Part shown: one piece after another, positions 1-64,000 of the stretch
How the letters are laid out: every line of letters begins with the position of its first letter
How positions within the stretch are numbered: the first letter of the stretch is position 1
Assembly (NCBI GenBank): GCA_022827275.1
Contig: JAJDTG010000010.1
Location: forward strand, 155,641-219,640
Direction of reading: 5' to 3'
DNA from: Candidatus Dadabacteria bacterium
GTDB lineage: Bacteria; Desulfobacterota_D; UBA1144; Nemesobacterales; Nemesobacteraceae
Length of the DNA stretch: 64,000 nucleotides
Notes under the pieces: model-generated
What the model was told of the DNA's origin: nothing
The model's database searches: none
The model's input: only the letters and a program-made list of their open reading frames with translations
Position numbers and translations under genes: made by a program

Positions 1-341
1 TTGACACGCCGGTCTGCGATGTTCAGATCAGGAGGTTCAACGAGGAAGCGGCGGCGCTTTCTGACTCGGTCCAGATAATAACGATGAGCGTGGATCTTCC
101 GTTCGCGCAGAGCCGCTACTGCGCGGCTGCCGGAGTGGATAGGGTGAGGACGGCGTCAGATTACCAGTACGCCTCTTTCGGCGAGGCCTATGGGGTGCTT
201 ATAAAGGAGAACAGGCTTCTTGCCCGCGCGATTTTCGTTGTGGGTCGTGATAACGTGATCGAGCACGTTGAGTATGTGGGAGACATAGTGAACGAGCCGG
301 ATTACAATGCGGCGCTCGATGCGATAAAATCAATAGGGTAG
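1..341 (+). CDS. tpx: Thiol peroxidase Tpx; the 5' end lies outside the window
   Basis: Reading the frame back to position 3 gives DTPVCDVQIRRFNEEAAAL...MSVDLPFAQSRYCAAAGVDRV...AIFVVGRDNVIEHVEYV...EPDYNAALDAI. This matches the conserved Tpx segments (DTPVC resolving-Cys region, DLPFAQ.RFC, C-terminal EPDYEAAL). Confidence 0.8.
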   Translation, partial: DTPVCDVQIRRFNEEAAALSDSVQIITMSVDLPFAQSRYCAAAGVDRVRTASDYQYASFGEAYGVLIKENRLLARAIFVVGRDNVIEHVEYVGDIVNEPDYNAALDAIKSIG

Positions 342-393
342 AGGCGGATTATATACATAATTCACCAAGAATTTTATAAAATTAAAGAACATT

Positions 394-858
394 ATGGGAA
401 GAAAACTTGAGGTAGGGAGCCATGCCCCTGATTTTGAAGCCGAAACCTACGGGGCGGAGAAGGTAAGGTTGAGCGACTTTTATTCTAAAGGGGCTGTGGC
501 GCTTTACTTTTATCCTAAGGACAACACTACGGGCTGTATCAGGGAGGCCTGTTCGCTTCGCAACGCGGAGGAGGAACTTGCGTCTCTTGGAGTGCAGATT
601 CTGGGGGTAAGCACAGACGGGGTGAAGTCCCATGAGAAGTTCAGAGACAAGTTTTCACTCAATTTCCCGCTGCTGAGCGACAGGAGAAGGAAGATAGTGA
701 GTCTCTACGGGGTAAGGTGGAAGTTTCTTCCCTTCGTTGCCAGCAGGACTACCTTCCTGATAGAGAAAGGTGGCAGGATAGCGTATATTTGGGACAAAGT
801 TAACTCCTCGTCCCATGCAGAAGAGATACTCAGCAAGGTAAAGGAACTAGGTCTTTGA
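394..858 (+). CDS. bcp: Peroxiredoxin Bcp/PrxQ (1-Cys/atypical 2-Cys peroxiredoxin), first copy
   Basis: 154 aa. Motifs G..APDF, ALYFYPKDNTTGC (peroxidatic Cys in TxxC context) and GVSTDGVKSHEKFRDKFSLNFPLLSD are typical of the Bcp family. Confidence 0.85.
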   Translation: MGRKLEVGSHAPDFEAETYGAEKVRLSDFYSKGAVALYFYPKDNTTGCIREACSLRNAEEELASLGVQILGVSTDGVKSHEKFRDKFSLNFPLLSDRRRKIVSLYGVRWKFLPFVASRTTFLIEKGGRIAYIWDKVNSSSHAEEILSKVKELGL

Positions 859-903
859 ACGGTGAACAAAATATATAATCTCCGATAGGGGAGAGGGCTT
901 GAC

Positions 904-1161
904 ATGGAATTTGTTGGACTGGCGATTGCGTTTATAGCTGCTTTCTGGGTTTATACGGATGCGAAAAGCAGGGGCAAGAGCACGGGGAAAGCGTTTGCAT
1001 GGTTCCTCGGCGTGTTCTTCATCCTCATACTGTTTCTGCCGCTGTGGCTAATCACGAGGCCCAAGGTGAAACTTTGCCCCTACTGCGGCGAATACTACGA
1101 ATACAAAGAGTCTGATTCCTTCTGCCCCAGATGCGGTGTTGAGTTGCAGGCTGGGGAATGA
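904..1161 (+). CDS. Small membrane protein with a C-terminal zinc-ribbon (CPYCG...CPRCG); function unknown
   Basis: 85 aa. Two hydrophobic segments are followed by CxxC-x14-CxxC. A GGGGAGAGGG run precedes the ATG as a plausible RBS. Confidence 0.45.
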   Translation: MEFVGLAIAFIAAFWVYTDAKSRGKSTGKAFAWFLGVFFILILFLPLWLITRPKVKLCPYCGEYYEYKESDSFCPRCGVELQAGE

Positions 1162-1188
1162 TATTTTTTAGGTAAGGGCCTTTTTCCG

Positions 1189-1512
1189 ATGAGCGAGACG
1201 ACTGAAAAATTCGAAGTTACCGAAGATGACGTGATGGGGGTTCTCGGTGACATATACGATCCCGAGATACCAATAGATATAGTCAATCTGGGGCTTGTTT
1301 ACCGGGTTGCCATAGAAGATTCCCGGGTGAATATCGATATGACCATGACATCTCCCGGATGTCCCGCCGCAACGCAGATAGTTGCCGAGGCCAAGTACCT
1401 TGTCGAGGAGCTTGACGGGGTCTCCGAGGTGAACATCGAGATCGTGTGGGATCCTCCCTGGGATCCGGGAAAGATGAGCGAGGCGGCAAAGGAAAGCCTG
1501 GGGATGTTTTGA
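1189..1512 (+). CDS. DUF59/MIP18-family Fe-S cluster assembly protein (SufT-like)
   Basis: 107 aa. DVMGVLGDIYDPEIPIDIVNLGLVY...MTMTSPGCPAA matches the DUF59 signature (DPE.P..I..LGL.Y, TLTSPGCP). Confidence 0.75.
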   Translation: MSETTEKFEVTEDDVMGVLGDIYDPEIPIDIVNLGLVYRVAIEDSRVNIDMTMTSPGCPAATQIVAEAKYLVEELDGVSEVNIEIVWDPPWDPGKMSEAAKESLGMF

Positions 1513-1550
1513 TTCCCTGTGCTTTGCTGCCGTGACCTAGGAGGTTGGAA

Positions 1551-2009
1551 ATGGGAGAAAATCTTGAGGTAGGGAGCCAGGCTCCTGATTTTGAAGCTGA
1601 AACCTATGGGGCGGAGAAGGTAAGGCTGAGCGACTTCTATTCGAAAGGGACCGTAGCGCTTTACTTCTATCCCAGGGACAACACTCCGGGCTGTACCAAG
1701 GAGGCCTGTTCGCTTCGCGATGCGGAGGAGGAACTTATGTCTCTTGGAGTGCAGGTCCTGGGGGTAAGCACAGACGGGGTAAAGTCCCATGAGAACTTCA
1801 AAAACAAGTTTTCACTCAACTTCCCGCTGCTGAGCGACAAAAGCAGGGAGATAGTGGATCTATACGGGGTAAGAAGCAAGTTCGATAGCGCCCGCAGGGT
1901 CACTTTCCTCATAGAAAAAGGTGGCAGGATAGCCCATATCTGGAAAAAGGTAAAGACCTCGTCTCATGCTGAAGAGGTAACCGAGAAGGTAAGAGAACTG
2001 GGTTTGTAG
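1551..2009 (+). CDS. bcp: Peroxiredoxin Bcp/PrxQ, second copy. It is a tandem paralog about 80% identical in protein to the 394..858 copy, and the aligned segment I read is about 90% identical in nucleotide
   Basis: I place the start at ATG 1551, which has GGAGG at 1540-1544. The ORF track starts at TTG 1545. It carries the same APDF/YFYPRDNTPGC/GVSTDGVKSHE motifs. Confidence 0.85.
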   Translation: MGENLEVGSQAPDFEAETYGAEKVRLSDFYSKGTVALYFYPRDNTPGCTKEACSLRDAEEELMSLGVQVLGVSTDGVKSHENFKNKFSLNFPLLSDKSREIVDLYGVRSKFDSARRVTFLIEKGGRIAHIWKKVKTSSHAEEVTEKVRELGL

Positions 2010-2025
2010 TTTTCCTGTAGCGAGT

Positions 2026-2784
2026 TTGATGAAGGATCTTCCCAAAGCCGTTTTCATAACCGGGACCGACACGGGAGTGGGGAAAACTGCTGTCACCGCG
2101 GCGCTAGCGGCTCTTCTCTCCGAAAAAGGTTTTGCGACCGGGGTAATAAAGCCGTTTCAGACTGGAACGGAACTCGAAGGCCTGAGCGACGCTGAATTCA
2201 TCTACGCATTTCTGGGAAAAGACTGCGTGCTGTCCGAGGTTTCTCCCTGCCGCCTGAAAGTCCCACTCTCTCCCTATCGCGCCGCCGCGATTGAGGGGGT
2301 TGATATTCCTCTTGAGGACATAATAGAACATACGCGGGATTATATCTCCCGAAACGACGTAACCCTCGTCGAAGGCGCAGGGGGCCTCTGCGTGCCCGTC
2401 ACCGGGAGTTACATGATGGCTGACCTTGCCGTTGATCTTGACGCCCCGATGGTTATCGTCGCGCGTCCGGGTCTCGGCACCCTTAACCATACCGTCCTTT
2501 CTCTTGAGTACGCGAGGCAAAGGGGCGCAAGTGTGCTCGGGGTGGTGATAAACGGGTTTCCGGAACCTGCGGACGTGGCTTCAGTGACCAACCCGGCTGT
2601 CTTAAGAGACGTTTTTTCGGTGGACATACTCGGGGTAATTCCCCATTTCCCGGGGCTTGACGTCGAAGGCGGCTCTTTCTCGGGACTCAAGGGTGTTGGC
2701 GAGAGATGTTTTTCCCCGCTTTTCGGTGGGAAATTCTCAATGGAAGCCTTTTTAGAGGAACTCTCTGGGGAAGCAGAGCGGTGA
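2026..2784 (+). CDS. bioD: Dethiobiotin synthetase
   Basis: The N-terminal VFITGTDTGVGKT P-loop, IKPFQTG and VEGAGG motifs are characteristic of BioD. Confidence 0.8.
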   Translation: MMKDLPKAVFITGTDTGVGKTAVTAALAALLSEKGFATGVIKPFQTGTELEGLSDAEFIYAFLGKDCVLSEVSPCRLKVPLSPYRAAAIEGVDIPLEDIIEHTRDYISRNDVTLVEGAGGLCVPVTGSYMMADLAVDLDAPMVIVARPGLGTLNHTVLSLEYARQRGASVLGVVINGFPEPADVASVTNPAVLRDVFSVDILGVIPHFPGLDVEGGSFSGLKGVGERCFSPLFGGKFSMEAFLEELSGEAER

Positions 2785-2864
2785 TTTTCCCCAGTCCGTA
2801 ACCAGTTGTCGGGGACTTTTTCTCTCTAAGGCTCCGCGGTTTTTCCAACGTGGTTTCCGAATTC

Positions 2865-2893
2865 TTGACAGATCGGAAGAAGTTGTAATAATA
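2865..2893 (+). promoter_or_regulatory. Candidate sigma70-type promoter for the act operon (TTGACA-N17-ATAATA)
   Basis: TTGACA sits at 2865-2870, followed by a 17-nt spacer and ATAATA at 2888-2893, about 57 nt upstream of the actA start. Confidence 0.4.
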
Positions 2894-2949
2894 CTAGCCG
2901 ATCAAATCTACTTCCTGATTGATTAACCCGTTTTTCAACAAGTTTTAAC

Positions 2950-3552
2950 ATGAAGAGAGAAAGAAAGAGTTTTCTGCGTATTGCTATAACCGTTTTGTTT
3001 ATAGTAGCCGGTTTTTACCTTTACGCAGAAAGCGCCGAAAGTAGCGACAAGGGCCCCGCGCAGCCCGTTCTTTTCAGCCACAAGATACATGCGGGGGACA
3101 ACCAGATAGAATGTCAGACCTGCCACAGCTACACGGAAGTTTCTCCCCATCCCGGTATTCCCTCGGTGCAAAAGTGCATGGGATGTCATGCCTACGTTGC
3201 CGGAAGGGACGTTGAGTACACAACTCAGGGAGGCCAGACGATCAACATAAGAGAAGAGATAAACAAGGTAAAGGGTTACTGGCAAAGACAGGAACCGATA
3301 CCTTGGGTAAAGGTTACCGGAATGTACGGCACGAACTCCTCGGGAATGCCGGAGTTTGTTCATTTCAACCATAAAAGGCACATAAAGCGTGGGTTTGAGT
3401 GCAGTACCTGCCACGGAGAAGTCGAGAAAATGGACGTTGTGCACAAGGCAAAAGACCTGACGATGGGGTTCTGCATATCGTGTCATGAGGAAAACGCCGA
3501 CAACGAGGAGCATAAAACAGAACTGAAGGATTGTCTGACCTGCCATTACTAG
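2950..3552 (+). CDS. actA: Alternative Complex III subunit ActA, a pentaheme cytochrome c
   Basis: 200 aa. An N-terminal signal/TM anchor is followed by five CxxCH motifs (CQTCH, CMGCH, CSTCH, CISCH, CLTCH). It sits directly upstream of actB. Confidence 0.85.
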   Translation: MKRERKSFLRIAITVLFIVAGFYLYAESAESSDKGPAQPVLFSHKIHAGDNQIECQTCHSYTEVSPHPGIPSVQKCMGCHAYVAGRDVEYTTQGGQTINIREEINKVKGYWQRQEPIPWVKVTGMYGTNSSGMPEFVHFNHKRHIKRGFECSTCHGEVEKMDVVHKAKDLTMGFCISCHEENADNEEHKTELKDCLTCHY

Positions 3553-3566
3553 GCCGGAGGGGATAT

Positions 3567-6506
3567 ATGTCTGGGAAGGAAAACAAAGAAAAAAACGGCA
3601 TGAAGAGAAGGGATTTCCTGAAAGTGCTCGGGGTAGCCGGCGGTACGGCAGCTGTTGCCGGAAGCTGTTCGGAGCCCGTGGAGCAGATAATCCCTTACGT
3701 CATTCCTCCTGAAAACGTTATTCCCGGAGTACCCAAGTTCTACGCGACGACCTGCAGGGAGTGCTCGTCGGGCTGCGGTCTCGTGGTGAAAAACCGCGAG
3801 GGACGCGCGATCAAGGTTGAAGGCAACCCCGAGAACCCTATAAACAAGGGAAAGACGTGCGCCATGGGCCAGGCTTCCCTACAGGGTCTTTATAATCCCG
3901 ACAGGGTCCGTTCCCCGCTCAGATACAACACTGAAACGCAGAGACTTGAGCCCATAGGCTGGGACCGGGGCGAAGAAATACTCGCGGAAAAGTTAAATTC
4001 CCTCGGTTCGGGTAAGATCGTCTATCTGAGCAACAACGTTTCGGGAACTTACTCGAAATTGGTGGCGAAATTCCTGAGACCTCTGGGAGGAAAGCACTAT
4101 GTTTACGAGACTTTCTCCCACGAACCCATAAGAAAGGCGAATTCAATTGTTTTCGGAAGAGACGAGATTCCTTCCTACAGGATAGACAAGGCAGATTACC
4201 TTCTCTCGTTTGGGGCTGACTATCTTGAAACGTGGCTTTCTGCGGTTTCAAACTCCATAGGATATTCAAAACTAAGAGATGTAGATCACGGGAAAACCGG
4301 CCAGATCGTTCATATAGAGCCGCGCTCCGGAATGACTGCTTCAAACGCAGATACGTGGGTTGCGGCGAAACCGGGCACGGAGCAGTATATTGCTCTCGGG
4401 ATCGCCAACGTTATGATCTCGAAGGGTCTTAACAAGGTTGCCCCGGGGCCGATAGCCAGAATGGTTTCGGGCTACACGCCCGAAAAAGTTGCGGCGCTCA
4501 CCGACGTGTCCGCCGACACCATAAAGAAAATCGCCCGGGACTTCTCGACCTCAAAAAGCTTGGCTATAGGGGGCGGAGCAGCCAACACGGGCTCGAATGC
4601 CACCGAGACCATGGTTGCCGTAAACATACTGAACTACCTAGCCGGGAACATTGGCAAGACGGTTGATTTCTCAGACTCTCTTTCAATCTCGGATGCAAGC
4701 AGCTTCAGCGACATGAAGGAGCTGGTGGAGGAAATGAGGTCGGGCAAGGTGGAAATTCTCATCGTTCATAACGTAAACCCGGTTTTCACGCTTCCCGGGG
4801 AACTGAAAGTTGCCGAGGCTCTTGAAAAAGTGCCTTTTGTCTTAAGCCTCTCTTCATTCCTTGATGAGACTTCCGAGAAGGCGCATCTCGTACTTCCCGA
4901 AAGCACTTCTTTTGAGAGCTGGGGGGACTACAGCCCGAAAAAGAGCGTGACCGGCATCACTCAGCCCGTCATGAGGCCGGTTTTCAATACCAAGTCCGCG
5001 GGCGATACGCTGATCTCCGTTTCAAAGAGTGTAGAGGCGCTCAAGAACACGTTTGCAGAGAAAAAATACTACGACTATCTAAGGAGCGCATGGAAGAAGA
5101 GGGCAGCGGTTCTCTCTCCCGGAACAAGCTTCGAGAAATTCTGGGAAGCACTTCTTGTAAAAGGTTCAGTAACAACCACTCCGGCGCCCGTCAATGTAGC
5201 TCTTTCATCCAGAGTAAGTTCCGTTTCTTTCAGCGACCCGCAGTTCCGCGGAGAAGGGGATTTCCACCTGATCGCTTACCCGTCCCACAGATTTCTTGAC
5301 GGAAGGGGAGCGAACAAGCCGTGGCTTCAGGAACTTCCCGATGCTCTTACCACTTCGGTGTGGGATTCATGGCTTGAGATAAACCCTGCGGTCGCGGCGA
5401 AAATGGGTCTTGAAGACGGTTCTTACGTGAAAGTCGATACCCCGGGGGGGAGTTTCGAAGTGCAGGTTTTCGTCTATGAGGGAATAAGGCCGGATACGAT
5501 TGCCATTCCACTCGGACAGGGACACACTTCCTACGGAAGATACGCGAAGGGAAGAGGGGTGAATCCCTTTGCCCTGCTGCCGGCGGCTACCGACGCGCTC
5601 TCAGGGGGCCCCTCGCTCCTTTCAACCAAGGCGAACGTTTCATCGCTCAGAAAAAGAGATCTGCTCGTAAGGACACAGTACACAAAGAGCCAGGGAGACA
5701 GGCACGTCGCCAAGACCGTCGCCCTTGACCAGATTGGTCATCATAACGGCGCCCATGGAGCGGACCACTCGGAGCACCCCGACTTCTACCCGGAAAAGGA
5801 ATACTCCAAATACAGATGGGGAATGGCCATAGACCTCAACAAGTGCACCGGGTGCGGGGCCTGCGTGGCGGCCTGTTCCGCGGAGAACAACATTCCCTTT
5901 GTAGGAAAGAAACAGATCGCCAAGCGCCGCGAGATGAACTGGATCCGCATAGAGAGATTTTTTGAGAAAAACAGCGACGGAAGCCTTGACGTAAGATTCC
6001 TGCCCATGCTCTGCCAGCAGTGCGGAAACGCCCCCTGCGAACCCGTATGTCCTGTTTTCGCGACTTACCACAATCAAGAGGGGCTAAACGGCATGATATA
6101 CAACCGCTGCGTGGGCACAAGGTACTGTGCGAACAACTGCACTTACAAGGTAAGAAGGTTCAACTGGTATACCTACAAGTTCCCCGAGCCGCTTAACTGG
6201 CAGCTCAATCCCGATGTGACCGTAAGGTCCAAGGGTGTAATGGAAAAATGCACCTTCTGCGTTCAGAGGATAAATCACGGCAAGGACCTCGCCAAGGATA
6301 AAGGAAGGCTTCTTCACGACAGAGAGGTTCTAACGGCCTGCGAGCAGGCTTGCCCAAGCGACGCAATAGTGTTCGGCAACCTGCTTGACGACAAAAGCAA
6401 GGCGTCGGTGCTCTCTGAGGACGATAGGGGCTACAAGGTTTTGGAAGTGGTAAACACCAAGCCCGCGATTACCTATCTTAAGAAAGTCAAACAGGAAAGA
6501 GTGTAA
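3567..6506 (+). CDS. actB: Alternative Complex III subunit ActB (molybdopterin-oxidoreductase-like domain fused to a 4Fe-4S ferredoxin-like domain, Tat-exported)
   Basis: The RRDFLKVLGVAGGTAAVAGS twin-arginine signal is present. A long MopB-like N-terminal domain is followed by C-terminal Cys clusters (CTGCGACVAAC...CQQCGNAPCEPVCP...). I place the start at ATG 3567 with GGAGGGG upstream. The ORF track starts at 3531. Confidence 0.85.
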   Translation: MSGKENKEKNGMKRRDFLKVLGVAGGTAAVAGSCSEPVEQIIPYVIPPENVIPGVPKFYATTCRECSSGCGLVVKNREGRAIKVEGNPENPINKGKTCAMGQASLQGLYNPDRVRSPLRYNTETQRLEPIGWDRGEEILAEKLNSLGSGKIVYLSNNVSGTYSKLVAKFLRPLGGKHYVYETFSHEPIRKANSIVFGRDEIPSYRIDKADYLLSFGADYLETWLSAVSNSIGYSKLRDVDHGKTGQIVHIEPRSGMTASNADTWVAAKPGTEQYIALGIANVMISKGLNKVAPGPIARMVSGYTPEKVAALTDVSADTIKKIARDFSTSKSLAIGGGAANTGSNATETMVAVNILNYLAGNIGKTVDFSDSLSISDASSFSDMKELVEEMRSGKVEILIVHNVNPVFTLPGELKVAEALEKVPFVLSLSSFLDETSEKAHLVLPESTSFESWGDYSPKKSVTGITQPVMRPVFNTKSAGDTLISVSKSVEALKNTFAEKKYYDYLRSAWKKRAAVLSPGTSFEKFWEALLVKGSVTTTPAPVNVALSSRVSSVSFSDPQFRGEGDFHLIAYPSHRFLDGRGANKPWLQELPDALTTSVWDSWLEINPAVAAKMGLEDGSYVKVDTPGGSFEVQVFVYEGIRPDTIAIPLGQGHTSYGRYAKGRGVNPFALLPAATDALSGGPSLLSTKANVSSLRKRDLLVRTQYTKSQGDRHVAKTVALDQIGHHNGAHGADHSEHPDFYPEKEYSKYRWGMAIDLNKCTGCGACVAACSAENNIPFVGKKQIAKRREMNWIRIERFFEKNSDGSLDVRFLPMLCQQCGNAPCEPVCPVFATYHNQEGLNGMIYNRCVGTRYCANNCTYKVRRFNWYTYKFPEPLNWQLNPDVTVRSKGVMEKCTFCVQRINHGKDLAKDKGRLLHDREVLTACEQACPSDAIVFGNLLDDKSKASVLSEDDRGYKVLEVVNTKPAITYLKKVKQERV

Positions 6507-7837
6507 TGAGCCAGACGCAGCAGACACCTTTAACTTACGCGAGAATAACTGAAGATGTAGTCAGGATGGTCGACAAGCCGTCCAAGAAGTGGTGGGCTCT
6601 TTTCCTTCCCACGGTGGCGCTCGTGGGTCTCGGCGTCATGTGCTTTTTCTACCAGGTAGCGGAGGGACTTGGAGTCGCCGGCTACCGTCACCCGGTTTTC
6701 TGGGGAGTCTACATAACCGATTTCGTTTTCTGGGTTGGAATAGCGCACTCCGGGACACTTATCTCGGCCATACTTTATCTGTTCCGCGCCAGATTCAGGA
6801 TGTCAATATACAGAATCGCCGAGGCAATGACAGTCTTTGCGGTTCTCACGGCGGGACTTTTCCCGATAATCCACCTCGGAAGACCGTGGAACTTCCTGTG
6901 GCTCATACCATATCCCAACTCAAGGGAGCTGTGGATAAACTTCAAGTCGCCGCTTGTCTGGGACGTGTTCGCGGTAAGTACTTACCTTACGGTAAGCTCG
7001 CTGTTTTTCGTGATCGGAATGATTCCCGATATAGCGGCAATAAGGGACAAGGTGAAAGAAGCTCCGAGAAAGATCATATACTCCATTCTTTCCTTCGGAT
7101 GGAAGGGGTCAAACAGGGAATGGCTCCATTATACAAGGGCCTATCTTTATTTTGCTGCCCTCGCCACGCCTCTTGTTCTCTCGGTTCACAGCGTTGTGTC
7201 CTGGGACTTCGCGATGGGTAACGTTCCCGGATGGCACACCACAATATTCCCGCCGTACTTCGTTGCGGGAGCTATTTTCTCGGGACTCGCGATGGTTATC
7301 ACTCTTACCATACCGATAAGAAAGATCTTCCATCTCGAGGACTACATCACCCTCGATAACTACGACGGCATGGCGAAACTCATAATTCTCACTTCCTGCA
7401 TAGTCGGCTACGCGTACGCTGCGGAATTCTTCATGGCGTGGTACAGCGGAAGTCCTTATGAGTGGGGACAGTTCGTTTACAGGGCAACTGGAGAGTATGC
7501 GCTTTTCTACTGGACGATGGTTATATGTAACTGCGTCGTTCCGATATCGCTGTGGTGGGAGAAGGTGAGAAAAAACATAAAGGCCCTTTTCGTCATTTCC
7601 ATACTGATAAACATAGGAATGTGGTTTGAACGCTTCAATATTATCGTCATATCCCTTTCCAGGGATTTTGAACCGGGTGCGTGGGGCATATACAAGATAT
7701 CGTTTGTCGAGGCCGGCATAACTATCGGAAGTTTCGCGTGGTTCTTCATGTTCTTCCTGCTGTTCGTGAAAACTCTTCCAGCAGTTTCAATAGCGGAGAT
7801 GAAGGAAATACTTCCGGTGCCGAAGAAAGGAGGTTAG
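6506..7837 (+). CDS. actC: Alternative Complex III subunit ActC (NrfD/PsrC-like polytopic membrane subunit)
   Basis: 443 aa, multi-TM and NrfD-like. Its start overlaps the actB stop (TAATG). Confidence 0.85.
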   Translation: MSQTQQTPLTYARITEDVVRMVDKPSKKWWALFLPTVALVGLGVMCFFYQVAEGLGVAGYRHPVFWGVYITDFVFWVGIAHSGTLISAILYLFRARFRMSIYRIAEAMTVFAVLTAGLFPIIHLGRPWNFLWLIPYPNSRELWINFKSPLVWDVFAVSTYLTVSSLFFVIGMIPDIAAIRDKVKEAPRKIIYSILSFGWKGSNREWLHYTRAYLYFAALATPLVLSVHSVVSWDFAMGNVPGWHTTIFPPYFVAGAIFSGLAMVITLTIPIRKIFHLEDYITLDNYDGMAKLIILTSCIVGYAYAAEFFMAWYSGSPYEWGQFVYRATGEYALFYWTMVICNCVVPISLWWEKVRKNIKALFVISILINIGMWFERFNIIVISLSRDFEPGAWGIYKISFVEAGITIGSFAWFFMFFLLFVKTLPAVSIAEMKEILPVPKKGG

Positions 7838-7843
7838 AAGGAA

Positions 7844-8350
7844 ATGAGCCAGGGCGTAGTCGGAATTTACTCATACCAGGATTCGGTTCTTTCGGCCGTA
7901 GAAAAACTCAAGGAGGCGGGTTATGGAGACATGAGGGTGTTCTCCCCGTTTCCCGACCACGAGATTGAGCATGCGGTTGATGCGCCTGAGAGTCCGGTGC
8001 GTTTTTTCACGCTCTTCGGAGGGTTGCTGGGAGCGACCTGCGGAATCGGTTTTACGGTTCTCACTTCAAGTGCCTGGCCGATAGCGGTGAGCGCCAAGCC
8101 CATAGTTTCGATAATTCCCTACATGGTCATCGTTTTTGAGCTTACGGTGCTTTTCGGAGCGCTTTCAACCTTTCTGGGGCTGATAATAAATTCCCTTATA
8201 AGGGAGAGAACCCCTGTGAGGCTTTATGACGAGCGTTTCTCAGATGACAAGTTCGGTGTCGCGGTTGTATGCGAGAAGGAGAAAATAGGTGCGGTCGAAG
8301 CGATATTAAATTCTACGGGAGCTGAAGAAATCAAGTTTGATGAAGCATAG
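7844..8350 (+). CDS. actD: Alternative Complex III subunit ActD (DUF3341-like)
   Basis: 168 aa. MSQGVVGIYSYQDSVLSAVEKLKEAGY is typical of ActD. AAAGGAGG precedes the start. Confidence 0.8.
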   Translation: MSQGVVGIYSYQDSVLSAVEKLKEAGYGDMRVFSPFPDHEIEHAVDAPESPVRFFTLFGGLLGATCGIGFTVLTSSAWPIAVSAKPIVSIIPYMVIVFELTVLFGALSTFLGLIINSLIRERTPVRLYDERFSDDKFGVAVVCEKEKIGAVEAILNSTGAEEIKFDEA

Positions 8351-8384
8351 AAACTTTTCTCGGACAGTTCTGGGTGGAGCTTTG

Positions 8385-8921
8385 GTGCCCAATTTATCTT
8401 TGAGGCTGAAAGTTTGCGTAGCGGTTATTTTTGCGGTCGCGCTTTCGCTCTCTTCCGCCCATTCGCTTCCCTGGTCTTGGGACATGTGGTCTCAGGATTC
8501 GATCAAGCCCTATGAGGAACCCGTGATTTTTCCGCGCAACTCGATTTCCACCGACGGCGAAAAAACCAAGCTTGAAGACAGGAACAAGGTCGAGCAGATA
8601 AAAAAAGGACCGATTCCCATAAGCGATGAGTCAGTAGCCAGGGGAGAGAAGGTTTTTAAAGAGCAATGCGTTGTGTGTCACGGTCCCGGGGGATTGGGAG
8701 ACGGAATCATAATAAAGAAAGGACTCGGTTTTTACCCGGTTAACCTTACCACGCCGGCCGTAGCGCAGAGAACCGACGGTTACATCTACGCCTATATACG
8801 CTACGGGGGCAAGGTTATGATGCCTTCTTACAGCGAGAACATATCGGAGCAGGACGCATGGCACGTGGTTAATTACGTGAGAAAGCTTCAAAACCCGGGT
8901 TCTGCCAAGGAGAATCAATAG
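8385..8921 (+). CDS. actE: Alternative Complex III subunit ActE, a monoheme cytochrome c
   Basis: It has a single CVVCH motif with a downstream Met ligand region. A signal peptide (RLKVCVAVIFAVALSLSSAHS) is present. I chose the GTG at 8385, which has GGTGGAG five nt upstream. Alternative in-frame starts at ATG 8340 or TTG 8337 are possible. Confidence 0.7.
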   Translation: MPNLSLRLKVCVAVIFAVALSLSSAHSLPWSWDMWSQDSIKPYEEPVIFPRNSISTDGEKTKLEDRNKVEQIKKGPIPISDESVARGEKVFKEQCVVCHGPGGLGDGIIIKKGLGFYPVNLTTPAVAQRTDGYIYAYIRYGGKVMMPSYSENISEQDAWHVVNYVRKLQNPGSAKENQ

Positions 8922-8925
8922 AAAA

Positions 8926-10104
8926 ATGGATCAGTCCATAAACCAGGAAATACTAGCGAAGAGAAACCAGATACCTAACTGGGTATTCATGGTTTTTGTT
9001 GCCCTTGCGGTTGTGGGCGCGGGGGCTTTCGTTATTAACGCTAGGGGAGAGAACGCTGAAGAGGTCTGGCAGCTTTTCCTGGTGAATTTTCTTTTCTGGA
9101 CGGGAGTCGCGCAGGGCGGGCTTGTGTTCTCCTGCATACTCAGGATAACCAACGCCAGGTGGGGAAGGGGGCTTCTTCGCATAAGCGAGGGTTTCGCGAG
9201 TTTTACGGTGGTCTCCTTAGTGCTCCTGCTGGTTCTTTTCATCGGAAAGGAATTTGTTCTTCCCTACGCGCATCACCACTACCACAGCCCCAAGGACATA
9301 TGGCTTAACGTAAATTTCGTGATGGCGAGAAACGTGATAGGTTTTGCGGGACTTTTAGTGCTCAATTATTTCTACCTGAAAACATCCATACGTCAGGATC
9401 TCGACGGCAGGGAAAACATCGTGAAGTTAAAGAAACTTGCCCCGGCCGTGATCGGGGTTTACGCCATTGTTTTCTCCCTCTTCGCCTGGGATTTTATGAT
9501 GTCGCTTGATCCTCACTGGTTCAGCACTCTTTTCGGTCCCTACTATTTCATGGGAAGCCTGATAGCCGCCATAGGGGCGACGATAATACTTTCGGTTCCC
9601 CTCAAGCGTTATCTGGGACTTGACGACTACCTGTCTGTTCATCATTACTGGGATATGGGAAAAATACTTCAGGGTTTTTCTCTTTTCTGGGTTTACCTGA
9701 TGTTCTCCCAGCTTCTTACGATCTGGTACGCGAACATGCCTGAGGAGACTGGGTTTGTTATAAAAAGGGTTGTGGACGAGCCTTTCCGCTCGTTTGCCTG
9801 GGCGATACTCACATGCTGCTTCATATTTCCTTTTGTCTCCCTGCTGCCCCGCTCACACAAGATAGTTACCCCGATAGCCGTTTTTATCGCCACGGTTTCT
9901 TTCTCGGGGCTCTGGATGGATAAATTCCTGCTGGTTATCCCTTCGCTTACAAACGAGCTGGTTTTCAGTATCAATCACTTCCTGATCACTCTCGGTTTTC
10001 TCGCTGGGTTCGTTGCAACATTTCTTCTGTTCATAAACAGGTTCCCGGTAATACCTTTCGGCGATCCTTACTTTGACGGCAAGTCAAAAGGAGGAGGGCA
10101 TTAA
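8926..10104 (+). CDS. actF: Alternative Complex III subunit ActF (NrfD-like membrane subunit, paralog of ActC)
   Basis: 392 aa and polytopic. AAGGAG precedes the start. It sits in the actF position after actE. Confidence 0.8.
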   Translation: MDQSINQEILAKRNQIPNWVFMVFVALAVVGAGAFVINARGENAEEVWQLFLVNFLFWTGVAQGGLVFSCILRITNARWGRGLLRISEGFASFTVVSLVLLLVLFIGKEFVLPYAHHHYHSPKDIWLNVNFVMARNVIGFAGLLVLNYFYLKTSIRQDLDGRENIVKLKKLAPAVIGVYAIVFSLFAWDFMMSLDPHWFSTLFGPYYFMGSLIAAIGATIILSVPLKRYLGLDDYLSVHHYWDMGKILQGFSLFWVYLMFSQLLTIWYANMPEETGFVIKRVVDEPFRSFAWAILTCCFIFPFVSLLPRSHKIVTPIAVFIATVSFSGLWMDKFLLVIPSLTNELVFSINHFLITLGFLAGFVATFLLFINRFPVIPFGDPYFDGKSKGGGH

Positions 10105-10105
10105 T

Positions 10106-10255
10106 ATGAAACTCACCCCCGAACAGCTTGACAAGCTGACACTCTTTGTCGCCGTAAAGGTGGCCCTCGGTGTCGCGGCCTTCATGGGAATAGTGGCGAC
10201 CGTAGCGCTTTTCGGCACCAAGATAGCTCCATTGATGGGCAAACTTCCCTGGTAA
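10106..10255 (+). CDS. Small single-TM protein immediately after actF; possibly an ACIII accessory subunit
   Basis: MKLTPEQLDKLTLFVAVKVALGVAAFMGIVATVALFG. A strong RBS (AAAGGAGGAGGG) sits directly upstream. The ORF track gives a longer 10073 start. Confidence 0.4.
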   Translation: MKLTPEQLDKLTLFVAVKVALGVAAFMGIVATVALFGTKIAPLMGKLPW

Positions 10256-10386
10256 TTCTTCCCTATCTTCCATTGTGAATTGACTAAGCGTCACGGAACA
10301 TGTCTTAAGACGCTTTGCTCGAAACCGGATATAATTTCCGAGCGGTTTTTTCCGTTTTTCATAAAAAATCTTCTAAGGAGTTTTTC

Positions 10387-10737
10387 ATGTCCAAAGATGC
10401 CGAAATCAAGCTGAAGGTAGTGCTGGGGGACGACAATATTCCCGAGGATCTCTTCTGGGAGGCTTCCCAGTCCGAGGAACCGGGAGAGAAGCGTTGCGAG
10501 GCGGCTTTTATCTCCATGTGGGATGCCGAGAAGAAAGAATCTCTGGTAATAGATCTTTGGACCAAGAAAATGGAAGTGGGAGAGATGAACTATCATTTTT
10601 ACTATACGATGATGAAAATGGCCGACACCTACGAAAGGGCTACCTCCGAGAGGCAGATATCGAACAGAATGAGGGAATTCGCGGGTGAGTTCGCCGAGAT
10701 GGTCCTTGAGTCTTTCGGAGGCCAGAAAAGCTCCTGA
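10387..10737 (+). CDS. GldC-like protein
   Basis: 116 aa counted from the ATG with AAGGAG upstream. EIKLKVVLGDDNIPEDLFWEASQ...FISMWDAEKKESLVIDLWTKKMEVGEMNYHF...MADTYERAT resembles what I recall of Flavobacterium GldC (a ...LWTKDM... segment). Confidence 0.5.
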   Translation: MSKDAEIKLKVVLGDDNIPEDLFWEASQSEEPGEKRCEAAFISMWDAEKKESLVIDLWTKKMEVGEMNYHFYYTMMKMADTYERATSERQISNRMREFAGEFAEMVLESFGGQKSS

Positions 10738-10755
10738 CCAATATCCTTGGTGCCG

Positions 10756-10805
10756 CGCAAGATTAAGGAAACGCCAGGTTCCCCGGACATTTCCTTAATC
10801 TTGCG
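10756..10805. terminator. Perfect 16-bp stem hairpin between convergent genes; candidate bidirectional terminator
   Basis: CGCAAGATTAAGGAAA (10756-10771) pairs with TTTCCTTAATCTTGCG (10790-10805) around an 18-nt loop. It lies between the + gene ending at 10737 and the - gene ending at 10818. Confidence 0.5.
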
Positions 10806-10817
10806 ACCCAAAAGGCA

Positions 10818-11213
10818 TCAGTAAAAAACTCTCACGGCGATAAAAGCGAAGAAAAACCCCACGCACCATAGAAGCACGGATAACAGATATATCCAGTTAC
10901 TTGTCTTTCGTAATCTGGCACACGCCATTGCCTGCGCCGGGTCGATCGGACAGGGTGCGTTTCTAGCCCTCCAGAGCGCGAATCCGGCGATTAGAAGCAT
11001 CGCTCCTGAGATTCCGAACGTCCAGGCTTTGTATTCTGACAACGCGATAAGCCAGGGTGCGGTTCCTACGATTCCCGCCAGGACCGCGCCGGCGCCGACC
11101 GTCACCAATAATGCGGGAAGGGCGCAGCACACCAGCGTTCCAGCGGACGTAAGCAGGCTGAGCGAGGGGAGAAGCGTTTGCTTCACTCCATAGCCGGAAT
11201 TTGTGTTATCCAT
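10818..11213 (-). CDS. MerT-like heavy-metal (mercuric ion) transport membrane protein
   Basis: 131 aa with 3 TM segments. There is a CC pair in TM1 (LVCCALPALL) and a Cys pair in the cytoplasmic loop (APCPIDPAQAMAC). This matches MerT topology. Confidence 0.65.
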   Translation of the reverse strand: MDNTNSGYGVKQTLLPSLSLLTSAGTLVCCALPALLVTVGAGAVLAGIVGTAPWLIALSEYKAWTFGISGAMLLIAGFALWRARNAPCPIDPAQAMACARLRKTSNWIYLLSVLLWCVGFFFAFIAVRVFY

Positions 11214-11595
11214 GCTCGCACCCCCTGTGGATGGCGCTCACGTTGTACCCAGAGTCCGCGATAAGCTTCGTAATCGTTGCATCGTCAATGGTCAATCCGG
11301 GTTTCATAGCGACCACTATGGAACCTTTGCCAAGATCAACCTTGATTCCCCCAACATCGCCGCGTTTTAGGAAGACTTTTTCCAGGGAACGGGCGCAGAA
11401 ATCGCATACAAGCCCGCTGACCTTGATATTGATAGTGTCTTCACAAGCGGCATTTCCCGTGTCGTTTGAAGCGGCAGAGGGCTCAGCCACCTGACCTTCA
11501 TGGTTATGGTTATGTTCGTGTTCTCCATGTTGCGCAAGGCTTGGGAACACAAAGAAAAACGTCATAAAAAGAATCGCTGTGATTGATATTTTCAT
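11206..11595 (-). CDS. MerP-like periplasmic heavy-metal-binding (HMA domain) protein with a His-rich N-terminus
   Basis: A signal peptide is followed by a HGEHEHNHNHEG stretch and an HMA fold. The metal-binding loop reads GLVCDFCA, a CxxC in the position of the MerP GMTCxxC. Confidence 0.6.
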   Translation of the reverse strand: MKISITAILFMTFFFVFPSLAQHGEHEHNHNHEGQVAEPSAASNDTGNAACEDTINIKVSGLVCDFCARSLEKVFLKRGDVGGIKVDLGKGSIVVAMKPGLTIDDATITKLIADSGYNVSAIHRGCEHG

Positions 11596-11605
11596 AGTTT
11601 TCTCC

Positions 11606-12253
11606 TTAAAATCTTATTATTAAATTGAATAAAATCCCACCTTTGTCGCTGATTCCGACCTCAGCGAGATACTCGTTCTTAAAAAACCGGACAAAGGGCG
11701 TAAACGAGATGTTATCTCTCTCTCCCGTGATGTGGTCAACTTGCAGCATCAGCCAAGTGTGGATATCGCCGTAATCCCCGATATAAGGGGCGATTCCCAC
11801 CCGCGCTTTCTGCCTGAAGAACTTCGCTATGTCTTCGGCGTAGTAGACGCGGTTCTCATAACTCGTAAAGTACCGCCGGGTTTCCCAGTCAAGGGCGATA
11901 TCGGCAAAGGCGGCGGGCTGGGCTTCGCCGTCAGGCACTCCGAGATCACCATAGGCTATGCCAAGACCGCCTTTAAGATAAAAGTTTGCCTGTGAGGTCG
12001 CCGCATTATGGCGTTTCACCAGATAGTTAAGCTGTGCGCCGTGGAACTGCCACTCCTCCCCGCGCCAGTATTCGGTTCTGTATCCTATTGAATACTTGGC
12101 CGTCGGCGAATAATGAACGTGAAGAGAATGCGCGTTCTTGTCGTTTTTCTGCATGACCGTCCAGCCGCCCGGATATGAAACCGGACGGGACAGTGACTGA
12201 GGGGCGTATCCCATCAGGATCACGCAGCATAAAGTGAAAACTGTTAATTTCAT
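11606..12253 (-). CDS. Putative outer-membrane beta-barrel protein of unknown function
   Basis: A signal peptide is present. The sequence shows an alternating amphipathic pattern rich in Y/W/G and ends in a C-terminal Phe (…LIIRF). Confidence 0.4.
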   Translation of the reverse strand: MKLTVFTLCCVILMGYAPQSLSRPVSYPGGWTVMQKNDKNAHSLHVHYSPTAKYSIGYRTEYWRGEEWQFHGAQLNYLVKRHNAATSQANFYLKGGLGIAYGDLGVPDGEAQPAAFADIALDWETRRYFTSYENRVYYAEDIAKFFRQKARVGIAPYIGDYGDIHTWLMLQVDHITGERDNISFTPFVRFFKNEYLAEVGISDKGGILFNLIIRF

Positions 12254-12331
12254 GTTTCCTCCTGAGTATCGATTATGGCTTGGCGACGCCGAGGCGAAGC
12301 CGTTTATAGCGCGCGGACGCGCGCGATTTGC

Positions 12332-12682
12332 TCAGGAGAGGTGTTTTGGAGGTCGGAAATGGGTTTCGATCTGGCGGGAAGACAGAAGCTGATCGGCAAG
12401 AATTCCGACAGCAGATCCCCCGTGATGATCTTTTAATTCTTCAAGCGGCAATGCGTTTATCTGGACACAATGCTGGCAGTCGCAGCCATCGCATTGTTCG
12501 GAGCTTCGATCTTCCGAATCTTTTGTTTCATGGCAAGGCATGTCCATCTCGGCGTCCATCTGCATCTCGGCGGAAGCCTTCTCCATGTTCATTGGACATG
12601 TGGAGAGAGCGTTCGCCACACCGCCGGTAAGAAACAATACGATGCATGTTGCCAGTAGTACTGTTGTCTTCATGGTGTCCAC
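12332..12682 (-). CDS. Putative secreted Cys/Met-rich metal-binding protein
   Basis: A signal peptide is followed by CPMNMEKASAEMQMDAEMDMPCHE...CDGCDCQHC. I prefer this over the Arg-rich overlapping + strand ORF 12328..12630. Confidence 0.4.
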   Translation of the reverse strand: MDTMKTTVLLATCIVLFLTGGVANALSTCPMNMEKASAEMQMDAEMDMPCHETKDSEDRSSEQCDGCDCQHCVQINALPLEELKDHHGGSAVGILADQLLSSRQIETHFRPPKHLS

Positions 12683-12794
12683 ATCCTGATTATAGGCTAT
12701 TCACTTTTAGTTCAAACTTCAACGGCAGAGGTTCGAAAGAAGCAGATTATGCGGGAGTGGTTGCAAACTAATGAAGAGCTGCAGCAATACGTTT

Positions 12795-13727
12795 TTATCT
12801 GAATTCGGGTATTACTTCCTTTGCGAAAAGCTCTATGGTCTTGGGATTCATCACGTCGGAGAAGAAGATTGTGTATTTAGATATTCCTTTTTCCAAATCC
12901 GCGTTGATCTTTCCTACGCAGTCTTCCGGGGTTCCCACGATCCCGAGTTTTTCTATGTCTCCGAAGAACCCGTAGCGTCTCTGGGCCTTTTCGAGTTTCT
13001 CGGGGAGATCTTTTCTGTCCTCAACCAGAACGCAGACGGTCTGCTGAGATATCGTTATATCTTCTATGTCTCTTCCGATTTCCTCGCAGTGCTTACGGAG
13101 TATCGAGTGCTTGCGGTCAAATTCAAGCGCACTTGTCGCAGGACAGTTCCATTCATCGGCGAGTTCAGCCACTGTCCTTAAGAGGAATTTTTCTCCGGAA
13201 CCTCCGATGCATACGGGGATGTGAGGACGCTGAACGGGCTTGGGGTTGCAAAACGCGTTTTCCACTTTGTAATGTTTGCCGGCAAAAGAGGCGGTTTCAT
13301 CAGTCCACATCAGTTTCAGTATCGTGACCGCTTCTCTCAGCATCTCTATTCTTTCTTTCGTTGAAGGAAAGGGATATCCGTAAGCGCGAAATTCCTCTTC
13401 AAACCATCCGGCCCCTATTGCGAATTCCAGGCGTCCATTGCTTATCACGTCAAGCGTTGAAGCCATCTTGGCAAGCAGGGGAGGGTACCTGAACGGGTTG
13501 CAGAGCACCATCGTTCCGAGCTTAACGTTCTCCGTTACAGTCGAGAGTGCGGACATTAGAGTCCAGGGTTCATAGATGTCTATGCCTATTATTCCCTGAC
13601 CTAGGACATGATCGTAGAACCAAACGGAATCATATCCGGTCGAGTCGCATAACTGCGCCGCGGCCTTTATATCCTCAAAATCTATTTTCTGCTGCCTCAG
13701 CATTACTCCGAATTCGGGTCTGCCCAT
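12795..13727 (-). CDS. Luciferase-like monooxygenase (LLM) class flavin/F420-dependent oxidoreductase
   Basis: 310 aa with the TIM-barrel LLM signature (…SVWFYDHV…, LGTMVLCNPFRYPPLLAKMASTLDVISNGRLEFAIGAGW). Confidence 0.7.
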   Translation of the reverse strand: MGRPEFGVMLRQQKIDFEDIKAAAQLCDSTGYDSVWFYDHVLGQGIIGIDIYEPWTLMSALSTVTENVKLGTMVLCNPFRYPPLLAKMASTLDVISNGRLEFAIGAGWFEEEFRAYGYPFPSTKERIEMLREAVTILKLMWTDETASFAGKHYKVENAFCNPKPVQRPHIPVCIGGSGEKFLLRTVAELADEWNCPATSALEFDRKHSILRKHCEEIGRDIEDITISQQTVCVLVEDRKDLPEKLEKAQRRYGFFGDIEKLGIVGTPEDCVGKINADLEKGISKYTIFFSDVMNPKTIELFAKEVIPEFR

Positions 13728-13988
13728 TGTCTTTCTCCGTTTTTTGGTGTTCGCGCGGGGTTGTAAAGCGCACGGGTAATTATCCCTTTAGCCGGGGACG
13801 CTGTAAACACGGCACTGCCTCTTTTGCTTGCTTGGGCAGGGAAATAAAAGTTCACTGTTTCACTTCTTTATGCTATCATTACGGGCGACGGGAAGAAGAA
13901 AGCCCACAGTGTCTGAGGAACTTTTTGCCGCCTGTTTTAGATAGAACGAATTCCATTTCTTCTTAAATCTACGATCCAGAGGTTTCCA

Positions 13989-14603
13989 ATGAAAAACGCA
14001 ACTGTTTTCGCTCTATGCTTTATTTTCGCTTTGATTGCTTTTCCCGGTGACGGGTACTCTAATTCCGGTTCCAGTAATAACAAAAATACGTCCGCTAAAT
14101 CGAGCGGCAAGAAAGAAAGGAGAAAACCAATGGTTCTTATTTCAACTTCGCTGGGCGACATAAAACTCGAGCTTTATGAAGAAGAGGCGCCGATTACCGT
14201 GGGGAATTTTCTTTCCTACGTGGAAGAAGGATTTTACGACAGCACCATATTTCACAGGGTGATAAATAATTTCATGATACAGGGTGGCGGCATCACCGCG
14301 GACATGAAACAAAAGCCGACTAAAGCCCCGATAAAGAATGAGGCTGACAACGGTCTTAGAAATGAACGCGGCACCATAGCAATGGCCAGGACTGCCGAGG
14401 TTAATTCCGCGACGTCGCAGTTTTTTATAAATCACAGGGACAATTCTTTTCTTGATCATGGTGTCCGTGATTTCGGTTATGCGGTGTTCGGAAAAGTGGT
14501 TGAGGGAATTGAAGTTGTTGACAAAATCGCCGCTGTTCAGACCAGACCGGGAGATGTTCCCGTCGAGACGGTGTCTATTTTGTCCATGAAGGTCGTCAAT
14601 TAA
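13989..14603 (+). CDS. Secreted cyclophilin-type peptidyl-prolyl cis-trans isomerase
   Basis: It has a signal peptide and a low-complexity S/N/K linker. The cyclophilin core follows ([14 protein letters not shown]...[21 protein letters not shown]). Confidence 0.85.
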
Positions 14604-14621
14604 CAGACGGTCTCTTTTTTC

Positions 14622-15665
14622 GTGTCGAAAAAGATTACTTACAAAGGCGCCGGTGTTGACGTGGAGGAAGGCGAGAGGTTTGTGCGGCTTATAAAGCCTC
14701 TGGTCGAGTCGACCTACGGTGAAAGCAAAGTAAGCCCGCTCGGGGGTTTTGCGGGCGCTTTTCCGCTTGACGCAGCCGCTTTCCGCGAGCCCCTGCTTGT
14801 ATCGGCCACAGACGGCGTCGGCACGAAGCTCAAGACGGCCTTTTCGGCACGCAGGTTTGATACGATAGGTATAGACTTGGTAGCCATGAGCGTTAACGAC
14901 GTGATTACGTGCGGCGCTAAGCCCCTGTTCTTCCTTGATTATCTGGCTACTTCAAAGCTTGACTCGGAGCAGGCGGCCGAAGTGGTGAAAGGTATCTGCG
15001 AGGGATGTGTCCGGGCGGGATGCGTGCTCATCGGGGGCGAGACGGCGGAGATGCCCGGATTCTACGCCGAAGGGGAGTTTGATCTCGCGGGTTTCTGTGT
15101 CGGAGTGGTGGAGAAAGATCTTTACATTGACGGCGCTGGGGTAGGGCCCGGCGATGCGGTCATCGGGCTTGCTTCAAGCGGTCTTCATTCAAACGGCTAT
15201 TCTCTTGCGAGAAAGGTGCTTTTCGATGTCGGGGGCTATTCGATTGATTCAGAGCCCCAGGGCCTCTCGAGAACCCTTGGAGAGGAACTTCTCACACCCA
15301 CGGTTATATACTCAAGGGCTGTTCTTGGTCTCTGCGAGAAATTCGACGTAAAAGCCCTTGCCCACGTTACGGGCGGCGGGATTCCGGGAAACCTGTCAAG
15401 GGTTATCCCTGACGGGCTTTTTGCGGCAATTGATAGCAGTAGCTGGCCATCTGCTCCCATTTTTGAGCTGATAATGAAAACCGGGAACATAAACCGCGAC
15501 GAGATGTACTCCACGTTTAACTGCGGGATGGGAATGATAGCGGTGCTGCCGCGGGAGCAGGCCGAAGAAGCTTTATCCTTAGCGCGGGACCTGTCGGAAG
15601 CGGCTTACCTTATCGGCGAGATAAAAGAATCTGACTCCTCGGGTTCCAAGGTCCGCATTCTCTGA
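14622..15665 (+). CDS. purM: Phosphoribosylformylglycinamidine cyclo-ligase (AIR synthetase)
   Basis: YKGAGVDVEEGERFV...GGFAGAF...ATDGVGTKL are PurM hallmarks. A GTG start at 14622 is assumed. Confidence 0.85.
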   Translation: MSKKITYKGAGVDVEEGERFVRLIKPLVESTYGESKVSPLGGFAGAFPLDAAAFREPLLVSATDGVGTKLKTAFSARRFDTIGIDLVAMSVNDVITCGAKPLFFLDYLATSKLDSEQAAEVVKGICEGCVRAGCVLIGGETAEMPGFYAEGEFDLAGFCVGVVEKDLYIDGAGVGPGDAVIGLASSGLHSNGYSLARKVLFDVGGYSIDSEPQGLSRTLGEELLTPTVIYSRAVLGLCEKFDVKALAHVTGGGIPGNLSRVIPDGLFAAIDSSSWPSAPIFELIMKTGNINRDEMYSTFNCGMGMIAVLPREQAEEALSLARDLSEAAYLIGEIKESDSSGSKVRIL

Positions 15666-15674
15666 GAGTGCGGT

Positions 15675-16568
15675 TCAGTTGTAGTATCTTCCCCAGGTAG
15701 GAAGCTTGTAATCGAAAGTGGCGGGTATTTTGAGTTTTTCTTCCTCCCAGCTCTTGGGGAAGGGGTTATAGGGAGAAGCCACCCTTATTGTCCGAAGCAC
15801 CTCCTTGTCCAGGTTCTCGAAACCTGAAGGCCGGATTATCCTCACGTTTTCAAGGTATCCGTCTTTTCTGAGCGTGAAAACGATACGCACGTTTCCCTGT
15901 TCCCTTCTTATCTGCGACTCCTTGGGGTACTGCCAGACCTGGTAGATTCTCTCTTTCAGTTTCGTGAAGTAGGAGATGTATTTGTATTCCGTCGTGTTGA
16001 GATCAACGGTAATTTCCTTCTCGGCGTCTTTGGTGCCAAGAAGCTGCTCATCTGTATTGTAGTCGAAGGGAACGTCCGCTATCCTGGGATTGACCATCTG
16101 GGAGGCGGAAGCGCTCGGAGTGCTTCCGGGCCGTTGGTCGGGACTGGCCTTCCTTTTTTCGGGTTTATTTCTTTCTCCCTCGGGGATAATGGCGACCCGG
16201 TCTTTTTCGGGAGAGAACCTCTCCGCGCTTTTTTCCTGTTCTCCGGGTTGAATGGTTCCCGCGGGTTTCCTTTGCACAGTGCTTTTCTTTGTCGGCTGGG
16301 GAGCGGATCTTGAGAGTTTCGTCGTGTCATCTATCGTAGTCTCTTTTTCCGCCCTGTGAGACTTGTCGGCGAGTCTTGACGGCTTGTCAGGAGGCTCAGT
16401 CTCTTTAACTGGTATCTCGATAAGTTCTATGAACGTTTTATCAAGCGCAGGCTTGAGACTTTCGGGATCGGGCAGTATTTCTGAGAAAAGAAGCTGAATC
16501 AGCAGGAGATTCAGCACGGTTGAGATCAGAAGAAAGACCGGGAAAGAGACTTTTCTGTTCCTGTTCAT
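15675..16568 (-). CDS. TonB-family energy transducer
   Basis: It has an N-terminal TM anchor and a Pro/Lys/Glu-rich spacer. The C-terminal TonB-like domain reads GNVRIVFTLRKDGYLENVRIIRPSGFENLDKEVLRTI. Confidence 0.6.
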   Translation of the reverse strand: MNRNRKVSFPVFLLISTVLNLLLIQLLFSEILPDPESLKPALDKTFIELIEIPVKETEPPDKPSRLADKSHRAEKETTIDDTTKLSRSAPQPTKKSTVQRKPAGTIQPGEQEKSAERFSPEKDRVAIIPEGERNKPEKRKASPDQRPGSTPSASASQMVNPRIADVPFDYNTDEQLLGTKDAEKEITVDLNTTEYKYISYFTKLKERIYQVWQYPKESQIRREQGNVRIVFTLRKDGYLENVRIIRPSGFENLDKEVLRTIRVASPYNPFPKSWEEEKLKIPATFDYKLPTWGRYYN

Positions 16569-16609
16569 CGGGGTTTACCAGTGTTTTGCCGCGCGCGGGG
16601 CGGGGCCTG

Positions 16610-17638
16610 TCATATTTTCAGTATATTCTGTATGAGAACCCTGGCAAAGTCGGCCGTTTTGAGACTGCCTCCCAGATCCTGTGTCGTGTCGCCGTTTGAA
16701 AGGGCTATGTTGTAAGCTGTTTTTATCTTGTCGGCAGCTTCTCTCATATCCTCTCTTCCCTCTGAATCTGCGAGATACCTAAGCATCATTACCGCTGACA
16801 TTATTAGAGCGAGCGGATTCGCTATTTCAAGTCCCGCTATGTCCGGCGCCGACCCGTGCACCGCTTCAAAGACCGAGTATTCATCCCCTATATTGGCACC
16901 GGGAACAACGCCGAGTCCTCCGACAAGGCCGGCGCAGAGGTCGCTCATCACGTCGCCGTAGAGGTTTTCAAGCAGCAGCGTATCAAACATGCCCGGATCC
17001 TGAACCAGTCTCATGCATCCCGCGTCTATGATGTACTCTTCATACTCGATGTCCGGATACTGCTCGCTTGCCTCCCTTGCCTTGCTGATAAAAAGACCGT
17101 CGGTGATCTTCATTATATTGGCCTTGTGAAACACGGTTATCTTTTTTCTGCCTCTTTTTCTCGCGTACTCAAACCCCCATCTGGCGATTCGCTCGCATGC
17201 TCTCTCGGTTGCGACCTTCATGCTCATCACGACTCCGGGGGAAACCGTGTTCTCAACGCCACTGTAAAGACCTTCGGTGTTCTCGCGCACGATGACTATG
17301 TTAACGTCGGAGAATCTGGTTCTCACGCCTTCGATGTTTCGTACCGGCCTTACGGCTGCGTACAGGTCAAGTTTTTTCCTCAGTTCCACGTTTGCCGACG
17401 AAAACCCCTCTCCTATGGGGGTCGTGCATGGACCCTTGAGTGCGACTTTATGTTCCCTTATGGAGTCCAGAGTGACTTCGGGCAGGACTTCCCGGTATTT
17501 CTCTATGGCCGATACGCCGGCCCTTCTTATTACCCATTCGATCTTGGCTCCGGAAGCGGCGATTACGTCCTTTGTCGCTTCGGCGATTTCCGGGCCGATA
17601 CCGTCTCCCGGGATTAAAACGACTTTTCTAGCGCTCAT
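16610..17638 (-). CDS. Isocitrate/isopropylmalate dehydrogenase-family enzyme (likely NAD-dependent isocitrate or homoisocitrate dehydrogenase)
   Basis: 342 aa. [27 protein letters not shown] and [19 protein letters not shown] are family motifs. Confidence 0.75.
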
Positions 17639-17763
17639 AATCTATACGTGTGGTATGGTTTGAAACCAAGTTTCTATGAAACATATATCTTCTAATGAGG
17701 CAAGTTAAGTGCCAATAAATCACTTTCCATGCCCGCATGTCCGCGAAGCTCTCGCCAGGCCCT

Positions 17764-18345
17764 TCAGCCCAGTTTCTTTAGAAGTAATACTCCAACCAGA
17801 AGCAGTGTGAAAAATATAACCGTAAATATGTTGAAATATTTGTCGATAAGCAATTTAACTCTCTCTCCGAAAACCGAAAGAAGGCATGCTACTATCGCGA
17901 ATCTGGCCGTTCTTCCCACCGCGCATGCGGCGATGAAGGTCGGGAAATCGACCTTGAAGACCCCTGCCGTTACGGTAAACGCCTTAAATGGTATTGGAGT
18001 GAAGGCTCCGGCCAGAACGGCTTCAAAGGCGTTAGCCGAGTATTTGTCGCTTACCGTGGCGAACGCCTCCGCGGTTATTATGTGCGAGGTAAAGAAGTCC
18101 CCGATAATCTCCCACACCCAGTATCCTATGAGATACCCGGCTGCCGCTCCCAGTATGGAAAAAACGGAGCAGTAAAGAGCGAAGCGATATGACTTTCTGG
18201 GGTTTCCGAGACATAGCGCCATGAGAAGTGGATCCGGGGGGATGGGAAAAAAAGACGCTTCAGTGAAGGAAACCAGGGAAAGCGCAAAGGGACCATGTTT
18301 TCTGTCCGCCCAGCCCAAAACCCATTCATAGAGGCTTTTAAGCAT
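17764..18345 (-). CDS. DedA/VTT-domain (YqaA-like) membrane protein
   Basis: 193 aa. The FTEASFFPIPPDPLLMAL motif is typical of the DedA family. Confidence 0.65.
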   Translation of the reverse strand: MLKSLYEWVLGWADRKHGPFALSLVSFTEASFFPIPPDPLLMALCLGNPRKSYRFALYCSVFSILGAAAGYLIGYWVWEIIGDFFTSHIITAEAFATVSDKYSANAFEAVLAGAFTPIPFKAFTVTAGVFKVDFPTFIAACAVGRTARFAIVACLLSVFGERVKLLIDKYFNIFTVIFFTLLLVGVLLLKKLG

Positions 18346-19096
18346 GGTTTTCTAATTTTTCCCTGAGCTCTTCGATGTACTCGTAATCCGTCATATCGAG
18401 CTTTATCGGGGTTATCGAGACGTAGCCTTCAAGAACGGACACTATGTCTGAGTTCTCAATTCTCAGGGAATCAAGCTCATTTCCGCCTATCCAGTAATAC
18501 TTCTTCCCCCTGGGATCCGTATTCTCCACTATTGGAGCCTCGTAAACCCTTTTGCCCTGGCGCGTAATCCGTATTCCCTTTATTTCCTCGAGGGGAAGAT
18601 TAGGCACGTTCACATTCAGCAGTGTGTTTTCGGGAAGACCGGCTTTAAGAACGAATTCTGCGGCCACTCTTGAATAGTGGGCTGCGGTTTGGAACAGAAA
18701 GTCTTTTTTCGCCGCGAGCGATACCGCTATGGCGGGGATTTTCATAAGGGTCGCCTCTATCGCGGCGCTTACGGTTCCCGAATACGTTATGTCATCTCCC
18801 AGGTTGGCGGCCATGTTTATTCCGGAGACCACGAGATCGGGTTTCCTGTCTCCCAGAATTCCGTTCACGGCGAGATTCACGCAGTCTGTTGGAGTTCCGT
18901 CCACGGAGAATACTCTCTCTGAAATTTCTTCGATCCTAAGAGGTCTCATGAGGTTAAGCGAGTGGCTCGAGGCGCTCTGATCGCGGTCAGGGGCCACGGT
19001 GTAGACCTCACCCAGGTGAGAGAGGGCCGCTCCAAGCGCTTTTAGGCCTTCTGAGTTCACTCCGTCATCATTTGAGAGCAGTATTTTAGTTTTCAT
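18338..19096 (-). CDS. surE: 5'/3'-nucleotidase SurE
   Basis: MKTKILLSNDDGVNSEGLKAL...YTVAPDRDQSASSHSL are SurE signatures. Confidence 0.85.
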   Translation of the reverse strand: MKTKILLSNDDGVNSEGLKALGAALSHLGEVYTVAPDRDQSASSHSLNLMRPLRIEEISERVFSVDGTPTDCVNLAVNGILGDRKPDLVVSGINMAANLGDDITYSGTVSAAIEATLMKIPAIAVSLAAKKDFLFQTAAHYSRVAAEFVLKAGLPENTLLNVNVPNLPLEEIKGIRITRQGKRVYEAPIVENTDPRGKKYYWIGGNELDSLRIENSDIVSVLEGYVSITPIKLDMTDYEYIEELREKLENHA

Positions 19097-19105
19097 GTCT
19101 GGGAA

Positions 19106-19182
19106 TGGTCGGGGTGACCGGATTCGAACCGGTGACCCCCGGCTCCCGAAGCCGGTGCGCTACCAAGCTGCGCTACACCCCG
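19106..19182 (-). tRNA. tRNA-Pro (anticodon CGG)
   Basis: The minus-strand sequence is CGGGGTGTAGCGCAGCTTGGTAGCGCACCGGCTTCGGGAGCCGGGGGTCACCGGTTCGAATCCGGTCACCCCGACCA. It folds as a 7-bp acceptor stem, D arm, anticodon loop TTCGGGA and a TTCGAAT T-loop, with an encoded CCA. Confidence 0.85.
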
Positions 19183-19304
19183 AACAAAAAGTTCCGGCTA
19201 GATTTTAACCCATCAGGGATTTCTCGCAACAGCCAATCCCGGCAGACGGGGAAAGCTGTATAGGCAACTGAATTTGGCTTGGAAACTGACTTGCGGGTTT
19301 GATT

Positions 19305-19380
19305 TGGTCGGGGTGACCGGACTTGAACCGGTGACCCCCGGTCCCCCAGACCGGTGCGCTACCAACTGCGCCACACCCCG
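19305..19380 (-). tRNA. tRNA-Pro (anticodon GGG)
   Basis: The minus-strand sequence is CGGGGTGTGGCGCAGTTGGTAGCGCACCGGTCTGGGGGACCGGGGGTCACCGGTTCAAGTCCGGTCACCCCGACCA. The anticodon loop is CTGGGGG. Confidence 0.85.
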
Positions 19381-19429
19381 TATTGAACAGAAACCGGATC
19401 AGAGGCGAACAGGACGCGAAGTGGCCCGT

Positions 19430-19780
19430 TCAGAGATCCTGTCTCAGGGATTTTAACTCATCTAGAATTTCGCGCAACAGCATTTTGTCTGAATAGAGGG
19501 GGGAGATATTTCCGCTTCCGCTTTTCTCATCCCTGAGTCTTTTCTGAACTCCCGCTATGGTGAACTTCTGATCGTGGAGCAGGTGCTTTATCTTGTGGAA
19601 GAGATAAATCGTGTCCTTGTCGTAAAGTCTCTGGGACTTCCTCCTGATAGGCCTTACCTCTTTGAACTCGGTTTCCCAGTATCTGAGAACATAAGGCTTT
19701 ACTCCTATGATCTCACTTACTTCTCCTATCTTGAAATAAAGCTTGTCCGGCAGAGACAGATCTGAAAGCATTCCAGACAT
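19430..19780 (-). CDS. MerR-family HTH transcriptional regulator
   Basis: YFKIGEVSEIIGVKPYVLRYWETEF is the MerR-type HTH signature. The protein is short (about 116 aa) with a C-terminal coiled coil. Confidence 0.65.
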   Translation of the reverse strand: MSGMLSDLSLPDKLYFKIGEVSEIIGVKPYVLRYWETEFKEVRPIRRKSQRLYDKDTIYLFHKIKHLLHDQKFTIAGVQKRLRDEKSGSGNISPLYSDKMLLREILDELKSLRQDL

Positions 19781-19836
19781 ACTTATATTATCATTTCAAT
19801 AGCGGGAAAAAGTCAAGATATAATTATGTCAATCAG

Positions 19837-20439
19837 TTATAGGACACCTTTAAAGGATTTTCTATGTATAGGGCAGGGCCCCAGATTTCTCAGGGCACCG
19901 AGGTGCTCTTTTGTGGGATAACCCTTGTGGCGGGAAAAACCGTATCCGGGATATTCCATTTCAATCTCGGTCATGATGCGGTCCCTTGTCACCTTCGCGA
20001 CAATTGAAGCGGCAGCTATTGACGCGCACTTTGAGTCACCTTTTATTATCGCCTTTTGCTCGATAGGGAGAGAAGTCTTTGAGTTGCCGTCTATGAGAAG
20101 GCAGTCCGGTTCTTTCCCCAGGGACAGGACGGCTTTTTCCATTGCCAAAAGCGCCGCCTGCAGGATGTTTATGCGGTCAATCTCCGCGGCCCCGGTTATC
20201 CCGATCGAGTAAGCGAGAGCCTTTTCCCGGATTTGCTCGAAAAGCTCATTGCGCCTTTTCTCGGAAAGAGTCTTGGAGTCTCTGAGTCCGTGAATAGGGC
20301 GGTTTTCATCAAGTATGACGGCGCCTGCCACGACCGGCCCGGCCAGACATCCTCTTCCGGCTTCGTCGACGCCGGCAACGATCCTCCCGGATCCTGAAAT
20401 TCTATTTTCGGTGTGCAAAAGGCAGTCGGATTCAGACAA
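19837..20439 (-). CDS. rnhB: Ribonuclease HII
   Basis: IVAGVDEAGRGCLAGPVVAGAVIL...DSKTLSEKRR matches the RNase HII active-site region. Confidence 0.85.
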   Translation of the reverse strand: MSESDCLLHTENRISGSGRIVAGVDEAGRGCLAGPVVAGAVILDENRPIHGLRDSKTLSEKRRNELFEQIREKALAYSIGITGAAEIDRINILQAALLAMEKAVLSLGKEPDCLLIDGNSKTSLPIEQKAIIKGDSKCASIAAASIVAKVTRDRIMTEIEMEYPGYGFSRHKGYPTKEHLGALRNLGPCPIHRKSFKGVL

Positions 20440-20447
20440 TTTCCGTG

Positions 20448-21323
20448 TTACGTGAGCCCATAGCTCTCAAGTTCCCTCTTCAGTCTCTTGAGGTTCTCTC
20501 CCGAAAGCTCATAAAGCGGGGCTCTTACCTCGGGGCTTATTTTCCCCATCACGGCCAAAGCGGCCTTTACAGGTATCGGGTTTGATTCCACGAAGAGAAC
20601 TCTGCTAAGCGGGAGAAGGCGGTAGTGAAGCTCTTTAGCCCTCTCAAGTTCTCCTCTTGCAAAGGAGTTGTACATTTCCGATACGTCTTGGGGAGCTATG
20701 TTCGCCGTCACGCTTATGAAACCCTTGCCTCCGACTGCTAAAAGGGGATAGTTAACCGCGTCGTCCCCAGAGAGAAGGACCAGGTCCTCTCCGCAGAGAA
20801 AAACAATTCTGCTTGCCTGCTCAAGCGAGCCTGAGGCTTCCTTGATGCCGATTATGCTCTCGCAGTCGCAAAAAAGTCTCTCCACGGTTTCCGGCTCTAC
20901 GTTTACGACCGTGCGCCCGGGCACGTTGTAGAGTATCAGCGGGAGAGATGTCTTGTCTGCAATTGTGCGGAAATGCCGGTAGATTCCCTCTTGGGTTGGC
21001 TTGTTGTAGTAAGGAGTTACCACAAGGGCTGCGTCCGCGCCGGCCTGCTCCGCGAATTTCGTTAGGCGCAGGGCTTCCTCAGTGCTGTTTGATCCTGTGC
21101 CTGCAACCACTGGGATCCTTCCCCTTACCGTCTCCACTGTGAATTTTATTACTTCTTCGTGCTCAGCGTGAGAGAGAGTGGGGGATTCTCCCGTGGTCCC
21201 GACCGGAACTATACCGTGGGTTCCGCTCTCTATGTGGAACTCTATTAACTCTTCTAGCCGTCCGTAGTCAACGGCGCCGTCACTAAACGGCGTTACTATT
21301 GCTACTATAGAACCGTGTATCAA
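20448..21323 (-). CDS. dapA: 4-hydroxy-tetrahydrodipicolinate synthase
   Basis: GSIVAIVTPFSDGAVDYGRLEELIEFHIESGTHGIVPVGTTGESPTLS is the DapA signature. 291 aa. Confidence 0.9.
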   Translation of the reverse strand: MIHGSIVAIVTPFSDGAVDYGRLEELIEFHIESGTHGIVPVGTTGESPTLSHAEHEEVIKFTVETVRGRIPVVAGTGSNSTEEALRLTKFAEQAGADAALVVTPYYNKPTQEGIYRHFRTIADKTSLPLILYNVPGRTVVNVEPETVERLFCDCESIIGIKEASGSLEQASRIVFLCGEDLVLLSGDDAVNYPLLAVGGKGFISVTANIAPQDVSEMYNSFARGELERAKELHYRLLPLSRVLFVESNPIPVKAALAVMGKISPEVRAPLYELSGENLKRLKRELESYGLT

Positions 21324-21347
21324 TTTTTTCTCCGTCCCAAGAGGCTG

Positions 21348-21875
21348 CTATACCCTAACTTTTTTACCGCAGGAAGAACAGAAAACGCTTGCGGCCGGAA
21401 TCCTTGCTCCGCAGTGCATGCAGAAAAAAGTCTCTCCCGCCTCGGTGGAGAGTTCGATGGCCTGGGCCATCACCTCTTCGAATTTCCCCGAGAGATCCTC
21501 AAACTCTTTTCTGTACTGCTGGTGAAACATTATCACGTCTTCCGCGTCAACTGTTTTTATTTCAAGCTTGAGTCCTTTGCTTCTGGTGGAACCGAACTTG
21601 TGATTCGTTATGGTGTTAAGCTCTATGTCCCTGAGAACGTTTGCTTTGGAGCTGTTTTTAAGTATCAGCACCCTTTTTTTCGTAAGCATCAGGATGCTTC
21701 TGAAAAAAGTGTTTCTGTCTACCCACGCCCTCGGCTTGTAAGTGCAGCTGAGGGTCTGAACCGTGAGCAGCACGGAATCGTCTTCCCCGAGCAGCTCCTT
21801 CAGTTCATGGGAGTCGATCTTCGTCGGCGCGAGAAAAAAATCCGAAAGCTTTTTCAAAACACCTGTTTCAGACAT
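21348..21875 (-). CDS. Hypothetical protein with a PH-like domain and a C-terminal zinc ribbon
   Basis: 175 aa. The C-terminus reads CMHCGARIPAASVFCSSCGKK (CxxC-x10-CxxC). The N-terminal region resembles bacterial PH/GRAM-like domains. Confidence 0.35.
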   Translation of the reverse strand: MSETGVLKKLSDFFLAPTKIDSHELKELLGEDDSVLLTVQTLSCTYKPRAWVDRNTFFRSILMLTKKRVLILKNSSKANVLRDIELNTITNHKFGSTRSKGLKLEIKTVDAEDVIMFHQQYRKEFEDLSGKFEEVMAQAIELSTEAGETFFCMHCGARIPAASVFCSSCGKKVRV

Positions 21876-22899
21876 GGTTTCTAACCAGAAGCTCCGCTAT
21901 CTGCACTGCGTTAAGAGCTGCACCTTTCCTTAACTGGTCTCCGCTCACCCACAGGGAAAGACCGTTTTCGACCGTGTAGTCCTCCCTGATTCTTCCGACA
22001 AAGCAGTCGTCTCTCCCGGAACTTTCAACCGGCATCGGGTAGTCGGAATTCTCCGGGTCATCAACGAGAGATACCCCGGGAAAATTCCTGATGGCTTCCC
22101 TTGCCTCCTCGACTGTCACTTTTCTTTCCGTCTCCAGATTAAGTGAAACCGAGTGAGAGCGGAAAACCGGAACCCTCACGGTTGTTGCCGTGAGGACCAT
22201 GGAATCATCCCCCAGTATCTTGCGCGTTTCGTTGTGAAGCTTCATTTCTTCCTTCGTGTAGCCGCTCTCCGTAAAAGAGTCTATGTGCGGGATCACGTTA
22301 AAGGCTATCTGGTGGGGAAACGTGTTTGTTTCCCTTGGAGGCTCTCCGCTCTCAGACCAGCTTCGCACCTGGCTTTCAAGCTCAGCTATCCCACCGGCTC
22401 CCGCTCCCGAGACCGCCTGAAAACTCGTCGCCACCACCCTTTTTATCCTTGATACGTCATGAATGGGCTTAAGCGCCATAATGGCTACCGCAGTCGTGCA
22501 GTTGGGGTTGGCAACTATTCCTTTTTTCTCGTGAAGCGTGGCCGCCTGGGCGTTTATCTCGGGTACTACCAGGGGAATTTCGGGGTCCATCCGGAACGCC
22601 GAGCTGTTGTCGATAACCACCGCCCCGCTTGCGACGGCGCAGTCCGCGTATTTTCTGCTTCTCTCGGAGCCGGCGGAAAAAAGAGCTATGTCTATACCAT
22701 GAAAAGAGTCCTCGCCCAGCACCGAAACGGCTATCTCCCTTCCGCAGAAGCTGTATTTTCTCCCTCGGGAGCGCTCAGAAGCGAGAAGGCGCAGTTCTCC
22801 CACGGGGAAATTTCTTTCCTCGAGTATCTGCATCATCTCCTGTCCCACGGCGCCCGTGGCTCCCGCTATCGCCACGTTGTATTTTTCCTTTCTTTCCAT
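21868..22899 (-). CDS. asd: Aspartate-semialdehyde dehydrogenase
   Basis: The N-terminus carries a Rossmann motif (NVAIAGATGAVGQEM). It reads …FSAGSERSRKYADCAVASGAVVIDNSSAFRMDPEIPLVVPEIN, and the active-site Cys region is present (IVANPNCTT). Confidence 0.9.
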   Translation of the reverse strand: MERKEKYNVAIAGATGAVGQEMMQILEERNFPVGELRLLASERSRGRKYSFCGREIAVSVLGEDSFHGIDIALFSAGSERSRKYADCAVASGAVVIDNSSAFRMDPEIPLVVPEINAQAATLHEKKGIVANPNCTTAVAIMALKPIHDVSRIKRVVATSFQAVSGAGAGGIAELESQVRSWSESGEPPRETNTFPHQIAFNVIPHIDSFTESGYTKEEMKLHNETRKILGDDSMVLTATTVRVPVFRSHSVSLNLETERKVTVEEAREAIRNFPGVSLVDDPENSDYPMPVESSGRDDCFVGRIREDYTVENGLSLWVSGDQLRKGAALNAVQIAELLVRNHV

Positions 22900-22906
22900 T
22901 TTCCTG

Positions 22907-23359
22907 TCAGTTCGCCCGGGTACGGTACTTCGATTCGATTCCGGCCACTTTCTCTATGTTTTCCTTCTCAGAGGGGTCCGCTTCGCTCTGGAACCAAGCG
23001 TCAAGGATTTCCTTGGCTACGTCGGGGGATATCAGACGCAGGCTCATGGCGAGTATGTTCGCGTCGTTCCACATGCGTGCCCCCGCGGCCGTTTTTGAGT
23101 CCGTGCACAGGGCGGCCCGTATTCCGGGGACCTTGTTCGCGGCAATGCTTACCCCGGTCCCCGTCGAGCAGAACAGTATTCCCTGATCGCACTCTTTTTC
23201 AGAAACCCTCTCGGCCACCTGCTCGGCGACTTCGGCCCACTCGACGTTTTCGTCCGCAAGAGGCCCGAAGAGCTCAATTTCCATCTCTCTTTTGCGAAGC
23301 TCCTCTATTACCTCGTCGGTAAGAGCGTTTTTTTCATCACTTCCAACAGCGATTTTCAT
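22907..23359 (-). CDS. rpiB: Ribose-5-phosphate isomerase B (RpiB/LacAB family)
   Basis: MKIAVGSDE...ILFCSTGTGVSIAANKVPGIRAALC matches RpiB. Confidence 0.85.
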   Translation of the reverse strand: MKIAVGSDEKNALTDEVIEELRKREMEIELFGPLADENVEWAEVAEQVAERVSEKECDQGILFCSTGTGVSIAANKVPGIRAALCTDSKTAAGARMWNDANILAMSLRLISPDVAKEILDAWFQSEADPSEKENIEKVAGIESKYRTRAN

Positions 23360-23517
23360 CTTCAGGGTCTCCTTATTCCGAAATTAATTTATACCACAAC
23401 CCCCGTTTCGGACATTTAGATGCATTTCCTTTGAATACAACCATTCTAGTTGCTCAAGCTGAGATTTTAGCCCCGAAAACAAGAATAACAAGCCCCCCTC
23501 AATAGGCTTTCTCACTT

Positions 23518-23889
23518 CTAATATTCTCCTGTCAAAGCATCCCACTCAAAAGAGGTGAGAAAACGCTTATCAACAACAGCTATGCCGTTTATCTTACAAT
23601 CGGAATCAAATACGTATGCAATATTAAACAACGTAGGCTGTTTCTTGCCTTTTTTCTTGGCAACAGCGATTCGGATTATTCCCCCTTTTAAATTTTCATC
23701 AGACAACGGATCATTCCGAATCATTTTTAACCGTTCCCATCCTCCTTCCTCTTTTAAATGTTGAATGACCGCCGCCTCGGCAGTTTCAAGATCTTTTATC
23801 CCTTGACAGTGTTTTTGAACTGCCAAAGCGAAGATAGTACCTTCGCAAAGAAGAAATCCTGTCACGATCAATAGAATTAACCTTTTCAT
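23518..23889 (-). CDS. Small secreted hypothetical protein (signal peptide), inside the low-GC island
   Basis: 123 aa with an N-terminal signal peptide (MKRLILLIVTGFLLCEGTIFALA). I recognised no family. The local sequence is AT-rich. Confidence 0.35.
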   Translation of the reverse strand: MKRLILLIVTGFLLCEGTIFALAVQKHCQGIKDLETAEAAVIQHLKEEGGWERLKMIRNDPLSDENLKGGIIRIAVAKKKGKKQPTLFNIAYVFDSDCKINGIAVVDKRFLTSFEWDALTGEY

Positions 23890-24159
23890 GTTCGATACCT
23901 TCTCTCTTCCTATGCAGAGATTAGGTTGTAGAAACTAGTCCTGCCAAGATAAGGCAAAACCGTTCCTGTAATAATTCATTTTTCTATCTGTTTAAGAAGC
24001 AAACTCAAGCTCTAGCTCCCTTTAAAAAGAGTTTGGATTCTGAAGGTCTCGAATCGAAAATCATATCAACCTCATTTCCATATAAATCTATACCATTAAT
24101 ACGGCGGGAACACACTTAAAGAAAACGAAAAACTGTCTTAATGTAGTGGTACACTTCTT

Positions 24160-27100
24160 TCAGGATTTTGCAACATCAATTACACAGACTGATATCTTGC
24201 GTTGCTCGTCGGTCGTGAGGCTGTTAATTAATCGTTCTTTAAGCTCCATGGCACTTTGCGGACGTGTTCCCGATCCTGGGGGCCGACATGACTCTTTGCC
24301 AAACCAGAATACTAAATAGATGCCATAGCCATCTGTCTCTGGGTCACGGGTATATTTCGCAATCAGTTGGCTTTTTATTGCACTCCATAAATCTTGATTA
24401 TTGCTTCTTTTTATCTCGATTGGAATATTACACATAGCCTTGTATGCGATACGAATATCTGACCTCTTGTCATCTGCATAACGGCCTTCCGGTTGTGGAT
24501 CAATTCCTAATGGGTTGAGTTTTATTCTTAGGTCCGAAAGCAATATATCTCGACAGAAGTTTTCAATGCGGGGTTTTGCGGGCTTGTTTTCTGTATCCAT
24601 ATCCCAATATTGACGCCAGTCAGATGTGTTGCCATCACGGATGTTCTTAGCAAGGTCAGTCAAAATATCTATTGTCAGTGCTGACAGGTCCGCCGCATTT
24701 GCGGGGTTCTTGTTGTCTAGAGTTTCAAGTACCTGGTTGACGCTGAAATGGCTGAAACTGGCTTCGCGACGAGCTGACTTCTGTGTGCGAAGAGCCTCCG
24801 TGAGGTATTGTTTCCATGAGAGTAACTCGTCATCTGATGAGAGTCTTTCAAGTGCTTCAGTAGCGCTTGGCGATTGAATCGATGTCAGTTGCTGAATTAA
24901 TCTATGAACAAGATTTGCCGCTTCGGTCGATGGACTGACCCAACCGCTTTCCTCTGGGTCTGATAGCTTTGGTTTGTCAGAAGCTTCAATCAGTCTATAT
25001 TTGAACAGAAGTCCAAGCGCATCCTCGGGTGACAGCCAAGTGAAGGGTGATGAATGTCCGATTGTCCGAATCAGAAATTCCAGTGCCGGGACATCTAGGC
25101 GTTTGATCAGTTTATCCGGGAATTCTTTGATGCATTCCAGTAGATTTTTAACTCTAAGCTCTCGACCGGTTAGACATGTCTCTAATTTTTCAATAAAACT
25201 TGAAGGCGAAACGATAAGTCCGGCTGTAAGCCAGTAGACACGTTGGGCTATATCCATGCTAGAATAGGAGAGCTTTCTTTTGACTAATTTTAGGAAGGGT
25301 TCTTCATCGCAGTGAAGAAGTGCCGCTCTGAGCAGATAATTCAATCCCGACAGTTGCTGCTTAACGCATCGTACAGAAAATTTCTTCAGAAGTTGTAAAG
25401 TGGCAAGGTTCGCCGCTTTTGCGTAATCATCTCGGAACGCCAGTCTGTACAGATTTGAGAGAGTCTCTTTGCTTTTACGCATTCTAGATAGAGCACATGA
25501 GGTTAAAACATCTGAAACTATATCTGGATTGGACACAAGCAATTTCTGGTACCAAAGAGGATGGGAATTTAAGAAACTTGTCGGCAGTGGTGCGTTGTAA
25601 TAAAAAGCAATGGCTTGGCGCAACTGCTTTTCTTTAATGGGTATTTCTTCAAACTCAGGGTTGTTTCTGAATATCTCTTCCATGCCGGCTAAAAAGGGGA
25701 GTGCTAGATAATGTGCTTCATTGTTCTCTCTTAGCTGTATGATTTCAGCTTCATCCGGTATGTCGGAGCGAATAAGCGATTCCTGAAAAGCCTTGAGAAC
25801 TGTTTCTACTAGGTATTCATTGCCACCGAGAAAGTCGTGCAAGTGGTCTGCGGGGTTACCACTTGGAAAGTTTGCGTTTTCCCCGAAAAACACTCTGGCT
25901 AAGTTGTGGAGCAAACGCGGCGAGCATCGGTTTTCACTTAGTACTTCTTTGTGTGATTTCAGATAGTTGATCCGTTTAAGTAGTTCCTGTTGCTCTCTTG
26001 CTTTTTGTTCCTCGGTAAAATTTTCTTGCTGCCTTGATATATTACGGTAATTAGATTGCGATGCTAAGAGTAGCTGTTTAAGGTCGGGTTTGTCAGCAAG
26101 GGCTTCCTCAATAACTTCTTCAGAAAGCCCCTTATTGAAAATGTTGTTTTCTATAGTGTGAGCCGCCGTGTGCAGGAAAAATTTTTTGAAATTTTCGTCA
26201 GTTGAAGCTATTGCGTGCTTAAGGCACCAAAGTCCGAAGTCTTGTGGAGGAATACATTCGAGACCACGGTCTCTGAAAAGTCTCCGGTCGATTTCATGAG
26301 GTTTTACATCGTCGCATTTCATCCATTCTTCAAACACCGCCTTCTGCATTTCTGGATGATCGTTCAACCATGAACGAATTTCCATCTTGTGGCTACCCCA
26401 GTCCACAATCTGACAGTCCGATACGATCCAGAGCCAGATTGAGAAACGGTCCAGAGGAACTTGGTCCTCCGCCATAGCAAGGAATCTAGCTAACCAGGCT
26501 GGAAACACCGTGGAAAAGAAGCTGAATTGCTTTTTTTCGGTTTCGTATTCAGCGAAAAAACTGTCAGAACGTCCGTAAAGCCCGTCAAGCAACTCAGCAA
26601 GTTGAGTGGTTGTTGTTTGTTGTAATATATCTCTAAGCCAGAAGAACCTGTAACTTCCGCTAAGATTCGGGGCTTTTGGTTCTCTGAAATATTTCCAGAT
26701 ATCCGAAGAAGAAAGAATGTCTGGATAAAGCTCTTTAAGGAGAATTCCCAGCAGCTGATCATCTGGGTCTGATATCGACTCCGCATTCACGTCCTCTAAC
26801 AGATTTGTCATTTGAGTTAGGGAATGGTTGCCATTTTTTCCTTGTTGGATAAACGCACGGAGGGCGTTATCTCTGACATTCGGTGGCCAACTGTCATCTC
26901 TAACAATTTCCAGCAGAGCATCTCCAAGTTCAGGTATGGATGATCCGTGTTGAAGAGTTTCTAGCAGTAACCTGACAAGTGATTGTTGCGTATGGTTTCT
27001 TTCCGGATCAGTTAGAACGTTTTGAAAAAATTCCCGCACATCCGGCGTAGCCAGATATTCCAAGTGAGAATCATGTCCGATTAGCTGTGTATACCATGGA

Positions 27101-28317
27101 TTTTTCTTCGTTTCATCGGCTATATGGTTCAAAATTTGGTGCTTCTCATCAATGGAGAATCCCCAAACGTCACCATAGAGAATTGTTCCAAGTGGGTCAC
27201 GCTCGATAATCTCTCTTCTGCTTTGCGGACTGTGTGCCGCAAGCCAGGCAGAAAGACCGCGCAACTCAGACACAATTCCACCATCATATCCCGTCATCAA
27301 GGCGAGTACTCGTCTGACAGGAAGTCCCTCTTGTATTAGTTTTGCAAGATATTGTCCGCCTAGAAATTCGGCAACTTGTCTGTGGATTGGACTTACATGG
27401 GTTTCAGTGGGAGATTCAAAGGGAGATTCAAATAGCTTGGTGCTAAGCACATGGTGAAAAACTTCTTGGTCTTCGGTGTGTATTCTTTTCAGATGTATGT
27501 ATTCATGGCTTGTCTCGTTATGCGTGAGAGTGTATCCGGCATGACCGGTAAGAAGTTGTATTGCGCAAAGCCTTCCGGCTTCATTAAGCAAGCTGCGAAT
27601 ATCGCTAGAATAACGTTTAACTAATTCATGCCCTTGATTGTGTTCTTCAAGTAATTTACGGCAGGCGAGACCGAACGTTTCCATTCGGGTTTCCGGCCAA
27701 TTCCCGTCAGCAACTGCTGACGCCAGCATCTTGAGATTCTGGGGATTTACGAGCAAGATGCCGATTCCTTTTTCCTCAGCTGAAGCAACAAATAGTTCTG
27801 GATTATTAACGCCGTGGTTGCAACACAGAATTTTAAGGATGTCCTCGCGGGATAATGGGTCAAGGCGTAAAACCTTGAGCTTTCCGTCTGGTGACACATC
27901 TTTCAAATGATTTCTGTCGTTAGCTCCGAACCAGTCGGCTTCACGACAGGATAGACGGAAACGAGGACACCCTAAATCCTGAAGTTTTGCCCGAATTTGG
28001 TCAAAGGGTGTGCGCTGGTCGGACACTCCTGCACGCATTTCGTCGAGACCGTCAATAAACAATGTTGTTCCATGCCATTCAGGGCGATTTTCAAACGTGA
28101 TGAAGTTACGTGCAGTGACATAATGGCCTTCTTCTTGGGCTGCTTCTCTTTTAAATGCTTCCGTTTTTCCGGCACCTGGGGGACCGAGCAGCACGTAGCA
28201 ACTGTTGCCCCTGAATTCTTCCAACGGCATTGAAGAGGATCTATCGTCATGACTGCCGGTTTCAGGGATCTCGGTACATGTGCGGGGAGCAAAGTAATTC
28301 ATGATTTCTCGAACCAA
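24160..28317 (-). CDS. Large (1385 aa) STAND-type P-loop NTPase with NACHT-like motifs, a long alpha-helical repeat region and a C-terminal PD-(D/E)xK-like motif
   Basis: Walker A is LLGPPGAGKTE (about aa 40-50). A NACHT-like Walker B FIDGLDE follows, then RFRLSCRE, which is sensor-1-like (hhhhTSR). About 850 aa of helical repeats come next. The C-terminus reads ENFCRD…ADDKRSDIRIAYKAMCNIPIEIKRS (an E…D…ExK arrangement). Local GC is about 47%, against roughly 58-60% in the flanks. The start overlaps the upstream ATPase gene by 19 nt. Confidence 0.55.
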   Translation of the reverse strand: MVREIMNYFAPRTCTEIPETGSHDDRSSSMPLEEFRGNSCYVLLGPPGAGKTEAFKREAAQEEGHYVTARNFITFENRPEWHGTTLFIDGLDEMRAGVSDQRTPFDQIRAKLQDLGCPRFRLSCREADWFGANDRNHLKDVSPDGKLKVLRLDPLSREDILKILCCNHGVNNPELFVASAEEKGIGILLVNPQNLKMLASAVADGNWPETRMETFGLACRKLLEEHNQGHELVKRYSSDIRSLLNEAGRLCAIQLLTGHAGYTLTHNETSHEYIHLKRIHTEDQEVFHHVLSTKLFESPFESPTETHVSPIHRQVAEFLGGQYLAKLIQEGLPVRRVLALMTGYDGGIVSELRGLSAWLAAHSPQSRREIIERDPLGTILYGDVWGFSIDEKHQILNHIADETKKNPWYTQLIGHDSHLEYLATPDVREFFQNVLTDPERNHTQQSLVRLLLETLQHGSSIPELGDALLEIVRDDSWPPNVRDNALRAFIQQGKNGNHSLTQMTNLLEDVNAESISDPDDQLLGILLKELYPDILSSSDIWKYFREPKAPNLSGSYRFFWLRDILQQTTTTQLAELLDGLYGRSDSFFAEYETEKKQFSFFSTVFPAWLARFLAMAEDQVPLDRFSIWLWIVSDCQIVDWGSHKMEIRSWLNDHPEMQKAVFEEWMKCDDVKPHEIDRRLFRDRGLECIPPQDFGLWCLKHAIASTDENFKKFFLHTAAHTIENNIFNKGLSEEVIEEALADKPDLKQLLLASQSNYRNISRQQENFTEEQKAREQQELLKRINYLKSHKEVLSENRCSPRLLHNLARVFFGENANFPSGNPADHLHDFLGGNEYLVETVLKAFQESLIRSDIPDEAEIIQLRENNEAHYLALPFLAGMEEIFRNNPEFEEIPIKEKQLRQAIAFYYNAPLPTSFLNSHPLWYQKLLVSNPDIVSDVLTSCALSRMRKSKETLSNLYRLAFRDDYAKAANLATLQLLKKFSVRCVKQQLSGLNYLLRAALLHCDEEPFLKLVKRKLSYSSMDIAQRVYWLTAGLIVSPSSFIEKLETCLTGRELRVKNLLECIKEFPDKLIKRLDVPALEFLIRTIGHSSPFTWLSPEDALGLLFKYRLIEASDKPKLSDPEESGWVSPSTEAANLVHRLIQQLTSIQSPSATEALERLSSDDELLSWKQYLTEALRTQKSARREASFSHFSVNQVLETLDNKNPANAADLSALTIDILTDLAKNIRDGNTSDWRQYWDMDTENKPAKPRIENFCRDILLSDLRIKLNPLGIDPQPEGRYADDKRSDIRIAYKAMCNIPIEIKRSNNQDLWSAIKSQLIAKYTRDPETDGYGIYLVFWFGKESCRPPGSGTRPQSAMELKERLINSLTTDEQRKISVCVIDVAKS

Positions 28318-29573
28318 TCCTTTGCCGGCACCGACAAAAATTCTTCAATCGGGATTCCGCCTTCGCCGACCAGTTCGCAGCGCAGAGGGTTGAACCGTTT
28401 CTCAAACTCTTCCAGTCCACTCATGTTTACTTGCTTTAGACTGCTTTTGACTTCAAAAGCAACAATCTTGGAACCCCGTTCCAGAACGAAATCCACCTCG
28501 TAATTCTTATCCCTCCAGTAATAGAGATGGACATTATCCCGTATTCCTGTGTTGAACAGATGGGCGCCTACTGTGCTTTCGACAAGACGTCCCCAAAAAC
28601 TGCGGTCCGCTTTTGCCTCTTCAAAGGTGTATCCTGAAGAGGCTGACATAAGCGCGGTGTTAAGAACGTTAAGCTTAGGACTTGACGCCTTGCTGCGGGA
28701 AACGCCGCCCGCATACTTCTGAAGACCGGAAATAAGTCCTGCATTTGAGAGTAAGTCCAGATAGTGGGCCAAAGTTGTCGTGTTGCCGGCGTCTTTGAGC
28801 TGGCCGAGCATTTTATTGTATGAAAGTATCTGGCCTGAATACGCCGCGCCTAGTTCAAAAAGTCTTTTTAATAAAGCGGGTTTGTCCACGCGTCGCATCG
28901 CAAGGATATCGCGCTCGATGTTGGGTTCAACCAGAGCGCCGGTAATATACCGTTGCCAGTCTTCCTGCTTTTGAATTAACGGAGCTCCGCCTGGATAACC
29001 TCCAAAATAGATGTAGCTCTGCAGATCAAAATCAAACGCCGAGGACATCTCCGCAAATGACCAGTGAGCGAGATGTATAGGGAAAAAGCGTCCGGCCAGA
29101 CTTTCGCTTAACCCCGTCTGCATAATCAGGGGAGCGGAACCGAGCAAAACGACATGAAGGGGACAGTCATTCCATTTGTCCTCGTCCCACAAACCCTTAA
29201 CGGTTTCCGACCAGTTGGGGATTTTCTGGATTTCGTCAAACACAAGAATAAACCCGCGTTCCGAACGCCTAGCCTCTCTTCTGGCTTGTTCCCACCTGCG
29301 TACGAGCCACCTTGAATCCTTTTCCACGCTTATTGAGATGCTGGTTTCATCCGGTGTGGTAATTGAATCTTGTTCTGTATCTGGCAACGGATAGAAGGCG
29401 GTTGATTCGGGTTTGTCTACGGGCAGATATAGACTGCGCAGGTCGCATTGATACAGCGCTTGGCGAATAAGAGTGGTTTTGCCTGACTGACGGGGGCCGG
29501 TAATAATTGTAAGGAGTTTGGGTGCCTCGTTCAGGCGTTCGACGAGATCTGATATTATAGGTCGTTCGTACAT
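28299..29573 (-). CDS. AAA_14 / DUF4143-type ATP-binding protein (P-loop ATPase with a C-terminal restriction-endonuclease-like DUF4143 domain)
   Basis: 424 aa. The Walker A motif reads IITGPRQSGKTTLI, Walker B is ILVFDEIQKIP, and the C-terminus reads YEVDFVLERGSKIVAFEVKSS. This is the widespread AAA_14+DUF4143 architecture. The gene is low in GC. Confidence 0.6.
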   Translation of the reverse strand: MYERPIISDLVERLNEAPKLLTIITGPRQSGKTTLIRQALYQCDLRSLYLPVDKPESTAFYPLPDTEQDSITTPDETSISISVEKDSRWLVRRWEQARREARRSERGFILVFDEIQKIPNWSETVKGLWDEDKWNDCPLHVVLLGSAPLIMQTGLSESLAGRFFPIHLAHWSFAEMSSAFDFDLQSYIYFGGYPGGAPLIQKQEDWQRYITGALVEPNIERDILAMRRVDKPALLKRLFELGAAYSGQILSYNKMLGQLKDAGNTTTLAHYLDLLSNAGLISGLQKYAGGVSRSKASSPKLNVLNTALMSASSGYTFEEAKADRSFWGRLVESTVGAHLFNTGIRDNVHLYYWRDKNYEVDFVLERGSKIVAFEVKSSLKQVNMSGLEEFEKRFNPLRCELVGEGGIPIEEFLSVPAKDWFEKS

Positions 29574-29586
29574 TTCCGTGGATTGA

Positions 29587-29622
29587 ATTACTCTATTGAG
29601 AACTTTTACTCAATAGAGTAAT
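29587..29622. promoter_or_regulatory. Perfect 14-bp inverted repeat (ATTACTCTATTGAG-N8-CTCAATAGAGTAAT), 14-49 nt upstream of the ATPase gene start; candidate operator or 5'UTR structure
   Basis: Read directly from the sequence. The arms lie at 29587-29600 and 29609-29622. Confidence 0.4.
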
Positions 29623-29921
29623 TCATGTATGAGTAAAGTCAAATCACAAACTACGTTCCCGTAAATTTCTCGATAATTAGCACGGTCGAAGCAGCAGCTC
29701 GTGTTTATAAGAAAAGCAGCTTCTTATCCTAACCAGCGTCCGGTTTTCTCACCTGTCCGCACATCTGACTTGAGCAGGACCATTTGACGAATTTAATTTA
29801 ATTCTTGAGTATCTTTATCTGAGACTGGTTAGGCAGTTCAATCTCGAAATGCCCCAGGCGCACGAAGTCGTAAAAGCGCTACTTTAAGGACATAAAAATC
29901 TGAACATGCGAGGTAGAAGAT

Positions 29922-31826
29922 ATGTTCCACCGGCGAGATTCACAAGGTTATATCGGTACCGACAATCCTTCATATCGTGAACTTGGAGGGGGTTGTACTG
30001 CTTACTCACAAAGGCGATGGCAGAAGTCATGTGGCCGGGTCGGAGTTTTTCTCGTTGCCCTTGCCGTTTTCGCGACACTGACTTTGCTTGCCTGCTTGGA
30101 CGACAGCGACCGCCCGAGCAGCATTGCCGATCAGCTCAGAAGCAATGCCGAGGCGTTTGAGTACACGGCTGGGAAGACTGGCGGGACACTGACGATTGCG
30201 ACCATTTCAGAGCCGCTTACCCTGAACCTGGCTCTTGCGGACGATTCCGGATCGACAGGAGTTCTGGGGTATCTCTTCGAGGGTCTGACCGAGGTCTCCT
30301 GGCTCACTGACGAAGTCGAACCGTCGCTTGCCGAGTCCTGGACCCATTCGGATGACGGTCTGACCTGGACTTTCTCACTGCGCAAGGACGTGACGTGGCA
30401 CGACGGAACACCTTTTACGGCGCGTGACGTGGAATTCACCTTCAACCGCATCATCTACAACGAGGAAATAAACTCCAGCAGCCGGGCAACATTCAACTTC
30501 CGGTTTCTTGACGAAGCTACCGGAACTTGGACGGAAGCCGAGATGACCGTTACGGCGCTTGACGACTATACGATACAGTGCGTTTTACCGGTGTCGTTTG
30601 CACCGTTTTTGCGCTCCATGGGTACCGCTATCTATCCCAAGCATATTCTGGAGCCGTACGTGGACGATGGCACTTTCAACGAAGTATGGGACATTGACAC
30701 TGACCCGGCCGAAATCATCGGCACCGGTCCCTTTACCATTGAGCGCTATGTCCCCAAAGAACGCGTGGTCCTGAGCCGCAACCCGAACTACTGGCTAAAG
30801 GATGATGCGGGCAGCAGTCTGCCGTACTTGGACAAAGTCGTTCACTTTATCGTCCCGGACCTCAAGACTGAACTTGCCAGGTTCAAGGAAGGAGACTCAG
30901 ACATTCATGGCGTGCTGGGCAGGGAGTTTGCGGAACTCGAACCGCTGCAGGCGGAGGGGAATTTCACGATCTACAGGAGAGGTCCGGCCTTAGGATCGAC
31001 ATTTTTGACCTTTAACCTGAATCTTGGCGAAAACCCGGATACAATGGAGCCGTATGTAGCGGCTGACAAGCTTAAGTGGTTCCGGAATACTCAGTTCCGT
31101 CGGGCTGTCGCGCACATCGTTGATAAAGAGGCGATCATACGCGACGTACATCACGGTCTCGGCTACCCGCAGTGGTCCTCCATCAGTCCGTCCGCGGGTG
31201 ACTTCCACAATCCCGACGTGCGGCGGTACGAATACGACATCGCCGAAGCCAACCGCATCCTAGATAGCCTCGGCTGGGTTGATACCGACGGGGACGGGAT
31301 TCGCGAAGACGATTCGGGCAATACGATTGAGTTCTCAATGGTAACCAATACCCAAAACAGCGTACGTGAAAGGGTTGGGATGATCGTCCAGCAGGGCCTC
31401 GAGGAGATCGGCGTCAAGGCGGATTTCAGGCTGGTCGCGTTCAGCGAACTCGTCTCCCAGTTGACACGTTCCTATGACTGGGAAGCCATGGTCATGGGTT
31501 TCGGAGGCGGAACGGATCCGCATGGCGGAATTGTTCTCTGGCACAGCAGTGAGAACTTGCACCTTTGGTATCCGAATCAGCCGCAGCCGACTACGGACTG
31601 GGAAGCCGAAATAGACCGCCTTTACGTGAGGGCGAGCCAGGAACTGGATCGCGATGAACGCGTAGCCCTCTACCACCGCGCCCAGGAGGTCGCTTCCGAG
31701 AACATGCCGCTCATCTACACGACACGTGGGGAGCGGATGAGTGCGGTCCGAAACGTCTTCGGCAACACGACGCCCACGCTTTACGGGCTTTGGGATATTC
31801 GCTACCTTTATCGAACCGATCTATAG
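29922..31826 (+). CDS. ABC transporter substrate-binding protein, family 5 (oligopeptide/nickel type), probable lipoprotein
   Basis: The SBP_bac_5-like core reads LTIATISEPLTLNLALADDSGS...LFEGLTE...WTFSLRKDVTWHDGTPFTARDVEFTFNRI. A lipobox-like LTLLAC lies at about aa 55, after an Arg-rich leader. The start is uncertain. Confidence 0.7.
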   Translation: MFHRRDSQGYIGTDNPSYRELGGGCTAYSQRRWQKSCGRVGVFLVALAVFATLTLLACLDDSDRPSSIADQLRSNAEAFEYTAGKTGGTLTIATISEPLTLNLALADDSGSTGVLGYLFEGLTEVSWLTDEVEPSLAESWTHSDDGLTWTFSLRKDVTWHDGTPFTARDVEFTFNRIIYNEEINSSSRATFNFRFLDEATGTWTEAEMTVTALDDYTIQCVLPVSFAPFLRSMGTAIYPKHILEPYVDDGTFNEVWDIDTDPAEIIGTGPFTIERYVPKERVVLSRNPNYWLKDDAGSSLPYLDKVVHFIVPDLKTELARFKEGDSDIHGVLGREFAELEPLQAEGNFTIYRRGPALGSTFLTFNLNLGENPDTMEPYVAADKLKWFRNTQFRRAVAHIVDKEAIIRDVHHGLGYPQWSSISPSAGDFHNPDVRRYEYDIAEANRILDSLGWVDTDGDGIREDDSGNTIEFSMVTNTQNSVRERVGMIVQQGLEEIGVKADFRLVAFSELVSQLTRSYDWEAMVMGFGGGTDPHGGIVLWHSSENLHLWYPNQPQPTTDWEAEIDRLYVRASQELDRDERVALYHRAQEVASENMPLIYTTRGERMSAVRNVFGNTTPTLYGLWDIRYLYRTDL

Positions 31827-32048
31827 CAGCGATCCCGAGTGTCGGAACAACGATGATTCCGGGCGCACGCAGTGCGGGTGGAAATCGGGTTTTTCTCTGG
31901 AGGATGACTATCTGCAAGGGGGTTTTGCGGTTCTTGACAGCAACTCCCTAGTATTTATAATGATACCCCTAGCAAGGAGTGAGCTTTTCCGCTCCTTTTT
32001 TTAGATTTTCATCTCTATTAAATCAGTCCAGCATGGAGGTAGTATCAG

Positions 32049-32891
32049 GTGAAGATAGTGGTTTTTATAACACAGACGCAGGACACCGAAGCAAGGATAA
32101 AGGTCGGTTCCTCCGGCGATTCCATAGACACAGAAGGCATGAAATGGATCATGAATCCTTATGATGAATTCGCCGTTGAGGAAGCCATCAGGACCAAGGA
32201 AGCATACGGGGGCGAAGTTGTTCTGATCACAGCGGGCCCGCAGCGTACCTCACAGGCGTTGCTTCAGGGACTTGCGATGGGCGCCGATTCCGCGGTGCAT
32301 GTCTCAGATGAAGCTCTCGGAGAGACCGTGGATTCCCTTGTCATTTCGAAACTAGTTGCGTCGGAACTTGGGAATATTGAGGGGGTGGACCTGATTTTCA
32401 CGGGTATGAAGATTATTGACGAGGAATCCGTGCAGGTAGGCATACAGATAGCCGAGGAACTTGGAATTGCCCATCTTGCGCTAGTAAGCAAGGTGATTGA
32501 CGTAAAGCCGGACGAGAAAAAGCTTGTCTGCCAGAAAGAGATTGACGGCGGGAGCGTTTCCGTCGAGGTCTCTCTCCCGGCCCTTATAACCTGTCCCGAT
32601 GCTATGAACGAGCCCCGCTACGCATCCGTTCCCAATATAATGAAAGCGAAGAGAAAACCGATGAAAGTAGTCTCCCTGGATGATGTGGACTTCGGTTCTC
32701 TCGGTATCAGCAGGGATACCGTGGGCAAATCCGGGGCGAAAATAAAAACAGTGAGTCTTGAGGTTCCCGAAGTGGAGAGAAAGCTGAGAATTATAAAGGG
32801 GAGCGACGAGACTACGGTCAAGGGAGACGAGATTGCCGAGTCCGCAAAGGAACTCGTTAAGCTTTTAAGAGATGACGCGAAGGTCATATGA
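32049..32891 (+). CDS. etfB: Electron transfer flavoprotein beta subunit
   Basis: MKIVVFITQTQDTEARIKV...MNPYDEFAVEEAIRTKEAYGGEVVLITAGP is the EtfB signature. Confidence 0.85.
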   Translation: MKIVVFITQTQDTEARIKVGSSGDSIDTEGMKWIMNPYDEFAVEEAIRTKEAYGGEVVLITAGPQRTSQALLQGLAMGADSAVHVSDEALGETVDSLVISKLVASELGNIEGVDLIFTGMKIIDEESVQVGIQIAEELGIAHLALVSKVIDVKPDEKKLVCQKEIDGGSVSVEVSLPALITCPDAMNEPRYASVPNIMKAKRKPMKVVSLDDVDFGSLGISRDTVGKSGAKIKTVSLEVPEVERKLRIIKGSDETTVKGDEIAESAKELVKLLRDDAKVI

Positions 32892-32946
32892 TCCGGGATA
32901 TCCGGGATTGCTTTATCAGAAAGTATCGCTAGGAGGCTTGAATTAA

Positions 32947-33930
32947 ATGAGTAGTGAAATCTGGGTTGTTGCTGATATAAAGGCTGACGGACAGATAAGA
33001 AAGGTGACGTTTGAGGTTCTTTCCGAGGCCAGAAGAAAACTTGGAGGTTCTGTATGCGCAGTGCTGCTCGGAAGCGGCGTTTCGGACAGGGCTTCTGAGC
33101 TTGCGAGCTACGGAGCGGAGAAAATCTACGTGGTCGACAATCCCAACCTCAAGGATTTTAATCCCGACGGTTACGTGAAAGCCCTTTGCGAACTCATACG
33201 GAAGCACTCTCCCGCGGTTGTGCTCTCAGGAAACACGGCTTTCGCCGAGGATTACATGCCCAGAGTTGCATCCGGCGTGGGTTCGGGGCTTGCCATGGAC
33301 TGCGTGGACATAGGCATGACCGACGACGGAAGGCTTAGGATAAAAAGGTATTCACACTCAAGCAGGGCGATATCCACCCAGGAATTTAACGGCGACGGAA
33401 GCGCGATGATCGCCACCGTAAGACCCAATTCCTTCAAGGAGGAAGAGTCAGCCGGTGCGGGGCAGGTAGTGAACGAGGATGCCGGGATTACGGATGCCGA
33501 CATGAAGATCAAGGTCATCGAAATAAAAACCAAGGAATCCGACAGACCCGAGCTTACCGAGGCCGAGAGGGTGGTTTCCGGCGGCAGGGGACTTGGGAGC
33601 GAGGAGAGTTTCAATCACATATACGATCTTGCGGATCTGCTTGGCGCGGCCGCGGGGGCGACAAGAGCCGCGGTCGACGCGGGATACTGTCCATATGACA
33701 TGCAGGTCGGCCAGACTGGAAAGGCGGTGTCTCCCATACTTTACGTCGCAGTCGCCATATCCGGTTCGGTACAGCATTTCTCCGGCATGGGTTCATCCAA
33801 GGTCATAGTTTCCATAAACAAGGATCCTGAAGCCCCGATTTTCGCGAAATCCGATTATGGAATCTGCGGAGACCTTTTTCAGGTTCTTCCCCCGCTTACT
33901 GAGGAACTCAAAAAAGCCTTGTCCGAGTAA
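32947..33930 (+). CDS. etfA: Electron transfer flavoprotein alpha subunit
   Basis: The C-terminal FAD-binding region reads VVSGGRGLGSEESF...LGAAAGATRAAVDAGY...GQTGKAVSPILYVAVAISGSVQH. Confidence 0.85.
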   Translation: MSSEIWVVADIKADGQIRKVTFEVLSEARRKLGGSVCAVLLGSGVSDRASELASYGAEKIYVVDNPNLKDFNPDGYVKALCELIRKHSPAVVLSGNTAFAEDYMPRVASGVGSGLAMDCVDIGMTDDGRLRIKRYSHSSRAISTQEFNGDGSAMIATVRPNSFKEEESAGAGQVVNEDAGITDADMKIKVIEIKTKESDRPELTEAERVVSGGRGLGSEESFNHIYDLADLLGAAAGATRAAVDAGYCPYDMQVGQTGKAVSPILYVAVAISGSVQHFSGMGSSKVIVSINKDPEAPIFAKSDYGICGDLFQVLPPLTEELKKALSE

Positions 33931-33939
33931 CAAGACCCG

Positions 33940-34752
33940 TCACACTATATCGACGACTTCCGTTTTTTCCATGGCTCTGCCGAGGAACCTGGACGCGATC
34001 GAGGTGAAGGTTTCCGAATCGTCGGTTAGATAAAACGACATCTCCCGCGCTTTGCCGTCTTCTCTTAGCAGTCCCTGGGACCTTAGTATGTTCTCGGTCT
34101 GCTTGGCGGTTTCTTCAGCTGAGTCGACGAGATTTATCCCTTCTCCCATGACCCCGGCGATTGTGTCTTTAAGAATAGGGTAGTGTGTGCAGCCTAGTAT
34201 CAGCACGTCTATTCCGGATTTCCTGAGATCTCCAAGATATTTCTCTGCTATAAGGACGGCGGTTTCATCATTTTCCCATCCTTCTTCTGCAAGCGGAACG
34301 AAAAGCGGGCAGGGTTTTGAGTGTATCTCGATTGGAGAGGAGCAGATTTCCCGCAGTTTTTTTTCGTAAGAGCCGCTTTTTATGGTCGCCTGGGTGCCTA
34401 TTACCCCTATTTTCCCGTTGACGGTAAGTTCCGAGGCTTTTTTTGCTCCCGGTTCCACTACTCCCACAACGGGAATTTCGAGATTCTCTTTCAGCATCTC
34501 TATCGCGTAGGCAGACGCAGTGTTACACGCCACGACCAGGAGCTTTATGTCCTTTGATAGAAGGAAATTAGTGGTGCTCTCAACGTATTTTCTTACGGTC
34601 CTTTGGGATTTCGTTCCGTAAGGGACTCTGGCCGTATCGCCGAGATATACGATATTCTCCCCGCAAAGAAGATTCATTATCTCCTTTGAGACCGTAAGTC
34701 CTCCTATTCCCGAGTCAAAAATTCCTATTGCCCGGTTTCTTTTTTCTTCCAT
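33940..34752 (-). CDS. murI: Glutamate racemase
   Basis: IGIFDSGIGGLTV...VVACNTASA...ILGCTHYP are MurI active-site motifs. Confidence 0.9.
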   Translation of the reverse strand: MEEKRNRAIGIFDSGIGGLTVSKEIMNLLCGENIVYLGDTARVPYGTKSQRTVRKYVESTTNFLLSKDIKLLVVACNTASAYAIEMLKENLEIPVVGVVEPGAKKASELTVNGKIGVIGTQATIKSGSYEKKLREICSSPIEIHSKPCPLFVPLAEEGWENDETAVLIAEKYLGDLRKSGIDVLILGCTHYPILKDTIAGVMGEGINLVDSAEETAKQTENILRSQGLLREDGKAREMSFYLTDDSETFTSIASRFLGRAMEKTEVVDIV

Positions 34753-34826
34753 AATTCTGCCGTCGTGTCTGTGTGCTTGCTCCGGGGATGGGGAAAACAG
34801 ATATTAAAGTCCGCCGGAGGAGGCGA

Positions 34827-35849
34827 CTAACTCTCTTTTTTTGATCTTGAGCTTACCTTTTTGTATTCGTTCAGGTAGTCATCGGCAAGATTCTTGGCTC
34901 TCTGCACCCTCGCTCTTCTTATTTCCTTTCTTTTTTCCGCTTCTTTCCAGAGGCGGATTTCGTAGGGAGTCTCGGGGGTGAACTCGGGGACCGGAACGGG
35001 GTTTCCGGTTTCGTCAACTTTCACGTAGGTAAGAAATGCCGTGCACGCGTGGGATGACTCTCCGGTCTGGGTATCATAGGAATCAACCTTGATTGCCAGT
35101 TCAAGCGACCTTGTTCCCACGTGGGTAATACCCGCCTTGAATTCAATCAGATTCCCGACATTAAGCGGCGAATAGAAAAAAAGGTCGTCAAGGGATCCCG
35201 TAACCAGAACACCCTTGGAAAACCTTTTCGCCAGAATGGCGGCGCTCTCGTCAATGTACTTCATGAGCTTTCCTACGGACATGAATTTCCCGTAGAAGGC
35301 GTCTTCCGGGAGCACCATCTTAGTGGTATTGAAAATAAGCCTCGAGTTTTCCGTTTCATCCGCCACGTTGGAGACGTTCCTTTTCCGTTTTTTTATCTCC
35401 GGAAGTCTCCGCGCCTTTCTTTCCTCGGCCGAGGCTATGAGCTCGCGTTCGACCGTGCTGGATGCGCTTAGTTTCGCTTCTATTCTTCTCGGTTTTACGT
35501 TTTTGTCCACGGCGACGAAGGCCATGTAGGATAGGGTTATAAGCTTCTTTCCCTCGGTTTCCCCGTCTTCTGAGTGCACGCGTACCGCAACTTCAATGGA
35601 CGAGTTTCCCGCATACTCAACCCAGCTCTCAAGAACCACTATCTCCCCGATTTTTACGGGGTTAAGAAAATCTATGCTGTCCGTGGCTCCCAGGACCGCG
35701 GGTCCATTTGCGAACTTAAAAGACGTGATACTGCCTGTAAGCATAATCCAGTCCATGAGTATTCCGCCGTGCAGGGTCCCGTGGTTGTTCGAGTGTTCGG
35801 GAAGCACGTACTGGACCATCTTGTTAGCAGTTTCGCGTATGGAGATCAT
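34827..35849 (-). CDS. Acyl-CoA thioesterase with tandem hotdog (4HBT) domains
   Basis: Two repeats of the acyl-CoA hydrolase motif are present (VLPEHSNNHGTLHGGILMDWI in the N-terminal half and a second hotdog domain in the C-terminal half). Confidence 0.65.
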   Translation of the reverse strand: MISIRETANKMVQYVLPEHSNNHGTLHGGILMDWIMLTGSITSFKFANGPAVLGATDSIDFLNPVKIGEIVVLESWVEYAGNSSIEVAVRVHSEDGETEGKKLITLSYMAFVAVDKNVKPRRIEAKLSASSTVERELIASAEERKARRLPEIKKRKRNVSNVADETENSRLIFNTTKMVLPEDAFYGKFMSVGKLMKYIDESAAILAKRFSKGVLVTGSLDDLFFYSPLNVGNLIEFKAGITHVGTRSLELAIKVDSYDTQTGESSHACTAFLTYVKVDETGNPVPVPEFTPETPYEIRLWKEAEKRKEIRRARVQRAKNLADDYLNEYKKVSSRSKKES

Positions 35850-35895
35850 GGGTTTTCTGGCCGCGCGCCGCCGCGGCTTACGCTCCGGGAGAAAT

Positions 35896-38151
35896 TCAGT
35901 CAGTTTCCGCCCGAAGAACTATCTGTTCATCTTCAAGGGAGAAAATCGCCTTGCCGCCGCCTGAGAGCTCGCCGAAGAGGATTTCCTTTGAAAGCCGCTC
36001 CGCCACTTCGGAGTTTATTACTCTCTGCACTGGTCTTGCGCCGAGCTGGGGATCGTAGCCCTTTTGGGCGAGAAAAAGCCTTGCTTCCGGCGTAAGACTG
36101 ATCGTTACTTTCTTCGGAACGAGCCTCTGCTGAAGCTCTCCGATCATCTTGTCAACTATTCTCTCCACTATCTTTATCTCAAGAGGGTTAAACCTGATAA
36201 TTTCATTCAGCCGGTTTCTGAATTCCGGAGAGAAATACCTGTCTATGGCTTCCGGGCTCTTGTCTTCAAACTCTTTCTTCGCGAACCCGACGTTCCTGTT
36301 CATGCTTTCCCTCGAGCCGGTGTTTGTCGTCAGAATCAGAATTATCTGGCGGAAATCCACCTTCCTTCCGTTTGAATCCGTGAGGGTCGCGTGATCCATC
36401 ACCTGAAGCAGAATGTTGTATATGTCCTCGTGCGCTTTCTCGATCTCATCGAGCAGAAGGACGCAGTGAGGAGATTTGTATATGGCCTCGGTAAGCTGTC
36501 CTCCCTGGTCATAGCCGACATATCCTGGCGGTGAACCTATGAGGCGGGAGACGGTGTGTTTTTCCATGTATTCGCTCATGTCGAAGCGTACGAATTCGAC
36601 CCCAAGAAGCTCCGCGAGTTTTTTGGCAAGTTCCGTTTTGCCGACCCCCGTAGGTCCCGAGAACATGAAGGAGCCCACGGGCTTTTCCGGTTCGCTTATG
36701 CCGGCGCGCGACATCTGTATGGCGTTTACGAGCTTGTCTATGGCTTCGTCCTGGGCGTAGATGAATTCTTTTAGGTTGTCCCCGAGATTGTGGAGGAGGT
36801 TTCGGTCCTCGACTTTTACCGACTTGGTCGGTATTTTCGCGATCTTCGCTACCAGTTTTTCCATGTCGAATACTTTTACCTGTCTCGTTGTCTCGGGATC
36901 GGGATTGCGGAGCTTCACGGCGGCTCCGGCCTCGTCCATGATGTCGATCGCCTTGTCCGGAAGCTTTCTGTCCATTATGTACCTGTCAGATAGCTCTATG
37001 CACGCTTTTATCGCTCCCCGGGAGTATTTCACGTTATGGTACTTTTCGTAATGCCGCTTAAGTCCGAACAGGATTTTTCCGCAGTCCTCAATTGACGGCT
37101 CATCCACGGTTATTCTCTGGAATCTTCTTGAAAGCGCGTGGTCTTTCTCGAAGATGATCCTGTATTCCTTAAGCGTCGTTGTTCCTATACATTTTATGTC
37201 TCCTCCGGCAAGGGCGGGCTTTAGCATGTTAGACGCGTCGAGGCTTCCGCCGGAAACCGCTCCGGCTCCTATTACCGTGTGGATTTCGTCTATGAAAAGC
37301 ACGTTGTCCGGGTCCTTCCTGGTCTCATCTATGACGGCGTTCAGTCTTTCCTCGAAGTCTCCCCGGTATTTTGTTCCTGCCGTAAGGGTTCCTATGTTGA
37401 GAAGGTGTATCTTGAGGTCTTTCATCGCTTCGGGAACTTCTCCGGAAACCACGCGGTGAGCCACACCTTCGACGATTGCCGTTTTTCCCACCCCCGCGTC
37501 CCCGACGAGCACTGGATTGTTTTTCTTTCTCTTGCCGAGAATATGGATTATCCTCTGAACCTCTTTCTCTCTTCCTATGAGGGGGTCGATGCTTCCGTTT
37601 CGGGCTTTTTCGATCAGGTCCGTGCAGTAAAGCTCAAGAGGGTCTTTGGTCTCGGGCTTTTTTGCTTCCTTCGGCTTTTCCTTTGCGGTTGCCGGTTTTT
37701 CCTGCTGTTCTTCGGTGCTCTCGCCTTTTCCGTGGGATATATGCTTTATAACGGCAAACCGGGTAAGCCCCTGGCGATTGAGGAAGTGCACGGCGTGCGA
37801 TTCGGGCACCCTGAACATCGCGACCAGTATGTTAGCCCCGGTTATTTCTTCTTTTTCCGCACTTTCGGCGTGCATTGAAGCCACCCTGAAGATGTACTTG
37901 CTTCCTTCGGAGTAGGTCGGTTCGGGAAGATGAGGAGATTCGACAGAGGATACGTTCTTGCTCAGGTGCTCCTCAAGATCGTTTGCGAGAAGCCCTGTGT
38001 CGACGTCGCATTCTATCAGCACTTCCGCGGCGACTCTGTCCCTTGTGAGTTCAAGGAGTATATGCTCCGGGGTGATGAACTCGTGCTTGCGGTCTTTTGC
38101 CTGTTGGTAGGCGCGGTAAAGGGTTTTCTCGAGTTCTTCTGATGCTACCAT
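35896..38151 (-). CDS. clpA: ATP-dependent Clp protease ATP-binding subunit ClpA
   Basis: There are two AAA+ modules (GDAGVGKTAIVEGVA; GPTGVGKTELAKKLA), a ClpA-type N-domain and no ClpB middle domain. I chose the start at MVASEEL (38151), which has GGAG upstream. It overlaps the clpS stop. Confidence 0.85.
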   Translation of the reverse strand: MVASEELEKTLYRAYQQAKDRKHEFITPEHILLELTRDRVAAEVLIECDVDTGLLANDLEEHLSKNVSSVESPHLPEPTYSEGSKYIFRVASMHAESAEKEEITGANILVAMFRVPESHAVHFLNRQGLTRFAVIKHISHGKGESTEEQQEKPATAKEKPKEAKKPETKDPLELYCTDLIEKARNGSIDPLIGREKEVQRIIHILGKRKKNNPVLVGDAGVGKTAIVEGVAHRVVSGEVPEAMKDLKIHLLNIGTLTAGTKYRGDFEERLNAVIDETRKDPDNVLFIDEIHTVIGAGAVSGGSLDASNMLKPALAGGDIKCIGTTTLKEYRIIFEKDHALSRRFQRITVDEPSIEDCGKILFGLKRHYEKYHNVKYSRGAIKACIELSDRYIMDRKLPDKAIDIMDEAGAAVKLRNPDPETTRQVKVFDMEKLVAKIAKIPTKSVKVEDRNLLHNLGDNLKEFIYAQDEAIDKLVNAIQMSRAGISEPEKPVGSFMFSGPTGVGKTELAKKLAELLGVEFVRFDMSEYMEKHTVSRLIGSPPGYVGYDQGGQLTEAIYKSPHCVLLLDEIEKAHEDIYNILLQVMDHATLTDSNGRKVDFRQIILILTTNTGSRESMNRNVGFAKKEFEDKSPEAIDRYFSPEFRNRLNEIIRFNPLEIKIVERIVDKMIGELQQRLVPKKVTISLTPEARLFLAQKGYDPQLGARPVQRVINSEVAERLSKEILFGELSGGGKAIFSLEDEQIVLRAETD

Positions 38152-38152
38152 G

Positions 38153-38488
38153 TCAGCTCCCCGCCTTTTGAACTTCAAGTATGCATTTCAGGGGGTGTTC
38201 GTATTTCTCCGCCAGGTTTTTTACCTGTCTTATCTTCGTGGTAGCTATGTCGTAGGTATAGCAGTCGACGACGCTTTTTCCCTTGGTGTGAGCTTCGAGC
38301 ATTATGTTTCTGCTGTCGTTTTCATTTTTGAAGAACACCTTCATGAGAACCCAGACTACAAAATCCCTCGGGGTGTAGTCGTCATTCAGCAGGACTATCA
38401 TATACATGTCCGGCCTCTTTACCCGGATATCCTCCCTGACGACCTGCTGAGGATCCTTGGTATCTGTCGGATTCTCACGCTCAGACAT
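38153..38488 (-). CDS. clpS: ATP-dependent Clp protease adaptor ClpS
   Basis: VKRPDMYMIVLLNDDYTPRDFVVWVLMKVFFKNENDSRNIMLEAHTKGKSVV is the ClpS core. I took the internal Met start (MSEREN), which gives about 111 aa. Confidence 0.8.
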   Translation of the reverse strand: MSERENPTDTKDPQQVVREDIRVKRPDMYMIVLLNDDYTPRDFVVWVLMKVFFKNENDSRNIMLEAHTKGKSVVDCYTYDIATTKIRQVKNLAEKYEHPLKCILEVQKAGS

Positions 38489-38498
38489 AAGCAGTATT

Positions 38499-39701
38499 TT
38501 ATACGATTTTTTCCGGTTTGCCACCGCGGACCCGCTTAAGCGGGGAGTGTCTGTTGTACTCTGAGATAAGCGAGCGCGTGTAGGGTCTTTCTTCACGAAG
38601 GAAATTGTCTATGGATCTCTGCGCCCCGGTGTTGAAAAACAGGTGGGAGCTGTAGACCGGCACCGCTTCAAAACCGCGAAGGAACTTGTGCTCGCCCTGA
38701 GCACCGGCCTCGAAGATGTTTATTCCGTTGTCTATGGCAAACTCTATCGGTCTGTAGTAACAGCACTCAAAGTGAAGGTACGGAACCTCGACGTTGCATC
38801 CCCAGTACCTGCCGTAAAGCTTGTCGCCTTTTCTGAAGTTGATTGTGCCGCCTACCGGATGGCCGTCTATCTTCGCGATCACAAGCACGGTTTTTTCCCT
38901 GTACGTCTCGAACATCAGGTCGAAAAACTCCCTGTTAAGGTAGGCGTTTCCCCACTTCCTTGAGTTGGTATTCACGTAGAATTCCCATATTGAGTCTATG
39001 TGCTCGCGTCGTATCTGTTCTTTCTCGAGAACCGAGATATCCACTCCCAGATCGCTTAGGCGGCGTTTTTCCTTCTTTATCTGTTTTCTTCTTCCCGAGC
39101 GAAGATCCCCGAGAAAGTCATCGAAACAGAGATAGCCCGAGTTATGCCAGTGATACTGGTGGGTGAGCCTAGAGAGAAACCCGCAGTCAGAGAGCAGATC
39201 CTGCTCCTCTTCGGTTACGAACAGAAAATGTATTGAAGAGAGGCTTTTAAGGGAACATATTTCAATCAGTTTCTTTGTGAGTTCCCGCCCGCCCATTTCG
39301 TAATCGTAGTCTTTGCGCACAATTATTCTCGGTCCGGTTGTCGGGGTAAACGGCACTCCTGCGACCGCCTTGGGATAATATCTCAGCCCCGCGTCCTGAT
39401 AGGCCCGTGCCCACTGCCAGTCGAATATGTACTCGCCGGAGGAATCGGTTTTGAGGTAGAACGTAACTGCCCCGACGAGTTCTTCCCCTTCGCGCAGCAG
39501 AAGATGGCGTGGTTCCCATCCGGTGCCCGGACCCACGCATCCGGATTTCTCGAGAGCGAGAAGAAAGTCAAACTCGAAAAAGGGGTTGTTATCGGGCTGG
39601 ATGGAGTCGTATTCTTTTTTTTCGACCTCGGTTATAGAATGGCAAATCTGGAATGCGGCTTGTTTTCTGGATAGTTCTTTCCGTGCTTTCATGGTTTGCA
39701 A
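38499..39701 (-). CDS. GNAT-fold FemAB-like/DUF482-family acyltransferase (function unknown)
   Basis: 400 aa. The overall pattern resembles FemAB_like/GNAT proteins. This is recognition from memory and no diagnostic catalytic motif is asserted. Confidence 0.4.
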   Translation of the reverse strand: MQTMKARKELSRKQAAFQICHSITEVEKKEYDSIQPDNNPFFEFDFLLALEKSGCVGPGTGWEPRHLLLREGEELVGAVTFYLKTDSSGEYIFDWQWARAYQDAGLRYYPKAVAGVPFTPTTGPRIIVRKDYDYEMGGRELTKKLIEICSLKSLSSIHFLFVTEEEQDLLSDCGFLSRLTHQYHWHNSGYLCFDDFLGDLRSGRRKQIKKEKRRLSDLGVDISVLEKEQIRREHIDSIWEFYVNTNSRKWGNAYLNREFFDLMFETYREKTVLVIAKIDGHPVGGTINFRKGDKLYGRYWGCNVEVPYLHFECCYYRPIEFAIDNGINIFEAGAQGEHKFLRGFEAVPVYSSHLFFNTGAQRSIDNFLREERPYTRSLISEYNRHSPLKRVRGGKPEKIV

Positions 39702-39881
39702 CCGGCAAGTGAAACCTCAGTATGCTTCTAAACAGTGGTCTCCGGTTAGAAAACTACCTCATGGACTTGTTGTTGTCATACCGTGTGATTGCCTGTGGTC
39801 GGGAACACGCATTTAACTGTTGTAGTATCTGATTTCAGCCGTTATGAGCTATAATGATAGCCTGTATGAGAGGGGGACTTA

Positions 39882-40142
39882 ATGAAAATATCTATTAGTG
39901 AAGCGCAGGCGAAATTATCCGCTCTGGTAAATGCGGCCTTGGCGGGCGAACAGGTAATCCTTACGAAGCACTGCAGGCCCGTGGCTGAAATAAGACCCTT
40001 TGCCGCCAAAAAGAGCCCTGCCGAAAAACTGTCCGCAATTCAGAGGATAGCAGCAAGGTCCAAGACCAAGCGTTTAAGCGGCGTTTCTGCGGCAGAAGCC
40101 GATAACTTCCTATACGATGATGATACCGGATTGCCTTCATGA
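39882..40142 (+). CDS. Phd/YefM-family type II antitoxin
   Basis: 86 aa. MKISISEAQAKLSALVNAALAGEQVILTKHCRPVAEIRP is the classic Phd/YefM N-terminus. Confidence 0.75.
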   Translation: MKISISEAQAKLSALVNAALAGEQVILTKHCRPVAEIRPFAAKKSPAEKLSAIQRIAARSKTKRLSGVSAAEADNFLYDDDTGLPS

Positions 40143-40264
40143 TCTTTGCTGACATATCCGCAATTACATTGCTGCATTCCGACTTAGGTTTTTTCCATAC
40201 TCGCAACCGGGGGACAAGACCGGTATCACTGAAAATAGCATTGGGTTTGTTTTATTTCTGTTGA
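40139..40264 (+). pseudogene. Truncated VapC (PIN-domain) toxin remnant. Only about 41 codons remain, overlapping the antitoxin stop by ATGA
   Basis: Translation gives MIFADISAITLLHSDLGFFHTRNRGTRPVSLKIALGLFYFC followed by a stop. The N-terminus matches the PIN/VapC start (MIF.D...), but the ORF ends after 41 aa, against roughly 130 aa for an intact PIN domain. Confidence 0.5.
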
Positions 40265-40265
40265 G

Positions 40266-42152
40266 ATGATCAGTCTGTCAGGCATATGTCATTCCTTTGC
40301 TGGTAAGGAGCTTTTCCGGAACCTTGAATGGAGCATAAAAAAGGGAAGAAAATACGGTCTTGTAGGTCCGAACGGCTCGGGCAAAACCACGCTGCTTGAG
40401 ATCGTAATGGGACTCATGGAACCGGAAAAGGGACAGGCCTCCGTTCCCTCCGCTCTGACCGTGGGCTATCTGCCGCAGATAACGGATCTGGGAACGGGCG
40501 ATCTTACGGTGCTCTCGGCGGCCCGCGCGGGCGACCGCGGCGAAGGCGAGGACGATTCTGAAAAACCTGCCCATGAAGCCGAGAAAATCCTGTTCGGGCT
40601 GGGTTTTACGGGGGAACAGCTCTCCCATAAGGTTTCTTCTCTTTCGGGCGGCTGGAAAATGCGGGTTGAGCTTGCGAGGATACTTCTTCTGGAACCCCAG
40701 GTTCTTCTCCTCGATGAGCCGACCAACCACCTTGACATAAAAAGCATAGAGTGGCTTGAGGGATACCTTGGAAAGTACCGCGGAACCGTGGTTCTGGTAT
40801 CTCACGACAAATACCTCCTTGACCGCATGGTTGACACGATAGCGGAGCTTGAAGGCGGGGTGATAAGGGAGTTTCGGGGCGATTATTCCTCTTACCTTGA
40901 AAGAAAAGAGCAGCTTGCCGCGGTCGCCGAGGCGACTGCCAAGAATCAGGAGAGAAAGCTCCGGGCGCAGCGCCGTTTCATAGAGCGTTTCAGGTACAAG
41001 GCTTCAAAGGCAAGGCAGGTGCAGAGCAGGATAAAAATGCTTGAGAAAATGGAGCCCGAATCCCCGTCCCCGGAGACCCGAAGAGCCCTTGAGTTTGATT
41101 TTCCCGCCCCCGAGCGCGCGGGACGCGTGGTTTACGAGATAAGCGATTTCTCAAAGGAGTATGAAACCCCCGGCGGGGCGGGAAATGTAGTTTTTCAAAA
41201 CTCCTCCGCGCTTCGCGTCGAAAGAGGGGACAGGATAGCCGTTACCGGGAAAAACGGTGAGGGGAAGACCACTCTCTGCAAAATGATTGCCGGTGTGGAG
41301 AGCTTCTCCGGCCAAAGCCGCCTAGGCCACAACGTGACCCTGGGCTACTACGCGCAGAACCAGGACGAGATGCTTAATCCGCAGAACACGGTTTACGAGG
41401 AGTTCATCGGGGCTTATCCTCTTTTTTCCCAGACTGAGGCAAGAACGCTTCTGGGCTCATTTCTCTTCGGCGCTTCCGATATAACCAAGAAGGTCTCGGT
41501 TCTCTCAGGCGGCGAGAAAAGCCGCCTGTCACTTCTCAAGATTCTGGTTTCCCGCTCCAATTTTCTGGTTCTCGACGAGCCTACGAACCACCTTGACATG
41601 GCCTCGAAGGAGGTGCTTCGCTGCGCCCTCGAGGAGTATTCCGGCACTTTTCTGCTGATAAGCCACGACAGGTATTTCATTGACAGGCTAGTGAACAGGA
41701 TATGGTACGTGGAAGGAGGAGGGGTTGAGACCTTTATCGGTAATTACTCGGAATTTCTCGAGAAAAAGGCCCGCAACTCCGATGACCAAGAAGTGCCTGC
41801 CGAGATTCAGGACGACGAACCCAGGAAAAAAACCGCAAAAGTCCTTGAGGCGGAGCGGCGAAACCGGCTTTACAGGGAACTTCGTGAAAAAGGCATAGAA
41901 AACATGGAGAACTGGACGCTTCTCTCGAAAAAACAGATGGAAAACGCCCTTTCGGATCTTGAGAGCAGGATATCAGAATGCGAGACTGAAAAAGAGGAGA
42001 TGGAAAGGTTTCTTGCGAACCCCGAGGCTTCTCCACAAGGTACTGACTGGGAAGAAAAAACAAGGCAACTCGGCGAACTTGAGGCGAAGCTCTCCGCTCT
42101 TTACGGAAGGTGGGATGAGGTGAGCGAGCATATGCGCAAGAATTTCAGTTGA
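40266..42152 (+). CDS. ABC-F family ATPase (EttA/Uup/YheS-like ribosome-associated factor)
   Basis: There are two ABC cassettes (GPNGSGKTTLL...LSGGWKMRVELARIL...LLLDEPTNHLD; GKNGEGKTTL...LSGGEKSRLSLLKIL...LVLDEPTNHLD), no TMD, and a C-terminal coiled-coil. Confidence 0.85.
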   Translation: MISLSGICHSFAGKELFRNLEWSIKKGRKYGLVGPNGSGKTTLLEIVMGLMEPEKGQASVPSALTVGYLPQITDLGTGDLTVLSAARAGDRGEGEDDSEKPAHEAEKILFGLGFTGEQLSHKVSSLSGGWKMRVELARILLLEPQVLLLDEPTNHLDIKSIEWLEGYLGKYRGTVVLVSHDKYLLDRMVDTIAELEGGVIREFRGDYSSYLERKEQLAAVAEATAKNQERKLRAQRRFIERFRYKASKARQVQSRIKMLEKMEPESPSPETRRALEFDFPAPERAGRVVYEISDFSKEYETPGGAGNVVFQNSSALRVERGDRIAVTGKNGEGKTTLCKMIAGVESFSGQSRLGHNVTLGYYAQNQDEMLNPQNTVYEEFIGAYPLFSQTEARTLLGSFLFGASDITKKVSVLSGGEKSRLSLLKILVSRSNFLVLDEPTNHLDMASKEVLRCALEEYSGTFLLISHDRYFIDRLVNRIWYVEGGGVETFIGNYSEFLEKKARNSDDQEVPAEIQDDEPRKKTAKVLEAERRNRLYRELREKGIENMENWTLLSKKQMENALSDLESRISECETEKEEMERFLANPEASPQGTDWEEKTRQLGELEAKLSALYGRWDEVSEHMRKNFS

Positions 42153-42227
42153 GAATAGTCCGGTTTCAGTCCTGCGGGTTTTTCTTTATAATGATGAAAC
42201 CCGCGATTTTCTGATTTAGGGGAACTT

Positions 42228-43886
42228 TTGATGAACGCAGCCGTAATAGCGATAGTCGTAATAGCTCTTTACCTGGTCGGGTACAGGTATTACTCGAAGT
42301 TCATTTCCGAGAAAGTCTACGGAGTAAGAGACGGAGAGCCTACTCCTGCACACCAGTTGCGAGACGGCGTGGATTATGTGCCCGCCGGCAGACACATTCT
42401 TTTCGGCCACCATTTCGCATCCATAGCGGGAGCCGCGCCGATAATAGGGCCGGCAATAGCCGTGTTCTGGGGCTGGGTTCCGGCGATTATCTGGGTTGTG
42501 TTCGGAACGATTTTCATCGGGGCCGTTCATGATTTCGGTGCTCTGGTTATTTCGGCGAGAAACAGGGGAAGATCCGTCGGGGACCTCGCCGGCCTATTCA
42601 TAAGCCCGAGGGGAAGAACCCTTTTTCTTCTCATGGTCTGCTTTCTGGTCTTTTTCGTTATAGCAGTTTTTGCCTACGCAATTGCGGTTCTTTTCGTAAC
42701 CTTTCCCGCAAGCGTGCTTCCCGTGAACTTCCAGATACTGGTAGCCCTTGTTATCGGATTTCTTTTCTACAGAAAAAAGGTTCCCATCCTGTGGCCGTCG
42801 ATAATTGCGCTTGTGCTTCTTTACTTCATGATGTGGGCGGGCACCAAAGTTCCCCTGACAATTCCCGAGGTGATGGGAAGCCAGGTGGTGACGTGGGTAA
42901 TTATTCTTATGGTCTACTCCTTCGTGGCCTCGGTTCTTCCGGTGTGGATGCTTCTTCAGCCCAGAGACTACATAAACGGAATCCATCTTTTCGTAGGTCT
43001 CGTGATACTTATAACGGGGATAATGGTGGCGCATCCCGAAATGCAGGCCCCGGCCATTAACTTTTCCGCCGACGGGCTTCCCGTGCTTCCATTCCTTTTC
43101 ATAACGGTTGCGTGCGGGGCAGTAAGCGGATTCCATGGTCTTGTCGCAAGCGGAACCACCTCAAAGCAGCTTGACAGGATGACGCACTCAAGGTTCGTGG
43201 GTTACGGGGGCATGCTGGGGGAGGGTACGCTTGCCATGATAGCGACCCTTGCGGTCGCGGCCGGGATAGAGCGCAGTGAATGGCTTAAGCACTATCATTC
43301 GTGGGAATCGGCATCAAGCGGCGGCATAGCGAATTTTGTCATGGGAACTTCGAGCTTTCTTACCTCAATACATATTCCCGAGGTGCTGGGGACCACCCTT
43401 ATAAGCGTGATAGTGATAAGTTTCGCGGCGACTTCCCTTGATACCGGGGCCAGAATACAGAGGATCGTTATAGGCGAACTCGGGGAGGCCTACGGAATCA
43501 AGGCTCTTAAAAACAGGTATATCGGGGCGTTTTTCGCCATCGTGCCTCCGCTTGCTCTCGCGCTTTTCGCTCAGGTCCCTGGTAAGGGGCCAGGATCGGG
43601 AGGATTTCTGCTCTGGCCTCTTTTTGGCGCTACAAACCAACTGATAGCCGGAATCACGCTGCTTCTGATTACCCTTTACCTGAGAAGATTGAAAAAGCCG
43701 TTTATCTACACGCTCGTGCCGATGATTTTCTTGGTGGCCATGACTACCGCCTCCATATTTTTCAACCTTAAGTATTTTCTGCATAACACGCTTCTTTTCA
43801 GCCTCTCGGCGATAATGCTCATTCTTGCCGTCTGGCTGATTCTTGAAGCTGCGTTCGTATCTAGGAAAACCACGGGCGACGGGTGA
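42228..43886 (+). CDS. cstA: Carbon starvation protein CstA family transporter
   Basis: 552 aa and polytopic. The N-terminal SKFI..KVYGV and FGHHFASIAGAAPIIGP segments are typical of CstA. Confidence 0.8.
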   Translation: MMNAAVIAIVVIALYLVGYRYYSKFISEKVYGVRDGEPTPAHQLRDGVDYVPAGRHILFGHHFASIAGAAPIIGPAIAVFWGWVPAIIWVVFGTIFIGAVHDFGALVISARNRGRSVGDLAGLFISPRGRTLFLLMVCFLVFFVIAVFAYAIAVLFVTFPASVLPVNFQILVALVIGFLFYRKKVPILWPSIIALVLLYFMMWAGTKVPLTIPEVMGSQVVTWVIILMVYSFVASVLPVWMLLQPRDYINGIHLFVGLVILITGIMVAHPEMQAPAINFSADGLPVLPFLFITVACGAVSGFHGLVASGTTSKQLDRMTHSRFVGYGGMLGEGTLAMIATLAVAAGIERSEWLKHYHSWESASSGGIANFVMGTSSFLTSIHIPEVLGTTLISVIVISFAATSLDTGARIQRIVIGELGEAYGIKALKNRYIGAFFAIVPPLALALFAQVPGKGPGSGGFLLWPLFGATNQLIAGITLLLITLYLRRLKKPFIYTLVPMIFLVAMTTASIFFNLKYFLHNTLLFSLSAIMLILAVWLILEAAFVSRKTTGDG

Positions 43887-43895
43887 GACGCTGGG

Positions 43896-44501
43896 TTACA
43901 TCTCCTTTCTGTCCCGAAGCGCCTTGCCGAGCGTAAGTTCGTCTATGAACTCTATGTCTCCGCCGACGGGTATTCCGTAGGCTATTCTAGAGGTTCTGAT
44001 CCCGAGGGGCTTTATTGTTCTTGAAAGATAAACAGCAGTAGCCTCGCCTTCGACGTTAGTGCCGGTCGCGACTATTATTTCCCTTATATCCTCGCGTTCC
44101 ACTCTTGCCAGAAGTTCTTTTATTCTGAGGTCCTCTGGACCCACGCCTTCAAGGGGGGAGATTACTCCGTGGAGGACATGGTATTTTCCCCGGAACTCCC
44201 CGCTTCTCTCAATCGCCAGCAGGTCAAGTGGTTCTTCAACGATGCAGAGTACCTGTGGGTCTCTTGAGGGATCGGAGCAAATCGCGCACGGATCCTTTTC
44301 CGTGAAGTTAAAGCATGTGCTGCACGTGCTTACGTCGGATTTAGTGCTGATTATCGCGCTTGAGAGACTGCGCGCGTAGCCTTCTGATGATCGAAATATG
44401 TGAAATGCAAGGCGTGTTGCGTTTTTCTCCCCGATTCCCGGGAGCTTGGAAAGCTCTTCTATCAGTCTTGAGATCGGCTCGGGAAGGCCGGTTCTTTGCA
44501 T
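43896..44501 (-). CDS. recR: Recombination protein RecR
   Basis: LIEELSKLPGIGEKNATRLAFHI (HhH), a C4 zinc finger (CSTCFNFTEKDPCAIC) and a Toprim domain. Confidence 0.9.
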   Translation of the reverse strand: MQRTGLPEPISRLIEELSKLPGIGEKNATRLAFHIFRSSEGYARSLSSAIISTKSDVSTCSTCFNFTEKDPCAICSDPSRDPQVLCIVEEPLDLLAIERSGEFRGKYHVLHGVISPLEGVGPEDLRIKELLARVEREDIREIIVATGTNVEGEATAVYLSRTIKPLGIRTSRIAYGIPVGGDIEFIDELTLGKALRDRKEM

Positions 44502-44502
44502 T

Positions 44503-44826
44503 TCAGATAAGCCCCGGCGGAAGTCCCATGCCGGCGGTGAAGCGAGAGACTTCGTCTTTCATAAGCTCCTGTCCCTTGTAAAGGGCCTCGTTTACGGCGG
44601 CGGTCACAAGGTCCTGGAGCATCTCAATGTCGGTTTCGCTTATTATTTCGGGCTCTACCACTATTGATACTATCTCCCCCTTTGCTTTTGCGGTAACCGT
44701 GACCATTCCGCCCCCGGAAGAAGCTTCCACGGTTTTTTCCCCGGCCTCGTTCTGAAGGCGCTCCATCTGCTCCTTCATCTTCCCCATCTGCTTCATGATG
44801 TTCTTCATGTTTCCGCCTAATTTCAT
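44503..44826 (-). CDS. ybaB: Nucleoid-associated protein YbaB/EbfC
   Basis: 107 aa. MKNIMKQMGKMKEQMERLQ...GGGMVTVTAKAKGEI is the YbaB signature. Confidence 0.85.
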   Translation of the reverse strand: MKLGGNMKNIMKQMGKMKEQMERLQNEAGEKTVEASSGGGMVTVTAKAKGEIVSIVVEPEIISETDIEMLQDLVTAAVNEALYKGQELMKDEVSRFTAGMGLPPGLI

Positions 44827-44836
44827 TTTTTCACCC

Positions 44837-46528
44837 CTAGCTTAAATTTTTTCTTTTTATCACGCTGGCGTCAAACTGCCGGATGGCGTAGTTAACTATC
44901 TCGTCCTCTGCGGGATCAGGCTTTCTCGAGGCTTTGCCGGTTCCGTTAATCCCCTCATCGTTTATGGTGTCGATATCGAGCCTTATTTTCTCAACGCCGA
45001 GCATCTCCCTTAGTATCTCTCTTAGTTTCCCTGATTTCTTAAGCTCTTTTTCATGATTTATGCCGTTTTTAAGAAACTTCACGCTCACCCGGTTCCCGCT
45101 TACTTCAAGCAGGTGTGCCTGGGCAAGCTTTCTTGCTAAAAACCTGTCTTTGCCGTGCACGAAGTCTACGACCTCCTGCTTTTCGGGGCCGCCGCCCGAG
45201 GTCTGTGCGTCGGCTGCGGACGCAGGTGTTTGCTTCGCCGGTTTTTCCGTTTTCTCCGCGTCTTTTTCTTCAACGTTCCTGCTCTTTTTCTCCACGGGTT
45301 TGTCTTCCCGTCTCTCGGGTACGCGTCCCGCGGCTTTTATCTGTCCTCCCGGCCCCCCCGGTGTTCTCTCCGTGCCGGAACCCCGCGACGACAGGTTCTC
45401 AAGCCTTTTCAGCATGTCATCTATTTTCTCGACTTTTCCGACCGTGCTCATCTTTACAAGCGCAAGCTCAAGCACGATTTCCGGGTAAAAGGAGCTGCGT
45501 ATTTTCTCTCCCCCGTCGATTATTACGTTAAAAAGAAGTTCCACGGTTTCCGTGGATTCGTTCTTTACCAGTTCTGAGAGCTCGTCTTTTTCATCCGGGG
45601 AGAGGTCAGAAACAAAATCCTTGCCGCAGATCTTAAGGTAGAGCAGGTTTCTCATCATGTAGATGATGTCCTGGGCCATTCTCCTCGGGCTTATCCCCTT
45701 TGACGCCGCGTTCCGCACAAGCTCCACGCATTTCGCCGGTTCCTTTGCGAAGACGGCTTTTAGGATGCTTTTAAGCGACTCGTTATCCGGTATGCCGAGC
45801 AGGCTTATCACGTCCTTGTGGGTTATTCTCTCTTCAAAGGACACGGTCAGCTGGTCAAGCAGGCTCAGTGAATCCCTCATGCTTCCCTCAGATTCCCTTG
45901 CGATCAGGTAGAGGGTTTCCGTGTCGATCTTTATCTCCTCCGCCTTCGTTATCTTCTCGAGAGATTCCTTTATTTTCTCGACCGGTATTTTCTTGAAGTC
46001 GTATCTCTGGCAGCGGGACATGATGGTCGGGGGAACCTTGTGGGCTTCGGTGGTCGCCAGTATGAAAATCGCGTGCTCGGGGGGCTCTTCCATTATTTTA
46101 AGAAGGGCGTTAAAGGCCGACTGGGAGAGCATGTGCACTTCGTCGATTATGTAGACTTTCTTTCTCGCCGAAGCCGGGGAGTATTTCACGCTTTCTATGA
46201 TCTCGCGAACGTCGGCTACGCCCGTGTGCGACGCGGCGTCAATCTCCTGCACATCAAGCGATCTTCCCTCTGATATCCCCTCGCAGCTTGAGCACTGGTC
46301 GGTTGAGCAGGGGTACTTGCCCCCGTCTTTTTTCTCGCAGTTTACGGCCTTTGCGACAATTCTCGCTGTTGATGTCTTACCCGTTCCTCTGGGTCCGGCG
46401 AAGAGAAGCGCGTGGGCTATTTTTCCTGACTCGATTGAATTTCTGAGGGTAACGGCGGGGAATTCCTGACCTATCAGGTCTTCGAAAGTCTGGGGACGCC
46501 ACTTGCGGGCGAGTACTCTATAAGCCAT
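44837..46528 (-). CDS. dnaX: DNA polymerase III subunit gamma/tau
   Basis: MAYRVLARKWRPQTFEDLIGQE...LFAGPRGTGKTSTARIVAKAVNCE and a C4 zinc module are present. 563 aa. Confidence 0.9.
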   Translation of the reverse strand: MAYRVLARKWRPQTFEDLIGQEFPAVTLRNSIESGKIAHALLFAGPRGTGKTSTARIVAKAVNCEKKDGGKYPCSTDQCSSCEGISEGRSLDVQEIDAASHTGVADVREIIESVKYSPASARKKVYIIDEVHMLSQSAFNALLKIMEEPPEHAIFILATTEAHKVPPTIMSRCQRYDFKKIPVEKIKESLEKITKAEEIKIDTETLYLIARESEGSMRDSLSLLDQLTVSFEERITHKDVISLLGIPDNESLKSILKAVFAKEPAKCVELVRNAASKGISPRRMAQDIIYMMRNLLYLKICGKDFVSDLSPDEKDELSELVKNESTETVELLFNVIIDGGEKIRSSFYPEIVLELALVKMSTVGKVEKIDDMLKRLENLSSRGSGTERTPGGPGGQIKAAGRVPERREDKPVEKKSRNVEEKDAEKTEKPAKQTPASAADAQTSGGGPEKQEVVDFVHGKDRFLARKLAQAHLLEVSGNRVSVKFLKNGINHEKELKKSGKLREILREMLGVEKIRLDIDTINDEGINGTGKASRKPDPAEDEIVNYAIRQFDASVIKRKNLS

Positions 46529-46539
46529 ATTTTTTAAAA

Positions 46540-46643
46540 CCAGCGACCAGGTATCCGTAACGCACGGAGGTTTTTGCTACCGTTGCTCCCTTCCGGGCCT
46601 GGCGGAGTTCGCAAGCCCCAGTCGTACGGGCCCGGCCACTGGA
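46540..46643 (-). ncRNA. ffs: Signal recognition particle RNA (4.5S-type, ffs)
   Basis: The minus strand contains CCGCCAGGCCCGGAAGGGAGCAACGGUAGC, the conserved SRP RNA domain IV GGAAG/AGCA motif. A CCAGG...CCUGG helix closes it, and the terminal helix pairs CCAGUGGC with GUCGCUGG. It sits directly upstream of dnaX, the conserved ffs location. Confidence 0.7.
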
Positions 46644-46696
46644 TTATTCTCCAAACAGGCGAACCGCTGCGGTCCGGTCTAATCACTCTACACAAA

Positions 46697-46734
46697 AACG
46701 GATTTTTTAGAAATGCGCGCTGGAGAAATCCGTT
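46697..46734 (-). terminator. Rho-independent terminator downstream of hipA
   Basis: AACGGATTT pairs with AAATCCGTT (9-bp stem, 20-nt loop). A U-tract follows on the minus strand (the plus strand shows ACACAAAAA at 46689-46696). Confidence 0.5.
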
Positions 46735-46792
46735 GCGTATCAGGGAAAAGCGACGCGATATGCCGGTTGGCGGATTTCCGCTAAAGTGGTTT

Positions 46793-48061
46793 TTAACGGT
46801 CGGGGTTATTTTTAATCTGTTTTTCAACAAGCTTTGCGCGTCTTTCTATAATGGAGCATATATCCGCGAAGATCGGGGATTTCCCCACCTCTTTCTCAAG
46901 AGAGCTTCTGAGCGCGGGAGCGTTTTCAAGGCAACTCCGCGCGGTGGTGAGGAGCAGCTCCTCGAGATTTTTTCTGGCAACCGCGGTATCGGGAACGAGT
47001 CGGCGCCAGTCTCTTGGGAATATCCTTTCCGGATCGTACCTCTTGCCGATCTTCATAGCCATTTTTCTTGACAGCCGCGAATAAACGGCCGTGTTCAGCA
47101 GATCGTAGGACGGGGCAAGTTCGGGTTTTCTTGCCCTGTAGAGAAGCGAGAAATTCTTTGCGTGCGCGTCCGCGTTGCCGATCAGGTAGTTGAATATCAC
47201 TTTTTTCAGAAAATCGAGTTGATCCGCGGCGGGTCTCAGGCTGTGCCCTCTCAGCAGTTCCATGCAGCTGGATATGCCGGGTCCCCCTTCGCGTTCATAT
47301 CTAATGTCCGGGGCGATACCCAGAGCCTGGCAGAAATCCTCCTGGTGCAGCCTTTTCGTAAGACCTTCTTTGTCCGTCACTCGGTCGTAACGCTCCACAA
47401 GCAGGTAAGGTACATCATCTGACCATCCCGCTCCAACTTCCGGAGTCTCAATTCCGACCAGATGAGCAAGGCGCATGCAGAACAGTTCATTCTGCACGGT
47501 ATCTTTTAAATCACCGACCGCGGGCTTCAGTATATGGGTTGTCGGAACGGTGCCTCTCACAAGGGCGATCTTTCCGTCTTTTACGCTTACGGCGATTTTG
47601 TCCTGAGCCCCGGCGAGCGACATGCGTAATCCATCGTAGTCCGCAAGCAGCGGCCGTTGTTCAAGTAACCTCAGGATTTCGCTCAGTTTCCTCTCGTCAA
47701 GGATTTCCACGTCCCCTTCGTTTTCTTCGGGGGGTCTTGCGCCGCTGGGATATAAGGATACGGCTCCCGCGCACTCGCCGCCTACGGCTTCCAGCAGGGC
47801 GAAAACGTTGCCTTCGGAAATTCCAAGGTACCCGGCCAGCCTGTGCCGCACGATATCGTCGGGCAGGAATCCTGAAAAAAACGCCTTTACCGCGTTTCCT
47901 TCATAGGTCCCTTTCCCTAGAGGAAGAGATATGGACAGTGAGGGGCGGTCTGCTTCCAGGTATCCGGCATCGTAGGAGAACAGCAGTTCGGCGGAACCAC
48001 GGGGCGAGAAGAGTTGACCGGCACAGATTCCATGCAGGTAAACATCGAGAATCCGGTTCAT
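46793..48061 (-). CDS. hipA: HipA-family serine/threonine kinase toxin (type II TA)
   Basis: HipA N- and C-terminal domains are present. The catalytic motif reads YLIGNADAHAKNFSLLY, and VSLAGAQDKIAV matches the HipA P-loop-like motif. It overlaps hipB by 4 nt. Confidence 0.8.
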   Translation of the reverse strand: MNRILDVYLHGICAGQLFSPRGSAELLFSYDAGYLEADRPSLSISLPLGKGTYEGNAVKAFFSGFLPDDIVRHRLAGYLGISEGNVFALLEAVGGECAGAVSLYPSGARPPEENEGDVEILDERKLSEILRLLEQRPLLADYDGLRMSLAGAQDKIAVSVKDGKIALVRGTVPTTHILKPAVGDLKDTVQNELFCMRLAHLVGIETPEVGAGWSDDVPYLLVERYDRVTDKEGLTKRLHQEDFCQALGIAPDIRYEREGGPGISSCMELLRGHSLRPAADQLDFLKKVIFNYLIGNADAHAKNFSLLYRARKPELAPSYDLLNTAVYSRLSRKMAMKIGKRYDPERIFPRDWRRLVPDTAVARKNLEELLLTTARSCLENAPALRSSLEKEVGKSPIFADICSIIERRAKLVEKQIKNNPDR

Positions 48062-48282
48062 ATGTCCCCGTGTCCTTTGACTGAAATGTCCATACCCAGC
48101 ATCCTTACGACTTTCAGTGACTTGCCGAGGTGGCAGGACTCCTTTCCCCGCTCAAGTTCGCGGACGAACCTTGTTCCGACTCCGCAGGCGGCCGCAAGCT
48201 GTTCCTGAGTCAGCCCCTGATCTTTCCTGACTTTGCGTATGGTCTCGCCAAGTTGTCTAACGTTGTTGATGAGTAAGTTCAT
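48058..48282 (-). CDS. hipB: HipB-like XRE-family HTH antitoxin
   Basis: 74 aa. IRKVRKDQGLTQEQLAAACGVGTRFVRELERGK is an XRE HTH. It sits immediately upstream of hipA and is translationally coupled to it. Confidence 0.75.
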   Translation of the reverse strand: MNLLINNVRQLGETIRKVRKDQGLTQEQLAAACGVGTRFVRELERGKESCHLGKSLKVVRMLGMDISVKGHGDI

Positions 48283-48283
48283 G

Positions 48284-48349
48284 AATCATCCCTTTCGGGT
48301 TTATTTTATCATGAAACAAGGCAAATGCAATAAAATCATCCCTTTCAGG
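48284..48349. promoter_or_regulatory. Two direct repeats AATCATCCCTTTC(G/A)GG spaced 50 bp apart, immediately upstream of hipB; candidate HipB operator sites
   Basis: The copies lie at 48284-48299 and 48334-48349 and match at 15 of 16 positions. The region is AT-rich and TCATGA palindromes are nearby. Confidence 0.35.
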
Positions 48350-48572
48350 ACTATTTTAGATATTCAAAAAGATTTCGGGGAACAATGCTCCCGATCGGGA
48401 TGAATTTCTCTGTGATCAAAGCTTTTTTCTTTCCCGTTAAGGGTGTATTCACTCGGGTTAAACGAACGACACATGTGATCTTAACGATTGATTCATAATT
48501 ACTATTTGTATTGAATGGTAAGAAGGCTATAAAATGAGCCTAGAGATATTTGCTAGTTGGAGGTGAAAGCAC

Positions 48573-48926
48573 ATGCATGTAAAAAGAATTGACGATATAG
48601 AAAGTGAGGTCCTGGAGTCGGGAAGCGGCGTTTCAAGACAGATGCTCATAGGTCCCGAGGAGGGTCCTAATTTCTCTATGAGAAAGCTTGTCATTGAACC
48701 CGGGGGCGGCATTCCCGCTCATACAAGTAGCGCCGAGCATGAGCAGTATGTTCTTGGCGGCACGGCCAGGGTTGGAATCGGGGACCAGGTTTATGAAGTG
48801 GCGAAGGGCGACGTGGTCTTTATCCCCGCCGGAGAACTGCACTGGTATGAAGCTTACGGAGAGGAATCTTTTGAGCTTCTGTCGGTTCTGCCGAATAAAG
48901 ACACCGAGATGGTTTTCGCAAAATAG
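48573..48926 (+). CDS. Cupin-domain protein, copy 1
   Basis: 117 aa. A single cupin_2 barrel (GGGIPAHTSSAEHEQYVLGG...GDVVFIPAGELHWY). Confidence 0.7.
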   Translation: MHVKRIDDIESEVLESGSGVSRQMLIGPEEGPNFSMRKLVIEPGGGIPAHTSSAEHEQYVLGGTARVGIGDQVYEVAKGDVVFIPAGELHWYEAYGEESFELLSVLPNKDTEMVFAK

Positions 48927-49046
48927 CCGCTCCGGAAAAGACAGGAAAGACCGATGCTCGCTCGTTAAGGTCAGCTGGGACTGCATATAATTCCCCTAAA
49001 TGTCTATGGAACAATCCGTCTTCTCTGTGCTATAATAAAAAACACC

Positions 49047-49400
49047 ATGTATGTAAAAAAGGTTAAAGAAGTAGAGAGTACGATTATCGGAGCAGGACAG
49101 GGTACTTCAAGGCAGGTTCTCATTAGTCCGGAGGAAGGACCGAACTTCGCAATGAGAAAGTTTGTTATGCAGCCTGGAGGCGATATCCCCGCTCATACCA
49201 ATGCCGTTGAGCACGAGCAGTATGTGCTTGGAGGCAAGGCGCGTATTGGAATCGGAGATGAAGTGTATAACGTCGAGAAGGATGATGTGGTCTTTATTCC
49301 CGCCGGGGTTCCCCACTGGTATGAAGTCGAGGGTGAGGAGCCTTTTGAGTTTCTGTGCCTTGTGCCGAATCTTGAAGACAAGATAGAGCTTATAAAATAA
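49047..49400 (+). CDS. Cupin-domain protein, copy 2 (tandem paralog, about 75% identical to copy 1)
   Basis: 117 aa. Same motifs (GGDIPAHTNAVEHEQYVLGG...DDVVFIPAGVPHWY). Confidence 0.7.
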   Translation: MYVKKVKEVESTIIGAGQGTSRQVLISPEEGPNFAMRKFVMQPGGDIPAHTNAVEHEQYVLGGKARIGIGDEVYNVEKDDVVFIPAGVPHWYEVEGEEPFEFLCLVPNLEDKIELIK

Positions 49401-49423
49401 TCGTGCTTGGGACCAACTGAATC

Positions 49424-49515
49424 TGGCGGAGAGAGTGGGATTCGAACCCACGAGGGAGCGTAAACCCCCTACACGCTTTCCAGGCGTGCACCTTCGGCCA
49501 CTCGGTCATCTCTCC
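49424..49515 (-). tRNA. tRNA-Ser (anticodon GGA), type II with a long variable arm
   Basis: The minus strand reads GGAGAGATGACCGAGTGGCCGAAGGTGCACGCCTGGAAAGCGTGTAGGGGGTTTACGCTCCCTCGTGGGTTCGAATCCCACTCTCTCCGCCA. The anticodon loop is CTGGAAA. Confidence 0.85.
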
Positions 49516-49637
49516 GTGTTATTCTTGATGACACTACAAGTTGTCATTTTTTCGGGAGTTTTATAAACAATTTCCCGCGGTTCGTGAAAAACCCTCTCTA
49601 GTTTAACAAGAGAATTGGTGTTTGTTAAACTATCAAA

Positions 49638-50174
49638 ATGCCAGAGAAATGGAAACTTCAAAAGAGCACTCCGCTTAACGACTACAGAATCTTTTCAACG
49701 AAAAAGAAAAGCGCCATCTCGCCCGAAGATGGCGCCGTCCATGACTTCTACGTGATGGACGCTCCCGACTGGGTTAACATTATCCCCGTTACGCCCTCTG
49801 GTGAAATAGTTCTTATAAACCAGTTTCGCCACGGCACTGGGGAGATCACGCTTGAGATTCCGGGCGGAATGATTGACCCGGGGGAAAGCCCTGTTGAGTG
49901 CGCGCGCAGGGAACTCCTTGAGGAAACGGGATTTACCTCCACCCGGTGGAAGCAGATAGGATGCGTCAGGCCGAACCCTGCATTCATGTCAAATTCCTGC
50001 TTTACCTTTCTGGCATCTGACTGTGAGCGGACGTCGGAACCGTCTTTTGACACTACAGAAGACATAGAAACCTTGCTTGTCTCTCCGCGGGAGATAAAAC
50101 GATACATAAGGGAAGGCACCATAGATCACTGCATAGTGATAGCGGCGTTCGGGTTTTACTTTCTCGGGGAGTGA
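49638..50174 (+). CDS. NUDIX hydrolase (ADP-ribose pyrophosphatase-like)
   Basis: The Nudix box reads GGMIDPGESPVECARRELLEETGF. Confidence 0.8.
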   Translation: MPEKWKLQKSTPLNDYRIFSTKKKSAISPEDGAVHDFYVMDAPDWVNIIPVTPSGEIVLINQFRHGTGEITLEIPGGMIDPGESPVECARRELLEETGFTSTRWKQIGCVRPNPAFMSNSCFTFLASDCERTSEPSFDTTEDIETLLVSPREIKRYIREGTIDHCIVIAAFGFYFLGE

Positions 50175-50224
50175 CCCTGTTGATTTCTCCGGGTTTAGCG
50201 AGAATAATAGTCCCCTACCTTAAA

Positions 50225-50308
50225 GGGCGGGTGGCGGAATAGGTAGACGCGACGGCCTCAAAAGCCGTTGGGCTTTAGCCCGTGAGGGTTCGATTCCCTC
50301 TCCGCCCA
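50225..50308 (+). tRNA. tRNA-Leu (anticodon CAA), type II; CCA not encoded
   Basis: GGGCGGGTGGCGGAATAGGTAGACGCGACGGCCTCAAAAGCCGTTGGGCTTTAGCCCGTGAGGGTTCGATTCCCTCTCCGCCCA. The anticodon loop is CTCAAAA. Confidence 0.8.
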
Positions 50309-50348
50309 GAAAAGGCTTCCGCTTCCCCTTCCCCAAAACCCAGTATCC

Positions 50349-51497
50349 TCAGTACCTGGCCATTTCCGAGTCGTACTTCTCAGCCCACTCGTCTATGCCG
50401 CCCTTGAGGTTTTTAACATTACTGAAACCCTGCTCGACAAGGAAAGTCGCGGCCTTCATGCTTCTCCCGCCATGGTGGCAGTGAACGACTATGTCGTCCT
50501 TGGGGTCAAGTTCGTCCGTTCTGTCCTTGAGTTCGCCTAGGGGAATAAGCTTTGATCCCTCCAGGTTGCATATTTCGTACTCATGGGGCTCTCTCACGTC
50601 TATCAGAACGAAATCGGCCTTGTTCTCCTTAATGGAGCTGAACTCCTCGACGGTTATCTCCTCGACCTTGGGTTTTTCCTCTTGAGCCTCTTCGCCTCGG
50701 CCGATACCGCAGAACTCCTGGTAATCTATGAGTTCGGTCACGGTGGCGTTCTCGCCGCAGACGGGGCAGTCGGGATCTTTCCTGAGCTTGAGTATCCTCG
50801 GCTCCATGGTGAGGACGTCAATGAAGAGAAGCCTCCCTATAAGCGGCTCTCCCTCGCCGATTACAAGCTTTACGACCTCCGCTGCCTGCATGGTTCCCAC
50901 CACTCCGGGCAGTATTCCAAGCACTCCTCCTTCGGCGCAACTCGGCACGAGTCCCGGGGGAGGGGGTTCCGGATAGAGACACCTGTAGCAGGGGCCTCTT
51001 TTCGCGTCGAACACGCTTACCTGGCCCTCGAATCTGAAGATGCTCCCGTAGACGTTCGGAATCCCGAGGAAAACGCAGGCGTCGTTCGTGAGATACCTCG
51101 TGGCGAAATTATCCGTTCCGTCAACGACCACGTCATAGTCCTTCATGATCTCCATGGCGTTATCCGAATTCAGCATCTCGTTATAGGTAACGATATTGGT
51201 ATCGGAGTTAAGCTCCAGGAGACGGTCCCTTGCGGACTCCACCTTGGGAGTGCCAACGGTCTTTTCGCTGTGGATCACCTGCCTTTGCAGGTTGCTGAAA
51301 TCCACCACGTCGAAATCCAGTATTCCCAGGGTGCCGACCCCCGCAGCCGCGAGGTAGAGAGCAAGCGGAGACCCGAGCCCTCCGGCGCCGATACACAGGA
51401 CCCTTGAGTTCTTGAGTTTTTTCTGTCCCTCAATGCCGACTTCGGGCATTATAAGGTGCCTGCTGTACCTGGTTATCTCCTGATTGCTCAAGTCCAT
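50349..51497 (-). CDS. moeB: Molybdopterin-synthase adenylyltransferase MoeB/ThiF-type E1 with a C-terminal rhodanese domain
   Basis: YSRHLIMPEVGIEGQKKL...VLCIGAGGLGSPLALYLAAAGVG is the ThiF fold. CxxC pairs are present, and the rhodanese domain shows an active-site Cys (VVHCHHGGRS). Confidence 0.8.
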   Translation of the reverse strand: MDLSNQEITRYSRHLIMPEVGIEGQKKLKNSRVLCIGAGGLGSPLALYLAAAGVGTLGILDFDVVDFSNLQRQVIHSEKTVGTPKVESARDRLLELNSDTNIVTYNEMLNSDNAMEIMKDYDVVVDGTDNFATRYLTNDACVFLGIPNVYGSIFRFEGQVSVFDAKRGPCYRCLYPEPPPPGLVPSCAEGGVLGILPGVVGTMQAAEVVKLVIGEGEPLIGRLLFIDVLTMEPRILKLRKDPDCPVCGENATVTELIDYQEFCGIGRGEEAQEEKPKVEEITVEEFSSIKENKADFVLIDVREPHEYEICNLEGSKLIPLGELKDRTDELDPKDDIVVHCHHGGRSMKAATFLVEQGFSNVKNLKGGIDEWAEKYDSEMARY

Positions 51498-51648
51498 TTT
51501 GAATACCTTCCTTTCGATCTAAAATATTCAGACAGTAAAGTTAGTACATGATCTGCATATTTTCAAACCGCAAACGCAACTTTCCCGTCAGTTAAGAAAA
51601 GGGAATTTCCCTGGAATTGGAATAACCGGATTCTTAGTTTCCTGGGAA

Positions 51649-51852
51649 TTAATTCTTTACTACTACGTTGGTTGCGGTGGGTCCTTTCTTACCTTGAATT
51701 ATCTCAAAGTCTACTTCGTCACCTTCATTGAGAGTCTTGTAACCTTCTCCCTCGATAGCGGTGTAATGAACAAAAACATCATCCTGCACTTCTGCGGATG
51801 TTATAAATCCATAGCCCTTGGAGCTATTAAACCATTTTACAGTTCCCTGCAT
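51649..51852 (-). CDS. Cold-shock protein (CspA family), copy 1
   Basis: [64 protein letters not shown] carries the RNP1/RNP2 motifs. I took the internal Met start and treat the ORF-track extension as 5'UTR. Confidence 0.85.
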
Positions 51853-52011
51853 TGCAATACCTACCTCTAAAAAATTTAATATCTGCGGGATTATTCCACA
51901 GCTATATTGCTTTGTCAAACTGTACTTCCTCCTTCTCCAGGAAAAATTCTGGATTCGGAGGAATATACAGTAGTTCTCAAAGCGTTTCGCGTTATACCTG
52001 CGTATATCTCA

Positions 52012-52030
52012 AATCCGCGCAGAGCGGATT
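52012..52030 (-). terminator. Hairpin (AATCCGC-GCAGA-GCGGATT) 2 nt downstream of the csp copy-2 stop; candidate terminator. A second copy lies at 52392-52410
   Basis: Read directly from the sequence. The 7-bp stem recurs 380 bp upstream. Confidence 0.4.
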
Positions 52031-52031
52031 C

Positions 52032-52232
52032 TTAAGCAGGCACAACGTTGGTTGCGGTGGGTCCTTTTTTACCTTGAGTGATCTCAAAGCTTACTTCGTC
52101 ACCCTCATTGAGAGTTTTGTAGCCATCGCCCTCAATAGCGGTGTAATGAACAAAAACATCATCCTGCACTTCTGCGGATGTTATAAATCCATAGCCTTTG
52201 GAGCTATTAAACCATTTTACAGTTCCCTGCAT
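52032..52232 (-). CDS. Cold-shock protein (CspA family), copy 2
   Basis: Nearly identical to copy 1 ([64 protein letters not shown]). Confidence 0.85.
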
Positions 52233-52431
52233 TATAATACCTACCTCTAGAAATTTAATATCCGCGGGATTATGCTGGACATGTACTGGTTTGTCAAACA
52301 AAATTTTTTCTTCTCCAGAGAAAATTCCGGATTAGGAGGAAACCATGTAGTGTTTCTCGGAACTTTTCGCAGTATAATTACGTGCATCTCAAATCCGCGC
52401 AAAGCGGATTCTAAAGTAGGTATAAAATCAA

Positions 52432-52985
52432 TGGAAGACAGGAAAAGAAAAAGAATCTACATTTTCTGCATAGTGTTGTTTGTGCTCGGAGGGGGGCTTT
52501 TCTTTTATAACGTAGTGAAAAGCTTCACCGGCCTCGGCTCGACGCTTAATGAATACACTTTTCCGGGAAGCCACTCAATCCGGCTTGAGGAAAAGGGGCT
52601 TTATTCAATCTACCACCAGTATGAGAGCGCTTTTGACGGGGGAAAGACAGAGGATGCCTCCGTCGAGGAGAGCTCGATAGTCCTTTACCTGAAAAAAGTT
52701 CCGAGTGCGGAGAACGTGGAGCTGAAGGTGCCCGGTTCAAAGAAAAGATACAGTTATATGGGAAAGAGGGGAGTGAAGATATTTGAGTTCGAGAATCCCG
52801 GGCCGACGGGTTACGTAATCGAGTCTTTCTCAAGCGCTTCTTCCCGGGACGCCTCCTACACGCTTGTTGTTGAGCGCGGGTTCGAGATAACCAGGCTTAA
52901 GGGGATACTCATCTCCCAGGCGTTTTTGCTTGTCCCGACCCTTTTCGCGATAATACTTTTCATGCGCACCTACATAAGGAGCTGA
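52432..52985 (+). CDS. Hypothetical membrane-anchored protein (N- and C-terminal TM segments)
   Basis: I chose the start at MEDRKRKRIYIF. The longer ORF-track start at 52272 would run into the csp 5' region. I recognised no family. Confidence 0.35.
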
Positions 52986-52994
52986 CCGCGGCAG

Positions 52995-53858
52995 ATGTTC
53001 AGAGAGGTAAAATCCCGGGTTCTTGCTTTCGATATAGAGTGGGTTCCCGACCCGGAGTCGGGAAAGGTGGCGTACGAACTTCCCCGAGATATGCCCGACC
53101 GCGAGGTGATCGAGTTTATGTGGGAGCAGGGCGGGGCGACCGAGGAAGAGCCCATGCCGTTTCTTAAGACGGTTCTCTCCAAGATAGTGTCGATCTCAAT
53201 GGTCTTCCGGGAATCTGATAAAGACGGAACGGCTTCAAGGCTCAAGCTTCACTCCATTCCGTCAATTCCGACTTCGGACGAAGACTGCTCCGAGAGAAGA
53301 ATCATAGAAGACTTTTTCAAGATTCTCGACAAGCACCACCCCCAGCTTGTCGGGTACAACACCTCAGGGGCCGACATTCCGATTCTGGCGCAGAGGATGA
53401 TCAAGCACGGACTCGGGGGCGGTTTCTTCACGCAGAGGCCTAACAGACCCTGGGAAGGCGCCGATTTCTTTGCCCGCGGAAGCGACTGGAACGTCGATTT
53501 GATGCGCTGCGTAAGCACATGGGGAAAAGGTACCCCGTCTCTTCACGAGATATCGGTCGTAAGCGGAATCCCGGGGAAGATGGAAGGTGTTGACGGAAAG
53601 CAGGTCGCTCCGATGTGGCTTGAGGGAAGACTTGACGAGATAGTCGCCTATAACGAGTGCGACGCTCTTACGACCTATCTCCTGTGGCTCAGGATGGCCC
53701 ACTCGATCGGACACTTCGATTCAGACCGGTACGCGGAGGAACAGCAACTGCTTCGCGACATGATAAAGCAAGAGGCCGAGAGCCCTGAAAGGCGACGGCA
53801 TCTTCTGGCTTACCTATCAAAGTGGGAGAGCCTAAGCGGGGTAGGGACGGATGGGTAG
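52995..53858 (+). CDS. Predicted 3'-5' exonuclease of the RNase H-like/DnaQ superfamily (PolB-exonuclease-like, COG3298-type)
   Basis: Three motifs are present: Exo I-like AFDIEW, Exo II-like GYNTSGADIPIL, and Exo III-like AYNECDALTTY. Confidence 0.55.
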   Translation: MFREVKSRVLAFDIEWVPDPESGKVAYELPRDMPDREVIEFMWEQGGATEEEPMPFLKTVLSKIVSISMVFRESDKDGTASRLKLHSIPSIPTSDEDCSERRIIEDFFKILDKHHPQLVGYNTSGADIPILAQRMIKHGLGGGFFTQRPNRPWEGADFFARGSDWNVDLMRCVSTWGKGTPSLHEISVVSGIPGKMEGVDGKQVAPMWLEGRLDEIVAYNECDALTTYLLWLRMAHSIGHFDSDRYAEEQQLLRDMIKQEAESPERRRHLLAYLSKWESLSGVGTDG

Positions 53859-54816
53859 CAAGCAGTCCGAAAGTCACGGCGTCGCCGTTCTTTCCTTCTA
53901 CAAGTTCGTTGATCTTGACGGCCTCTTCGAAATAAGGGAATCCCTGCTCTCGCTTTGCGGGAAAAACGGCATAAACGGCACCTTCATTCTCGCTTCTGAG
54001 GGAATAAACGCAACCGTGGCGGGCACCCGGGAGGGCATAGACGGGCTTATCGCCTATCTTGAGAGCGACACGAGGCTCTCGGGCGCGCAGTACAAGCTCA
54101 GTTACAACGAGAAAAATCCCTTTCACCGGCTCAAGGTCAAATTCAAAAAAGAGCTGGTCCCCATGGGCGTAAGCGGCATAAGGCCCCAGCGCCTCTCGGG
54201 AAAGCGTATACCGCCCGAGCAGTGGAACGAGCTTATAAGCCGCCCCGACGTGCTTCTTATAGACACGAGAAACGATTACGAAAACCGCGTCGGAACCTTC
54301 AGGGGCGCCGCGAATCCCGAGACGGAGCACTTCAGGGAGTTTCCCGAATACGTGAGGGAAAACCTCGACCCAGCAGAGCACAAGGAAGTTGCGATGTTCT
54401 GCACGGGCGGGATAAGGTGCGAAAAAGCGACATCCTATCTTCTTGAGAGGGGATTTAAGCGGGTGTATCAGCTTGAAGGAGGGATACTTTCCTACCTCGA
54501 GCAGGTTCCGCGCGAGCAGAGCCTGTGGGAAGGGGAGTGTTTCGTGTTTGACGACCGCACCTCTGTCGGCCACGATCTTTCCAGGGGAACCTGGAGTACG
54601 TGCAGGAACTGCAGGGAGCCCATATCTCCTGAGGACAGGGAATCCGAGGGATTCCGGGAGGGGGTATCATGTCCCCGCTGCCATGCGAAGCTTACTCCCG
54701 AGAGGATTTCATCGCTTGAGGAAAGACAGAAACAGATGAGGCTTGCCAGGGAGAGAAACAGCAAACATCTCGGGGCCGTAATAAAAAGAGGGAGTGCGAA
54801 ACGGGCGCAGGGTTAA
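53851..54816 (+). CDS. trhO: Rhodanese-domain tRNA uridine(34) hydroxylase TrhO (YceA/UPF0176)
   Basis: VLSFYKF...GTFILASEGINATVAG is the N-terminal domain. A rhodanese domain with CTGGIRCEKA follows, then a C-terminal Cys cluster. Confidence 0.75.
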   Translation: MGSKQSESHGVAVLSFYKFVDLDGLFEIRESLLSLCGKNGINGTFILASEGINATVAGTREGIDGLIAYLESDTRLSGAQYKLSYNEKNPFHRLKVKFKKELVPMGVSGIRPQRLSGKRIPPEQWNELISRPDVLLIDTRNDYENRVGTFRGAANPETEHFREFPEYVRENLDPAEHKEVAMFCTGGIRCEKATSYLLERGFKRVYQLEGGILSYLEQVPREQSLWEGECFVFDDRTSVGHDLSRGTWSTCRNCREPISPEDRESEGFREGVSCPRCHAKLTPERISSLEERQKQMRLARERNSKHLGAVIKRGSAKRAQG

Positions 54817-56417
54817 TCCCGGGCGTCAAGCTCGTCCTTTAAGATCTTGTAGTCTATGCTGTCGACAAGAGCTTTCCAGCTCGCTTCCACTATGTTGTCG
54901 GAAACCCCCACAGTGCTCCACCTCTTCTCACCGTCTCCCGATTCCACAAGCACCCTTACCACGGAGTCGGTGCCGCCCGACCTTGATACTACCCTTACCC
55001 TGTAATCCAGCAGCCGCAGAGTCTTGAGCCCGGGGAAGAATTTCTCAAGCGATTTCCGAAGTGCCCCGTCTATTGCGCTTACGGGACCTGTTCCCCTTGC
55101 CACCGTGTACTCCGTGACGCCGTTTACCTGGACCTCCGCGGTGGCCTCTGAGAGCGGCTCCTCGTCTCCTTCCCGCTTTTCAACCAGAGTCCGGGTGTTT
55201 TTGAGGTAGAAGCGCTTTTTATAAGTGCCCAGGGTTTTCCTGATCAGCAGTTCAAAGGATGCGTCCGCCCCCTCGAATTCGTAACCCTGGTTCTCCAGGA
55301 CCTTGAGTTCGTTCAGTATCTCGAGGATCCTTTCGTCCTTGGGGTCTATGTCCACTCCCAGTTCCTGGGCCTTGTAGGCTATGTTGGCCCGGCCGGAGAG
55401 GTCAGAAACCAGCACCCGCCTCCTGTTGCCGACGCTTCGGGGCTCTACGTGCTCGTAGGTATCTGAATTCTTCATTACGGCGCTTACGTGAATACCCCCC
55501 TTGTGGGCGAAGGCGCTTTCGCCGACAAATGCCTGCTTCTTGAGCGGGGGAAGATTGGTGAGTTCATGAATAAAATGGGACACGGAATAGAGTTTTTTCA
55601 GGTTCTCTTCGGAAATGGAATTCATCCCAAGCTTTAAGGCGATATTCGGTATTATGGCGCAGAGATTGGCGTTTCCGCACCGCTCCCCGTAGCCGTTCAT
55701 GGTTCCCTGGACCTGGGACGCTCCTCCCCTTACCGCGTAAAGCGTGTTTGCGACCCCGACTTCGCTGTCGTTATGGGTGTGTATTCCGAGGCTCGGGTCA
55801 TCGAACATGCCGTTAACTTCCCTTATGGCGCCCTCGACGTCCCAAGGCATGGATCCGCCGTTTGTGTCGCATAAAACGACAGTGTCGACTCCCGCCCCGT
55901 AGGCGGTCTCAAGAACCTTCGCTGAGTACTCGGAATTTCTCTTCCAGCCGTCAAAGAAATGCTCGGCATCGAAAAACACCTTGTCCACATGGCGTTTGAG
56001 GTACTCGATCGAGTCGTGTACGAGCTCCAGGTTCTCTTCAAGCTCTATTTTCAGGGCCTCCGTGACCTGGAAGTCCCAGCTTTTCCCGACAATCGTCACA
56101 ACCGGGGTTTCAGCCTGCAAAAGTGCCTGTATGCTCGCGTCCTCCCCGCAGCTTTTCCTGGCGCGTCTCGTGCTTCCGAAAGCCGCGACGCTCGCGTTTT
56201 TAAGCCCAAGTTTCTTCGCTTCCTCGAAATACCCCTTGTCCCTCTCGTTAGAGCCGGGCCATCCGCCCTCGATGTAATGCACCCCGAGGTCATCCAGTCT
56301 TTGCGTTATCCGGATCTTGTCGTGTATGGAAAAGGATATGTTTTCCCCCTGGGTTCCGTCGCGCAGGGTCACGTCGTATATTTCAACGGTTCTCGAATTA
56401 CTCATCGGTTTTTCCAA
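54813..56417 (-). CDS. Citramalate synthase / 2-isopropylmalate synthase family (CimA/LeuA-like, about 530-aa type)
   Basis: EIYDVTLRDGTQGENISFS...HYIEGGWPGSN...HTHNDSEVGVANTL show the DRE-TIM metallolyase motifs. A C-terminal regulatory domain is present. Confidence 0.75.
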   Translation of the reverse strand: MEKPMSNSRTVEIYDVTLRDGTQGENISFSIHDKIRITQRLDDLGVHYIEGGWPGSNERDKGYFEEAKKLGLKNASVAAFGSTRRARKSCGEDASIQALLQAETPVVTIVGKSWDFQVTEALKIELEENLELVHDSIEYLKRHVDKVFFDAEHFFDGWKRNSEYSAKVLETAYGAGVDTVVLCDTNGGSMPWDVEGAIREVNGMFDDPSLGIHTHNDSEVGVANTLYAVRGGASQVQGTMNGYGERCGNANLCAIIPNIALKLGMNSISEENLKKLYSVSHFIHELTNLPPLKKQAFVGESAFAHKGGIHVSAVMKNSDTYEHVEPRSVGNRRRVLVSDLSGRANIAYKAQELGVDIDPKDERILEILNELKVLENQGYEFEGADASFELLIRKTLGTYKKRFYLKNTRTLVEKREGDEEPLSEATAEVQVNGVTEYTVARGTGPVSAIDGALRKSLEKFFPGLKTLRLLDYRVRVVSRSGGTDSVVRVLVESGDGEKRWSTVGVSDNIVEASWKALVDSIDYKILKDELDARD

Positions 56418-57636
56418 GATTAAAGGCGTTGTGAAGAGTCCTTACGGCGGTCTCCGTGTCTTTTTCCTCAAGCACACAGGAGATCTTTATTTCCGAAGTG
56501 CTTATCATCATAATGTTAATCCCCTCGTTTGCAAGCGTCTTGAACATGCGCGAAGCCACTCCGGAGTGGGTCTTCATTCCCACTCCCACAAGGGATATCT
56601 TGGAGATAAGGTTGTCGGAGAGCACTTCCTTTGCCCCAAGCTCCCGGGCCATCTTCTCCGAGAGTTCTATTGATTTTTTGAAATCCGACTTGGGTACGGT
56701 GAACGTAAGGTCTGTAAACCCTTCCGTGCTCACGTTCTGAACAATCATGTCGACTACTATGCTCTCGTCCGCAAGCGACGAAAAGAGCCTGGCCGCTATG
56801 CCGGGCTGGTCGGGCACCTGCGTCACGGTGATCTTAGCCTGGTCCCTGTCGTAGGAGACTCCCGATACCACAACTTCTTCCATGGATTTCATAACTTTTT
56901 CCTCATCAAGGACCCAGGTCCCCTCGTCCTCGGGCCTCGGAGTTGACTTAACATGTATAGGCACTTTAAATTTTTTTGCAAATTCAACCGCGCGGGCCTG
57001 GAGCACCTTGGAGCCCAGAGACGCCATCTCGAGCATCTCGTCATAGGAGATCCGGCTGAGCTTTCTTGCGTCGGGACAGACCCCGGGATCCGTGGTGTAT
57101 ACCCCGTCCACGTCATCCTTGTAAAGCTCGCACGCGTCGGCTCCCATCACGGCCGCAAGCGCCACCGCGGTCAGGTCGGAGCCTCCCCGCCCGAGCGTGG
57201 TGAGATTCCCGTCCTTGTCAACTCCCTGGAATCCCGCTACCACGACCGCCTTTTTTTCACCCAGAGCAACACGGATGTTCCTGTCGTCAATCGACTTTAT
57301 CTTCGCCTTGGAGTAAATGTTGTCGGTGGTGATCCTTATCTGGTGTCCCTGAAAAGATATCGCGTCCTGCCCGAGGGATTTTACCGTCATCGCCACGAGG
57401 CCGGAGGATACCTGCTCCCCGCTTGATGTTATGACGTCAAACTCCCTTTCATCGGGGGGGTCCATTATCTCTTTTGCGAGCCCAACCAGCCTGTCGGTTT
57501 CGCCCGCCATGGCGGAAACCACCGCTATCACGTCGTTTTTCTTCTTTTTCGTTGCTACTATGTGCTCGGCTACGCGCCTTATTTTTTCGATGCTAGCAAC
57601 GCTTGTTCCGCCGTATTTCTGAACGACAAGAGCCAT
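56398..57636 (-). CDS. lysC: Aspartate kinase
   Basis: MALVVQKYGGTSVASIEKI...VVSAMAGETD are the kinase motifs. Two C-terminal ACT domains are present. Confidence 0.9.
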   Translation of the reverse strand: MALVVQKYGGTSVASIEKIRRVAEHIVATKKKKNDVIAVVSAMAGETDRLVGLAKEIMDPPDEREFDVITSSGEQVSSGLVAMTVKSLGQDAISFQGHQIRITTDNIYSKAKIKSIDDRNIRVALGEKKAVVVAGFQGVDKDGNLTTLGRGGSDLTAVALAAVMGADACELYKDDVDGVYTTDPGVCPDARKLSRISYDEMLEMASLGSKVLQARAVEFAKKFKVPIHVKSTPRPEDEGTWVLDEEKVMKSMEEVVVSGVSYDRDQAKITVTQVPDQPGIAARLFSSLADESIVVDMIVQNVSTEGFTDLTFTVPKSDFKKSIELSEKMARELGAKEVLSDNLISKISLVGVGMKTHSGVASRMFKTLANEGINIMMISTSEIKISCVLEEKDTETAVRTLHNAFNLGKTDE

Positions 57637-58073
57637 TTTCCCTTACCTGCAACCTTTATTGTTCTCGATTCCTCATCCCCTTGGGGCGGGAATTGGATAT
57701 CAATTATAACAGCGTTTCCCGGTAATACATCCCGCACCTTATCCGCCCATTCCACGACGGAGACGCCGTCACCGTAGAAAAATTCCTCATAGCCCGTATT
57801 CTCGAACTCCGCGCCGCCCGACAGCCTGTATACGTCGAAGTGGAAGAGAGGCACGCTGCCTTCATAGCAGCTCATTATGACGAATGTGGGGCTGTTGGGT
57901 TCCTCCTCTATTCCCAGGCCGCGGGCAAGCCCCTTGGCGAACACCGTTTTCCCCGCGCCGAGATCTCCAGTTAGTCCCACGACGGAGCCCCGTGGTATCA
58001 GTCTCCCCATTATCTCGCCGCAAAGCATAGTCTGCTCGGGTTTGCTTACTTCTAGGAGGAATGCGGGATCCAT
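57579..58073 (-). CDS. tsaE: tRNA threonylcarbamoyladenosine biosynthesis protein TsaE
   Basis: VVGLTGDLGAGKTVFAKGLARGLG...SPTFVIMSCYE...LFHFDVYRL are TsaE motifs. The 3' end overlaps the lysC start by 58 nt. Confidence 0.75.
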   Translation of the reverse strand: MDPAFLLEVSKPEQTMLCGEIMGRLIPRGSVVGLTGDLGAGKTVFAKGLARGLGIEEEPNSPTFVIMSCYEGSVPLFHFDVYRLSGGAEFENTGYEEFFYGDGVSVVEWADKVRDVLPGNAVIIDIQFPPQGDEESRTIKVAGKGKWLLSFRNTAEQALLASKK

Positions 58074-58078
58074 GGGAG

Positions 58079-59635
58079 CTATCTTACCGTGGCGAAATGC
58101 CTTTCCTCCGTCGATGAAATGACGGAGTTTCTAGAGGCGGGGATTTTACGCGATATTTCAGAGGCGGTAAAGCCGGCGGTGCCCGTTTCCTCTAACAGAA
58201 GGTCGGCCGCGTGGCCGTGGAGGAAAACACCGAGCAGGCAGGACTGAAGAGGGTCGTATCCCTGGGCCGCGAGTCCCCCGATTATTCCCGTAAGCACGTC
58301 TCCGGTCCCGGCCGTGGCCATGGCGGAGTTTCCGGTCGGGTTTATGAACACCTCCCCGCCGGGGGTGGAGACGACAGTTCTCGCCCCCTTAAGGACAACG
58401 TAGCATCCGTATTTCTCAGAAAACCGGGTCGAGACCCCGACGCGGTCATCCTGCACCTGTTTTGTTCCTACGCCGCAGAGCCTTGCCATTTCCCCCGGGT
58501 GCGGAGTTATTACCGCGGGAATTTTTGTTTTCCTGAGCACCCCGGGGTCCTTTGAAATTATATTGAGAGCGTCTGCATCGAGCACAACCGGCACTTCGCA
58601 CTGGGTTATTACTCTTTCCAGGAATTTCCCCGTGCCTTTGGATGTCGATATCCCTGGCCCTGCGGCAAGCGCCGTCTTTTTGCCTTCAAGTTCCCTGAGC
58701 ACCTCTTCGTGCGCGTCGGGATGGAAGGTTCCGTTCTTTGAGTCCTTAAGCGAAACGGACATTACCTCCGTTGTCTTTTCCTCGACGGCCGGGAATATGC
58801 TGTCTGGAACCCCCAGGGTCACGAGCCCGCTTCCGGCGCGGAGCGCCGCCTCAGCAGAGAGGACCGCGGCCCCGCTTTTTCCCGGAGAACCCGCAAGCAC
58901 GAGAAGATGTCCGTAGGTCCCCTTGTGGGAATCTGCGGCCCTTTTTTTAATGAGTCCCCGGCATTTTCGAAACGTGAGAAGTTCAAAGGGGAGATCCTCC
59001 CAAAGCGTCTTGGGGATTGTTATGTCCGTTACGCAGAGCTTTCCCGAGTAATCCACTCCGGGGTGAATGCACATCCCGAGCTTAGCCGGGGCGAAGGTGA
59101 CCGTGACGTCGGCCTGCACCGCTGCCCCCAGAGGCCGCCCCGTATCGGCGTCAAGTCCCGAGGGTATATCCACAGAAACGCGCCGGGCGCTCTGGCGGTT
59201 TATGAACTTTATGAGTTTCTCGTAAAATCCTTCCACGTTCCTGTCGAGCCCGGTACCGAAGATGGCGTCGACTATGACGTCTGTGTCCTTTATTCTGGGG
59301 AGTTTTCCGCCGAGCTCTCTTACATCGGCTTCAATCTCGAGAAGCGAGTCGAGGTTCGTTTTTGCGTCACCCCTGTAGCGCTCCTTTTTCTCGGTGATGT
59401 GGATGCTTACCTCCTTTCCCGAGGAAACAAGATGGCGCGCGATTACGAAACCGTCCCCGGCGTTGTTGCCGGCGCCGCAGATAACCGTCATTTTCTTTGC
59501 GGAGGGACACTCGGCGAGTATGACGGACGCCACGGCTCTCCCGGCGTTCTCCATCAGCACGACGCCCGGAACTCCGAATTCCTCAATTGTCCTTCGGTCT
59601 ATCTCCCTTGATATCTGCTTGGTTGAAAGTTTCAT
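58079..59635 (-). CDS. nnr: Bifunctional NAD(P)H-hydrate repair enzyme Nnr (YjeF_N epimerase plus YjeF_C ADP-dependent dehydratase)
   Basis: 518 aa. The N-terminal domain reads VVLMENAGRAV...VICGAGNNAGDG. The C-terminal carbohydrate-kinase-like domain reads GHLLVLAGSPGKSGAAVL...GTGDVLTGII. Confidence 0.85.
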   Translation of the reverse strand: MKLSTKQISREIDRRTIEEFGVPGVVLMENAGRAVASVILAECPSAKKMTVICGAGNNAGDGFVIARHLVSSGKEVSIHITEKKERYRGDAKTNLDSLLEIEADVRELGGKLPRIKDTDVIVDAIFGTGLDRNVEGFYEKLIKFINRQSARRVSVDIPSGLDADTGRPLGAAVQADVTVTFAPAKLGMCIHPGVDYSGKLCVTDITIPKTLWEDLPFELLTFRKCRGLIKKRAADSHKGTYGHLLVLAGSPGKSGAAVLSAEAALRAGSGLVTLGVPDSIFPAVEEKTTEVMSVSLKDSKNGTFHPDAHEEVLRELEGKKTALAAGPGISTSKGTGKFLERVITQCEVPVVLDADALNIISKDPGVLRKTKIPAVITPHPGEMARLCGVGTKQVQDDRVGVSTRFSEKYGCYVVLKGARTVVSTPGGEVFINPTGNSAMATAGTGDVLTGIIGGLAAQGYDPLQSCLLGVFLHGHAADLLLEETGTAGFTASEISRKIPASRNSVISSTEERHFATVR

Positions 59636-59665
59636 GGTTCTCTGGGGCCGGTCCCCCGGATTTGC

Positions 59666-59947
59666 CTATTTTCCCATACCGCCCGCTCCGGTGGGTCTTG
59701 TATCTCCGAGGTCCTCTATATGCGCAGTGATGAATTCCTCGGCGTGATCAAAGCAGAAGTAGTAGGAAAGAAGGGTGCTGCCGCTTCGGTTGACCGTGAT
59801 CAGCTGGTAGTGGCGGCTGCAGATATCCATTCCGCACCTGACGCACTGCTTGATCTGGTTTCTTTCTCCCGAAAGTTCGCATTGCTCTCCTCCGGGACTT
59901 ACGTGATCACACTGGTATATTTCAACTTCTATCGTTTTTACCGACAA
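59666..59947 (-). CDS. Small Cys-rich hypothetical protein
   Basis: 93 aa with several Cys pairs (QCDH...QCEL...CVRCGMDIC). Coding status is uncertain. Confidence 0.25.
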   Translation of the reverse strand: MSVKTIEVEIYQCDHVSPGGEQCELSGERNQIKQCVRCGMDICSRHYQLITVNRSGSTLLSYYFCFDHAEEFITAHIEDLGDTRPTGAGGMGK

Positions 59948-60048
59948 GTGCTTTACCTCCCCTTGGTTTCTTCATTAATTATACAGTTTTGCGTAGGCGT
60001 TTGGTAAATCACACGGATAATTTATAATAGACGGGAAGGATAGAGTTA

Positions 60049-61017
60049 ATGATACATCCAAGACAGGCTTTAAACGGCACATTAAAATATTTCTACATCA
60101 AGGCCACCGGAAGGCCTAAGCTCCTCAATCTTGAGATAACAAAACTTTGCAACGCCCGCTGCGATTTCTGCGACTACTGGCAGACGAAACACGAAGAGCG
60201 CCTTTCTGACTACACTCCCGTAATAAAGAAGATAAACCCCCTCGTCACGGTAATTACTGGCGGGGAGCCCATGATCAGAAAGGATCTTCCCGATATCGTG
60301 AGACAGATAAAGGGATGCTCGATATTCATTTTCACTTCCATGGTCACCAAGGGAGATTTCCTTAACGAAGAGAAAACCGAAGAGCTTTTCGACGCGGGGA
60401 TGGACCAGATTGCCGTTTCCCTTGATTTTCCGGACGAAAAGCACGACACATACAGGGGCATTCCGGGTCTCTGGAAAAAACTTTCGGAAACCCTGCCGGA
60501 ACTGGCGGAGCGGTTTCCCGACAAGAGCCTGGTGCTTAACACCATAATAATGGAAGACAACCTCGACGAGGTGGTTGAGATAGCTAAGAAGGCAAGAGAG
60601 TGGGGCATAGCCATATCCTTCAGTTCCTACTCGGTCATGAAAACCAACAACGAAGACCACTTCGTGAGAAGGGAAGCACTCTCGAAGGTAAGTGACCTTG
60701 TAGAGGAACTGATCGCGCTTCGAAGGAAATGGAAGGGTACGATACTCTCAACCGAGTACTACCTGAGGGAAATCCCGGGCTATTTTGAGAGGGGAAGCGT
60801 TCCCGACTGCCTGGCCGGCATCAATCAGATACACGTTACCCCGAGCGGACACTTGAAACGCTGCTCGGAGATGCCCGTAGCTGCCCACTACAGCGATTAC
60901 AAACCGGATCTTTACGAAAAAACCAAGTGCACTTCCTGCTGGTACAGCTGCAGGGGGGAAACCCAGAGCCCGGCGAACGTCAAGAGGGCTATGGAATACA
61001 TGGGAATCTATATCTAG
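60049..61017 (+). CDS. Radical SAM protein (CxxxCxxC), possibly with a SPASM-like C-terminal Cys cluster
   Basis: The radical SAM motif reads LEITKLCNARCDFCDYW. The C-terminus reads KCTSCWYSCRGE. Confidence 0.65.
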   Translation: MIHPRQALNGTLKYFYIKATGRPKLLNLEITKLCNARCDFCDYWQTKHEERLSDYTPVIKKINPLVTVITGGEPMIRKDLPDIVRQIKGCSIFIFTSMVTKGDFLNEEKTEELFDAGMDQIAVSLDFPDEKHDTYRGIPGLWKKLSETLPELAERFPDKSLVLNTIIMEDNLDEVVEIAKKAREWGIAISFSSYSVMKTNNEDHFVRREALSKVSDLVEELIALRRKWKGTILSTEYYLREIPGYFERGSVPDCLAGINQIHVTPSGHLKRCSEMPVAAHYSDYKPDLYEKTKCTSCWYSCRGETQSPANVKRAMEYMGIYI

Positions 61018-62459
61018 GTTCTCTGCGCTTTCCAGTCAGTCCCGCCCGGACGATCTTCAAGCACGATTCCCTTGGAACTTAGGTAGTCCCTTATTTCATC
61101 GGCCTTTTTCCAGTTCTTTTCCTCTCTGGCCGAGTTCCTCTCTTCTATCAGTTTCTCTATCTCAAGGGGGTCTATGTCCGAGAGGTTGGCGGCGGACTTT
61201 CTTTTCTCCATGTACTCGGCCGGCTCCTCGGAGAGTACTCCGAGCACTCCGCATATTTCCTTTATCTTCTCAAGCGCTAGGGTCGCGCTTTGAGTCTTTC
61301 CCACGGAGTCAAGCGACCTGTTAATCGAGCGTATCAGGTCAAAGAGATTTCCCACCACGTCAGCGGTGTTAAAGTTGTCGCTCATCGAGGAGTGAAAATC
61401 CTCCTCGAATTTCCTGATCGAGCCCTCGAGTGCGGGATCGGAACCCTTGGCTTCCCGCGCCTCCGCGGCTCTCAGCAGGGTGAGATATATTCTCTCAAGA
61501 GCCGCCTCGCTGTCGTACATGCTTTTCTCCGAGAAATCGGCGGGGTTCTGGTAGTGATGGGAAAGGAAGAAAAGCCTTATTGCCTCGGGGGACCATCTCT
61601 TTGTTGCCTCAGACAGCGTGAAGAAATTCCCGAGGGATTTTGACATCTTTTCCTTGTTTATTCTTATCAGGCCGTTATGAAGCCAGTACTTTGCAAACGG
61701 CTCTCCGGAAGCGGCCTCTGACTGGGCTATCTCGTTTTCGTGGTGCGGGAAAATAAGATCCTTCCCCCCTCCGTGTATCTCGAAGTTAGTCCCCAGGTAC
61801 TCCATGCTCATAACGGAGCACTCTATGTGCCATCCGGGCCTTCCGTCTCCCCACGGGCTTTTCCAGGCAGGCTCGCCGGGTTTCGACTCTTTCCAGAGCG
61901 CGAAATCAAGAGGGTCTTCCTTTTCTTCGTTAACGTCTATCCTCACGCCTTCAAGCATGTGATCAAGCGACCTGCAGGAGAGCTTTCCGTAGTCCGGAAA
62001 TTTTCTCACGGAGAAAAATACGTTGTTGCCCGAGCGGTAAGCGAAGCCTTTTTCAATTATTTTCTCTATGAGAGCTACTATCTGCTCCACATGCTCGGTT
62101 ACCCGGGGCTCGATGTCGGGAGTCTCAACCCCTATTGAGGCCATGTCCTCTCTGTATTCCTTTATGTATTTCTCGGATATCTCATCGCAACTTACACCTT
62201 CCTGGTTTGAACGGGTTATTATCTTGTCGTCTATGTCGGTGTAGTTTCTCGCGAACAGCACGTCGTAGCCGGCGTATCTGAGGAATCTCTGTATTATGTC
62301 AAAAGATACGGCGGAGCGGGCGTGTCCCAGGTGGGCTGAGTCATATACCGTGGGACCGCACACGTACATCCGGATCTTGTCTCCTTCAAAGGGAACGAGA
62401 TCTTCTTTTTTCTGCGAGAGAGAATTATAGATTTTTATTCTGGGAAGTTCTTTTTGCAT
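61014..62459 (-). CDS. cysS: Cysteinyl-tRNA synthetase
   Basis: The HIGH motif ([16 protein letters not shown]) and KMSKS motif (KMSKSLGNF) are present, and zinc ligands are conserved. I chose the internal Met ([14 protein letters not shown]). The ORF-track TTG start at 62543 would add 28 aa and is atypical for CysS. Confidence 0.8.
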
Positions 62460-62719
62460 GTTTTCGGGGAGGTAGTAGCGGGGTTTCCTTGTCCCGCAGT
62501 ATTTTCGAAGGGAAAATTGTACGTATTCATTCCCTAAATTCAAGAGACAAGTTGCTCTTGGGAGCTTTTAACCGGGATTGCTTCACATCCTCTCGAAACC
62601 TAAATTTCTTATTTTGGGGAACATTCGCTAGAATTGTTGCCGACGCAATGGATACATGTATATGCGCTGCTAGGTTGTGAAGGCGCTGAAACTACATAAA
62701 AACTAGAACTTGAACCGAT

Positions 62720-63244
62720 ATGATCAGGTATCCAGCATTGATTGACGGAGAAAAAGGAACCTGCGGAGTTTCCTTTCCGGATATTCCCGGCGTCGTGTCA
62801 ATGGGTGCAACCATGAGCGAGGCGTTGTTAAATGCTCAAGGAGCACTTCTGGACTACGTGATTGAGACGGAGAAAGCTGGAGATGAACTCGTTCCCCCGA
62901 GTTCGATTGAAGAAGTGGAGACCCCTGCCAGCGGTGCGCTCCTTTTAATACCGCTTGACTGTCTTCCATGACATAACGTGCGCGCCAACTTTATGATGGA
63001 TGAGGCTATGGGATTGACAGTCTCCGAAGCGATTCGTCTGTTGTTATTGCGGTTCGCGGAAGAGAAGCAACTGCCATTTGCTTCCTCTCAAAGCAAGCGT
63101 ACCTTCTCGGGAAGGCTCAGAAAAATAAATTTCCAAAAAGCCCTTGCCAAACCGAAACCGTCCGTTAGTATGATGGCTCACCTTAATTTTTCACTTGGAG
63201 TCTGTTTTGTTTTCTTGTTTTTTCAGGTTGACAATTTCCGGTGA
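62720..63244 (+). pseudogene. HicB-family antitoxin split by an in-frame TGA (HicB N-domain at 62720-62968; RHH/DinJ-like DNA-binding domain at 62978-63244 in the same frame)
   Basis: The first segment reads MIRYPALIDGEKGTCGVSFPDIPGVVSMGATMSEALLNAQGALLDYV, the HicB/UPF0150 N-domain. After TGA 62969-62971, the same frame continues …RANFMMDEAMGLTVSEAIRLLLLRFAEEKQLPF, an RHH resembling DinJ/RelB. No hicA lies nearby. Confidence 0.5.
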
Positions 63245-63260
63245 GGAAGTAAGCTATTTT
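63228..63260 (+). promoter_or_regulatory. Candidate rRNA promoter -35 (TTGACA at 63228-63233) with a weak -10 region
   Basis: A perfect -35 hexamer sits about 115 nt upstream of the 16S 5' end. The -10 element is not convincing (AAGCTAT/TATTTT). Confidence 0.25.
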
Positions 63261-63345
63261 ACCCATTTTGAAAACTGATCTTTGAAAATTTAATAGCAGA
63301 TGATAGCGGGCGAACTAGAGCAGTATCCGTAAATTCTTTTAAACT

Positions 63346-64000
<655 letters not shown>

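Follow-up and report, generated by a model that had tools for sequence, protein, structure and literature searches.

A four-gene cassette in a 64,000-nucleotide stretch of DNA from a Candidatus Dadabacteria bacterium (contig JAJDTG010000010.1, positions 155,641 to 219,640; hereafter the window) may encode a self-contained, horizontally spread relay that spans the cell envelope and carries a soft metal, with Cu(I) as the most probable cargo; we regard this reading as about evenly balanced between right and wrong. Its genes, here called A, B, C and D, would supply a secreted Cys-rich protein, an outer-membrane barrel, a periplasmic metal-binding protein and an inner-membrane protein distantly related to MerT. 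We found the cassette in at least 377 bacterial species, where it has no curated annotation, and literature searches on the cassette, its protein types and copper in Dadabacteria returned no description. Both the identity of the metal and the direction of its transport are, as argued below, what we infer from this material.

The ORF list confirmed the anatomy described in an earlier note on this DNA: four small co-directional genes lie on the minus strand between 10818 and 12682. Gene A (12332-12673) encodes a secreted protein of 113 aa with a high content of Cys, Met, His and acidic residues; in the ORF list it begins at a GTG (12682), and a start at the ATG (12673) yields the 113-aa form called on sister contigs. 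It is followed by B (11606-12253), a predicted outer-membrane beta-barrel of 215 aa, C (11206-11595), a periplasmic HMA-domain protein of 129 aa, and D (10818-11213), an inner-membrane protein of 131 aa with three predicted helices. Packing is tight, with an overlap of 8 nt between C and D and gaps of 10 nt between B and C and 78 nt between A and B. By inspection, a perfect TATAAT hexamer (12689-12694, minus strand) precedes the ATG of A by about 15 nt and is only a candidate for the -10 box of a cassette promoter; the -35 element is weak, and a consensus scan returned no minus-strand promoter with a 16-18 nt spacer at this hexamer. About 30 nt past the stop of D, the consensus scan alone marked a weak terminator-like hairpin (10774-10786, minus strand), which carries low weight as the scan gave 5 sites in the region against 2.6 expected. 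No regulator adjoins the cassette in the window; it is flanked most closely by genes for a luciferase-like monooxygenase and a GldC-like protein and by the operon of an alternative complex III.

None of the four proteins passed the threshold of a curated model, and by the HMM comparison that the earlier note had proposed they fall outside both the MerT and the MerP families. The closest approach to MerT was seen in D. An AF2 model of low confidence (pLDDT 62) places its helices at residues 14-49, 53-84 and 92-130; the model was too poor for a fold search, which was dropped. A Cys-Cys pair (C29/C30) sits in helix 1 and a second pair (C88-x9-C98) in the loop between helices 2 and 3, within the positively charged segment RARNAPCPIDPAQAMACARLRK. 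Across the family the CC is present in 80/80 members and the C-x9-C in 68/80. Three membrane helices with Cys-Cys in the first, together with a second Cys pair in the TM2-TM3 loop, are also the layout of MerT; the loop pair, however, is spaced C-x9-C in D and C-x5-C in MerT. Against the Pfam MerT model (PF02411) D scored 16.4 bits (E 0.0093; gathering threshold 32.9), and MerT was the sole recurrent Pfam match in the D family, with hits for 7 of the 16 close members and 21 of the 46 distant ones (best E 1.2e-5). An hhalign comparison with Tn501 MerT gave 86 colinear columns in which the loop Cys regions align (E 0.0046, probability 7.6%). This probability and the low-confidence model of D weaken the likeness to MerT and count against the relay. 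D is therefore better placed in a family of its own, a distant relative of MerT, than in the MerT family; the label "MerT-like" given in the earlier note rests on HMM scores under threshold. The family comprises 1806 clusters at 90% identity, and its superfamily 796 at 50%. D-like domains are also found in fusions, one with a HisKA_3 histidine kinase (P0363) and one with a NosD-like periplasmic beta-helix domain (P0340).

The periplasmic protein C carries a signal peptide, a His-rich stretch HGEHEHNHNHEG and a domain with the metal loop GLVCDFCA. With Pfam HMA (PF00403) it aligns over profile positions 2-61 of 62 and, at 22.1 bits, falls just short of the gathering score (24.8); the HMA fold is nonetheless very likely. 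The loop reads G[LM][VI]C[DAS][FH]C in 63/63 family members and GLVCDFCA in 47 of these; an extra Cys pair, C51 and C126, co-occurs in 19/63 homologues. A secreted, His-rich HMA protein with this loop is what had been termed "MerP-like", and these features stand, but the MerP model (TIGR02052) gave 13.1 bits (E 0.1) against an equivalog cutoff of 92.55. The best NCBIfam match was to CopZ (2.1e-6), with scores under the cutoffs of both CopZ models (NF033795, 27.8 against 91 bits; TIGR00003, 24.5 against 62 bits). We rejected C as a CopZ-type cytoplasmic chaperone, a leaderless protein of about 70 aa, on account of these scores and of its signal peptide and His-rich spacer.

The proposal that B is an outer-membrane beta-barrel was borne out by an AF2 model of 12 strands (pLDDT 86.6); after the signal peptide, the mature protein begins with an invariant RPVSYPGGW. 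The B family (1108 clusters at 90% identity) had no match in Pfam, NCBIfam or PDB sequences, and B showed no membership in the CopB profile (PF05275). The 12-strand barrel is a fold that B has in common with the outer-membrane copper protein PcoB/CopB (PDB 7pge, PF05275), yet by sequence we found no link to these or to any solved structure.

The architecture of an HMA protein with CxxC beside a three-helix protein with CC resembles Mer transport, as had been suggested, and C and D parallel the periplasmic MerP and small inner-membrane MerT of Tn501/Tn21. The cassette nevertheless departs from mer operons in several ways: the order is the reverse of merT-merP, with the HMA gene ahead of D; an outer-membrane barrel and a CopL-like gene are added; and the sensors associated with it are of the Cu(I) type. 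Neither MerA nor MerR accompanies it in the window. The absence of merA and of a metal-sensing merR from its neighbourhood, already remarked on from the sequence, was upheld: ten other large ORFs of the window (422-760 aa) are housekeeping genes and include no mercuric reductase and no P-type ATPase, and merA was not recognised in the flanks of the fetched loci. The MerR-family gene about 7 kb away (19430-19780), which the earlier note had pointed to as the nearest regulator of its family, proved irrelevant: its product contains no cysteine, is not a metal sensor and matches only the CarH, HspR and RacA models, all weakly. We rejected it as a regulator of the cassette.

To judge from its distribution, the cassette is an autonomous unit. 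B, C and D are colinear in all 75 informative loci (those with enough upstream sequence), so the arrangement is not due to chance, and they occur in at least six major lineages: Dadabacteria, Alpha-, Beta- and Gammaproteobacteria, Bdellovibrionales and Marinamargulisbacteria. Among the 103 nearest neighbours we counted 111 Pfam families, each in no more than three loci. Since the flanking genes are this heterogeneous, the cassette is a self-contained module, and a conserved extra neighbour (a reductase, ATPase or regulator) could be dismissed; a P1B-ATPase motif was found in no locus. The Dadabacteria D and B described here share 60-70% identity with their counterparts in Proteobacteria, and the cassette has probably spread horizontally.

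The genes that do adjoin the cassette in other genomes point mainly to copper, which is in keeping with the earlier guess of copper or another soft metal. In three loci (L050, L070 and L085) a CueR-like gene diverges from B across a promoter of the form TTGACC-N19-TATATT; the CueR-like regulators score 136-139 bits with TIGR02044 and 72-90 bits with the ZntR, MerR and CadR models. Six loci have a CsoR/RicR-like repressor with the C-H-C fingerprint beside the cassette. At L084 a CusA/CzcA-type RND gene overlaps the start of B, L068 has the order copA-copB-B-C-D, and CopM-like, CopI-like and multicopper oxidase genes adjoin the cassette elsewhere. The CopZ matches of C, and the Met/His/Cys motifs and weak CopL matches of A, also lean towards copper. 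A three-Cys MerR/CadR-type regulator lies directly upstream of B at L082. Zinc-uptake genes (ZnuA, Zur, ZnuCB and Zrg-like ABC) also adjoin the cassette, in about seven loci. Regular expressions and 8-mer enrichment over the 300 nt upstream of 55 non-redundant cassettes returned no convincing shared operator or Zur box.

Gene A is the variable part of the cassette, with an A-like gene upstream of B in 51 loci. Its product has a signal peptide and carries CPMNMEKASAEMQMDAEMDMPCHE...CDGCDCQHC; the conserved motifs are the signal peptide, an N-terminal Cys, PCH, CxxCxC and a C-terminal PPKxxS. No Pfam family and no name in the source databases was found for it. It had been called Cys/Met-rich, and the first half of this description applies generally (Cys 5.8% in A homologues against a background of 1.1%), but Met-richness is confined to some lineages (a mean of 3.5% in homologues from outside Dadabacteria against 2.3%) and was discarded as a general copper signature. 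Against the NCBIfam model CopL_fam (NF033807) A scored 18.7 bits, and 19 of 35 homologues matched it weakly (best E 6e-5), with all scores under the 40-bit cutoff. Like CopL of the Xanthomonas/Stenotrophomonas copLAB operons, A is a small ORF rich in Cys and His that immediately precedes the genes of a metal-handling operon. The copL gene of Xanthomonas sits just ahead of copAB, whose induction by copper it is reported to govern (PMC13115771, PMC10312155), with no two-component system involved (PMC13115771). A differs from CopL in its clear signal peptide and PPKxxS C-terminus, and in being followed by B-C-D and not by a multicopper oxidase and CopB; a regulatory role for A is putative.

The distribution of A is nevertheless suggestive of such a role. 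A is missing from all 10 loci with an adjacent CueR-, CsoR- or MerR-type regulator, as it is from the two where the cassette stands in line with a cus-type RND gene or copAB (12/12 together); 39 loci have A, and in none of them does a regulator adjoin the cassette (Fisher p = 1e-6, with no correction for phylogeny and perhaps 4-6 independent lineages behind the exclusion). By analogy, A would behave as a CopL-type leader, mutually exclusive with dedicated regulators. The spacer between A and B contains two tandem GC-rich stem-loops (12282-12324, minus strand): GCGCGCG-TCC-GCGCGC at 12309-12324 and GGCTTCGCC-TC-GGCGTCGCC at 12282-12301. Both hairpins are kept in 14 Dadabacteria spacers, with double changes in two pairs, and across phyla A-B spacers are more structured than co-directional control spacers (median z -1.74 against -0.30; Mann-Whitney p = 2e-5). 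The two stem-loops are candidates for an intra-operon attenuator, a processing site or a stabiliser.

Under the relay reading, metal would cross the outer membrane through B and be bound in the periplasm by C, possibly after being concentrated by the His-rich tail of C and by A. It would then pass by thiol ligand exchange from C to the intramembrane Cys-Cys of D and on to the cytoplasmic Cys pair of D, without coupling to ATP or the proton-motive force, in the way MerP hands metal to MerT. Transport would be inward and Mer-like: reactive Cu(I) would be moved out of the periplasm to the buffered cytoplasm, much as with CopCD. The CopC-CopD copper uptake pair of cop/pco systems offers a functional analogy only, that of a periplasmic copper binder delivering to an inner-membrane protein; its folds and families are unrelated to those of the cassette. 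CopC and CopD are encoded within copper-induced resistance loci. A may serve as a CopL-like leader, either as a periplasmic Cys-rich metal binder or as a cis-acting regulatory ORF that works through the structured A-B spacer, and could in this way make expression metal-responsive in genomes that have no dedicated regulator beside the cassette. Several points tell against this picture: no curated threshold is passed, the window has no regulator beside the cassette, the upstream regions yielded no shared operator motif, zinc-uptake genes are neighbours in about seven loci, the Asp within the CxxC loop of C would suit a divalent ion, and an outer-membrane pore that admits copper is counter-intuitive in a copper-induced system.

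The same parts could instead form an outward conduit, in which D would pass Cu(I) from the cytoplasm or the membrane face to C and B would release it to the medium, where oxidation and dilution would act as a thermodynamic sink for a compact, ATP-independent efflux or for draining of the periplasm. We consider this scheme, including its sink, unlikely. It would fit the position of the cassette in line with an efflux gene (L084) and with copAB (L068), the CueR-like and CsoR-like control seen elsewhere, which is of a kind that switches on under copper excess, and the barrel fold common to B and PcoB. However, the cassette has no energy-coupling domain, free copper in the cytoplasm lies far under periplasmic levels, and every characterised MerT-type protein is, to our knowledge, a metal importer. 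The regulatory context does not discriminate direction, because resistance operons also hold importers such as merTP and copCD, and we place the inward direction only slightly ahead of the outward one. A different cargo is distinctly less probable: B might admit zinc (or Cd/Co), His-rich C capture it and D carry it inward under limitation in the ocean. Here znuA, zur and znuCB adjoin D in L022 and L071, and in L033, L070 and L085 genes of a Zrg-like ABC system (an ATPase, an FtsX/MacB permease and a DUF3299 protein corresponding to ZrgE) lie co-directionally upstream, with a Zur-like gene at the head of the L070 cluster; ZrgABCDE is a Zur-regulated zinc importer (PMC9817125). The His-rich spacer of C and its loop Asp would also suit zinc. 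Yet the znu genes are convergent to the cassette and not operon partners, a Zur-box-like motif was found upstream of no cassette, at L070 and L085 the CueR-like regulator, too, is present right beside B, together with the 19-bp-spacer promoter, and the all-Cys relay sites and CsoR/RicR neighbours favour Cu(I).

Whether D transports at all can also be questioned. D might be a membrane thiol-redox or sensor module like ScsB/DsbD, keeping the periplasmic Cys proteins A and C reduced or reporting their metal load, with B as an unrelated accessory barrel; both the module and these duties strike us as decidedly improbable. The fusions of D-like domains to a histidine kinase and a NosD-like domain would be at home in such a scheme, as would the need of A and C for reduced cysteines in an oxidising compartment. 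Against this, the cassette has no thioredoxin-fold partner, D shows homology to nothing but a transporter, and the strict B-C-D linkage suggests one pathway through both membranes. Finally, there is a very small chance that the cassette is a genuine Hg(II) MerTP variant, which sequesters Hg or relies on a merA elsewhere in the genome. The MerT-like layout and the L082 regulator agree with it, but the MerT, MerP and MerR models all went unmatched at threshold, merA was not found among the window ORFs and flanks noted above, and most sensors next to the cassette belong to the Cu(I) type.

If the inward Cu(I) relay is correct, copper would be handled by a compact Mer-style system in many marine Alpha- and Gammaproteobacteria, Rickettsiales-like lineages and Dadabacteria. 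Current annotation would have missed it entirely, predictions of metal tolerance from metagenomes would change, and the MerT paradigm would gain an outer-membrane component. B and D are large families that no Pfam or NCBIfam model covers and that bear no credible functional name; their linkage is nevertheless strict in every phylum that carries them, and Cu(I) sensors accompany them time and again. It is conceivable, if doubtful, that marine and other bacteria have here a kind of copper homeostasis system not recognised before: an ATP-independent, all-thiol conduit through two membranes, made up of the barrel, the periplasmic HMA protein and the MerT-like protein, whose expression would be set by a secreted, Cys-rich CopL-like leader gene through structured intergenic RNA and not by a transcription factor. 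The inverse relation between A and dedicated regulators also makes CopL-type regulation, so far little understood, accessible to experiment.

A related arrangement is carried by the Vibrio diabolicus plasmid pSLV18-213K, in a Tn3-associated MerT/CopZ-like module that includes a GDCCVxC protein (family name of NF045683). As in the cassette, a D-family ORF (motifs TLLCCALP..., CPADP...C and GFFFSY) is paired with a secreted HMA gene, whose periplasmic product has GMTCAFC and which lies beside Tn3; the order differs, with D before the HMA gene, and B and A are lacking. The annotated "HMA-domain protein" of this plasmid was rejected as a D homologue, as its annotated frame gave no match and the D-like ORF lies in another frame. 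RefSeq merges the D-like and HMA ORFs into one CDS.

The window carries four co-directional open reading frames on the minus strand, as the earlier note had claimed for 10818-12682 and as an ORF listing of the window confirmed. Gene A (12332-12682, minus) encodes a signal peptide followed by Cys-, Met-, His- and acidic-rich sequence; translation probably begins at the ATG at 12673, giving a 113-aa product that matches the one called on sister contigs. Gene B (11606-12253, minus; 215 aa) carries a signal peptide and ends in IIRF, gene C (11206-11595, minus; 129 aa) encodes an HMA domain with a GLVCDFCA loop besides a signal peptide and a His-rich stretch, and gene D (10818-11213, minus; 131 aa) is small and hydrophobic, with CC at residues 29-30. 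Genes C and D share 8 nt and a gap of 10 nt lies between B and C, with good ribosome-binding sites at both junctions, and a 78-nt spacer separates A from B. The source is a MAG of Candidatus Dadabacteria (Thermodesulfobacteriota) with a genome of ~2 Mb, in which the cassette is flanked by an alternative complex III operon, a GldC-like gene and a luciferase-like monooxygenase. The alternative complex III-like operon (2950-10104, plus strand; multihaem cytochrome, molybdopterin/FeS subunit, NrfD, ActD, cytochrome c and ActF) is complete and lies directly beside the cassette, with the GldC-like gene next at 10315-10737 (plus strand); synteny of this operon with the cassette is kept in Dadabacteria only.

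Mercuric reductase was found in none of 10 other large ORFs of the window, in agreement with the earlier note, and the MerR-family gene at 19430-19780 lacks cysteines, its only matches being weak ones to CarH and HspR. On these grounds the cluster is not a mer operon, and Hg is a minority alternative for the metal of the cassette. Two tRNA-Pro genes (CGG and GGG, 19106-19380) adjoin the MerR-family gene. In Pfam and NCBIfam profile searches, none of A, B, C and D reached curated thresholds. The proposed assignments to MerT and MerP did not hold, with D scoring 16.4 bits on Pfam MerT (gathering score 32.9) and C 13.1 bits on the MerP model (92.55). C scored 22.1 bits on Pfam HMA (gathering score 24.8) and 24-28 bits on the NCBIfam CopZ models (cutoffs 62-112), A scored 18.7 bits on CopL_fam (cutoff 40), and B had no matches. 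A large protein collection yielded 1806 homologues of D and 1108 of B, none of which carried a Pfam domain or a credible functional name; the Variovorax plasmid copies are hypothetical proteins in RefSeq, and a literature search found no published description of the cassette.

D shares the layout of MerT: a CC in helix 1, invariant in 80/80 sequences, and another pair of cysteines (C88, C98) in the basic loop that joins helices 2 and 3, seen as C-x9-C in 68 of the 80. MerT was also the sole recurrent Pfam match of the D family (7/16 close and 21/46 distant members, best E 1.2e-5). Alignment by hhalign to Tn501 MerT, in a sequence 100% identical to an annotated merT, covered 86 colinear columns, but with an E of only 0.0046 and a probability of 7.6%. 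Clustering at 50% identity divides the D superfamily into 796 clusters, and the AlphaFold2 model of D is poor (pLDDT 62). We conclude from these sequence comparisons that D belongs to a family of its own, a distant relation of MerT that lies outside the MerT family proper. On a Vibrio diabolicus plasmid (NZ_CP069194, locus L088, 5851-6563), RefSeq shows a single 'heavy metal-associated domain-containing protein' at 5892-6563, where we see a D-family ORF in another frame (~5851-6246) and then a second ORF for a secreted HMA protein; RefSeq seems to have fused two genes, which neighbour a GDCCVxC (seleno)protein and Tn3.

B was confidently modelled by AlphaFold2 as a 12-stranded barrel (mean pLDDT 86.6). 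Its family has a mean column identity of 66%, unusually high among barrels, many invariant polar residues (including H45, H47, D122, E124, R126, R127 and H165) and, in the family alignment, an invariant mature N-terminus, RPVSYPGGW. This conservation, together with the invariant polar residues, suggests a lumen with specific chemistry rather than a generic pore.

Relatives of D occur in at least 377 species in a scan of one genome per species. Among the best 80 loci, the order B-C-D was present in all 75 for which 1150 nt or more precede D, with lineages that include Dadabacteria, Alpha-, Beta- and Gammaproteobacteria, Rickettsiales-like MAGs, Micavibrio and Bdellovibrionales, and Marinamargulisbacteria. 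Genes next to the cassette vary widely (103 nearest neighbours falling into 111 Pfam families, each in three loci at most), and the cassette is thus an autonomous module. Identity across phyla is 60-70% in the D and B family alignments, which suggests that the cassette has spread horizontally.

CueR-like regulators lie divergent from B in three loci (L050, L070 and L085), score 136-139 bits on TIGR02044 versus 72-90 on the ZntR, MerR and CadR models, and carry a C-terminal CPGxxxPxCPI. The 38-48 nt gap to B (L050 4940-4979, L070 4870-4909, L085 2628-2677) holds a promoter, TTGACC-N19-TATATT (TATTGT in L050), with the 19-bp spacer that is a MerR-type hallmark. In L070 and L050 only ~6 nt separate the end of this promoter from the ATG annotated for B, so that either the transcript may lack a leader or B may in fact start further downstream. 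Furthermore, CsoR/RicR-like repressors with a C-H-C fingerprint adjoin D on its downstream side in five loci and lie upstream of B in one, in L084 a CusA/CzcA-type RND gene (1550 bits) overlaps the start of B, L068 has the order copA(MCO)-copB-B-C-D, and L031 and L079 neighbour CopM-like, multicopper oxidase and CopI-like genes. A role in Zn/Cd handling draws on znuA, zur and znuCB convergent to D in L022 and L071 and on Zrg-like ABC genes upstream of the cassette in L033, L070 and L085, ZrgABCDE being a Zur-regulated zinc importer (PMC9817125). However, no Zur box was found upstream of the cassettes, and two of the Zrg-linked loci (L070, L085) also bear the CueR-type promoter directly at B. 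Taken together, these contexts lead us to favour Cu(I), with Zn/Cd as a minority alternative. The observation in the earlier note of a mer-like metal cluster without merA or merR stands, and its interpretation is partly supported, in the hint at copper or another soft metal and not in the family names. L082 has a three-Cys MerR/CadR-type regulator whose ORF continues in frame into B without a stop codon (4069-5124); possible explanations are an artefact of sequencing or assembly, a non-ATG start of B inside the ORF, and a genuine fusion.

Upstream of B, 51 loci have an A-like gene and 3 more a variant form; the homologues share a signal peptide, an N-terminal Cys, PCH, CxxCxC and a C-terminal PPKxxS. 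A is missing from all 10 loci where a CueR-, CsoR- or MerR-type regulator adjoins the cassette and from the two where the cassette is in line with copAB or a cus-type RND gene, and none of 39 loci with A has an adjacent regulator (Fisher p = 1e-6, from table rows that are phylogenetically non-independent). A-B spacers were more structured than control co-directional spacers (median z -1.74 versus -0.30, p = 2e-5). Two tandem GC-rich hairpins (12282-12324, minus) are conserved in Dadabacteria, with analogous stable structures in other phyla (spacers in L007-L086); they may act as an attenuator, processing site or stabiliser setting the ratio of A to B-C-D. In addition, 19/35 A homologues weakly match the CopL family, and Xanthomonas copL, directly upstream of copAB, has been reported to control copAB copper induction (PMC13115771, PMC10312155). 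The exclusion of regulators, the spacer structure, the CopL matches and the Xanthomonas precedent support A as a CopL-like leader or regulatory component, the alternative being a simple periplasmic chaperone. A Dadabacteria-like locus (L026, Thermodesulfobacteriota OZ242002.1, 3953-6387) has B-C-D without A in the same synteny (luciferase-like gene, B-C-D, GldC-like gene, alternative complex III), so A is dispensable or was recently lost or gained.

Direct results of the analysis are the localisation signals of the proteins, how B and C fold, the arrangement of cysteines in D, strict linkage of the genes and their association with Cu(I) sensors. Metal would be handed on by thiol exchange, first from B to C and then to D, in the style of MerP to MerT. 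By analogy with MerTP and CopCD we lean towards inward transport, with outward transport a serious rival. D-like membrane domains fused to a HisKA_3 histidine kinase (P0363, 294 aa) and to a periplasmic NosD-like beta-helix (P0340, 434 aa) point to a possible sensor or redox role for D and hint that the domain can act as a metal-sensing or metal-delivery module. The Mer-type thiol relay principle is the known element of the cassette; the unannotated barrel family and the CopL-like leader are what it adds.

Elsewhere in the window, a stretch of low GC (24000-29600, 0.43-0.45 versus ~0.51 in the rest) contains a 1385-aa ORF (24160-28317, minus) and an AAA_14/DUF4143 ATPase (28299-29573), and may be an island. 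A small SRP RNA (46541-46638) and a HipA-like toxin gene (46793-48061) were also seen, and a 16S rRNA gene at 63346-64000 has its 5' 661 nt present, the window end cutting off the remainder.

Follow-up and report, generated by a model that had tools for sequence, protein, structure and literature searches.

The AT-rich stretch at 23360-29920 of the window, by which we mean the whole 64,000-nucleotide piece of a Candidatus Dadabacteria genome analysed here, is very likely an old, patchily retained two-gene anti-phage module rather than a fresh insertion, and represents cargo of a hotspot in the divergent etfB-rpiB intergenic gap of this uncultured Candidatus Dadabacteria clade. The module joins a gene for a DUF4143 ATPase to one for a NACHT protein resembling EruA of the Erebus (Avs10) defence system, and its less ordinary feature is the constant linkage of these two genes. 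An otherwise unexplained low-GC insertion can thus be read as defence cargo in a recombination-driven hotspot, and deviant GC need not mean recent arrival.

The original prediction that the stretch is AT-richer than its flanks was borne out by computation. GC content is 44.7% within 23360-29920 and 51.6% in the rest of the window, which places the stretch below all 886 other 6.56-kb windows (their minimum is 48.9%; z = -5.5), and its tetranucleotide distance is approximately twice the background. The dip is uneven, with GC3 at 0.36 in the small open reading frame, 0.42 in the 1380-aa gene and 0.52 in the ATPase gene, against 0.58-0.66 in the comparison genes rpiB, asd, dapA, etfA and the solute-binding protein (SBP) gene. 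The gene content had also been recognised correctly, as a small secreted ORF plus an ATPase/NTPase pair, and the stretch resolves into three separate units: the small ORFan, the ATPase + NACHT operon (approximately 24113-29625) and native intergenic DNA (Table 1). It is present on all contigs of the window's own population.

Table 1. Features of the low-GC stretch and its borders, in window coordinates.
Feature	Coordinates	Strand	Remarks
rpiB	22907..23359	-	Pfam LacAB_rpiB E = 8.7e-41; fixed border of the variable gap; adjoins asd in all relatives
Terminator-like hairpin (putative)	23490..23509	-	just 3' of the small ORF; consensus scan only
ORFan, 123 aa, N-terminal signal peptide	23518..23889	-	indel independent of the operon
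Block 2, ancestral rpiB-upstream, promoter-like	23990..24112	.	edge of the module indel on the rpiB side
EruA-like (Erebus/Avs10-like) STAND protein, 1380 aa (1380/1385)	24160..28302	-	NACHT NTPase + putative helical sensor + C-terminal nuclease
C-terminal PD-(D/E)xK nuclease-fold domain, approx. aa 1200-1380, presumed effector	24163..24705	-	
NACHT NTPase module, aa 1-430	27013..28302	-	Walker A GPPGAGKT, Walker B FIDGLDE
AAA_14 + DUF4143 ATPase, 424 aa, PD-(D/E)xK-like C-terminus	28299..29573	-	first gene of the operon
Perfect palindrome, 17-nt arms, 8-nt spacer	29584..29625	.	inverted repeat, 100% complementary; 10 nt 5' of the ATPase start codon
Orphan family-5 solute-binding lipoprotein gene	29922..31826	+	Pfam SBP_bac_5 E = 5e-81

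Pfam, NCBIfam, PADLOC and PHROG searches of the three ORFs of the stretch yielded neither an integrase nor a transposase domain, and no tRNA or tmRNA gene lies at its borders, the nearest being two tRNA-Pro genes at 19.1-19.4 kb, some 4 kb away. A search for direct repeats between the two edges returned only chance-sized matches of 12-13 nt and no target-site duplication, so that the absence of integrase, border tRNA and flanking repeats holds, as first noted. The only strong repeat of the stretch is the internal palindrome, and an Rfam scan of 23000-30200 gave nothing credible (best E = 0.47). An integrase-mediated genomic island was rejected given that there is no integrase or recombinase, att site or flanking repeat, although island-like traits, namely deviant composition and presence/absence among relatives, are there all the same.

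The organisation of the locus was examined across about 30 related Dadabacteria genomes. A frame of n340-n270-etfA-etfB-(variable)-rpiB-asd-dapA is conserved across about 30 species, and the gap within it is empty in six relatives, where rpiB directly abuts etfB, and holds the SBP gene alone in seven, where rpiB and the SBP gene lie approximately 280-370 bp apart. Further relatives carry other cargo, including IS1595 with a type IIG RM system (L026), rve and Mutator transposases (L025), a DDE transposase (L019), an LRR protein (L015) and an S41 peptidase (L008), and the ATPase + NACHT operon, the small ORF and the SBP gene vary independently of one another. The gap therefore has the fixed borders, here etfB and rpiB, and the genome-by-genome differences in cargo that characterise a core-genome defence hotspot. 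Such hotspots without mobility genes of their own occur in the pangenomes of Escherichia coli and Pseudomonas aeruginosa, with which the present gap shares fixed core borders, swappable cargo (defence, IS and miscellaneous accessory genes), the lack of an integrase, and turnover by recombination and deletion. It differs from them in belonging to uncultured Dadabacteria, in occupying a divergent promoter gap and in the small size of its cargo, which amounts to one to three genes.

At the far edge of the stretch, the SBP gene (followed by etfB and then etfA) had been thought a relic of a disrupted transporter operon, an idea which the relatives contradict. Its presence varies among them, with the gene absent from many and split or truncated in L006 and L010, and wherever it occurs it stands as an orphan. 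The Arg-rich leader is conserved and, with its RR motif, hydrophobic stretch and LLAC lipobox, can be taken as a lipoprotein signal of twin-arginine type; the GC3 of the gene, at 0.66, is host-like. Rather than the remnant of an operon, the SBP gene is one more accessory gene that can occupy the gap. At the opposite edge, block 2 aligns to the DNA directly upstream of rpiB in the empty and SBP-only relatives, where it may be read as a promoter of the form TTGACC-17-TATTAT.

These comparisons bear directly upon the possibility that the stretch is a single, recently gained island of approximately 6.5 kb which separated rpiB from the SBP gene and disrupted a transporter operon. The shift in GC and tetranucleotide composition is real, rpiB does adjoin the SBP gene in seven relatives, and all contigs of the population carry the stretch. 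However, at least six further lineages of Dadabacteria (L085/L086, L087, L088, L089/L090, L098-L101 and L102) carry this gene pair at the same site, with EruA identities of 64-86%, sites that are now 'empty' retain scars and decayed palindromes, and the small ORF, operon and SBP gene come and go independently. Together with the orphan status and conserved leader of the SBP gene, and the lack of direct repeats, integrase or bordering tRNA, this makes a recent island very improbable, and it is already largely refuted by the synteny data. Of the insertion as first proposed, what stands is that the DNA is compositionally foreign and accessory, since rpiB is contiguous with the SBP gene in seven relatives and with etfB in six. 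It is neither a single unit nor recent, and the comparison with syntenic relatives did in part recover the same genes at the same locus with similarly low GC, an outcome that had been named beforehand as one that would refute the insertion.

The module has evidently been lost as well as kept. It is absent from most clade members, and remnants persist as approximately 35 aa of EruA followed by an IS in L019, 12 aa of the ATPase in L018, an ATPase pseudogene in L020 and decayed palindrome copies in empty sites, which show at least three different junctions. Among same-site carriers, EruA identity broadly falls as core divergence rises, and individual comparisons point to recombination: L098 and L089 share 92.2% nucleotide identity in the ATPase gene and 86.8% in core genes, the window and L098 share 92.4% in core genes and 78.5% in EruA, and L030 and L031 share 88% in core genes and 58.9% in the ATPase gene. 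The EruA gene of the window is a mosaic, its N-terminal 400 aa being closest to L088 and the remainder to L085, and module trees are incongruent with the core-gene tree. The means of mobilisation had been considered unclear; homologous recombination through the conserved flanks with repeated deletion explains these mosaic alleles and incongruent trees best. We propose that the module is an old polymorphism of the clade, which would derive originally from a lower-GC donor and would have reached this genome without integrase entry. A few lineages would have retained it and others lost it in independent deletions, with homologous recombination, both via the flanks and within genes, reshuffling it between species. 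With its mosaic sensor alleles, deletion scars and replacements in about 30 species, this one locus may offer a picture of NLR-like receptor diversification by recombination.

Low GC might instead be an intrinsic or selected property of an ancestral gene that was inherited vertically, with no horizontal transfer involved. The EruA gene has a GC content of 43-45% in all five same-site carriers measured (window/L001, L085, L087, L088 and L089) despite core divergence of 8-14%, which is what this explanation has in its favour. Members of the family elsewhere nevertheless track the GC of their hosts (50.8% in L091, also from Dadabacteria, and 53.5-55.7% in L092 and L093), and neither the incongruent module trees and mosaic alleles nor the absence of the module from most clade members sits well with vertical descent, so that we regard an intrinsic origin as improbable. 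Under the donor-and-exchange model that we prefer, slow amelioration combined with allele exchange could have kept the GC low across species.

Turning to the proteins themselves, the 1380-aa product matches the NCBIfam model NF058535 (antiphage_EruA) over positions 8-1317 of 1318 with 943.8 bits, which is under the equivalog cut-off of 1000 bits. Other DUF4143-linked members of the clade score 896-939 bits, and a solo homologue on a Bradyrhizobium plasmid lies over the cut-off at 1034.8 bits. More than 4495 EruA-like homologues were found, and the identity of the window protein to plasmid-borne EruA homologues is 26-35%. Its C-terminal domain is closest in fold to BamHI/BglII-like enzymes and Can2, which agrees with the effector-type nuclease domain of Erebus EruA/Avs10 at the level of fold and would predict nuclease activity. 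The region between NTPase and effector gave weak HEAT matches only (E = 0.015-0.2) and is the most variable part among EruA-like alleles, which is what a sensor would be expected to show. Pfam searches with the whole protein and with its N- and C-terminal pieces returned nothing significant, a PDB sequence-profile search gave chance matches only, and PHROGs yielded no phage family, with one spurious P-loop match to terminase. PADLOC is silent on both this protein and the small ORF because its 2023 library is older than Erebus. When EruA was used to scan a viral contig collection no match was obtained, and a metagenome scan returned four contigs only, all of the same Dadabacteria locus. A literature search for the names 'EruA' and 'HyoA' brought up unrelated uses only. 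One homologue, P0067, was considered as a sensor-swapped variant and ruled out, as its homology runs the full length, interrupted by an internal deletion of approximately 100 aa.

The ATPase has two Pfam matches above cut-off (AAA_14, E = 3.6e-22; DUF4143, E = 7e-31) and aligns to the PADLOC PDC-S01 model PDLC04791 over residues 1-421 of 424 with 548.2 bits, which assigns it to PDC-S01. The motifs GPRQSGKTT, ILVFDEIQ and EVDFVL...AFEVKSS are present in the translation, and DUF4143 is among the listed PD-(D/E)xK families (PMC3424549). The resemblance to PDC-S01 therefore extends to an end-to-end model match, the AAA_14 + DUF4143 architecture and an intact D...EVK motif. The difference is that PDC-S01 is defined as a single-gene candidate, whereas the ATPase gene of the window opens a conserved two-gene operon whose second gene encodes a STAND protein.

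In all 10 contexts sampled from the more than 4495 homologues, the EruA-like gene (at least 46% identity) immediately follows a DUF4143 ATPase gene; six of these contexts are from one clade and one locus. The junctions are tight: five have a 4-bp overlap, as in the window, where the EruA-like ATG at 28302 overlaps the ATPase stop codon (ATGA), in four the start codon begins with the final base of the stop codon, and L102 has a 3-bp gap, so that none leaves a promoter-sized gap. The other four contexts (L091, L092, L093 and L103) come from other genomes and unrelated loci, where identity is 47-53% in EruA and 66-69% in the ATPase. Erebus EruA/Avs10 is described as a single-gene system, and the ATPase gene upstream in 10 of 10 close contexts sets the present type apart. 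More distant plasmid-borne EruA homologues are solo; the four examined (from Bradyrhizobium, Vibrio and Pantoea plasmids) have neither a DUF4143 ATPase neighbour nor the palindrome.

The shared gene order, coupled junctions and common palindrome indicate a co-inherited operon, as judged from sequence. We would tentatively suggest, as a possibility that falls short of an even chance, that a large Erebus/Avs10-like clade is an obligate two-component system in which the DUF4143 ATPase-nuclease is co-expressed from a palindromic promoter/operator as a regulator, licensing factor or second effector. It is rather unlikely, in our view, that PDC-S01 and Erebus are instead two independent single-gene defences which lie side by side in the hotspot without any partnership. 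PADLOC does list PDC-S01 as a single-gene candidate, the distant plasmid EruA homologues are solo (one of them above the cut-off), and the ATPase gene is intact without EruA in L013, L030 and L031, where it may be acting as an independent unit rather than a partner. Chance neighbours, on the other hand, would have to account for the same order with overlap or abutment and no promoter-sized gap in 10 of 10 contexts, for the same palindrome in all eight that were read, and for the recurrence of the pair at four unrelated loci despite the sequence divergence given above. If the two-component reading is true, then it would provide the first functional context for PDC-S01 and a partner-dependent mode of bacterial NLR immunity, and the ATPase-EruA linkage with its common palindrome could assign a role to a very widespread, uncharacterised ATPase family.

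The palindrome is kept upstream of the ATPase gene in modules of unrelated loci and taxa, with TTGAG invariant. It was found in eight of the eight contexts read directly (out of 10), with a partial form in L092; it is the module's conserved cis element and probably acts as a promoter/operator. Alignment suggests hexamers of the form TTGAGT-17-TAAnnn within it; in the window itself the -10 hexamer, TAATTC, is a poor one, and a promoter scan made no call there. Site-specific excision at the palindrome was considered and ruled out, as deletion junctions differ between lineages. A related idea is that the ATPase-nuclease mobilises a small selfish cassette, itself included, in a homing- or transposition-like manner and recognises the palindrome. 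In favour of this, palindrome and gene move together to unrelated loci, the ATPase is joined to a PD-(D/E)xK-like domain in one protein, and no other mobility gene is present. Each module, however, has one palindrome, with no second end or terminal inverted repeats, target duplications are lacking and the deletion junctions vary; the window has a single copy and the viral contig collection none. We consider a selfish cassette extremely improbable.

Avs10, which unites Erebus, Hypnos and bNACHT64, senses phage major capsid proteins, its trigger being the HK97-fold major capsid protein (Nature 2026, PMC13581612). Erebus (EruA) is attributed there to van den Berg et al. 2024 (Cell Host Microbe 32:1427, as cited in PMC13581612). 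In the window, a palindrome-embedded promoter probably drives a near-leaderless transcript of both genes, from which the ATPase-nuclease would be made first and the EruA-like NLR-type protein would follow by translational coupling via the ATGA overlap. The homology with Avs10 makes it most likely that a conserved phage protein is bound by the putative helical middle of the EruA-like protein, and this binding would trigger NACHT-driven oligomerisation. Oligomerisation would then activate the C-terminal PD-(D/E)xK nuclease, and the infection would be aborted. The ATPase partner may act as co-effector, as licensing factor or as a palindrome-binding regulator, and any functional dependence between the two proteins is likewise putative.

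The module shares with Erebus/Avs10 the full-length alignment to the EruA model, an N-terminal NACHT, a putative long helical middle, a C-terminal nuclease fold and a variable, defence-rich context. It differs in the sub-threshold score and low identity to plasmid-borne EruA already described, and in the coupled DUF4143 ATPase gene and palindrome that invariably precede the window type, both of which the four plasmid homologues lack. The logic of a STAND NTPase, a helical repeat sensor (putative in the window protein) and a PD-(D/E)xK nuclease is also that of Avs/AVAST proteins such as SeAvs3 and SeAvs7, which are STAND defence proteins with a Cap4 nuclease (PMC13581612); characterised Avs proteins oligomerise once the target is bound, and their nuclease is thereby activated. 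The nuclease of Avs3 and Avs7 is N-terminal and of Cap4 type, whereas that of the window protein is C-terminal with a BamHI/BglII-like/Can2 fold, and its NTPase is NACHT-clade.

The small ORFan lies between the ancestral rpiB-upstream block and rpiB, and has no Pfam, NCBIfam, PADLOC or PHROG family match. Only five homologues were recovered from a collection of 5.8 billion sequences, and the one with a traceable contig (P0123) comes from the genome of relative L018. By tblastn it was detected at loci of this clade only, in L018, which is without the module, and in L085-L087, which carry it.

The low-GC stretch between rpiB and the SBP_bac_5 solute-binding (SBP) gene is as AT-rich as originally noted. 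Its GC content is 44.7% across 23360-29920 vs 51.6% in the remainder of the window, while the lowest value among 886 other windows of equal length is 48.9% (z = -5.5); the tetranucleotide distance is ~23 in 5-kb windows over 23360-29920 compared with 9-14 elsewhere. In 1-kb bins, GC drops from 0.50-0.56 to 0.43-0.46 at 23-28 kb, with 0.49 and 0.46 in the next two bins (28-29 and 29-30 kb); the shift is uneven across the genes of the interval when measured as GC3 (table). Milder dips (0.46-0.49) are seen at 48000-50000 and 51000-53000, adjoined by tRNA-Ser and tRNA-Leu genes. The genes found are also those described at the outset, namely a small secreted ORF and a two-gene ATPase/NTPase module, and none of the three ORFs carries an integrase or transposase domain. 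The borders lack tRNA genes, the nearest being two tRNA-Pro genes (19.1-19.4 kb), and a border repeat search found only chance-sized repeats common to the two edges.

Features of the low-GC interval and of the same gap in relatives (window positions unless a locus is named)
Feature	Position	Strand	GC3	Remarks
123-aa ORF	23518-23889		0.36	signal peptide; between block 2 and rpiB
Block 2	23990-24112			corresponds to the DNA just 5' of rpiB where the gap is empty
EruA-like gene	24160-28302	minus	0.42	most likely 1380 aa, from ATG at 28302
ATPase gene	28299-29573	minus	0.52	424 aa; AAA_14 and DUF4143 domains
ATPase start region	29560-29575			start codon toggles between two in-frame positions (window vs L085, L088, L089)
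Palindrome	29584-29625			perfect, 17-nt arms; 10 nt upstream of ATPase start codon
SBP gene	29922-31826	plus	0.58-0.66	GC3 range shared with rpiB, asd, dapA and etfA
SBP leader	29922-30100
tRNA-Ser	49424-49515
tRNA-Leu	50225-50308
rve and Mutator transposases	L025 6352-9091			gap occupant
IS1595 transposase beside type IIG restriction-modification enzyme	L026 2505-6679			gap occupant
1134-aa LRR protein	L015 5722-9126			gap occupant
DDE_Tnp_1 IS	L019 7771-9237			sits where EruA is cut to a ~35-aa stub

The window is a metagenomic scaffold, and its relatives, found by an Asd scan, comprise ~27 MAG species that carry the label Candidatus Dadabacteria or Thermodesulfobacteriota and share 81-97% identity in Asd. 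All have in common the frame n340-n270-etfA-etfB, a variable gap, then rpiB-asd-znr-dapA. The gap holds nothing (309-565 bp) in loci L012, L021, L022, L023, L027 and L029; the SBP gene only, abutting rpiB, in L005, L007, L011, L014, L016, L017 and L024; and a split or truncated SBP gene in L006 and L010. Elsewhere it contains the SBP and ATPase genes (L013), the SBP gene with the small ORF and a 12-aa ATPase stub (L018), the ATPase gene with a 35-aa EruA stub and a DDE transposase (L019), an ATPase pseudogene (L020), a divergent ATPase gene alone (L030, L031) or an S41/PDZ peptidase (L008), and IS elements occupy it in some lineages. Given that gap contents differ in this way, the proposed insertion between rpiB and the SBP gene is a real indel relative to most relatives, but it is not recent, since other Dadabacteria carry the pair at the same site. 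The SBP gene is itself one variable occupant of the gap, and the low-GC stretch, now explicable in detail, is an ordinary object: the defence cargo of a core-genome hotspot.

The closest homologues of the EruA-like protein in a 5.8-billion-sequence collection (86, 86, 71 and 64% identity) come from other Dadabacteria, at the identical site and 3' of the same ATPase gene (L085/L086, L087, L088, L089/L090), and the same arrangement recurs in L102, from a more remote relative, and in the four JGI contigs L098-L101. Among the carriers whose GC was determined (the window, L085, L087, L088 and L089), EruA has 43-45% vs 50-55% in the flanks; carriers have the same genes at the same locus with similar composition, while most relatives differ from them by the indel. 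Carriers and non-carriers are intermingled in a tree built from seven flanking genes. A single recent insertion is therefore mostly wrong, the more so as the small ORF, present in L018 without the operon, is a separate indel. The operon indel is bounded by the palindrome and block 2, and a decayed palindrome with its invariant hexamer mutated is retained at many sites that are empty or hold only the SBP gene (L005, L014, L017, L022-L027). The palindrome-to-block 2 distance varies (30 bp, 140 bp, or 36 bp of ATPase coding sequence plus 254 bp), which marks these sites as independent deletion scars and rules out site-specific excision as their source.

Pairwise nucleotide identities of the module also disagree with those of the core genes: L098 vs L089 gives 86.8% for core, 92.2% for ATPase and 70.4% for EruA, with corresponding values of 92.4, 87.1 and 78.5% for the window vs L098, 91.2, 90.7 and 89.2% for the window vs L085, and 88.0% (core) and 58.9% (ATPase; EruA absent) for L030 vs L031. 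The window's EruA allele is a mosaic, nearest L088 over residues 1-400 (79-91%) and nearest L085 over residues 401-1380 (86-98%), and variation across all alleles is greatest in the central part of the protein. In view of the lack of a mobility gene and of repeats, the simplest mechanism of spread would be homologous recombination, via the conserved flanks and within genes, plus recurrent deletion. The module's low GC suggests that it first came from a donor of lower GC. Members of the family found elsewhere have 50.8-55.7% GC (L091-L093) and are not AT-rich.

The SBP gene, whose GC is host-like, is an orphan in every relative carrying it, leaving nothing in favour of its being a remnant of a disrupted transporter operon. 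Its long N-terminal leader, originally considered odd and Arg-rich, is conserved across orthologues and, with its RR motif, hydrophobic stretch and LLAC lipobox, reads as a twin-arginine-type lipoprotein signal. The 123-aa ORF matched no family in family searches. The 5.8-billion-sequence collection yielded just five homologues of it, some of them shortened to 68 or 102 aa, and tblastn places it solely in loci of this clade. Because it separates rpiB from the ancestral promoter block of that gene, the ORF may share a transcript with rpiB or break up the rpiB leader.

The large protein most likely starts within the end of the ATPase gene, where its start and the ATPase stop codon share 4 bp (ATGA), in agreement with the public contig's gene call. 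A Pfam search with this protein gave no match, whereas NCBIfam NF058535 ('NACHT domain-containing antiphage protein EruA') matched over positions 8-1317 of 1318 at 943.8 bits, slightly below the equivalog cut-off of 1000 bits; the HyoA match was weaker. D1282, E1296 and K1298 do not vary in 28 homologues, and neither do the glycines and lysine of Walker A or the Walker B motif (DGLDE). The names EruA and HyoA belong to the Erebus and Hypnos systems, which with bNACHT64 now form Avs10, a STAND family for which phage major capsid proteins were shown to be the trigger (PMC13581612). The analysis shows the domain folds and catalytic motifs, the matches to known families, the structure of the operon and the population pattern; by analogy with Avs10 and other Avs (PMC13581612), the sensor would recognise a conserved protein of the phage (probably its major capsid protein), leading to NACHT-driven oligomerisation, which would switch on the C-terminal nuclease and abort infection.

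The ATPase is matched end to end by PADLOC candidate PDC-S01 (model PDLC04791, 548 bits), and its translation contains Walker A (GPRQSGKTT), Walker B (ILVFDEIQ) and D...EVK (EVDFVL...AFEVKSS) motifs; DUF4143 is among the PD-(D/E)xK families (PMC3424549). Its start reads ATG GAA ACA or ATG GAA ATG in relatives and ACG GAA ATG in the window, where the upstream ATG has thus been lost. The palindrome (TTAC.CTATTGAG-N8-CTCAATAG.GTAA) has been kept 5' of the ATPase gene in the modules that were read, also where these lie at unrelated loci (L091, L093, L103; partial in L092), and so belongs to the module; TTGAG is invariant among these copies. The copies come from unrelated taxa as well as loci, and the palindrome may represent a general cis element of this DUF4143 ATPase subfamily. 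In the alignment, TTGAGT-17-TAAnnn hexamers lie inside it, a few bases 5' of the start codon, a position that suggests a near-leaderless transcript and an operator overlapping the promoter. A consensus promoter scan of the window did not call a promoter here, the -10 hexamer being TAATTC.

The one feature meriting follow-up is the conserved operon of a DUF4143 ATPase gene and an Erebus-like gene, with the palindrome as its cis element. In all ten contexts examined (homologues at ≥46% identity), the EruA-like gene directly follows an AAA_14/DUF4143 gene encoding 421-430 aa. The two overlap by 4 bp in five contexts and are 3 bp apart in L102; in the other four, the EruA-like start codon begins at the final base of the ATPase stop. 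Four of the ten are unrelated loci in other genomes (L091, L092, L093, L103), L091 being a second module copy in the genome of L012. Judged by sequence identity, the ATPase is better conserved than EruA both inside (90-91% vs 64-86%) and outside the clade (66-69% vs 47-53%). Plasmid homologues from Pantoea, Vibrio and Bradyrhizobium (26-35% identity), one of which exceeds the EruA cut-off (1034.8 bits), have no DUF4143 ATPase neighbour within 3.5-4 kb, so the linkage is a property of one subfamily. We found no mention of the pairing in the searchable literature, a scope that excludes the original Erebus paper. The L091 pair (host-like GC, 53% identity) lies in a 2,276,242-bp contig of a Dadabacteria genome whose own etfB/rpiB gap is empty, flanked by pterin-4a-carbinolamine dehydratase and HPPK genes and near an HTH + SocA/Panacea-domain gene. 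The L103 pair (4.2-Mb contig), flanked by genes for a VapE-like primase and a DpnII/MboI-type restriction enzyme, seems to be carried by a mobile or satellite-like island in that genome.

Follow-up and report, generated by a model that had tools for sequence, protein, structure and literature searches.

Gene pair and genomic setting

The window analyzed here is a stretch of 64,000 nucleotides from the chromosome of a Candidatus Dadabacteria bacterium. Two overlapping minus-strand open reading frames, of 1385 and 424 aa as originally predicted, lie in it behind a dyad-symmetric element:

24160-28317, minus strand: open reading frame of the large gene, 1385 aa from a TTG start
24160-28302, minus strand: large gene from its ATG start, 1380 aa, Erebus/EruA (Avs10)-like NACHT protein
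28299-29573, minus strand: partner gene, 424 aa, ATG start; AAA_14, winged-helix-like segment and DUF4143
28299-28302, minus strand: ATGA stop/start overlap of partner and large gene, read in the sequence

The large open reading frame is a real gene, far beyond chance because of its 1380 aa and its more than 4,495 database homologs (a lower bound). The overlap, first given as 19 nt, is likely to be 4 nt (ATGA), because independent gene calls take the ATG at 28302 as the start of the large gene; the junction reads ...AAATCATGAATTAC. In 80 of 80 related loci, which span more than 10 phyla, the gene immediately upstream of the large one encodes a partner homolog, with order and orientation the same throughout. 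Stop and start overlap by 4 nt (ATGA or GTGA) in 64 of 79 related loci and by 1 nt in 10 others (74 of 79 together). The pairing is thus strict and the genes are coupled, as had been proposed for this locus. Across the 80 loci conservation is higher in the partner than in the receptor that the large gene encodes (55–69% versus 38–53% identity).

The gene-pair region has a GC content of 45.7% (44.8% in the large gene, 49.3% in the small one) compared with 51.6% in the remaining window, and is the lowest-GC 5.46-kb stretch within it. A low-GC island is therefore present, but the contrast is about 6 points and not the 11–13 implied by the supposed background of 58–60%. Housekeeping genes flank the cassette in the window, and in about 59 loci the genes closest to the pair are mainly metabolic or housekeeping ones, and few belong to defence. 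A check for placement in defense islands was negative: the cassette lies outside one here and usually also in the other loci. Because these neighbours are mostly metabolic or housekeeping genes, the context of the paired cassette gives defence no independent support. The stand-alone relatives of the large protein and one divergent pair, by contrast, have genes of defence or of mobile elements around them (Ppl, Abi, SIR2, TIR, toxin-antitoxin, ABC-3C and integrases); the divergent pair itself adjoins ABC-3C and an integrase.

The two proteins

The large protein consists of an N-terminal NTPase, a helical middle region and a C-terminal nuclease, and the partner combines an ATPase with a second nuclease-like core:

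27043-28302, minus strand: NACHT NTPase module, residues 1-420 (model pLDDT 80)
28162-28185, minus strand: Walker A GPPGAGKT of the large gene, conserved in homologs
28039-28056, minus strand: Walker B IDGLDE of the large gene, conserved in homologs
27943-27963, minus strand: sensor-1-like RFRLSCR of the large gene, conserved in homologs
24808-27042, minus strand: sensor region, residues 421-1165, helical in its modelled part (421-560) and evolving faster than the rest of the protein
24163-24807, minus strand: C-terminal PD-(D/E)xK nuclease domain, residues 1166-1380
24409-24564, minus strand: nuclease catalytic residues E1247, D1282, E1296 and K1298, invariant in homologs
29472-29498, minus strand: partner Walker A GPRQSGKTT, residues 26-34, conserved
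29232-29237, minus strand: partner Walker B D113-E114, at least 97% conserved
28704-28886, minus strand: putative winged-helix DNA-binding segment of the partner, residues ~230-290, with AGNTTTLAxYLxLL
28446-28580, minus strand: partner nuclease core E332 ... E359-x-D361 ... E374-V-K376, at least 97% conserved

The large protein matches the NCBIfam profile NF058535, 'NACHT domain-containing antiphage protein EruA', with 943.8 bits (E = 2.2e-283), and the alignment runs end to end (residues 23–1382 against profile positions 8–1317 of 1318); the score, 944 when rounded, falls below the equivalog cutoff of 1000 bits. The HyoA profile (NF058534) aligns with residues 135–1383 at 218 bits, far under its cutoff of 1200. 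From the name, and from the parallel of HyoA with Hypnos, we infer that EruA is Erebus, the original paper on which is reportedly that of van den Berg in 2024. On the basis of these matches the large gene is an NLR-like, antiphage-type gene of the recently described Erebus/Avs10 family, and the statement that it cannot be placed in any known defense system does not hold against a full-length match to antiphage_EruA. Erebus, Hypnos and bNACHT64 have been grouped as Avs10, which senses the phage major capsid protein and, when co-expressed with it, kills the cell (Lee et al., Nature 2026; PMC13581612). Once the effector domain is mutated, cell death is lost in every family tested (preprint version of PMC13581612).

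A Foldseek search with modelled residues 1–560 returned NLRC4 as the best match (4kxf, E = 3.8e-9), followed by NLRP3, NAIP5 and Avs4. In 19 homologs the Walker A GPPGAGKT, the Walker B IDGLDE and the stretch RFRLSCRE vary little or not at all. The NLRC4-like model fold and these motifs confirm the proposed NACHT-like NTPase at the N-terminus; the Pfam NACHT model did not detect the protein in a profile search. Residues 310–560 are all-helical in the model, in line with part of the roughly 850 aa of HEAT/ARM/TPR-like repeats once suggested, but the HEAT match in Pfam is sub-threshold (E = 0.015). Compared with 114 homologs, residues 561–800 have a mean identity of 0.34 and the NTPase and nuclease ends one of 0.65, and such low conservation of the sensor is as expected of an arms-race surface. 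The nuclease fold proposed for the C-terminus is confirmed by modelling, and its E...D...ExK residues are invariant across homologs. The arrangement of NTPase first and nuclease last had been considered novel; eight stand-alone plasmid relatives share the same order, so the layout is a trait of the family.

The partner carries AAA_14 (3.6e-22) and DUF4143 (7e-31), both above the Pfam gathering thresholds, and so is the P-loop ATPase with a DUF4143 C-terminus that was expected. PADLOC assigns it, over its full length, to candidate PDC-S01 (model PDLC04791, 548 bits, 2.1e-165), with at most 154 bits on the other PDC-S01 models, and other AAA_14/DUF4143 genes in the related loci are only 22–25% identical to it. 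Judged by these scores, the partner is a tight dedicated subfamily of PDC-S01. Among 77 sequences G26, P27, R28, Q29, G31, K32, T33 and T34 are at least 97% conserved, as is a dense run of A262, G263, N264, T266, T267, L268, A269, Y271, L274 and L275 in the segment that, from the architecture of such ATPases, is putatively a wHTH. The catalytic motif is intact, because the residues of the nuclease core are conserved to the same degree. The PD-(D/E)XK superfamily includes DUF4143/COG1373, with no function assigned. PDC-S01 is catalogued as a very abundant single-gene candidate found by guilt-by-embedding, and the one representative assayed elsewhere did not protect E. coli B from T4, T5 or T7.

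In a neighbour-joining tree the paired receptors form one clade, which includes the divergent pair, located on a viral contig and showing 33%/50% identity, and nine stand-alone relatives fall outside it, with no partner gene found within 5–6 kb of any of them. The partnerless Erebus-like relatives sit on plasmids and one viral contig.

A dyad overlapping a promoter-like sequence

The inverted repeat noted upstream of the pair is present and perfect, and overlaps what is, by its hexamers and their spacing, a sigma-70-like promoter preceding the two genes:

29584-29625, minus strand: dyad-symmetric element with perfect 17-nt arms (29584-29600 and 29609-29625)
29608-29613, minus strand: -35-like hexamer TTGAGT, within the 5' arm of the dyad
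29585-29590, minus strand: -10-like hexamer TAATTC (consensus TAAnnT), 17 nt past the -35-like hexamer

The 34-nt consensus motif, TTACGCTATTGAGTA-N4-TACTCAATAGCGTAA, corresponds to 29588-29621 in the window. It was found in 72 of 79 related loci, one copy each and upstream of the partner gene, mostly ending 9–10 nt ahead of the partner start codon. In the alignment 73.5% of cells are paired compared with 32–41% in slid controls, and the covariation of 0.221 was reached by none of 500 shuffles. The near-invariant bases coincide with the -35 TTGAGT (columns 15–20: T70 T73 G73 A72 G67 T69 of 73 sequences), the 17-nt spacer and the -10 TAAnnT (columns 38–43: T72 A72 A54 n n T62 of 73). The -10-like hexamer ends, in the majority of loci, about 6 nt ahead of the start codon, and the mRNA would therefore be leaderless or near-leaderless.

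The dyad might act not as a double-stranded operator but as a hairpin, in transcribed RNA or in single-stranded DNA, with control over translation or stability, which we regard as possible, if doubtful. The outer stem shows compensatory changes (pair 11–36 is GC in 29 sequences, UA in 14, AU in 6 and UG in 5), and the predicted RNA fold is very stable (−23.8 kcal/mol, z = −7.1). The excess of G·U-compatible cells or mismatches in the sense over the antisense orientation (60 versus 23) is better fitted by an RNA or single-stranded hairpin than by a double-stranded operator. These counts, however, lack phylogenetic independence, and the apical sequence is itself conserved beyond pairing. By prediction, transcription would start only beyond the downstream end of the hairpin, the near-invariant bases are those of the promoter, and no Rfam family matched the element.

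Proposed mechanism, alternatives and known systems

The reading that we favour, and consider reasonably probable, is that the locus is a compact two-gene anti-phage cassette with an obligate partner. Gene 2 would be an Erebus/EruA (Avs10)-type NLR-like receptor with NACHT module, helical sensor and PD-(D/E)xK effector. Homology to Avs10 suggests that its sensor would bind a structural protein conserved among phages, with the HK97-fold major capsid protein as the likeliest candidate; since the sensor has only about 25–35% identity to that of the plasmid relatives, the trigger could differ from that of Avs10. Binding would release autoinhibition, oligomerisation of the NACHT module with ATP would follow, and the nuclease domains, now clustered, would degrade DNA and abort the infection. 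Gene 1, the PDC-S01 ATPase-nuclease coupled to gene 2, would be an obligate co-inherited subunit of the paired clade. It may bind the promoter-overlapping dyad and so keep expression of the toxic pair low, and may also work alongside the receptor, either as another ATP-dependent nuclease or as a subunit that engages DNA.

Alternatively, a PDC-S01 ATPase-nuclease and an Erebus-type receptor could be independent defence genes that stand side by side as a miniature defence island. Both proteins have their own NTPase and nuclease, and each type occurs alone elsewhere, as abundant single-gene PDC-S01 and as partnerless Erebus-like relatives. This is nonetheless improbable given the unbroken linkage across phyla, the overlap of 4 or 1 nt in nearly all loci, the single promoter-like element ahead of the pair, the dedicated partner subfamily, the low identity of the same-locus AAA_14/DUF4143 genes to the partner, and the monophyly of paired receptors. 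We think it unlikely that the partner is only a control element, an antitoxin-like inhibitor or transcriptional repressor that binds the dyad and/or the receptor and is freed or inactivated on infection, with a nuclease motif that is vestigial or serves DNA binding alone. Such a role is suggested by a conserved dyad that overlaps the -35 hexamer and spacer, a cassette without any other DNA-binding gene, the helix-rich stretch of very high conservation that links the ATPase part of the partner to its nuclease part, an upstream position and translational coupling like those of antitoxin and toxin genes, and partner conservation that exceeds the receptor's. A purely regulatory partner, however, leaves the intact nuclease motif unexplained; conservation of Walker A, Walker B and E/D/ExK across phyla argues for retained enzymatic activity, and stand-alone Erebus relatives manage without such a partner.

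It is also conceivable, though as improbable as two independent genes, that the paired clade is not anti-phage and reuses the NLR-like scaffold as a selfish or addiction module or in DNA transactions (repair, mobile-element control). Its neighbourhoods are chiefly metabolic or housekeeping, the cassette here is a lower-GC insertion amid housekeeping genes, PDC-S01/COG1373 is without demonstrated function, and published analyses place non-defence STAND clades among defence clades. Set against this are the full-length collinearity with a family whose members experimentally defend, the fast-evolving sensor between conserved enzymatic ends, the ABC-3C and integrase beside the divergent pair, and a patchy spread over more than 10 phyla that is typical of horizontally transferred defence genes.

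For the favoured two-gene cassette, the Erebus/Avs10 receptor and the PDC-S01 candidate are known, and the new element is the obligate pairing of both in a lineage. No description of the pairing with its conserved control sequence was found in the literature searched, and the pairing and the cis-element appear to be the undescribed part.

Compared with known systems, the large protein is closest to Erebus/EruA, with which it shares the order of NACHT, helical sensor and PD-(D/E)xK, the invariant E/D/ExK/Q also seen in stand-alone relatives, and a size of about 1300–1400 aa. It differs in falling just under the equivalog cutoff, in its identity of about 25–35% to the stand-alone relatives, in the upstream AAA_14/DUF4143 partner and promoter dyad, which the paired clade carries and the nine stand-alone relatives lack, and in the usual location of that clade outside defence islands. 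Hypnos (HyoA) is homologous over most of the protein and belongs to the same Avs10 grouping, but the match is much weaker than that to EruA. The partner resembles PDC-S01 over its full length, with ATPase and PD-(D/E)xK motifs likewise intact; PDC-S01 is a single-gene candidate, whereas the partner gene here always opens an operon that also encodes an NLR-like receptor (80/80 loci). Avs1-5, Avs7 and bNACHT are, like the large protein, STAND NTPases that combine a large helical sensor with a nuclease effector, and canonical Avs proteins recognise conserved phage proteins, oligomerise and cleave DNA. Their typical order is N-terminal effector, central NTPase and C-terminal sensor, whereas the large protein, as the rest of the Erebus family, has its NTPase at the N-terminus and its nuclease at the extreme C-terminus. 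Eukaryotic NLRs (NLRC4, NLRP3 and NAIP5) are its top structural matches over residues 1–560, and its D-G-L-D-E Walker B signature is of NACHT type (bNACHT preprint), but these NLRs have only 11–13% sequence identity to it and carry other sensors and effectors.

Gene structure and genomic setting of the cassette

The cassette consists of two minus-strand genes, the upstream one encoding the partner protein and the downstream one the receptor.

24160..28317, minus strand, large ORF (receptor), 1385 aa counted from TTG
28299..29573, minus strand, small ORF (partner), 424 aa

The original prediction of two overlapping genes stands, but the 19-nt overlap that it gave comes from mechanically taking the longest ORF. 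Independent gene calls start the large gene at an ATG at 28302, five codons later, which yields a receptor of 1380 aa. The junction between the partner and receptor genes in the window is AAATCATGAATTAC, with ATGA common to the first stop and the second start, and the true overlap is likely 4 nt. The region had also been described as a low-GC island. No other stretch of this size in the window has a lower GC content (45.7% vs 51.6% for the remainder), but the background is this 51.6% and not the 58-60% assumed. The flanks carry housekeeping genes (asd, dapA, rnhB, ETF subunits and a solute-binding protein). Proteins in the Asd cluster bear the name Candidatus Dadabacteria, and the window comes from a metagenomic contig of 237 kb.

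Where GC is lowest in the window (38.6%), between the cassette and rpiB, there is a 123-aa ORF (23518-23889, minus strand) with a signal-peptide-like N-terminus and no match in Pfam, PADLOC or NCBIfam. It was considered as a third component and ruled out: because it is without a homolog at the 80 other related loci, we place it outside the cassette. The ORF was seen again only in L001 and L002, two loci that bear the window's own cassette, and may have arrived together with the cassette or separately.

Family placement and architecture of the receptor

The receptor aligns with the NCBIfam equivalog model NF058535 ("NACHT domain-containing antiphage protein EruA") at 943.8 bits (E = 2.2e-283), in a single collinear stretch matching residues 23-1382 to profile positions 8-1317 of 1318. 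This falls short of the curated cutoff of 1000 bits. Other members of the paired clade (receptors with a partner) score 896-939 bits, and stand-alone plasmid relatives 776, 777 and 1035 bits. HyoA, also from NCBIfam, aligns more weakly than EruA. The placement comes from NCBIfam alone, with nothing significant for the receptor in Pfam or PADLOC; the Pfam NACHT model PF05729 gave no match at E-values up to 0.1, the only precomputed domain match is a weak one to PF28130 (DUF8371), and PDB sequence searches returned no match for receptor or partner. Erebus, Hypnos and bNACHT64 make up the STAND family Avs10, in which the sensor wraps the HK97-fold major capsid protein and so triggers cell death on co-expression (Lee et al. 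2026, PMC13581612). Erebus and Hypnos go back to van den Berg et al. 2024. From the names, we infer that EruA is Erebus; a literature match to the name "EruA" is an E. coli regulator unrelated to the antiphage protein, and was discarded.

Both catalytic domains that had been read from the sequence are borne out. Across 19 receptor homologs (48-73% identity), Walker A GPPGAGKT (G40, G43, G45, K46), Walker B D84-G-L-D87-E88 and the residues R116/S118/C119/R120 are invariant, as are E1247, D1282, E1296, K1298 and Q1312 at the C-terminus. The NACHT Walker B signature is D[GAS]hDE (bNACHT preprint), and the receptor carries both motifs of the NACHT clade, this one and Walker A GxxxxGK[ST]. A model of the NACHT module (pLDDT 80) has the NBD, helical and winged-helix fold of solved NLRs. 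The best Foldseek match of the N-terminal model is NLRC4 (E = 3.8e-9, TM ~0.5 normalised to the query), followed by NLRP3, NAIP5 and Avs4. The C-terminal segment has the alpha-beta-beta-beta-alpha-beta core of PD-(D/E)xK nucleases, in which helix 1 carries the E, strand 2 the D and strand 3 the ExK.

In canonical Avs/AVAST proteins an N-terminal effector is followed by a central NTPase and a C-terminal sensor. The receptor does not fit this scheme, in that its NTPase begins at residue ~30 and its nuclease fills the last 215 residues. The layout is nevertheless not new, because eight stand-alone plasmid relatives (25-35% identity) share this C-terminal domain, including its invariant residues. 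Together with the end-to-end EruA match, this contradicts the earlier view that the arrangement fits no known system: the receptor, although it scores slightly below threshold, is a new member of a family already named and partly characterised. Identity within the paired clade is 0.65 at both ends of the protein vs 0.34 at residues 561-800, the most variable part, which is the pattern expected of a sensor under phage pressure.

The partner protein, its linkage to the receptor gene and the upstream dyad

The upstream gene is an AAA_14/DUF4143-type ATPase, as proposed, with both Pfam domains exceeding their thresholds (AAA_14 79 bits, cutoff 27; DUF4143 108 bits, cutoff 28). In PADLOC it matches PDLC04791, a model of the candidate PDC-S01, at 548 bits (2.1e-165) over residues 1-421 and profile positions 1-394 of 395, far above the other PDC-S01 models. 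PDC-S01 is a single-gene putative candidate from guilt-by-embedding, and one survey ranks it fourth in frequency among the putative defence genes of prokaryotes. The only representative assayed elsewhere did not protect against T4, T5 or T7. DUF4143/COG1373 is classed in the PD-(D/E)XK superfamily without an assigned function. Among 77 partner sequences, Walker A, Walker B, E332, D361, E374-x-K376 and a dense helix-rich segment, AGNTTTLAxYLxLL, are at least 97% conserved.

Relatives were not found when genome contigs were scanned with a single sequence, and a profile-based scan was needed. Run on one genome per species, it gave at least 538 loci, 80 of which were fetched for comparison. These span Nitrospirales, Binatia, Latescibacterota, Alpha- and Gammaproteobacteria, Gemmatimonadota, Acidobacteriota, Thermodesulfobacteriota, Spirochaetia, Acidimicrobiales and others. 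A partner homolog (55-69% identity) lies directly upstream of the receptor gene, ending at its start, in 80/80 loci, frameshifted or cut by contig ends in a few. In 64 of 79 loci the two genes share 4 nt (ATGA/GTGA) at their junction, and in another 10 they share a single nucleotide. The partner is better conserved than the receptor, for which identities are 38-53%. No partner was found within 5-6 kb of the eight plasmid relatives or of one relative on a viral contig. A divergent pair on a predicted viral contig (receptor 33%, partner 50% identity) adjoins an ABC-3C system, a phage-type replication protein and an integrase. In a neighbour-joining tree, built without bootstrap from a small sample, the paired receptors form one clade with the stand-alone ones outside; hence the pairing looks like a single evolutionary acquisition, retained since.

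L020 and L030, both from a Candidatus Rariloculaceae MAG (OZ250159.1), are two complete cassettes at distant sites, with receptors 73-75% identical in all three regions and partners 82% identical. A second, partial partner gene (L039:4551-5471; 60% over 307 aa) lies ~3 kb upstream of an intact cassette. The partner gene is apparently frameshifted or truncated at L026:8737-9998, L052:2436-3668 and L068:9741-10001, and the L068 receptor match is also shortened. From these three broken genes, cassette decay appears to happen occasionally.

The paired cassette usually does not lie among defence genes. A scan of 111 nearest-neighbour ORFs at ~59 loci of the paired cassette was largely negative, with few defence matches; common neighbour families are glyoxalase, NUDIX, cytochromes and transporters. 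Because the neighbours are seldom defence genes, we base the defence reading of the paired clade on homology and not on neighbourhood. The stand-alone relatives have Ppl, Abi, SIR2, TIR, toxin-antitoxin, Schlafen-like and integrase genes as neighbours. On Pantoea, Agrobacterium and Bradyrhizobium plasmids, stand-alone Erebus-like genes are labelled only "hypothetical protein" (L083:1312-3993 and 11567-12514; L087:444-4612; L086:9388-10251), in annotations older than the EruA model, and sit between the named defence genes Ppl, Abi, TIR and SIR2. In the Gammaproteobacteria MAG locus L007, a 558-aa ORF (20046-21722, minus strand) with a P22-coat-protein-like region (E = 3e-12) lies ~6 kb from the cassette, relatives of which reportedly sense capsid proteins. 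The ORF may be left over from a prophage or encode something like an encapsulin. By record titles, the hosts of the 80 loci (L003-L082) are almost all uncultured MAGs. Many isolate names look like those of marine-sponge or aquatic-symbiont projects, and the paired clade may occur mainly in communities of this kind.

The inverted repeat noted upstream of the small gene is a perfect 17-nt one, and its sequence is conserved across phyla. Of 79 loci, 72 have one copy of TTACGCTATTGAGTA-N4-TACTCAATAGCGTAA, which as a rule ends 9-10 nt ahead of the start codon. When 73 instances are aligned without gaps, 73.5% of cells pair, vs 32-41% with the pairing partner slid; covariation scores 0.221 vs 0.05-0.10 in controls, a value reached by no shuffle. 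The near-invariant bases correspond to a -35 TTGAGT, a 17-nt spacer and a -10 TAAnnT. The distance from the final -10 base to the start codon is ~6 nt at most loci, and in the window it is 11 nt. This pattern, derived from the cross-locus alignment, points to a promoter whose transcript is leaderless or nearly so, and to a putative dyad operator covering the -35 hexamer and spacer; the cassette promoter was not picked up by a scan for the sigma-70 consensus. Host-regulator boxes of FNR, CIRCE and LexA type were considered and set aside, because the motif accompanies the cassette between phyla. The dyad could instead act as a transcribed RNA hairpin. Its RNA fold is very stable and G·U-compatible mismatches are commoner on the sense strand (60 vs 23, counts that are not phylogenetically independent); a search of Rfam gave no family, with chance miRNA-like matches far below threshold. 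We consider a double-stranded operator somewhat more likely than the hairpin.

Additional copies of the element occur at some loci. In L007 two extra copies of the core motif (ATTGAGTAAAATTACTCAATATATACACA) lie outside the cassette, at 15265-15282, just upstream of an NYN-domain ORF (14524-15261, minus strand), and at 19562-19579, upstream of a 187-aa ORF without a Pfam match (18954-19517, minus strand). The element could control other genes in trans or be a repeated promoter module. A second dyad copy, often perfect, is found ~70-75 nt upstream of the small-gene start in the Pseudomonadales MAG loci L044, L058 and L062, and also at L013:8621-8638; L044 and L013 also have the first copy at ~9 nt. 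Therefore, the control element can be duplicated in tandem.

Proposed mechanism and comparison with known systems

By analogy with Avs10, the sensor would bind a phage capsid protein; as in Avs10 and Avs7, the NACHT receptor would then oligomerise, driven by ATP, and the nuclease would cleave DNA, resulting in abortive infection. The partner would act as a repressor at the dyad and also as a working subunit. What the analysis itself establishes is homology to a validated receptor family, the intact catalytic residues of both proteins, the NACHT and nuclease folds, the variable sensor, strict linkage and coupling, and the shared conserved control element. A purely regulatory partner is disfavoured because its ATPase and nuclease motifs are intact, and mere adjacency of the two genes because they are linked in 80/80 loci. 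The paired clade might conceivably be a two-component NLR system, with the PDC-S01-type ATPase-nuclease as an indispensable helper to a capsid-sensing receptor, a proposal that we regard as rather unlikely. If true, it would provide the first functional foothold for AAA_14/DUF4143 (COG1373) proteins, which are so far without a validated activity. The dyad would then be the helper's own operator, and the cassette a self-regulating unit that moves between phyla with its control site.

The receptor alone adds little; what makes the cassette valuable is that, in more than ten phyla, a validated phage-sensor type is strictly joined at operon level to PDC-S01/COG1373, which is among the most abundant and functionally blank candidate defence families. 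The cassette is a concrete setting for asking what AAA_14/DUF4143 proteins do and whether NLR-like receptors of bacteria can depend on a helper ATPase-nuclease. The promoter-overlapping dyad, conserved between phyla, offers a handle on the silencing of toxic immune receptors. The hosts are mostly lineages that are uncultured and, to judge by isolate names, marine or symbiotic, and their defence systems have been little sampled.

The literature searched contained no mention of an obligate partner pairing or of the promoter dyad, and these two features are what we did not find described for known systems. The stand-alone relatives have a single-gene organisation, whereas the receptor gene of the paired clade always follows a coupled partner. 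Likewise, PDC-S01 is catalogued as a single-gene candidate, whereas the subfamily in the window is always coupled to a receptor gene, among loci that were retrieved via the receptor. The proposed arrangement of receptor and helper bears a loose likeness to the sensor/helper NLR pairs of plants.

Follow-up and report, generated by a model that had tools for sequence, protein, structure and literature searches.

Gao and colleagues reportedly described in 2022 the proteins Avs1-4, for example SeAvs3 and EcAvs4, which are said to carry N-terminal Cap4 or Mrr-type PD-(D/E)xK nucleases. Two other systems, Erebus and Hypnos, presumably have EruA and HyoA as their gene names, judging from the names themselves; work on these systems and on bNACHT64 is reported by van den Berg et al. 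2024 and Kibby et al. 2023. Erebus, Hypnos and bNACHT64 have been grouped as Avs10, which is activated by the phage major capsid protein through binding of the penton- or hexon-forming face of its A-domain, the HK97-fold major capsid protein being the trigger of the characterized Avs10 proteins (Lee et al., bioRxiv and Nature 2026, PMC13581612). Mutation or deletion of the effector domains abolishes the toxicity of characterized Avs10 proteins. In a paper of July 2026, the mechanism of Erebus was called "currently unclear". Here we describe a two-gene module found in the window, by which we mean the whole stretch of 64,000 nucleotides that was analyzed, in which a large gene related to EruA lies directly downstream of a gene for an AAA_14-DUF4143 protein.

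Results

Layout of the large protein

The large gene is read from the minus strand, and at its likely ATG there is a 4-bp overlap with the stop codon of the upstream gene (ATGA, within TCATGA). Residue numbers are counted from the ATG at 28302; the numbering over 1385 codons gives D1287, E1301 and K1303 for the residues listed below as D1282, E1296 and K1298.

24160..28317, minus strand: large ORF of 1385 codons, from the ORF list and its translation
24160..28302, minus strand: large gene, EruA-like, 1380 aa, with its stop at 24160-24162 and its likely start at the ATG at 28302
27058..28302, minus strand: NACHT-type STAND NTPase module, residues 1-415
28162-28185, minus strand: Walker A, GPPGAGKT (K46)
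about 28039-28059, minus strand: Walker B, FIDGLDE (D87/E88)
24778..27057, minus strand: helical HEAT/TPR-like presumed sensor, residues about 416-1175, with weak HEAT matches at 414-512 in the Pfam scan
24163..24777, minus strand: C-terminal conserved module, residues 1176-1380, corresponding to Pfam DUF8371 (PF28130)
24367..24564, minus strand: predicted catalytic core, from invariance and secondary-structure placement in the model
24562-24564, minus strand: E1247 (in ENFCRD), helix 1
24457-24459, minus strand: D1282 (in SDIRIA), start of strand 2
24415-24417, minus strand: E1296 (in IPIEIKRS), strand 3
24409-24411, minus strand: K1298 (in IPIEIKRS), strand 3
24367-24369, minus strand: Q1312, an additional invariant residue, helix 2

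All three motifs claimed by a first-pass annotation of this DNA, ENFCRD, SDIRIA and IPIEIKRS, occur in the translation of the ORF at 24160..28317, but on the minus strand and not on the plus strand, where it had placed them. The range that it gave, 24405-24480, covers the D and the ExK but leaves out the first E, which lies at 24562-24564 and still within 24160-24620. Its D1289 and E1302/K1304 are the right residues, with numbers that are off by 1-2 when all 1385 codons are counted.

From N- to C-terminus, the protein consists of a bacterial NACHT NTPase, the presumed helical sensor and the predicted PD-(D/E)xK domain. A structure model of residues 1-415 was of moderate confidence (pLDDT 70.6, with 80-90 in the nucleotide-binding domain) and matched the NACHT modules of NLRs far better than any other structure, showing the arrangement of NACHT-clade STAND proteins, in which a P-loop NTPase with Walker A and B motifs is followed by NLR-like helical and winged-helix domains. 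Walker A and Walker B are both invariant among 81 sequences from 80 species-representative genomes. At the sequence level, the Pfam scan of the large protein gave no match to a NACHT-family profile, its sole NTPase match being AAA_22 (E 0.044), and a profile of the N-terminal part searched against the PDB returned matches at the level of the P-loop only. The NTPase begins at about residue 30 and the P-loop is already reached at residue 40, which leaves no room for an N-terminal effector, and such an effector was therefore rejected. The large protein thus does not have the classical Avs1-4 layout of N-terminal effector, central NTPase and C-terminal sensor.

Fold and active site of the C-terminal domain

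For the last 206 residues, AlphaFold2 gave a confident model (pLDDT 88.4, pTM 0.83). In the DUF8371 module, two leading helices precede a predicted PD-(D/E)xK core (1247-1376), which is made up, in model numbering, of a helix at 73-91, strands at 93-97, 109-113 and 117-125, a helix at 134-143 and a strand at 153-159; this is the canonical alpha-beta-beta-beta-alpha-beta order. The motifs stand where this fold places its active site: E1247 opens helix 73-91, D1282 comes just before strand 109-113 and E1296-x-K1298 lies in strand 117-125, with Q1312 within the second helix. Structure prediction therefore yielded the restriction-endonuclease fold that the first-pass annotation had suspected, and the nearest folds in a Foldseek search against the PDB were restriction endonucleases of the BamHI/BstYI type and the nuclease domains of the CRISPR ancillary nucleases Can2 and Card1.

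Searched as a sequence, the C-terminal domain gave 0 matches to PDB sequences at E values up to 10. When the large protein and its last 161 residues were scanned against PADLOC and a Pfam set that did not contain PF28130, no useful domain match came up. Mrr and NucS had been put forward for comparison, and the domain had no sequence-profile match to either family; membership of both was rejected, the likeness being at the level of the fold only. Because the sequence itself matches neither Mrr, NucS nor a solved structure, we make the PD-(D/E)xK assignment at the superfamily level, and on the strength of the model the last ~200 residues (DUF8371) are a predicted PD-(D/E)xK nuclease domain of the restriction-endonuclease fold with an invariant active site.

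Taken alone, the pattern E..D..[DE]xK occurs at 12 sites in the large protein, compared with 7.4 +/- 2.4 after shuffling; this is not above chance, and we rejected the idea that the motif is significant by itself. What singles out this E..D..ExK site is its conservation together with the fold. A search of genome contigs with a single protein as the query gave no relative, and a search with an alignment as the query found orthologues. The E, D, E and K proposed earlier as catalytic are kept throughout the homologues that we compared. Among 81 orthologues with 38-53% identity, drawn from many phyla and 80 species-representative genomes, E1247, D1282, K1298, Q1312 and Y1317 are present in 81/81 and E1296 in 80/81. 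The E, the D, P-x-E-x-K and the Q are invariant in 50 C-terminal fragment homologues and likewise in 38 full-length homologues with 47-87% identity, and the active-site residues are also found in 3 distant stand-alone plasmid homologues with 26-35% identity. Mean conservation of the query residue across the 81 sequences is 0.585 in the C-terminus, 0.52 in the NTPase and 0.32-0.38 in the middle. Within the large protein, conservation is thus highest in the C-terminus and lowest in the sensor, which evolves fastest; this would be in keeping with a conserved effector linked to a rapidly changing sensor.

Relationship to EruA and Avs10

The large protein matches the NCBIfam model NF058535, "NACHT domain-containing antiphage protein EruA", with an E value of 2e-283 and 943.8 bits, and its residues 18-1377 align in one stretch to positions 8-1317 of 1318, so that the homology is colinear from end to end. 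The score is slightly below the equivalog cut-off of the model (943.8 vs 1000 bits); those of its clade mates are 897-939 and those of stand-alone plasmid homologues, where tested, 776-792. By these sequence scores, we regard the protein as a close EruA relative rather than a curated equivalog, and as a member of a widespread sister clade defined by the AAA_14-DUF4143 partner. The HyoA model, NF058534, was matched with 217.6 bits, below its 1200-bit cut-off, and the last 161 residues alone match HyoA positions 1313-1428 of 1430 (E 7.6e-12).

The large protein has more than 4498 homologues, and relatives of it occur in more than 560 species-representative genomes, mostly of uncultured environmental lineages. 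The DUF8371 profile found 3319 cluster representatives among 1.84 billion proteins, and in the best 150 of these 3319 the domain is at the C-terminal end. A search with the DNA of a Pantoea homologue gave no match among complete E. coli genomes. Literature searches under the names EruA and HyoA returned only an unrelated E. coli regulator, and nothing was found on PF28130.

The upstream partner gene

On one side of the two-gene module is a solute-binding-protein gene and on the other rpiB, all within a run of housekeeping genes, and a related genome carries the module at the same place. The GC content of the large gene is 43-45%, compared with 50-56% in the flanks, which suggests horizontal acquisition. 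The upstream gene, which we call the partner, has the following features.

28299..29573, minus strand: partner gene, 424 aa, AAA_14 ATPase plus DUF4143 (Pfam, DUF4143 7e-31 and AAA_14 3.6e-22)
29475-29498, minus strand: Walker A of the partner
28446-28499, minus strand: E359/D361...E374-V-K376 motif of the partner

The partner matches the PADLOC candidate PDC-S01 (PDLC04791) over positions 1-394 of 395 (E 2e-165), and DUF4143 is catalogued in the PD-(D/E)xK superfamily (Steczkiewicz et al. 2012). It had no match to any NCBIfam antiphage model, and Lee et al. 2026 (PMC13581612) do not refer to it in their text. This translationally coupled gene had been missed by the first-pass annotation.

A homologue of the partner was found directly upstream, on the same strand and in the same order, in 85/85 loci, 3 of which are the window's own contig and its duplicate. 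The remaining 82 come from other genomes, whose taxa include Nitrospirales, Latescibacterota, Binatia, Gemmatimonadota, Acidobacteriota, Chloroflexota and Alpha- and Gammaproteobacteria, among others. At the majority of loci, the region matching the partner extends to within a few bases of the start of the NACHT gene, and the two genes usually abut or overlap. Identity among loci is 56-69% for the partner and 38-53% for the NACHT protein. In the partner, Walker A (G31, K32), Walker B (D113, E114), E359, D361, E374 and K376 are each retained by at least 97% of 80 sequences. A single database protein, P0346 (1812 aa), is an in-frame fusion of the partner and the NACHT protein, which could be an assembly error.

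The partner was absent from 7/7 loci of the more distant, plasmid-borne stand-alone homologues, which have Ppl, Abi, SIR2, HEPN-nucleotidyltransferase, Schlafen/AlbA and integrase genes as neighbors. An "ATP-binding protein" encoded upstream of a Burkholderia plasmid homologue was considered as a partner and rejected, as it is a Schlafen/AlbA_2-HATPase_c_4 protein. The strict linkage to the partner is the new element of this clade.

Discussion

We propose that the DUF8371 domain is the PD-(D/E)xK nuclease effector of an Erebus/Avs10-type NACHT (NLR-like) antiphage protein, a reading to which we assign a probability of roughly 75%. As had been claimed from the sequence, the predicted nuclease domain follows the helical sensor and occupies the extreme C-terminus, and by analogy with related proteins it is most likely the effector. 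The first-pass annotation called this order the reverse of that in characterized Avs proteins, which is true of the N-terminal-effector norm of STAND/Avs proteins but not of Avs10, as a C-terminal effector is a constant trait of the already validated Erebus/Hypnos/bNACHT64 family. The reversed layout is therefore not new in itself, nor is it peculiar to this locus. The published Avs10 effector is presumably this same C-terminal domain.

A mechanism can be drawn by homology to Avs10 and by analogy to Avs1-4. The variable helical sensor (residues about 416-1175) would bind a conserved protein of the phage, which may be its major capsid protein, upon which the ATP-bound NACHT module would oligomerize and let the nuclease domains at the C-terminus assemble as active dimers or tetramers. 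Metal-dependent DNA cleavage through E1247, D1282, E1296 and K1298 would then stop the infection, in all likelihood sacrificing the cell.

The presence of a second predicted nuclease directly upstream raises the question of which protein cuts. The AAA_14-DUF4143 protein could be the real nuclease effector, with DUF8371 binding DNA, mediating oligomerization, or docking or activating the partner without cutting. We consider this unlikely, even though the partner is directly upstream in 82/82 other loci, is usually coupled, is better conserved (56-69%) than the NACHT protein (38-53%), keeps its Walker A and B motifs and E359, D361, E374 and K376 invariant, and occurs once fused to the NACHT protein. 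The invariance of all the catalytic residues of DUF8371 would be unexpected in a purely structural domain, and the same residues are kept in the 3 stand-alone plasmid homologues, the partner being present in 0/7 plasmid loci. In these stand-alone proteins, DUF8371 is the sole candidate effector.

Defence genes commonly cluster, and the pair could consist of two independent single-gene systems, one of the PDC-S01 type and one Erebus-like, that travel together, the C-terminal nuclease acting alone as in stand-alone Erebus. PADLOC does list PDC-S01 as a candidate system of its own, and stand-alone EruA-like genes do occur on plasmids. However, adjacency in 82/82 loci, with gene order and strand unchanged across many phyla, is far tighter than ordinary defence-island co-occurrence, and the existence of an in-frame fusion also argues against independence, which leads us to rank this explanation below the previous one, as improbable. 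That the PD-(D/E)xK fold has a non-DNase role (as an RNase or a nucleic-acid sensor), or that the large protein is a non-defence STAND regulator, is very improbable: RNA-acting and non-catalytic members are known in the superfamily (Steczkiewicz et al. 2012) and housekeeping genes flank the locus in the window, but the full catalytic set is conserved, the homology to models of validated antiphage proteins runs end to end, the GC content is low against the flanks, and the homologues are found in defence or mobile-element contexts.

With DUF8371 taken as the nuclease effector, the partner is probably co-translated with the NACHT protein and probably acts together with it. Its second intact PD-(D/E)xK motif could share or modulate the effector role. 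Because the pairing is strict and usually coupled in all 82 other loci across many phyla, and because one fusion exists, we tentatively suggest, at somewhat less than even odds, that the clade is an obligate two-protein machine, made of an AAA_14-DUF4143 ATPase-nuclease and a NACHT-sensor-nuclease, of a kind not described for any Avs or bNACHT system. Such a machine would hold two ATPases and two PD-(D/E)xK active sites. In it, the partner might license, load or complete the destruction of DNA begun by the NACHT nuclease; alternatively, it might keep the NACHT nuclease inactive until the phage protein is sensed.

The antiphage activity of Erebus and Hypnos (Avs10) has been validated and their trigger reported, and their C-terminal domain is still named DUF8371 in Pfam. 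The predicted PD-(D/E)xK assignment, together with the four invariant residues E1247, D1282, E1296 and K1298, makes the mechanism of Erebus testable by mutation. In addition, a second ATPase-nuclease is tied to every close relative that we examined. Should this partner be required, NLR-like sensors of bacteria would be able to operate as nuclease systems of two components, and the PADLOC candidate PDC-S01 would acquire a functional setting.

Comparison with known systems

The closest described system is Erebus (EruA), with which the large protein shares the N-terminal NACHT module, the long helical sensor and a C-terminal domain with the same invariant residues. The sequence of events, in which a phage structural protein is sensed, the protein oligomerizes and the nuclease is activated, is presumably common to both, by analogy. 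The large protein differs from Erebus in scoring below the equivalog cut-off and in belonging to a clade that always has an AAA_14-DUF4143 gene directly upstream. Hypnos (HyoA) has a homologous arrangement of NTPase, sensor and C-terminal domain but is far more distant; the HyoA model is ~110 positions longer (1430 vs 1318), and the large protein aligns to it only from model position 189.

Avs1-4 likewise combine a STAND NTPase, a helical repeat sensor and a PD-(D/E)xK effector, and would share the general model in which recognition leads to activation of the nuclease by oligomerization. The effector is N-terminal in Avs1-4, whereas the predicted one is C-terminal here and belongs to another nuclease family (DUF8371). 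The restriction endonucleases BamHI, BstYI, OkrAI and BglII and the nuclease domains of Can2 and Card1 have only 7-13% identity to the C-terminal domain, with no family membership at the sequence level, and, unlike the BamHI-type enzymes, which are stand-alone and sequence-specific, the domain described here is tethered to a NACHT sensor. Finally, the PDC-S01 and COG1373 AAA_14-DUF4143 proteins match the partner over its full length; PADLOC lists PDC-S01 under a single system name without a link to NACHT proteins, whereas here it has a translationally coupled and apparently obligate neighbor, the NACHT protein with its predicted nuclease.

The AAA_14-DUF4143 partner and the neighbouring ORF

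A partner gene and a short ORF flank the NACHT gene that encodes the large EruA-like protein:
28299-29573, minus strand: AAA_14-DUF4143 gene (PADLOC candidate PDC-S01), with a 4-bp overlap with the start of the NACHT gene
23518-23889, minus strand: 123-aa ORF just downstream of the NACHT gene, inside the low-GC stretch

Each of the 82 related loci in other genomes, which span many phyla, has a homologue of the AAA_14-DUF4143 partner directly upstream of its NACHT gene, and conservation is higher in the partner than in the NACHT protein itself. The partner carries its own Walker A and B motifs, along with a predicted nuclease motif (E359/D361/E374/K376), and both sets are essentially invariant, being conserved in at least 97% of 80 sequences. 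The 123-aa ORF had no match in Pfam, PADLOC or NCBIfam, and contig L002 has it annotated as a gene, which contig L001 does not.

In a single database protein of 1812 aa (P0346), the partner (residues 1 to ~425) is joined in-frame to an EruA-like protein, with the junction reading ...PATAWLRSE|FVQRTCTEI... and DUF8371, the predicted C-terminal nuclease domain, at residues 1607-1812. P0346 could reflect a true gene fusion, or else misassembly or a frameshift error where the two genes overlap at ATGA.

Origin and distribution of the module

GC content is 0.40-0.45 over window positions 23500-27500, covering the large gene and the short downstream ORF, versus 0.50-0.56 in the flanking housekeeping genes, and this drop suggests that the two-gene module was acquired horizontally. 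The module occupies the same chromosomal position in a related genome (L003).

Close relatives (loci L006-L085) come almost entirely from uncultured MAGs of Latescibacterota, Binatia, Nitrospirales, Gemmatimonadota, Acidobacteriota, and uncultured Gamma- and Alphaproteobacteria, and some genomes hold two copies, such as OZ250159.1 (L019 and L028).

We also observed a 289-aa "hypothetical protein" on plasmid pAB510e of Azospirillum sp. B510 (L093:4932-5801), which is 40% identical to the query and covers nothing but the C-terminal nuclease module (residues 1122-1378). Its gene lies within a few kb of IS21 genes and a relaxase. This protein probably represents what is left after truncation, not a nuclease that stands alone.

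Stand-alone EruA-like genes (L086-L092) are found on plasmids of Pantoea, Vibrio, Ralstonia, Bradyrhizobium, Rhizobium and Burkholderia, and their neighbours include Ppl, Abi, SIR2, RES, HEPN-nucleotidyltransferase, Schlafen/AlbA-ATPase and integrase genes, surroundings that are typical of defence islands or mobile elements.
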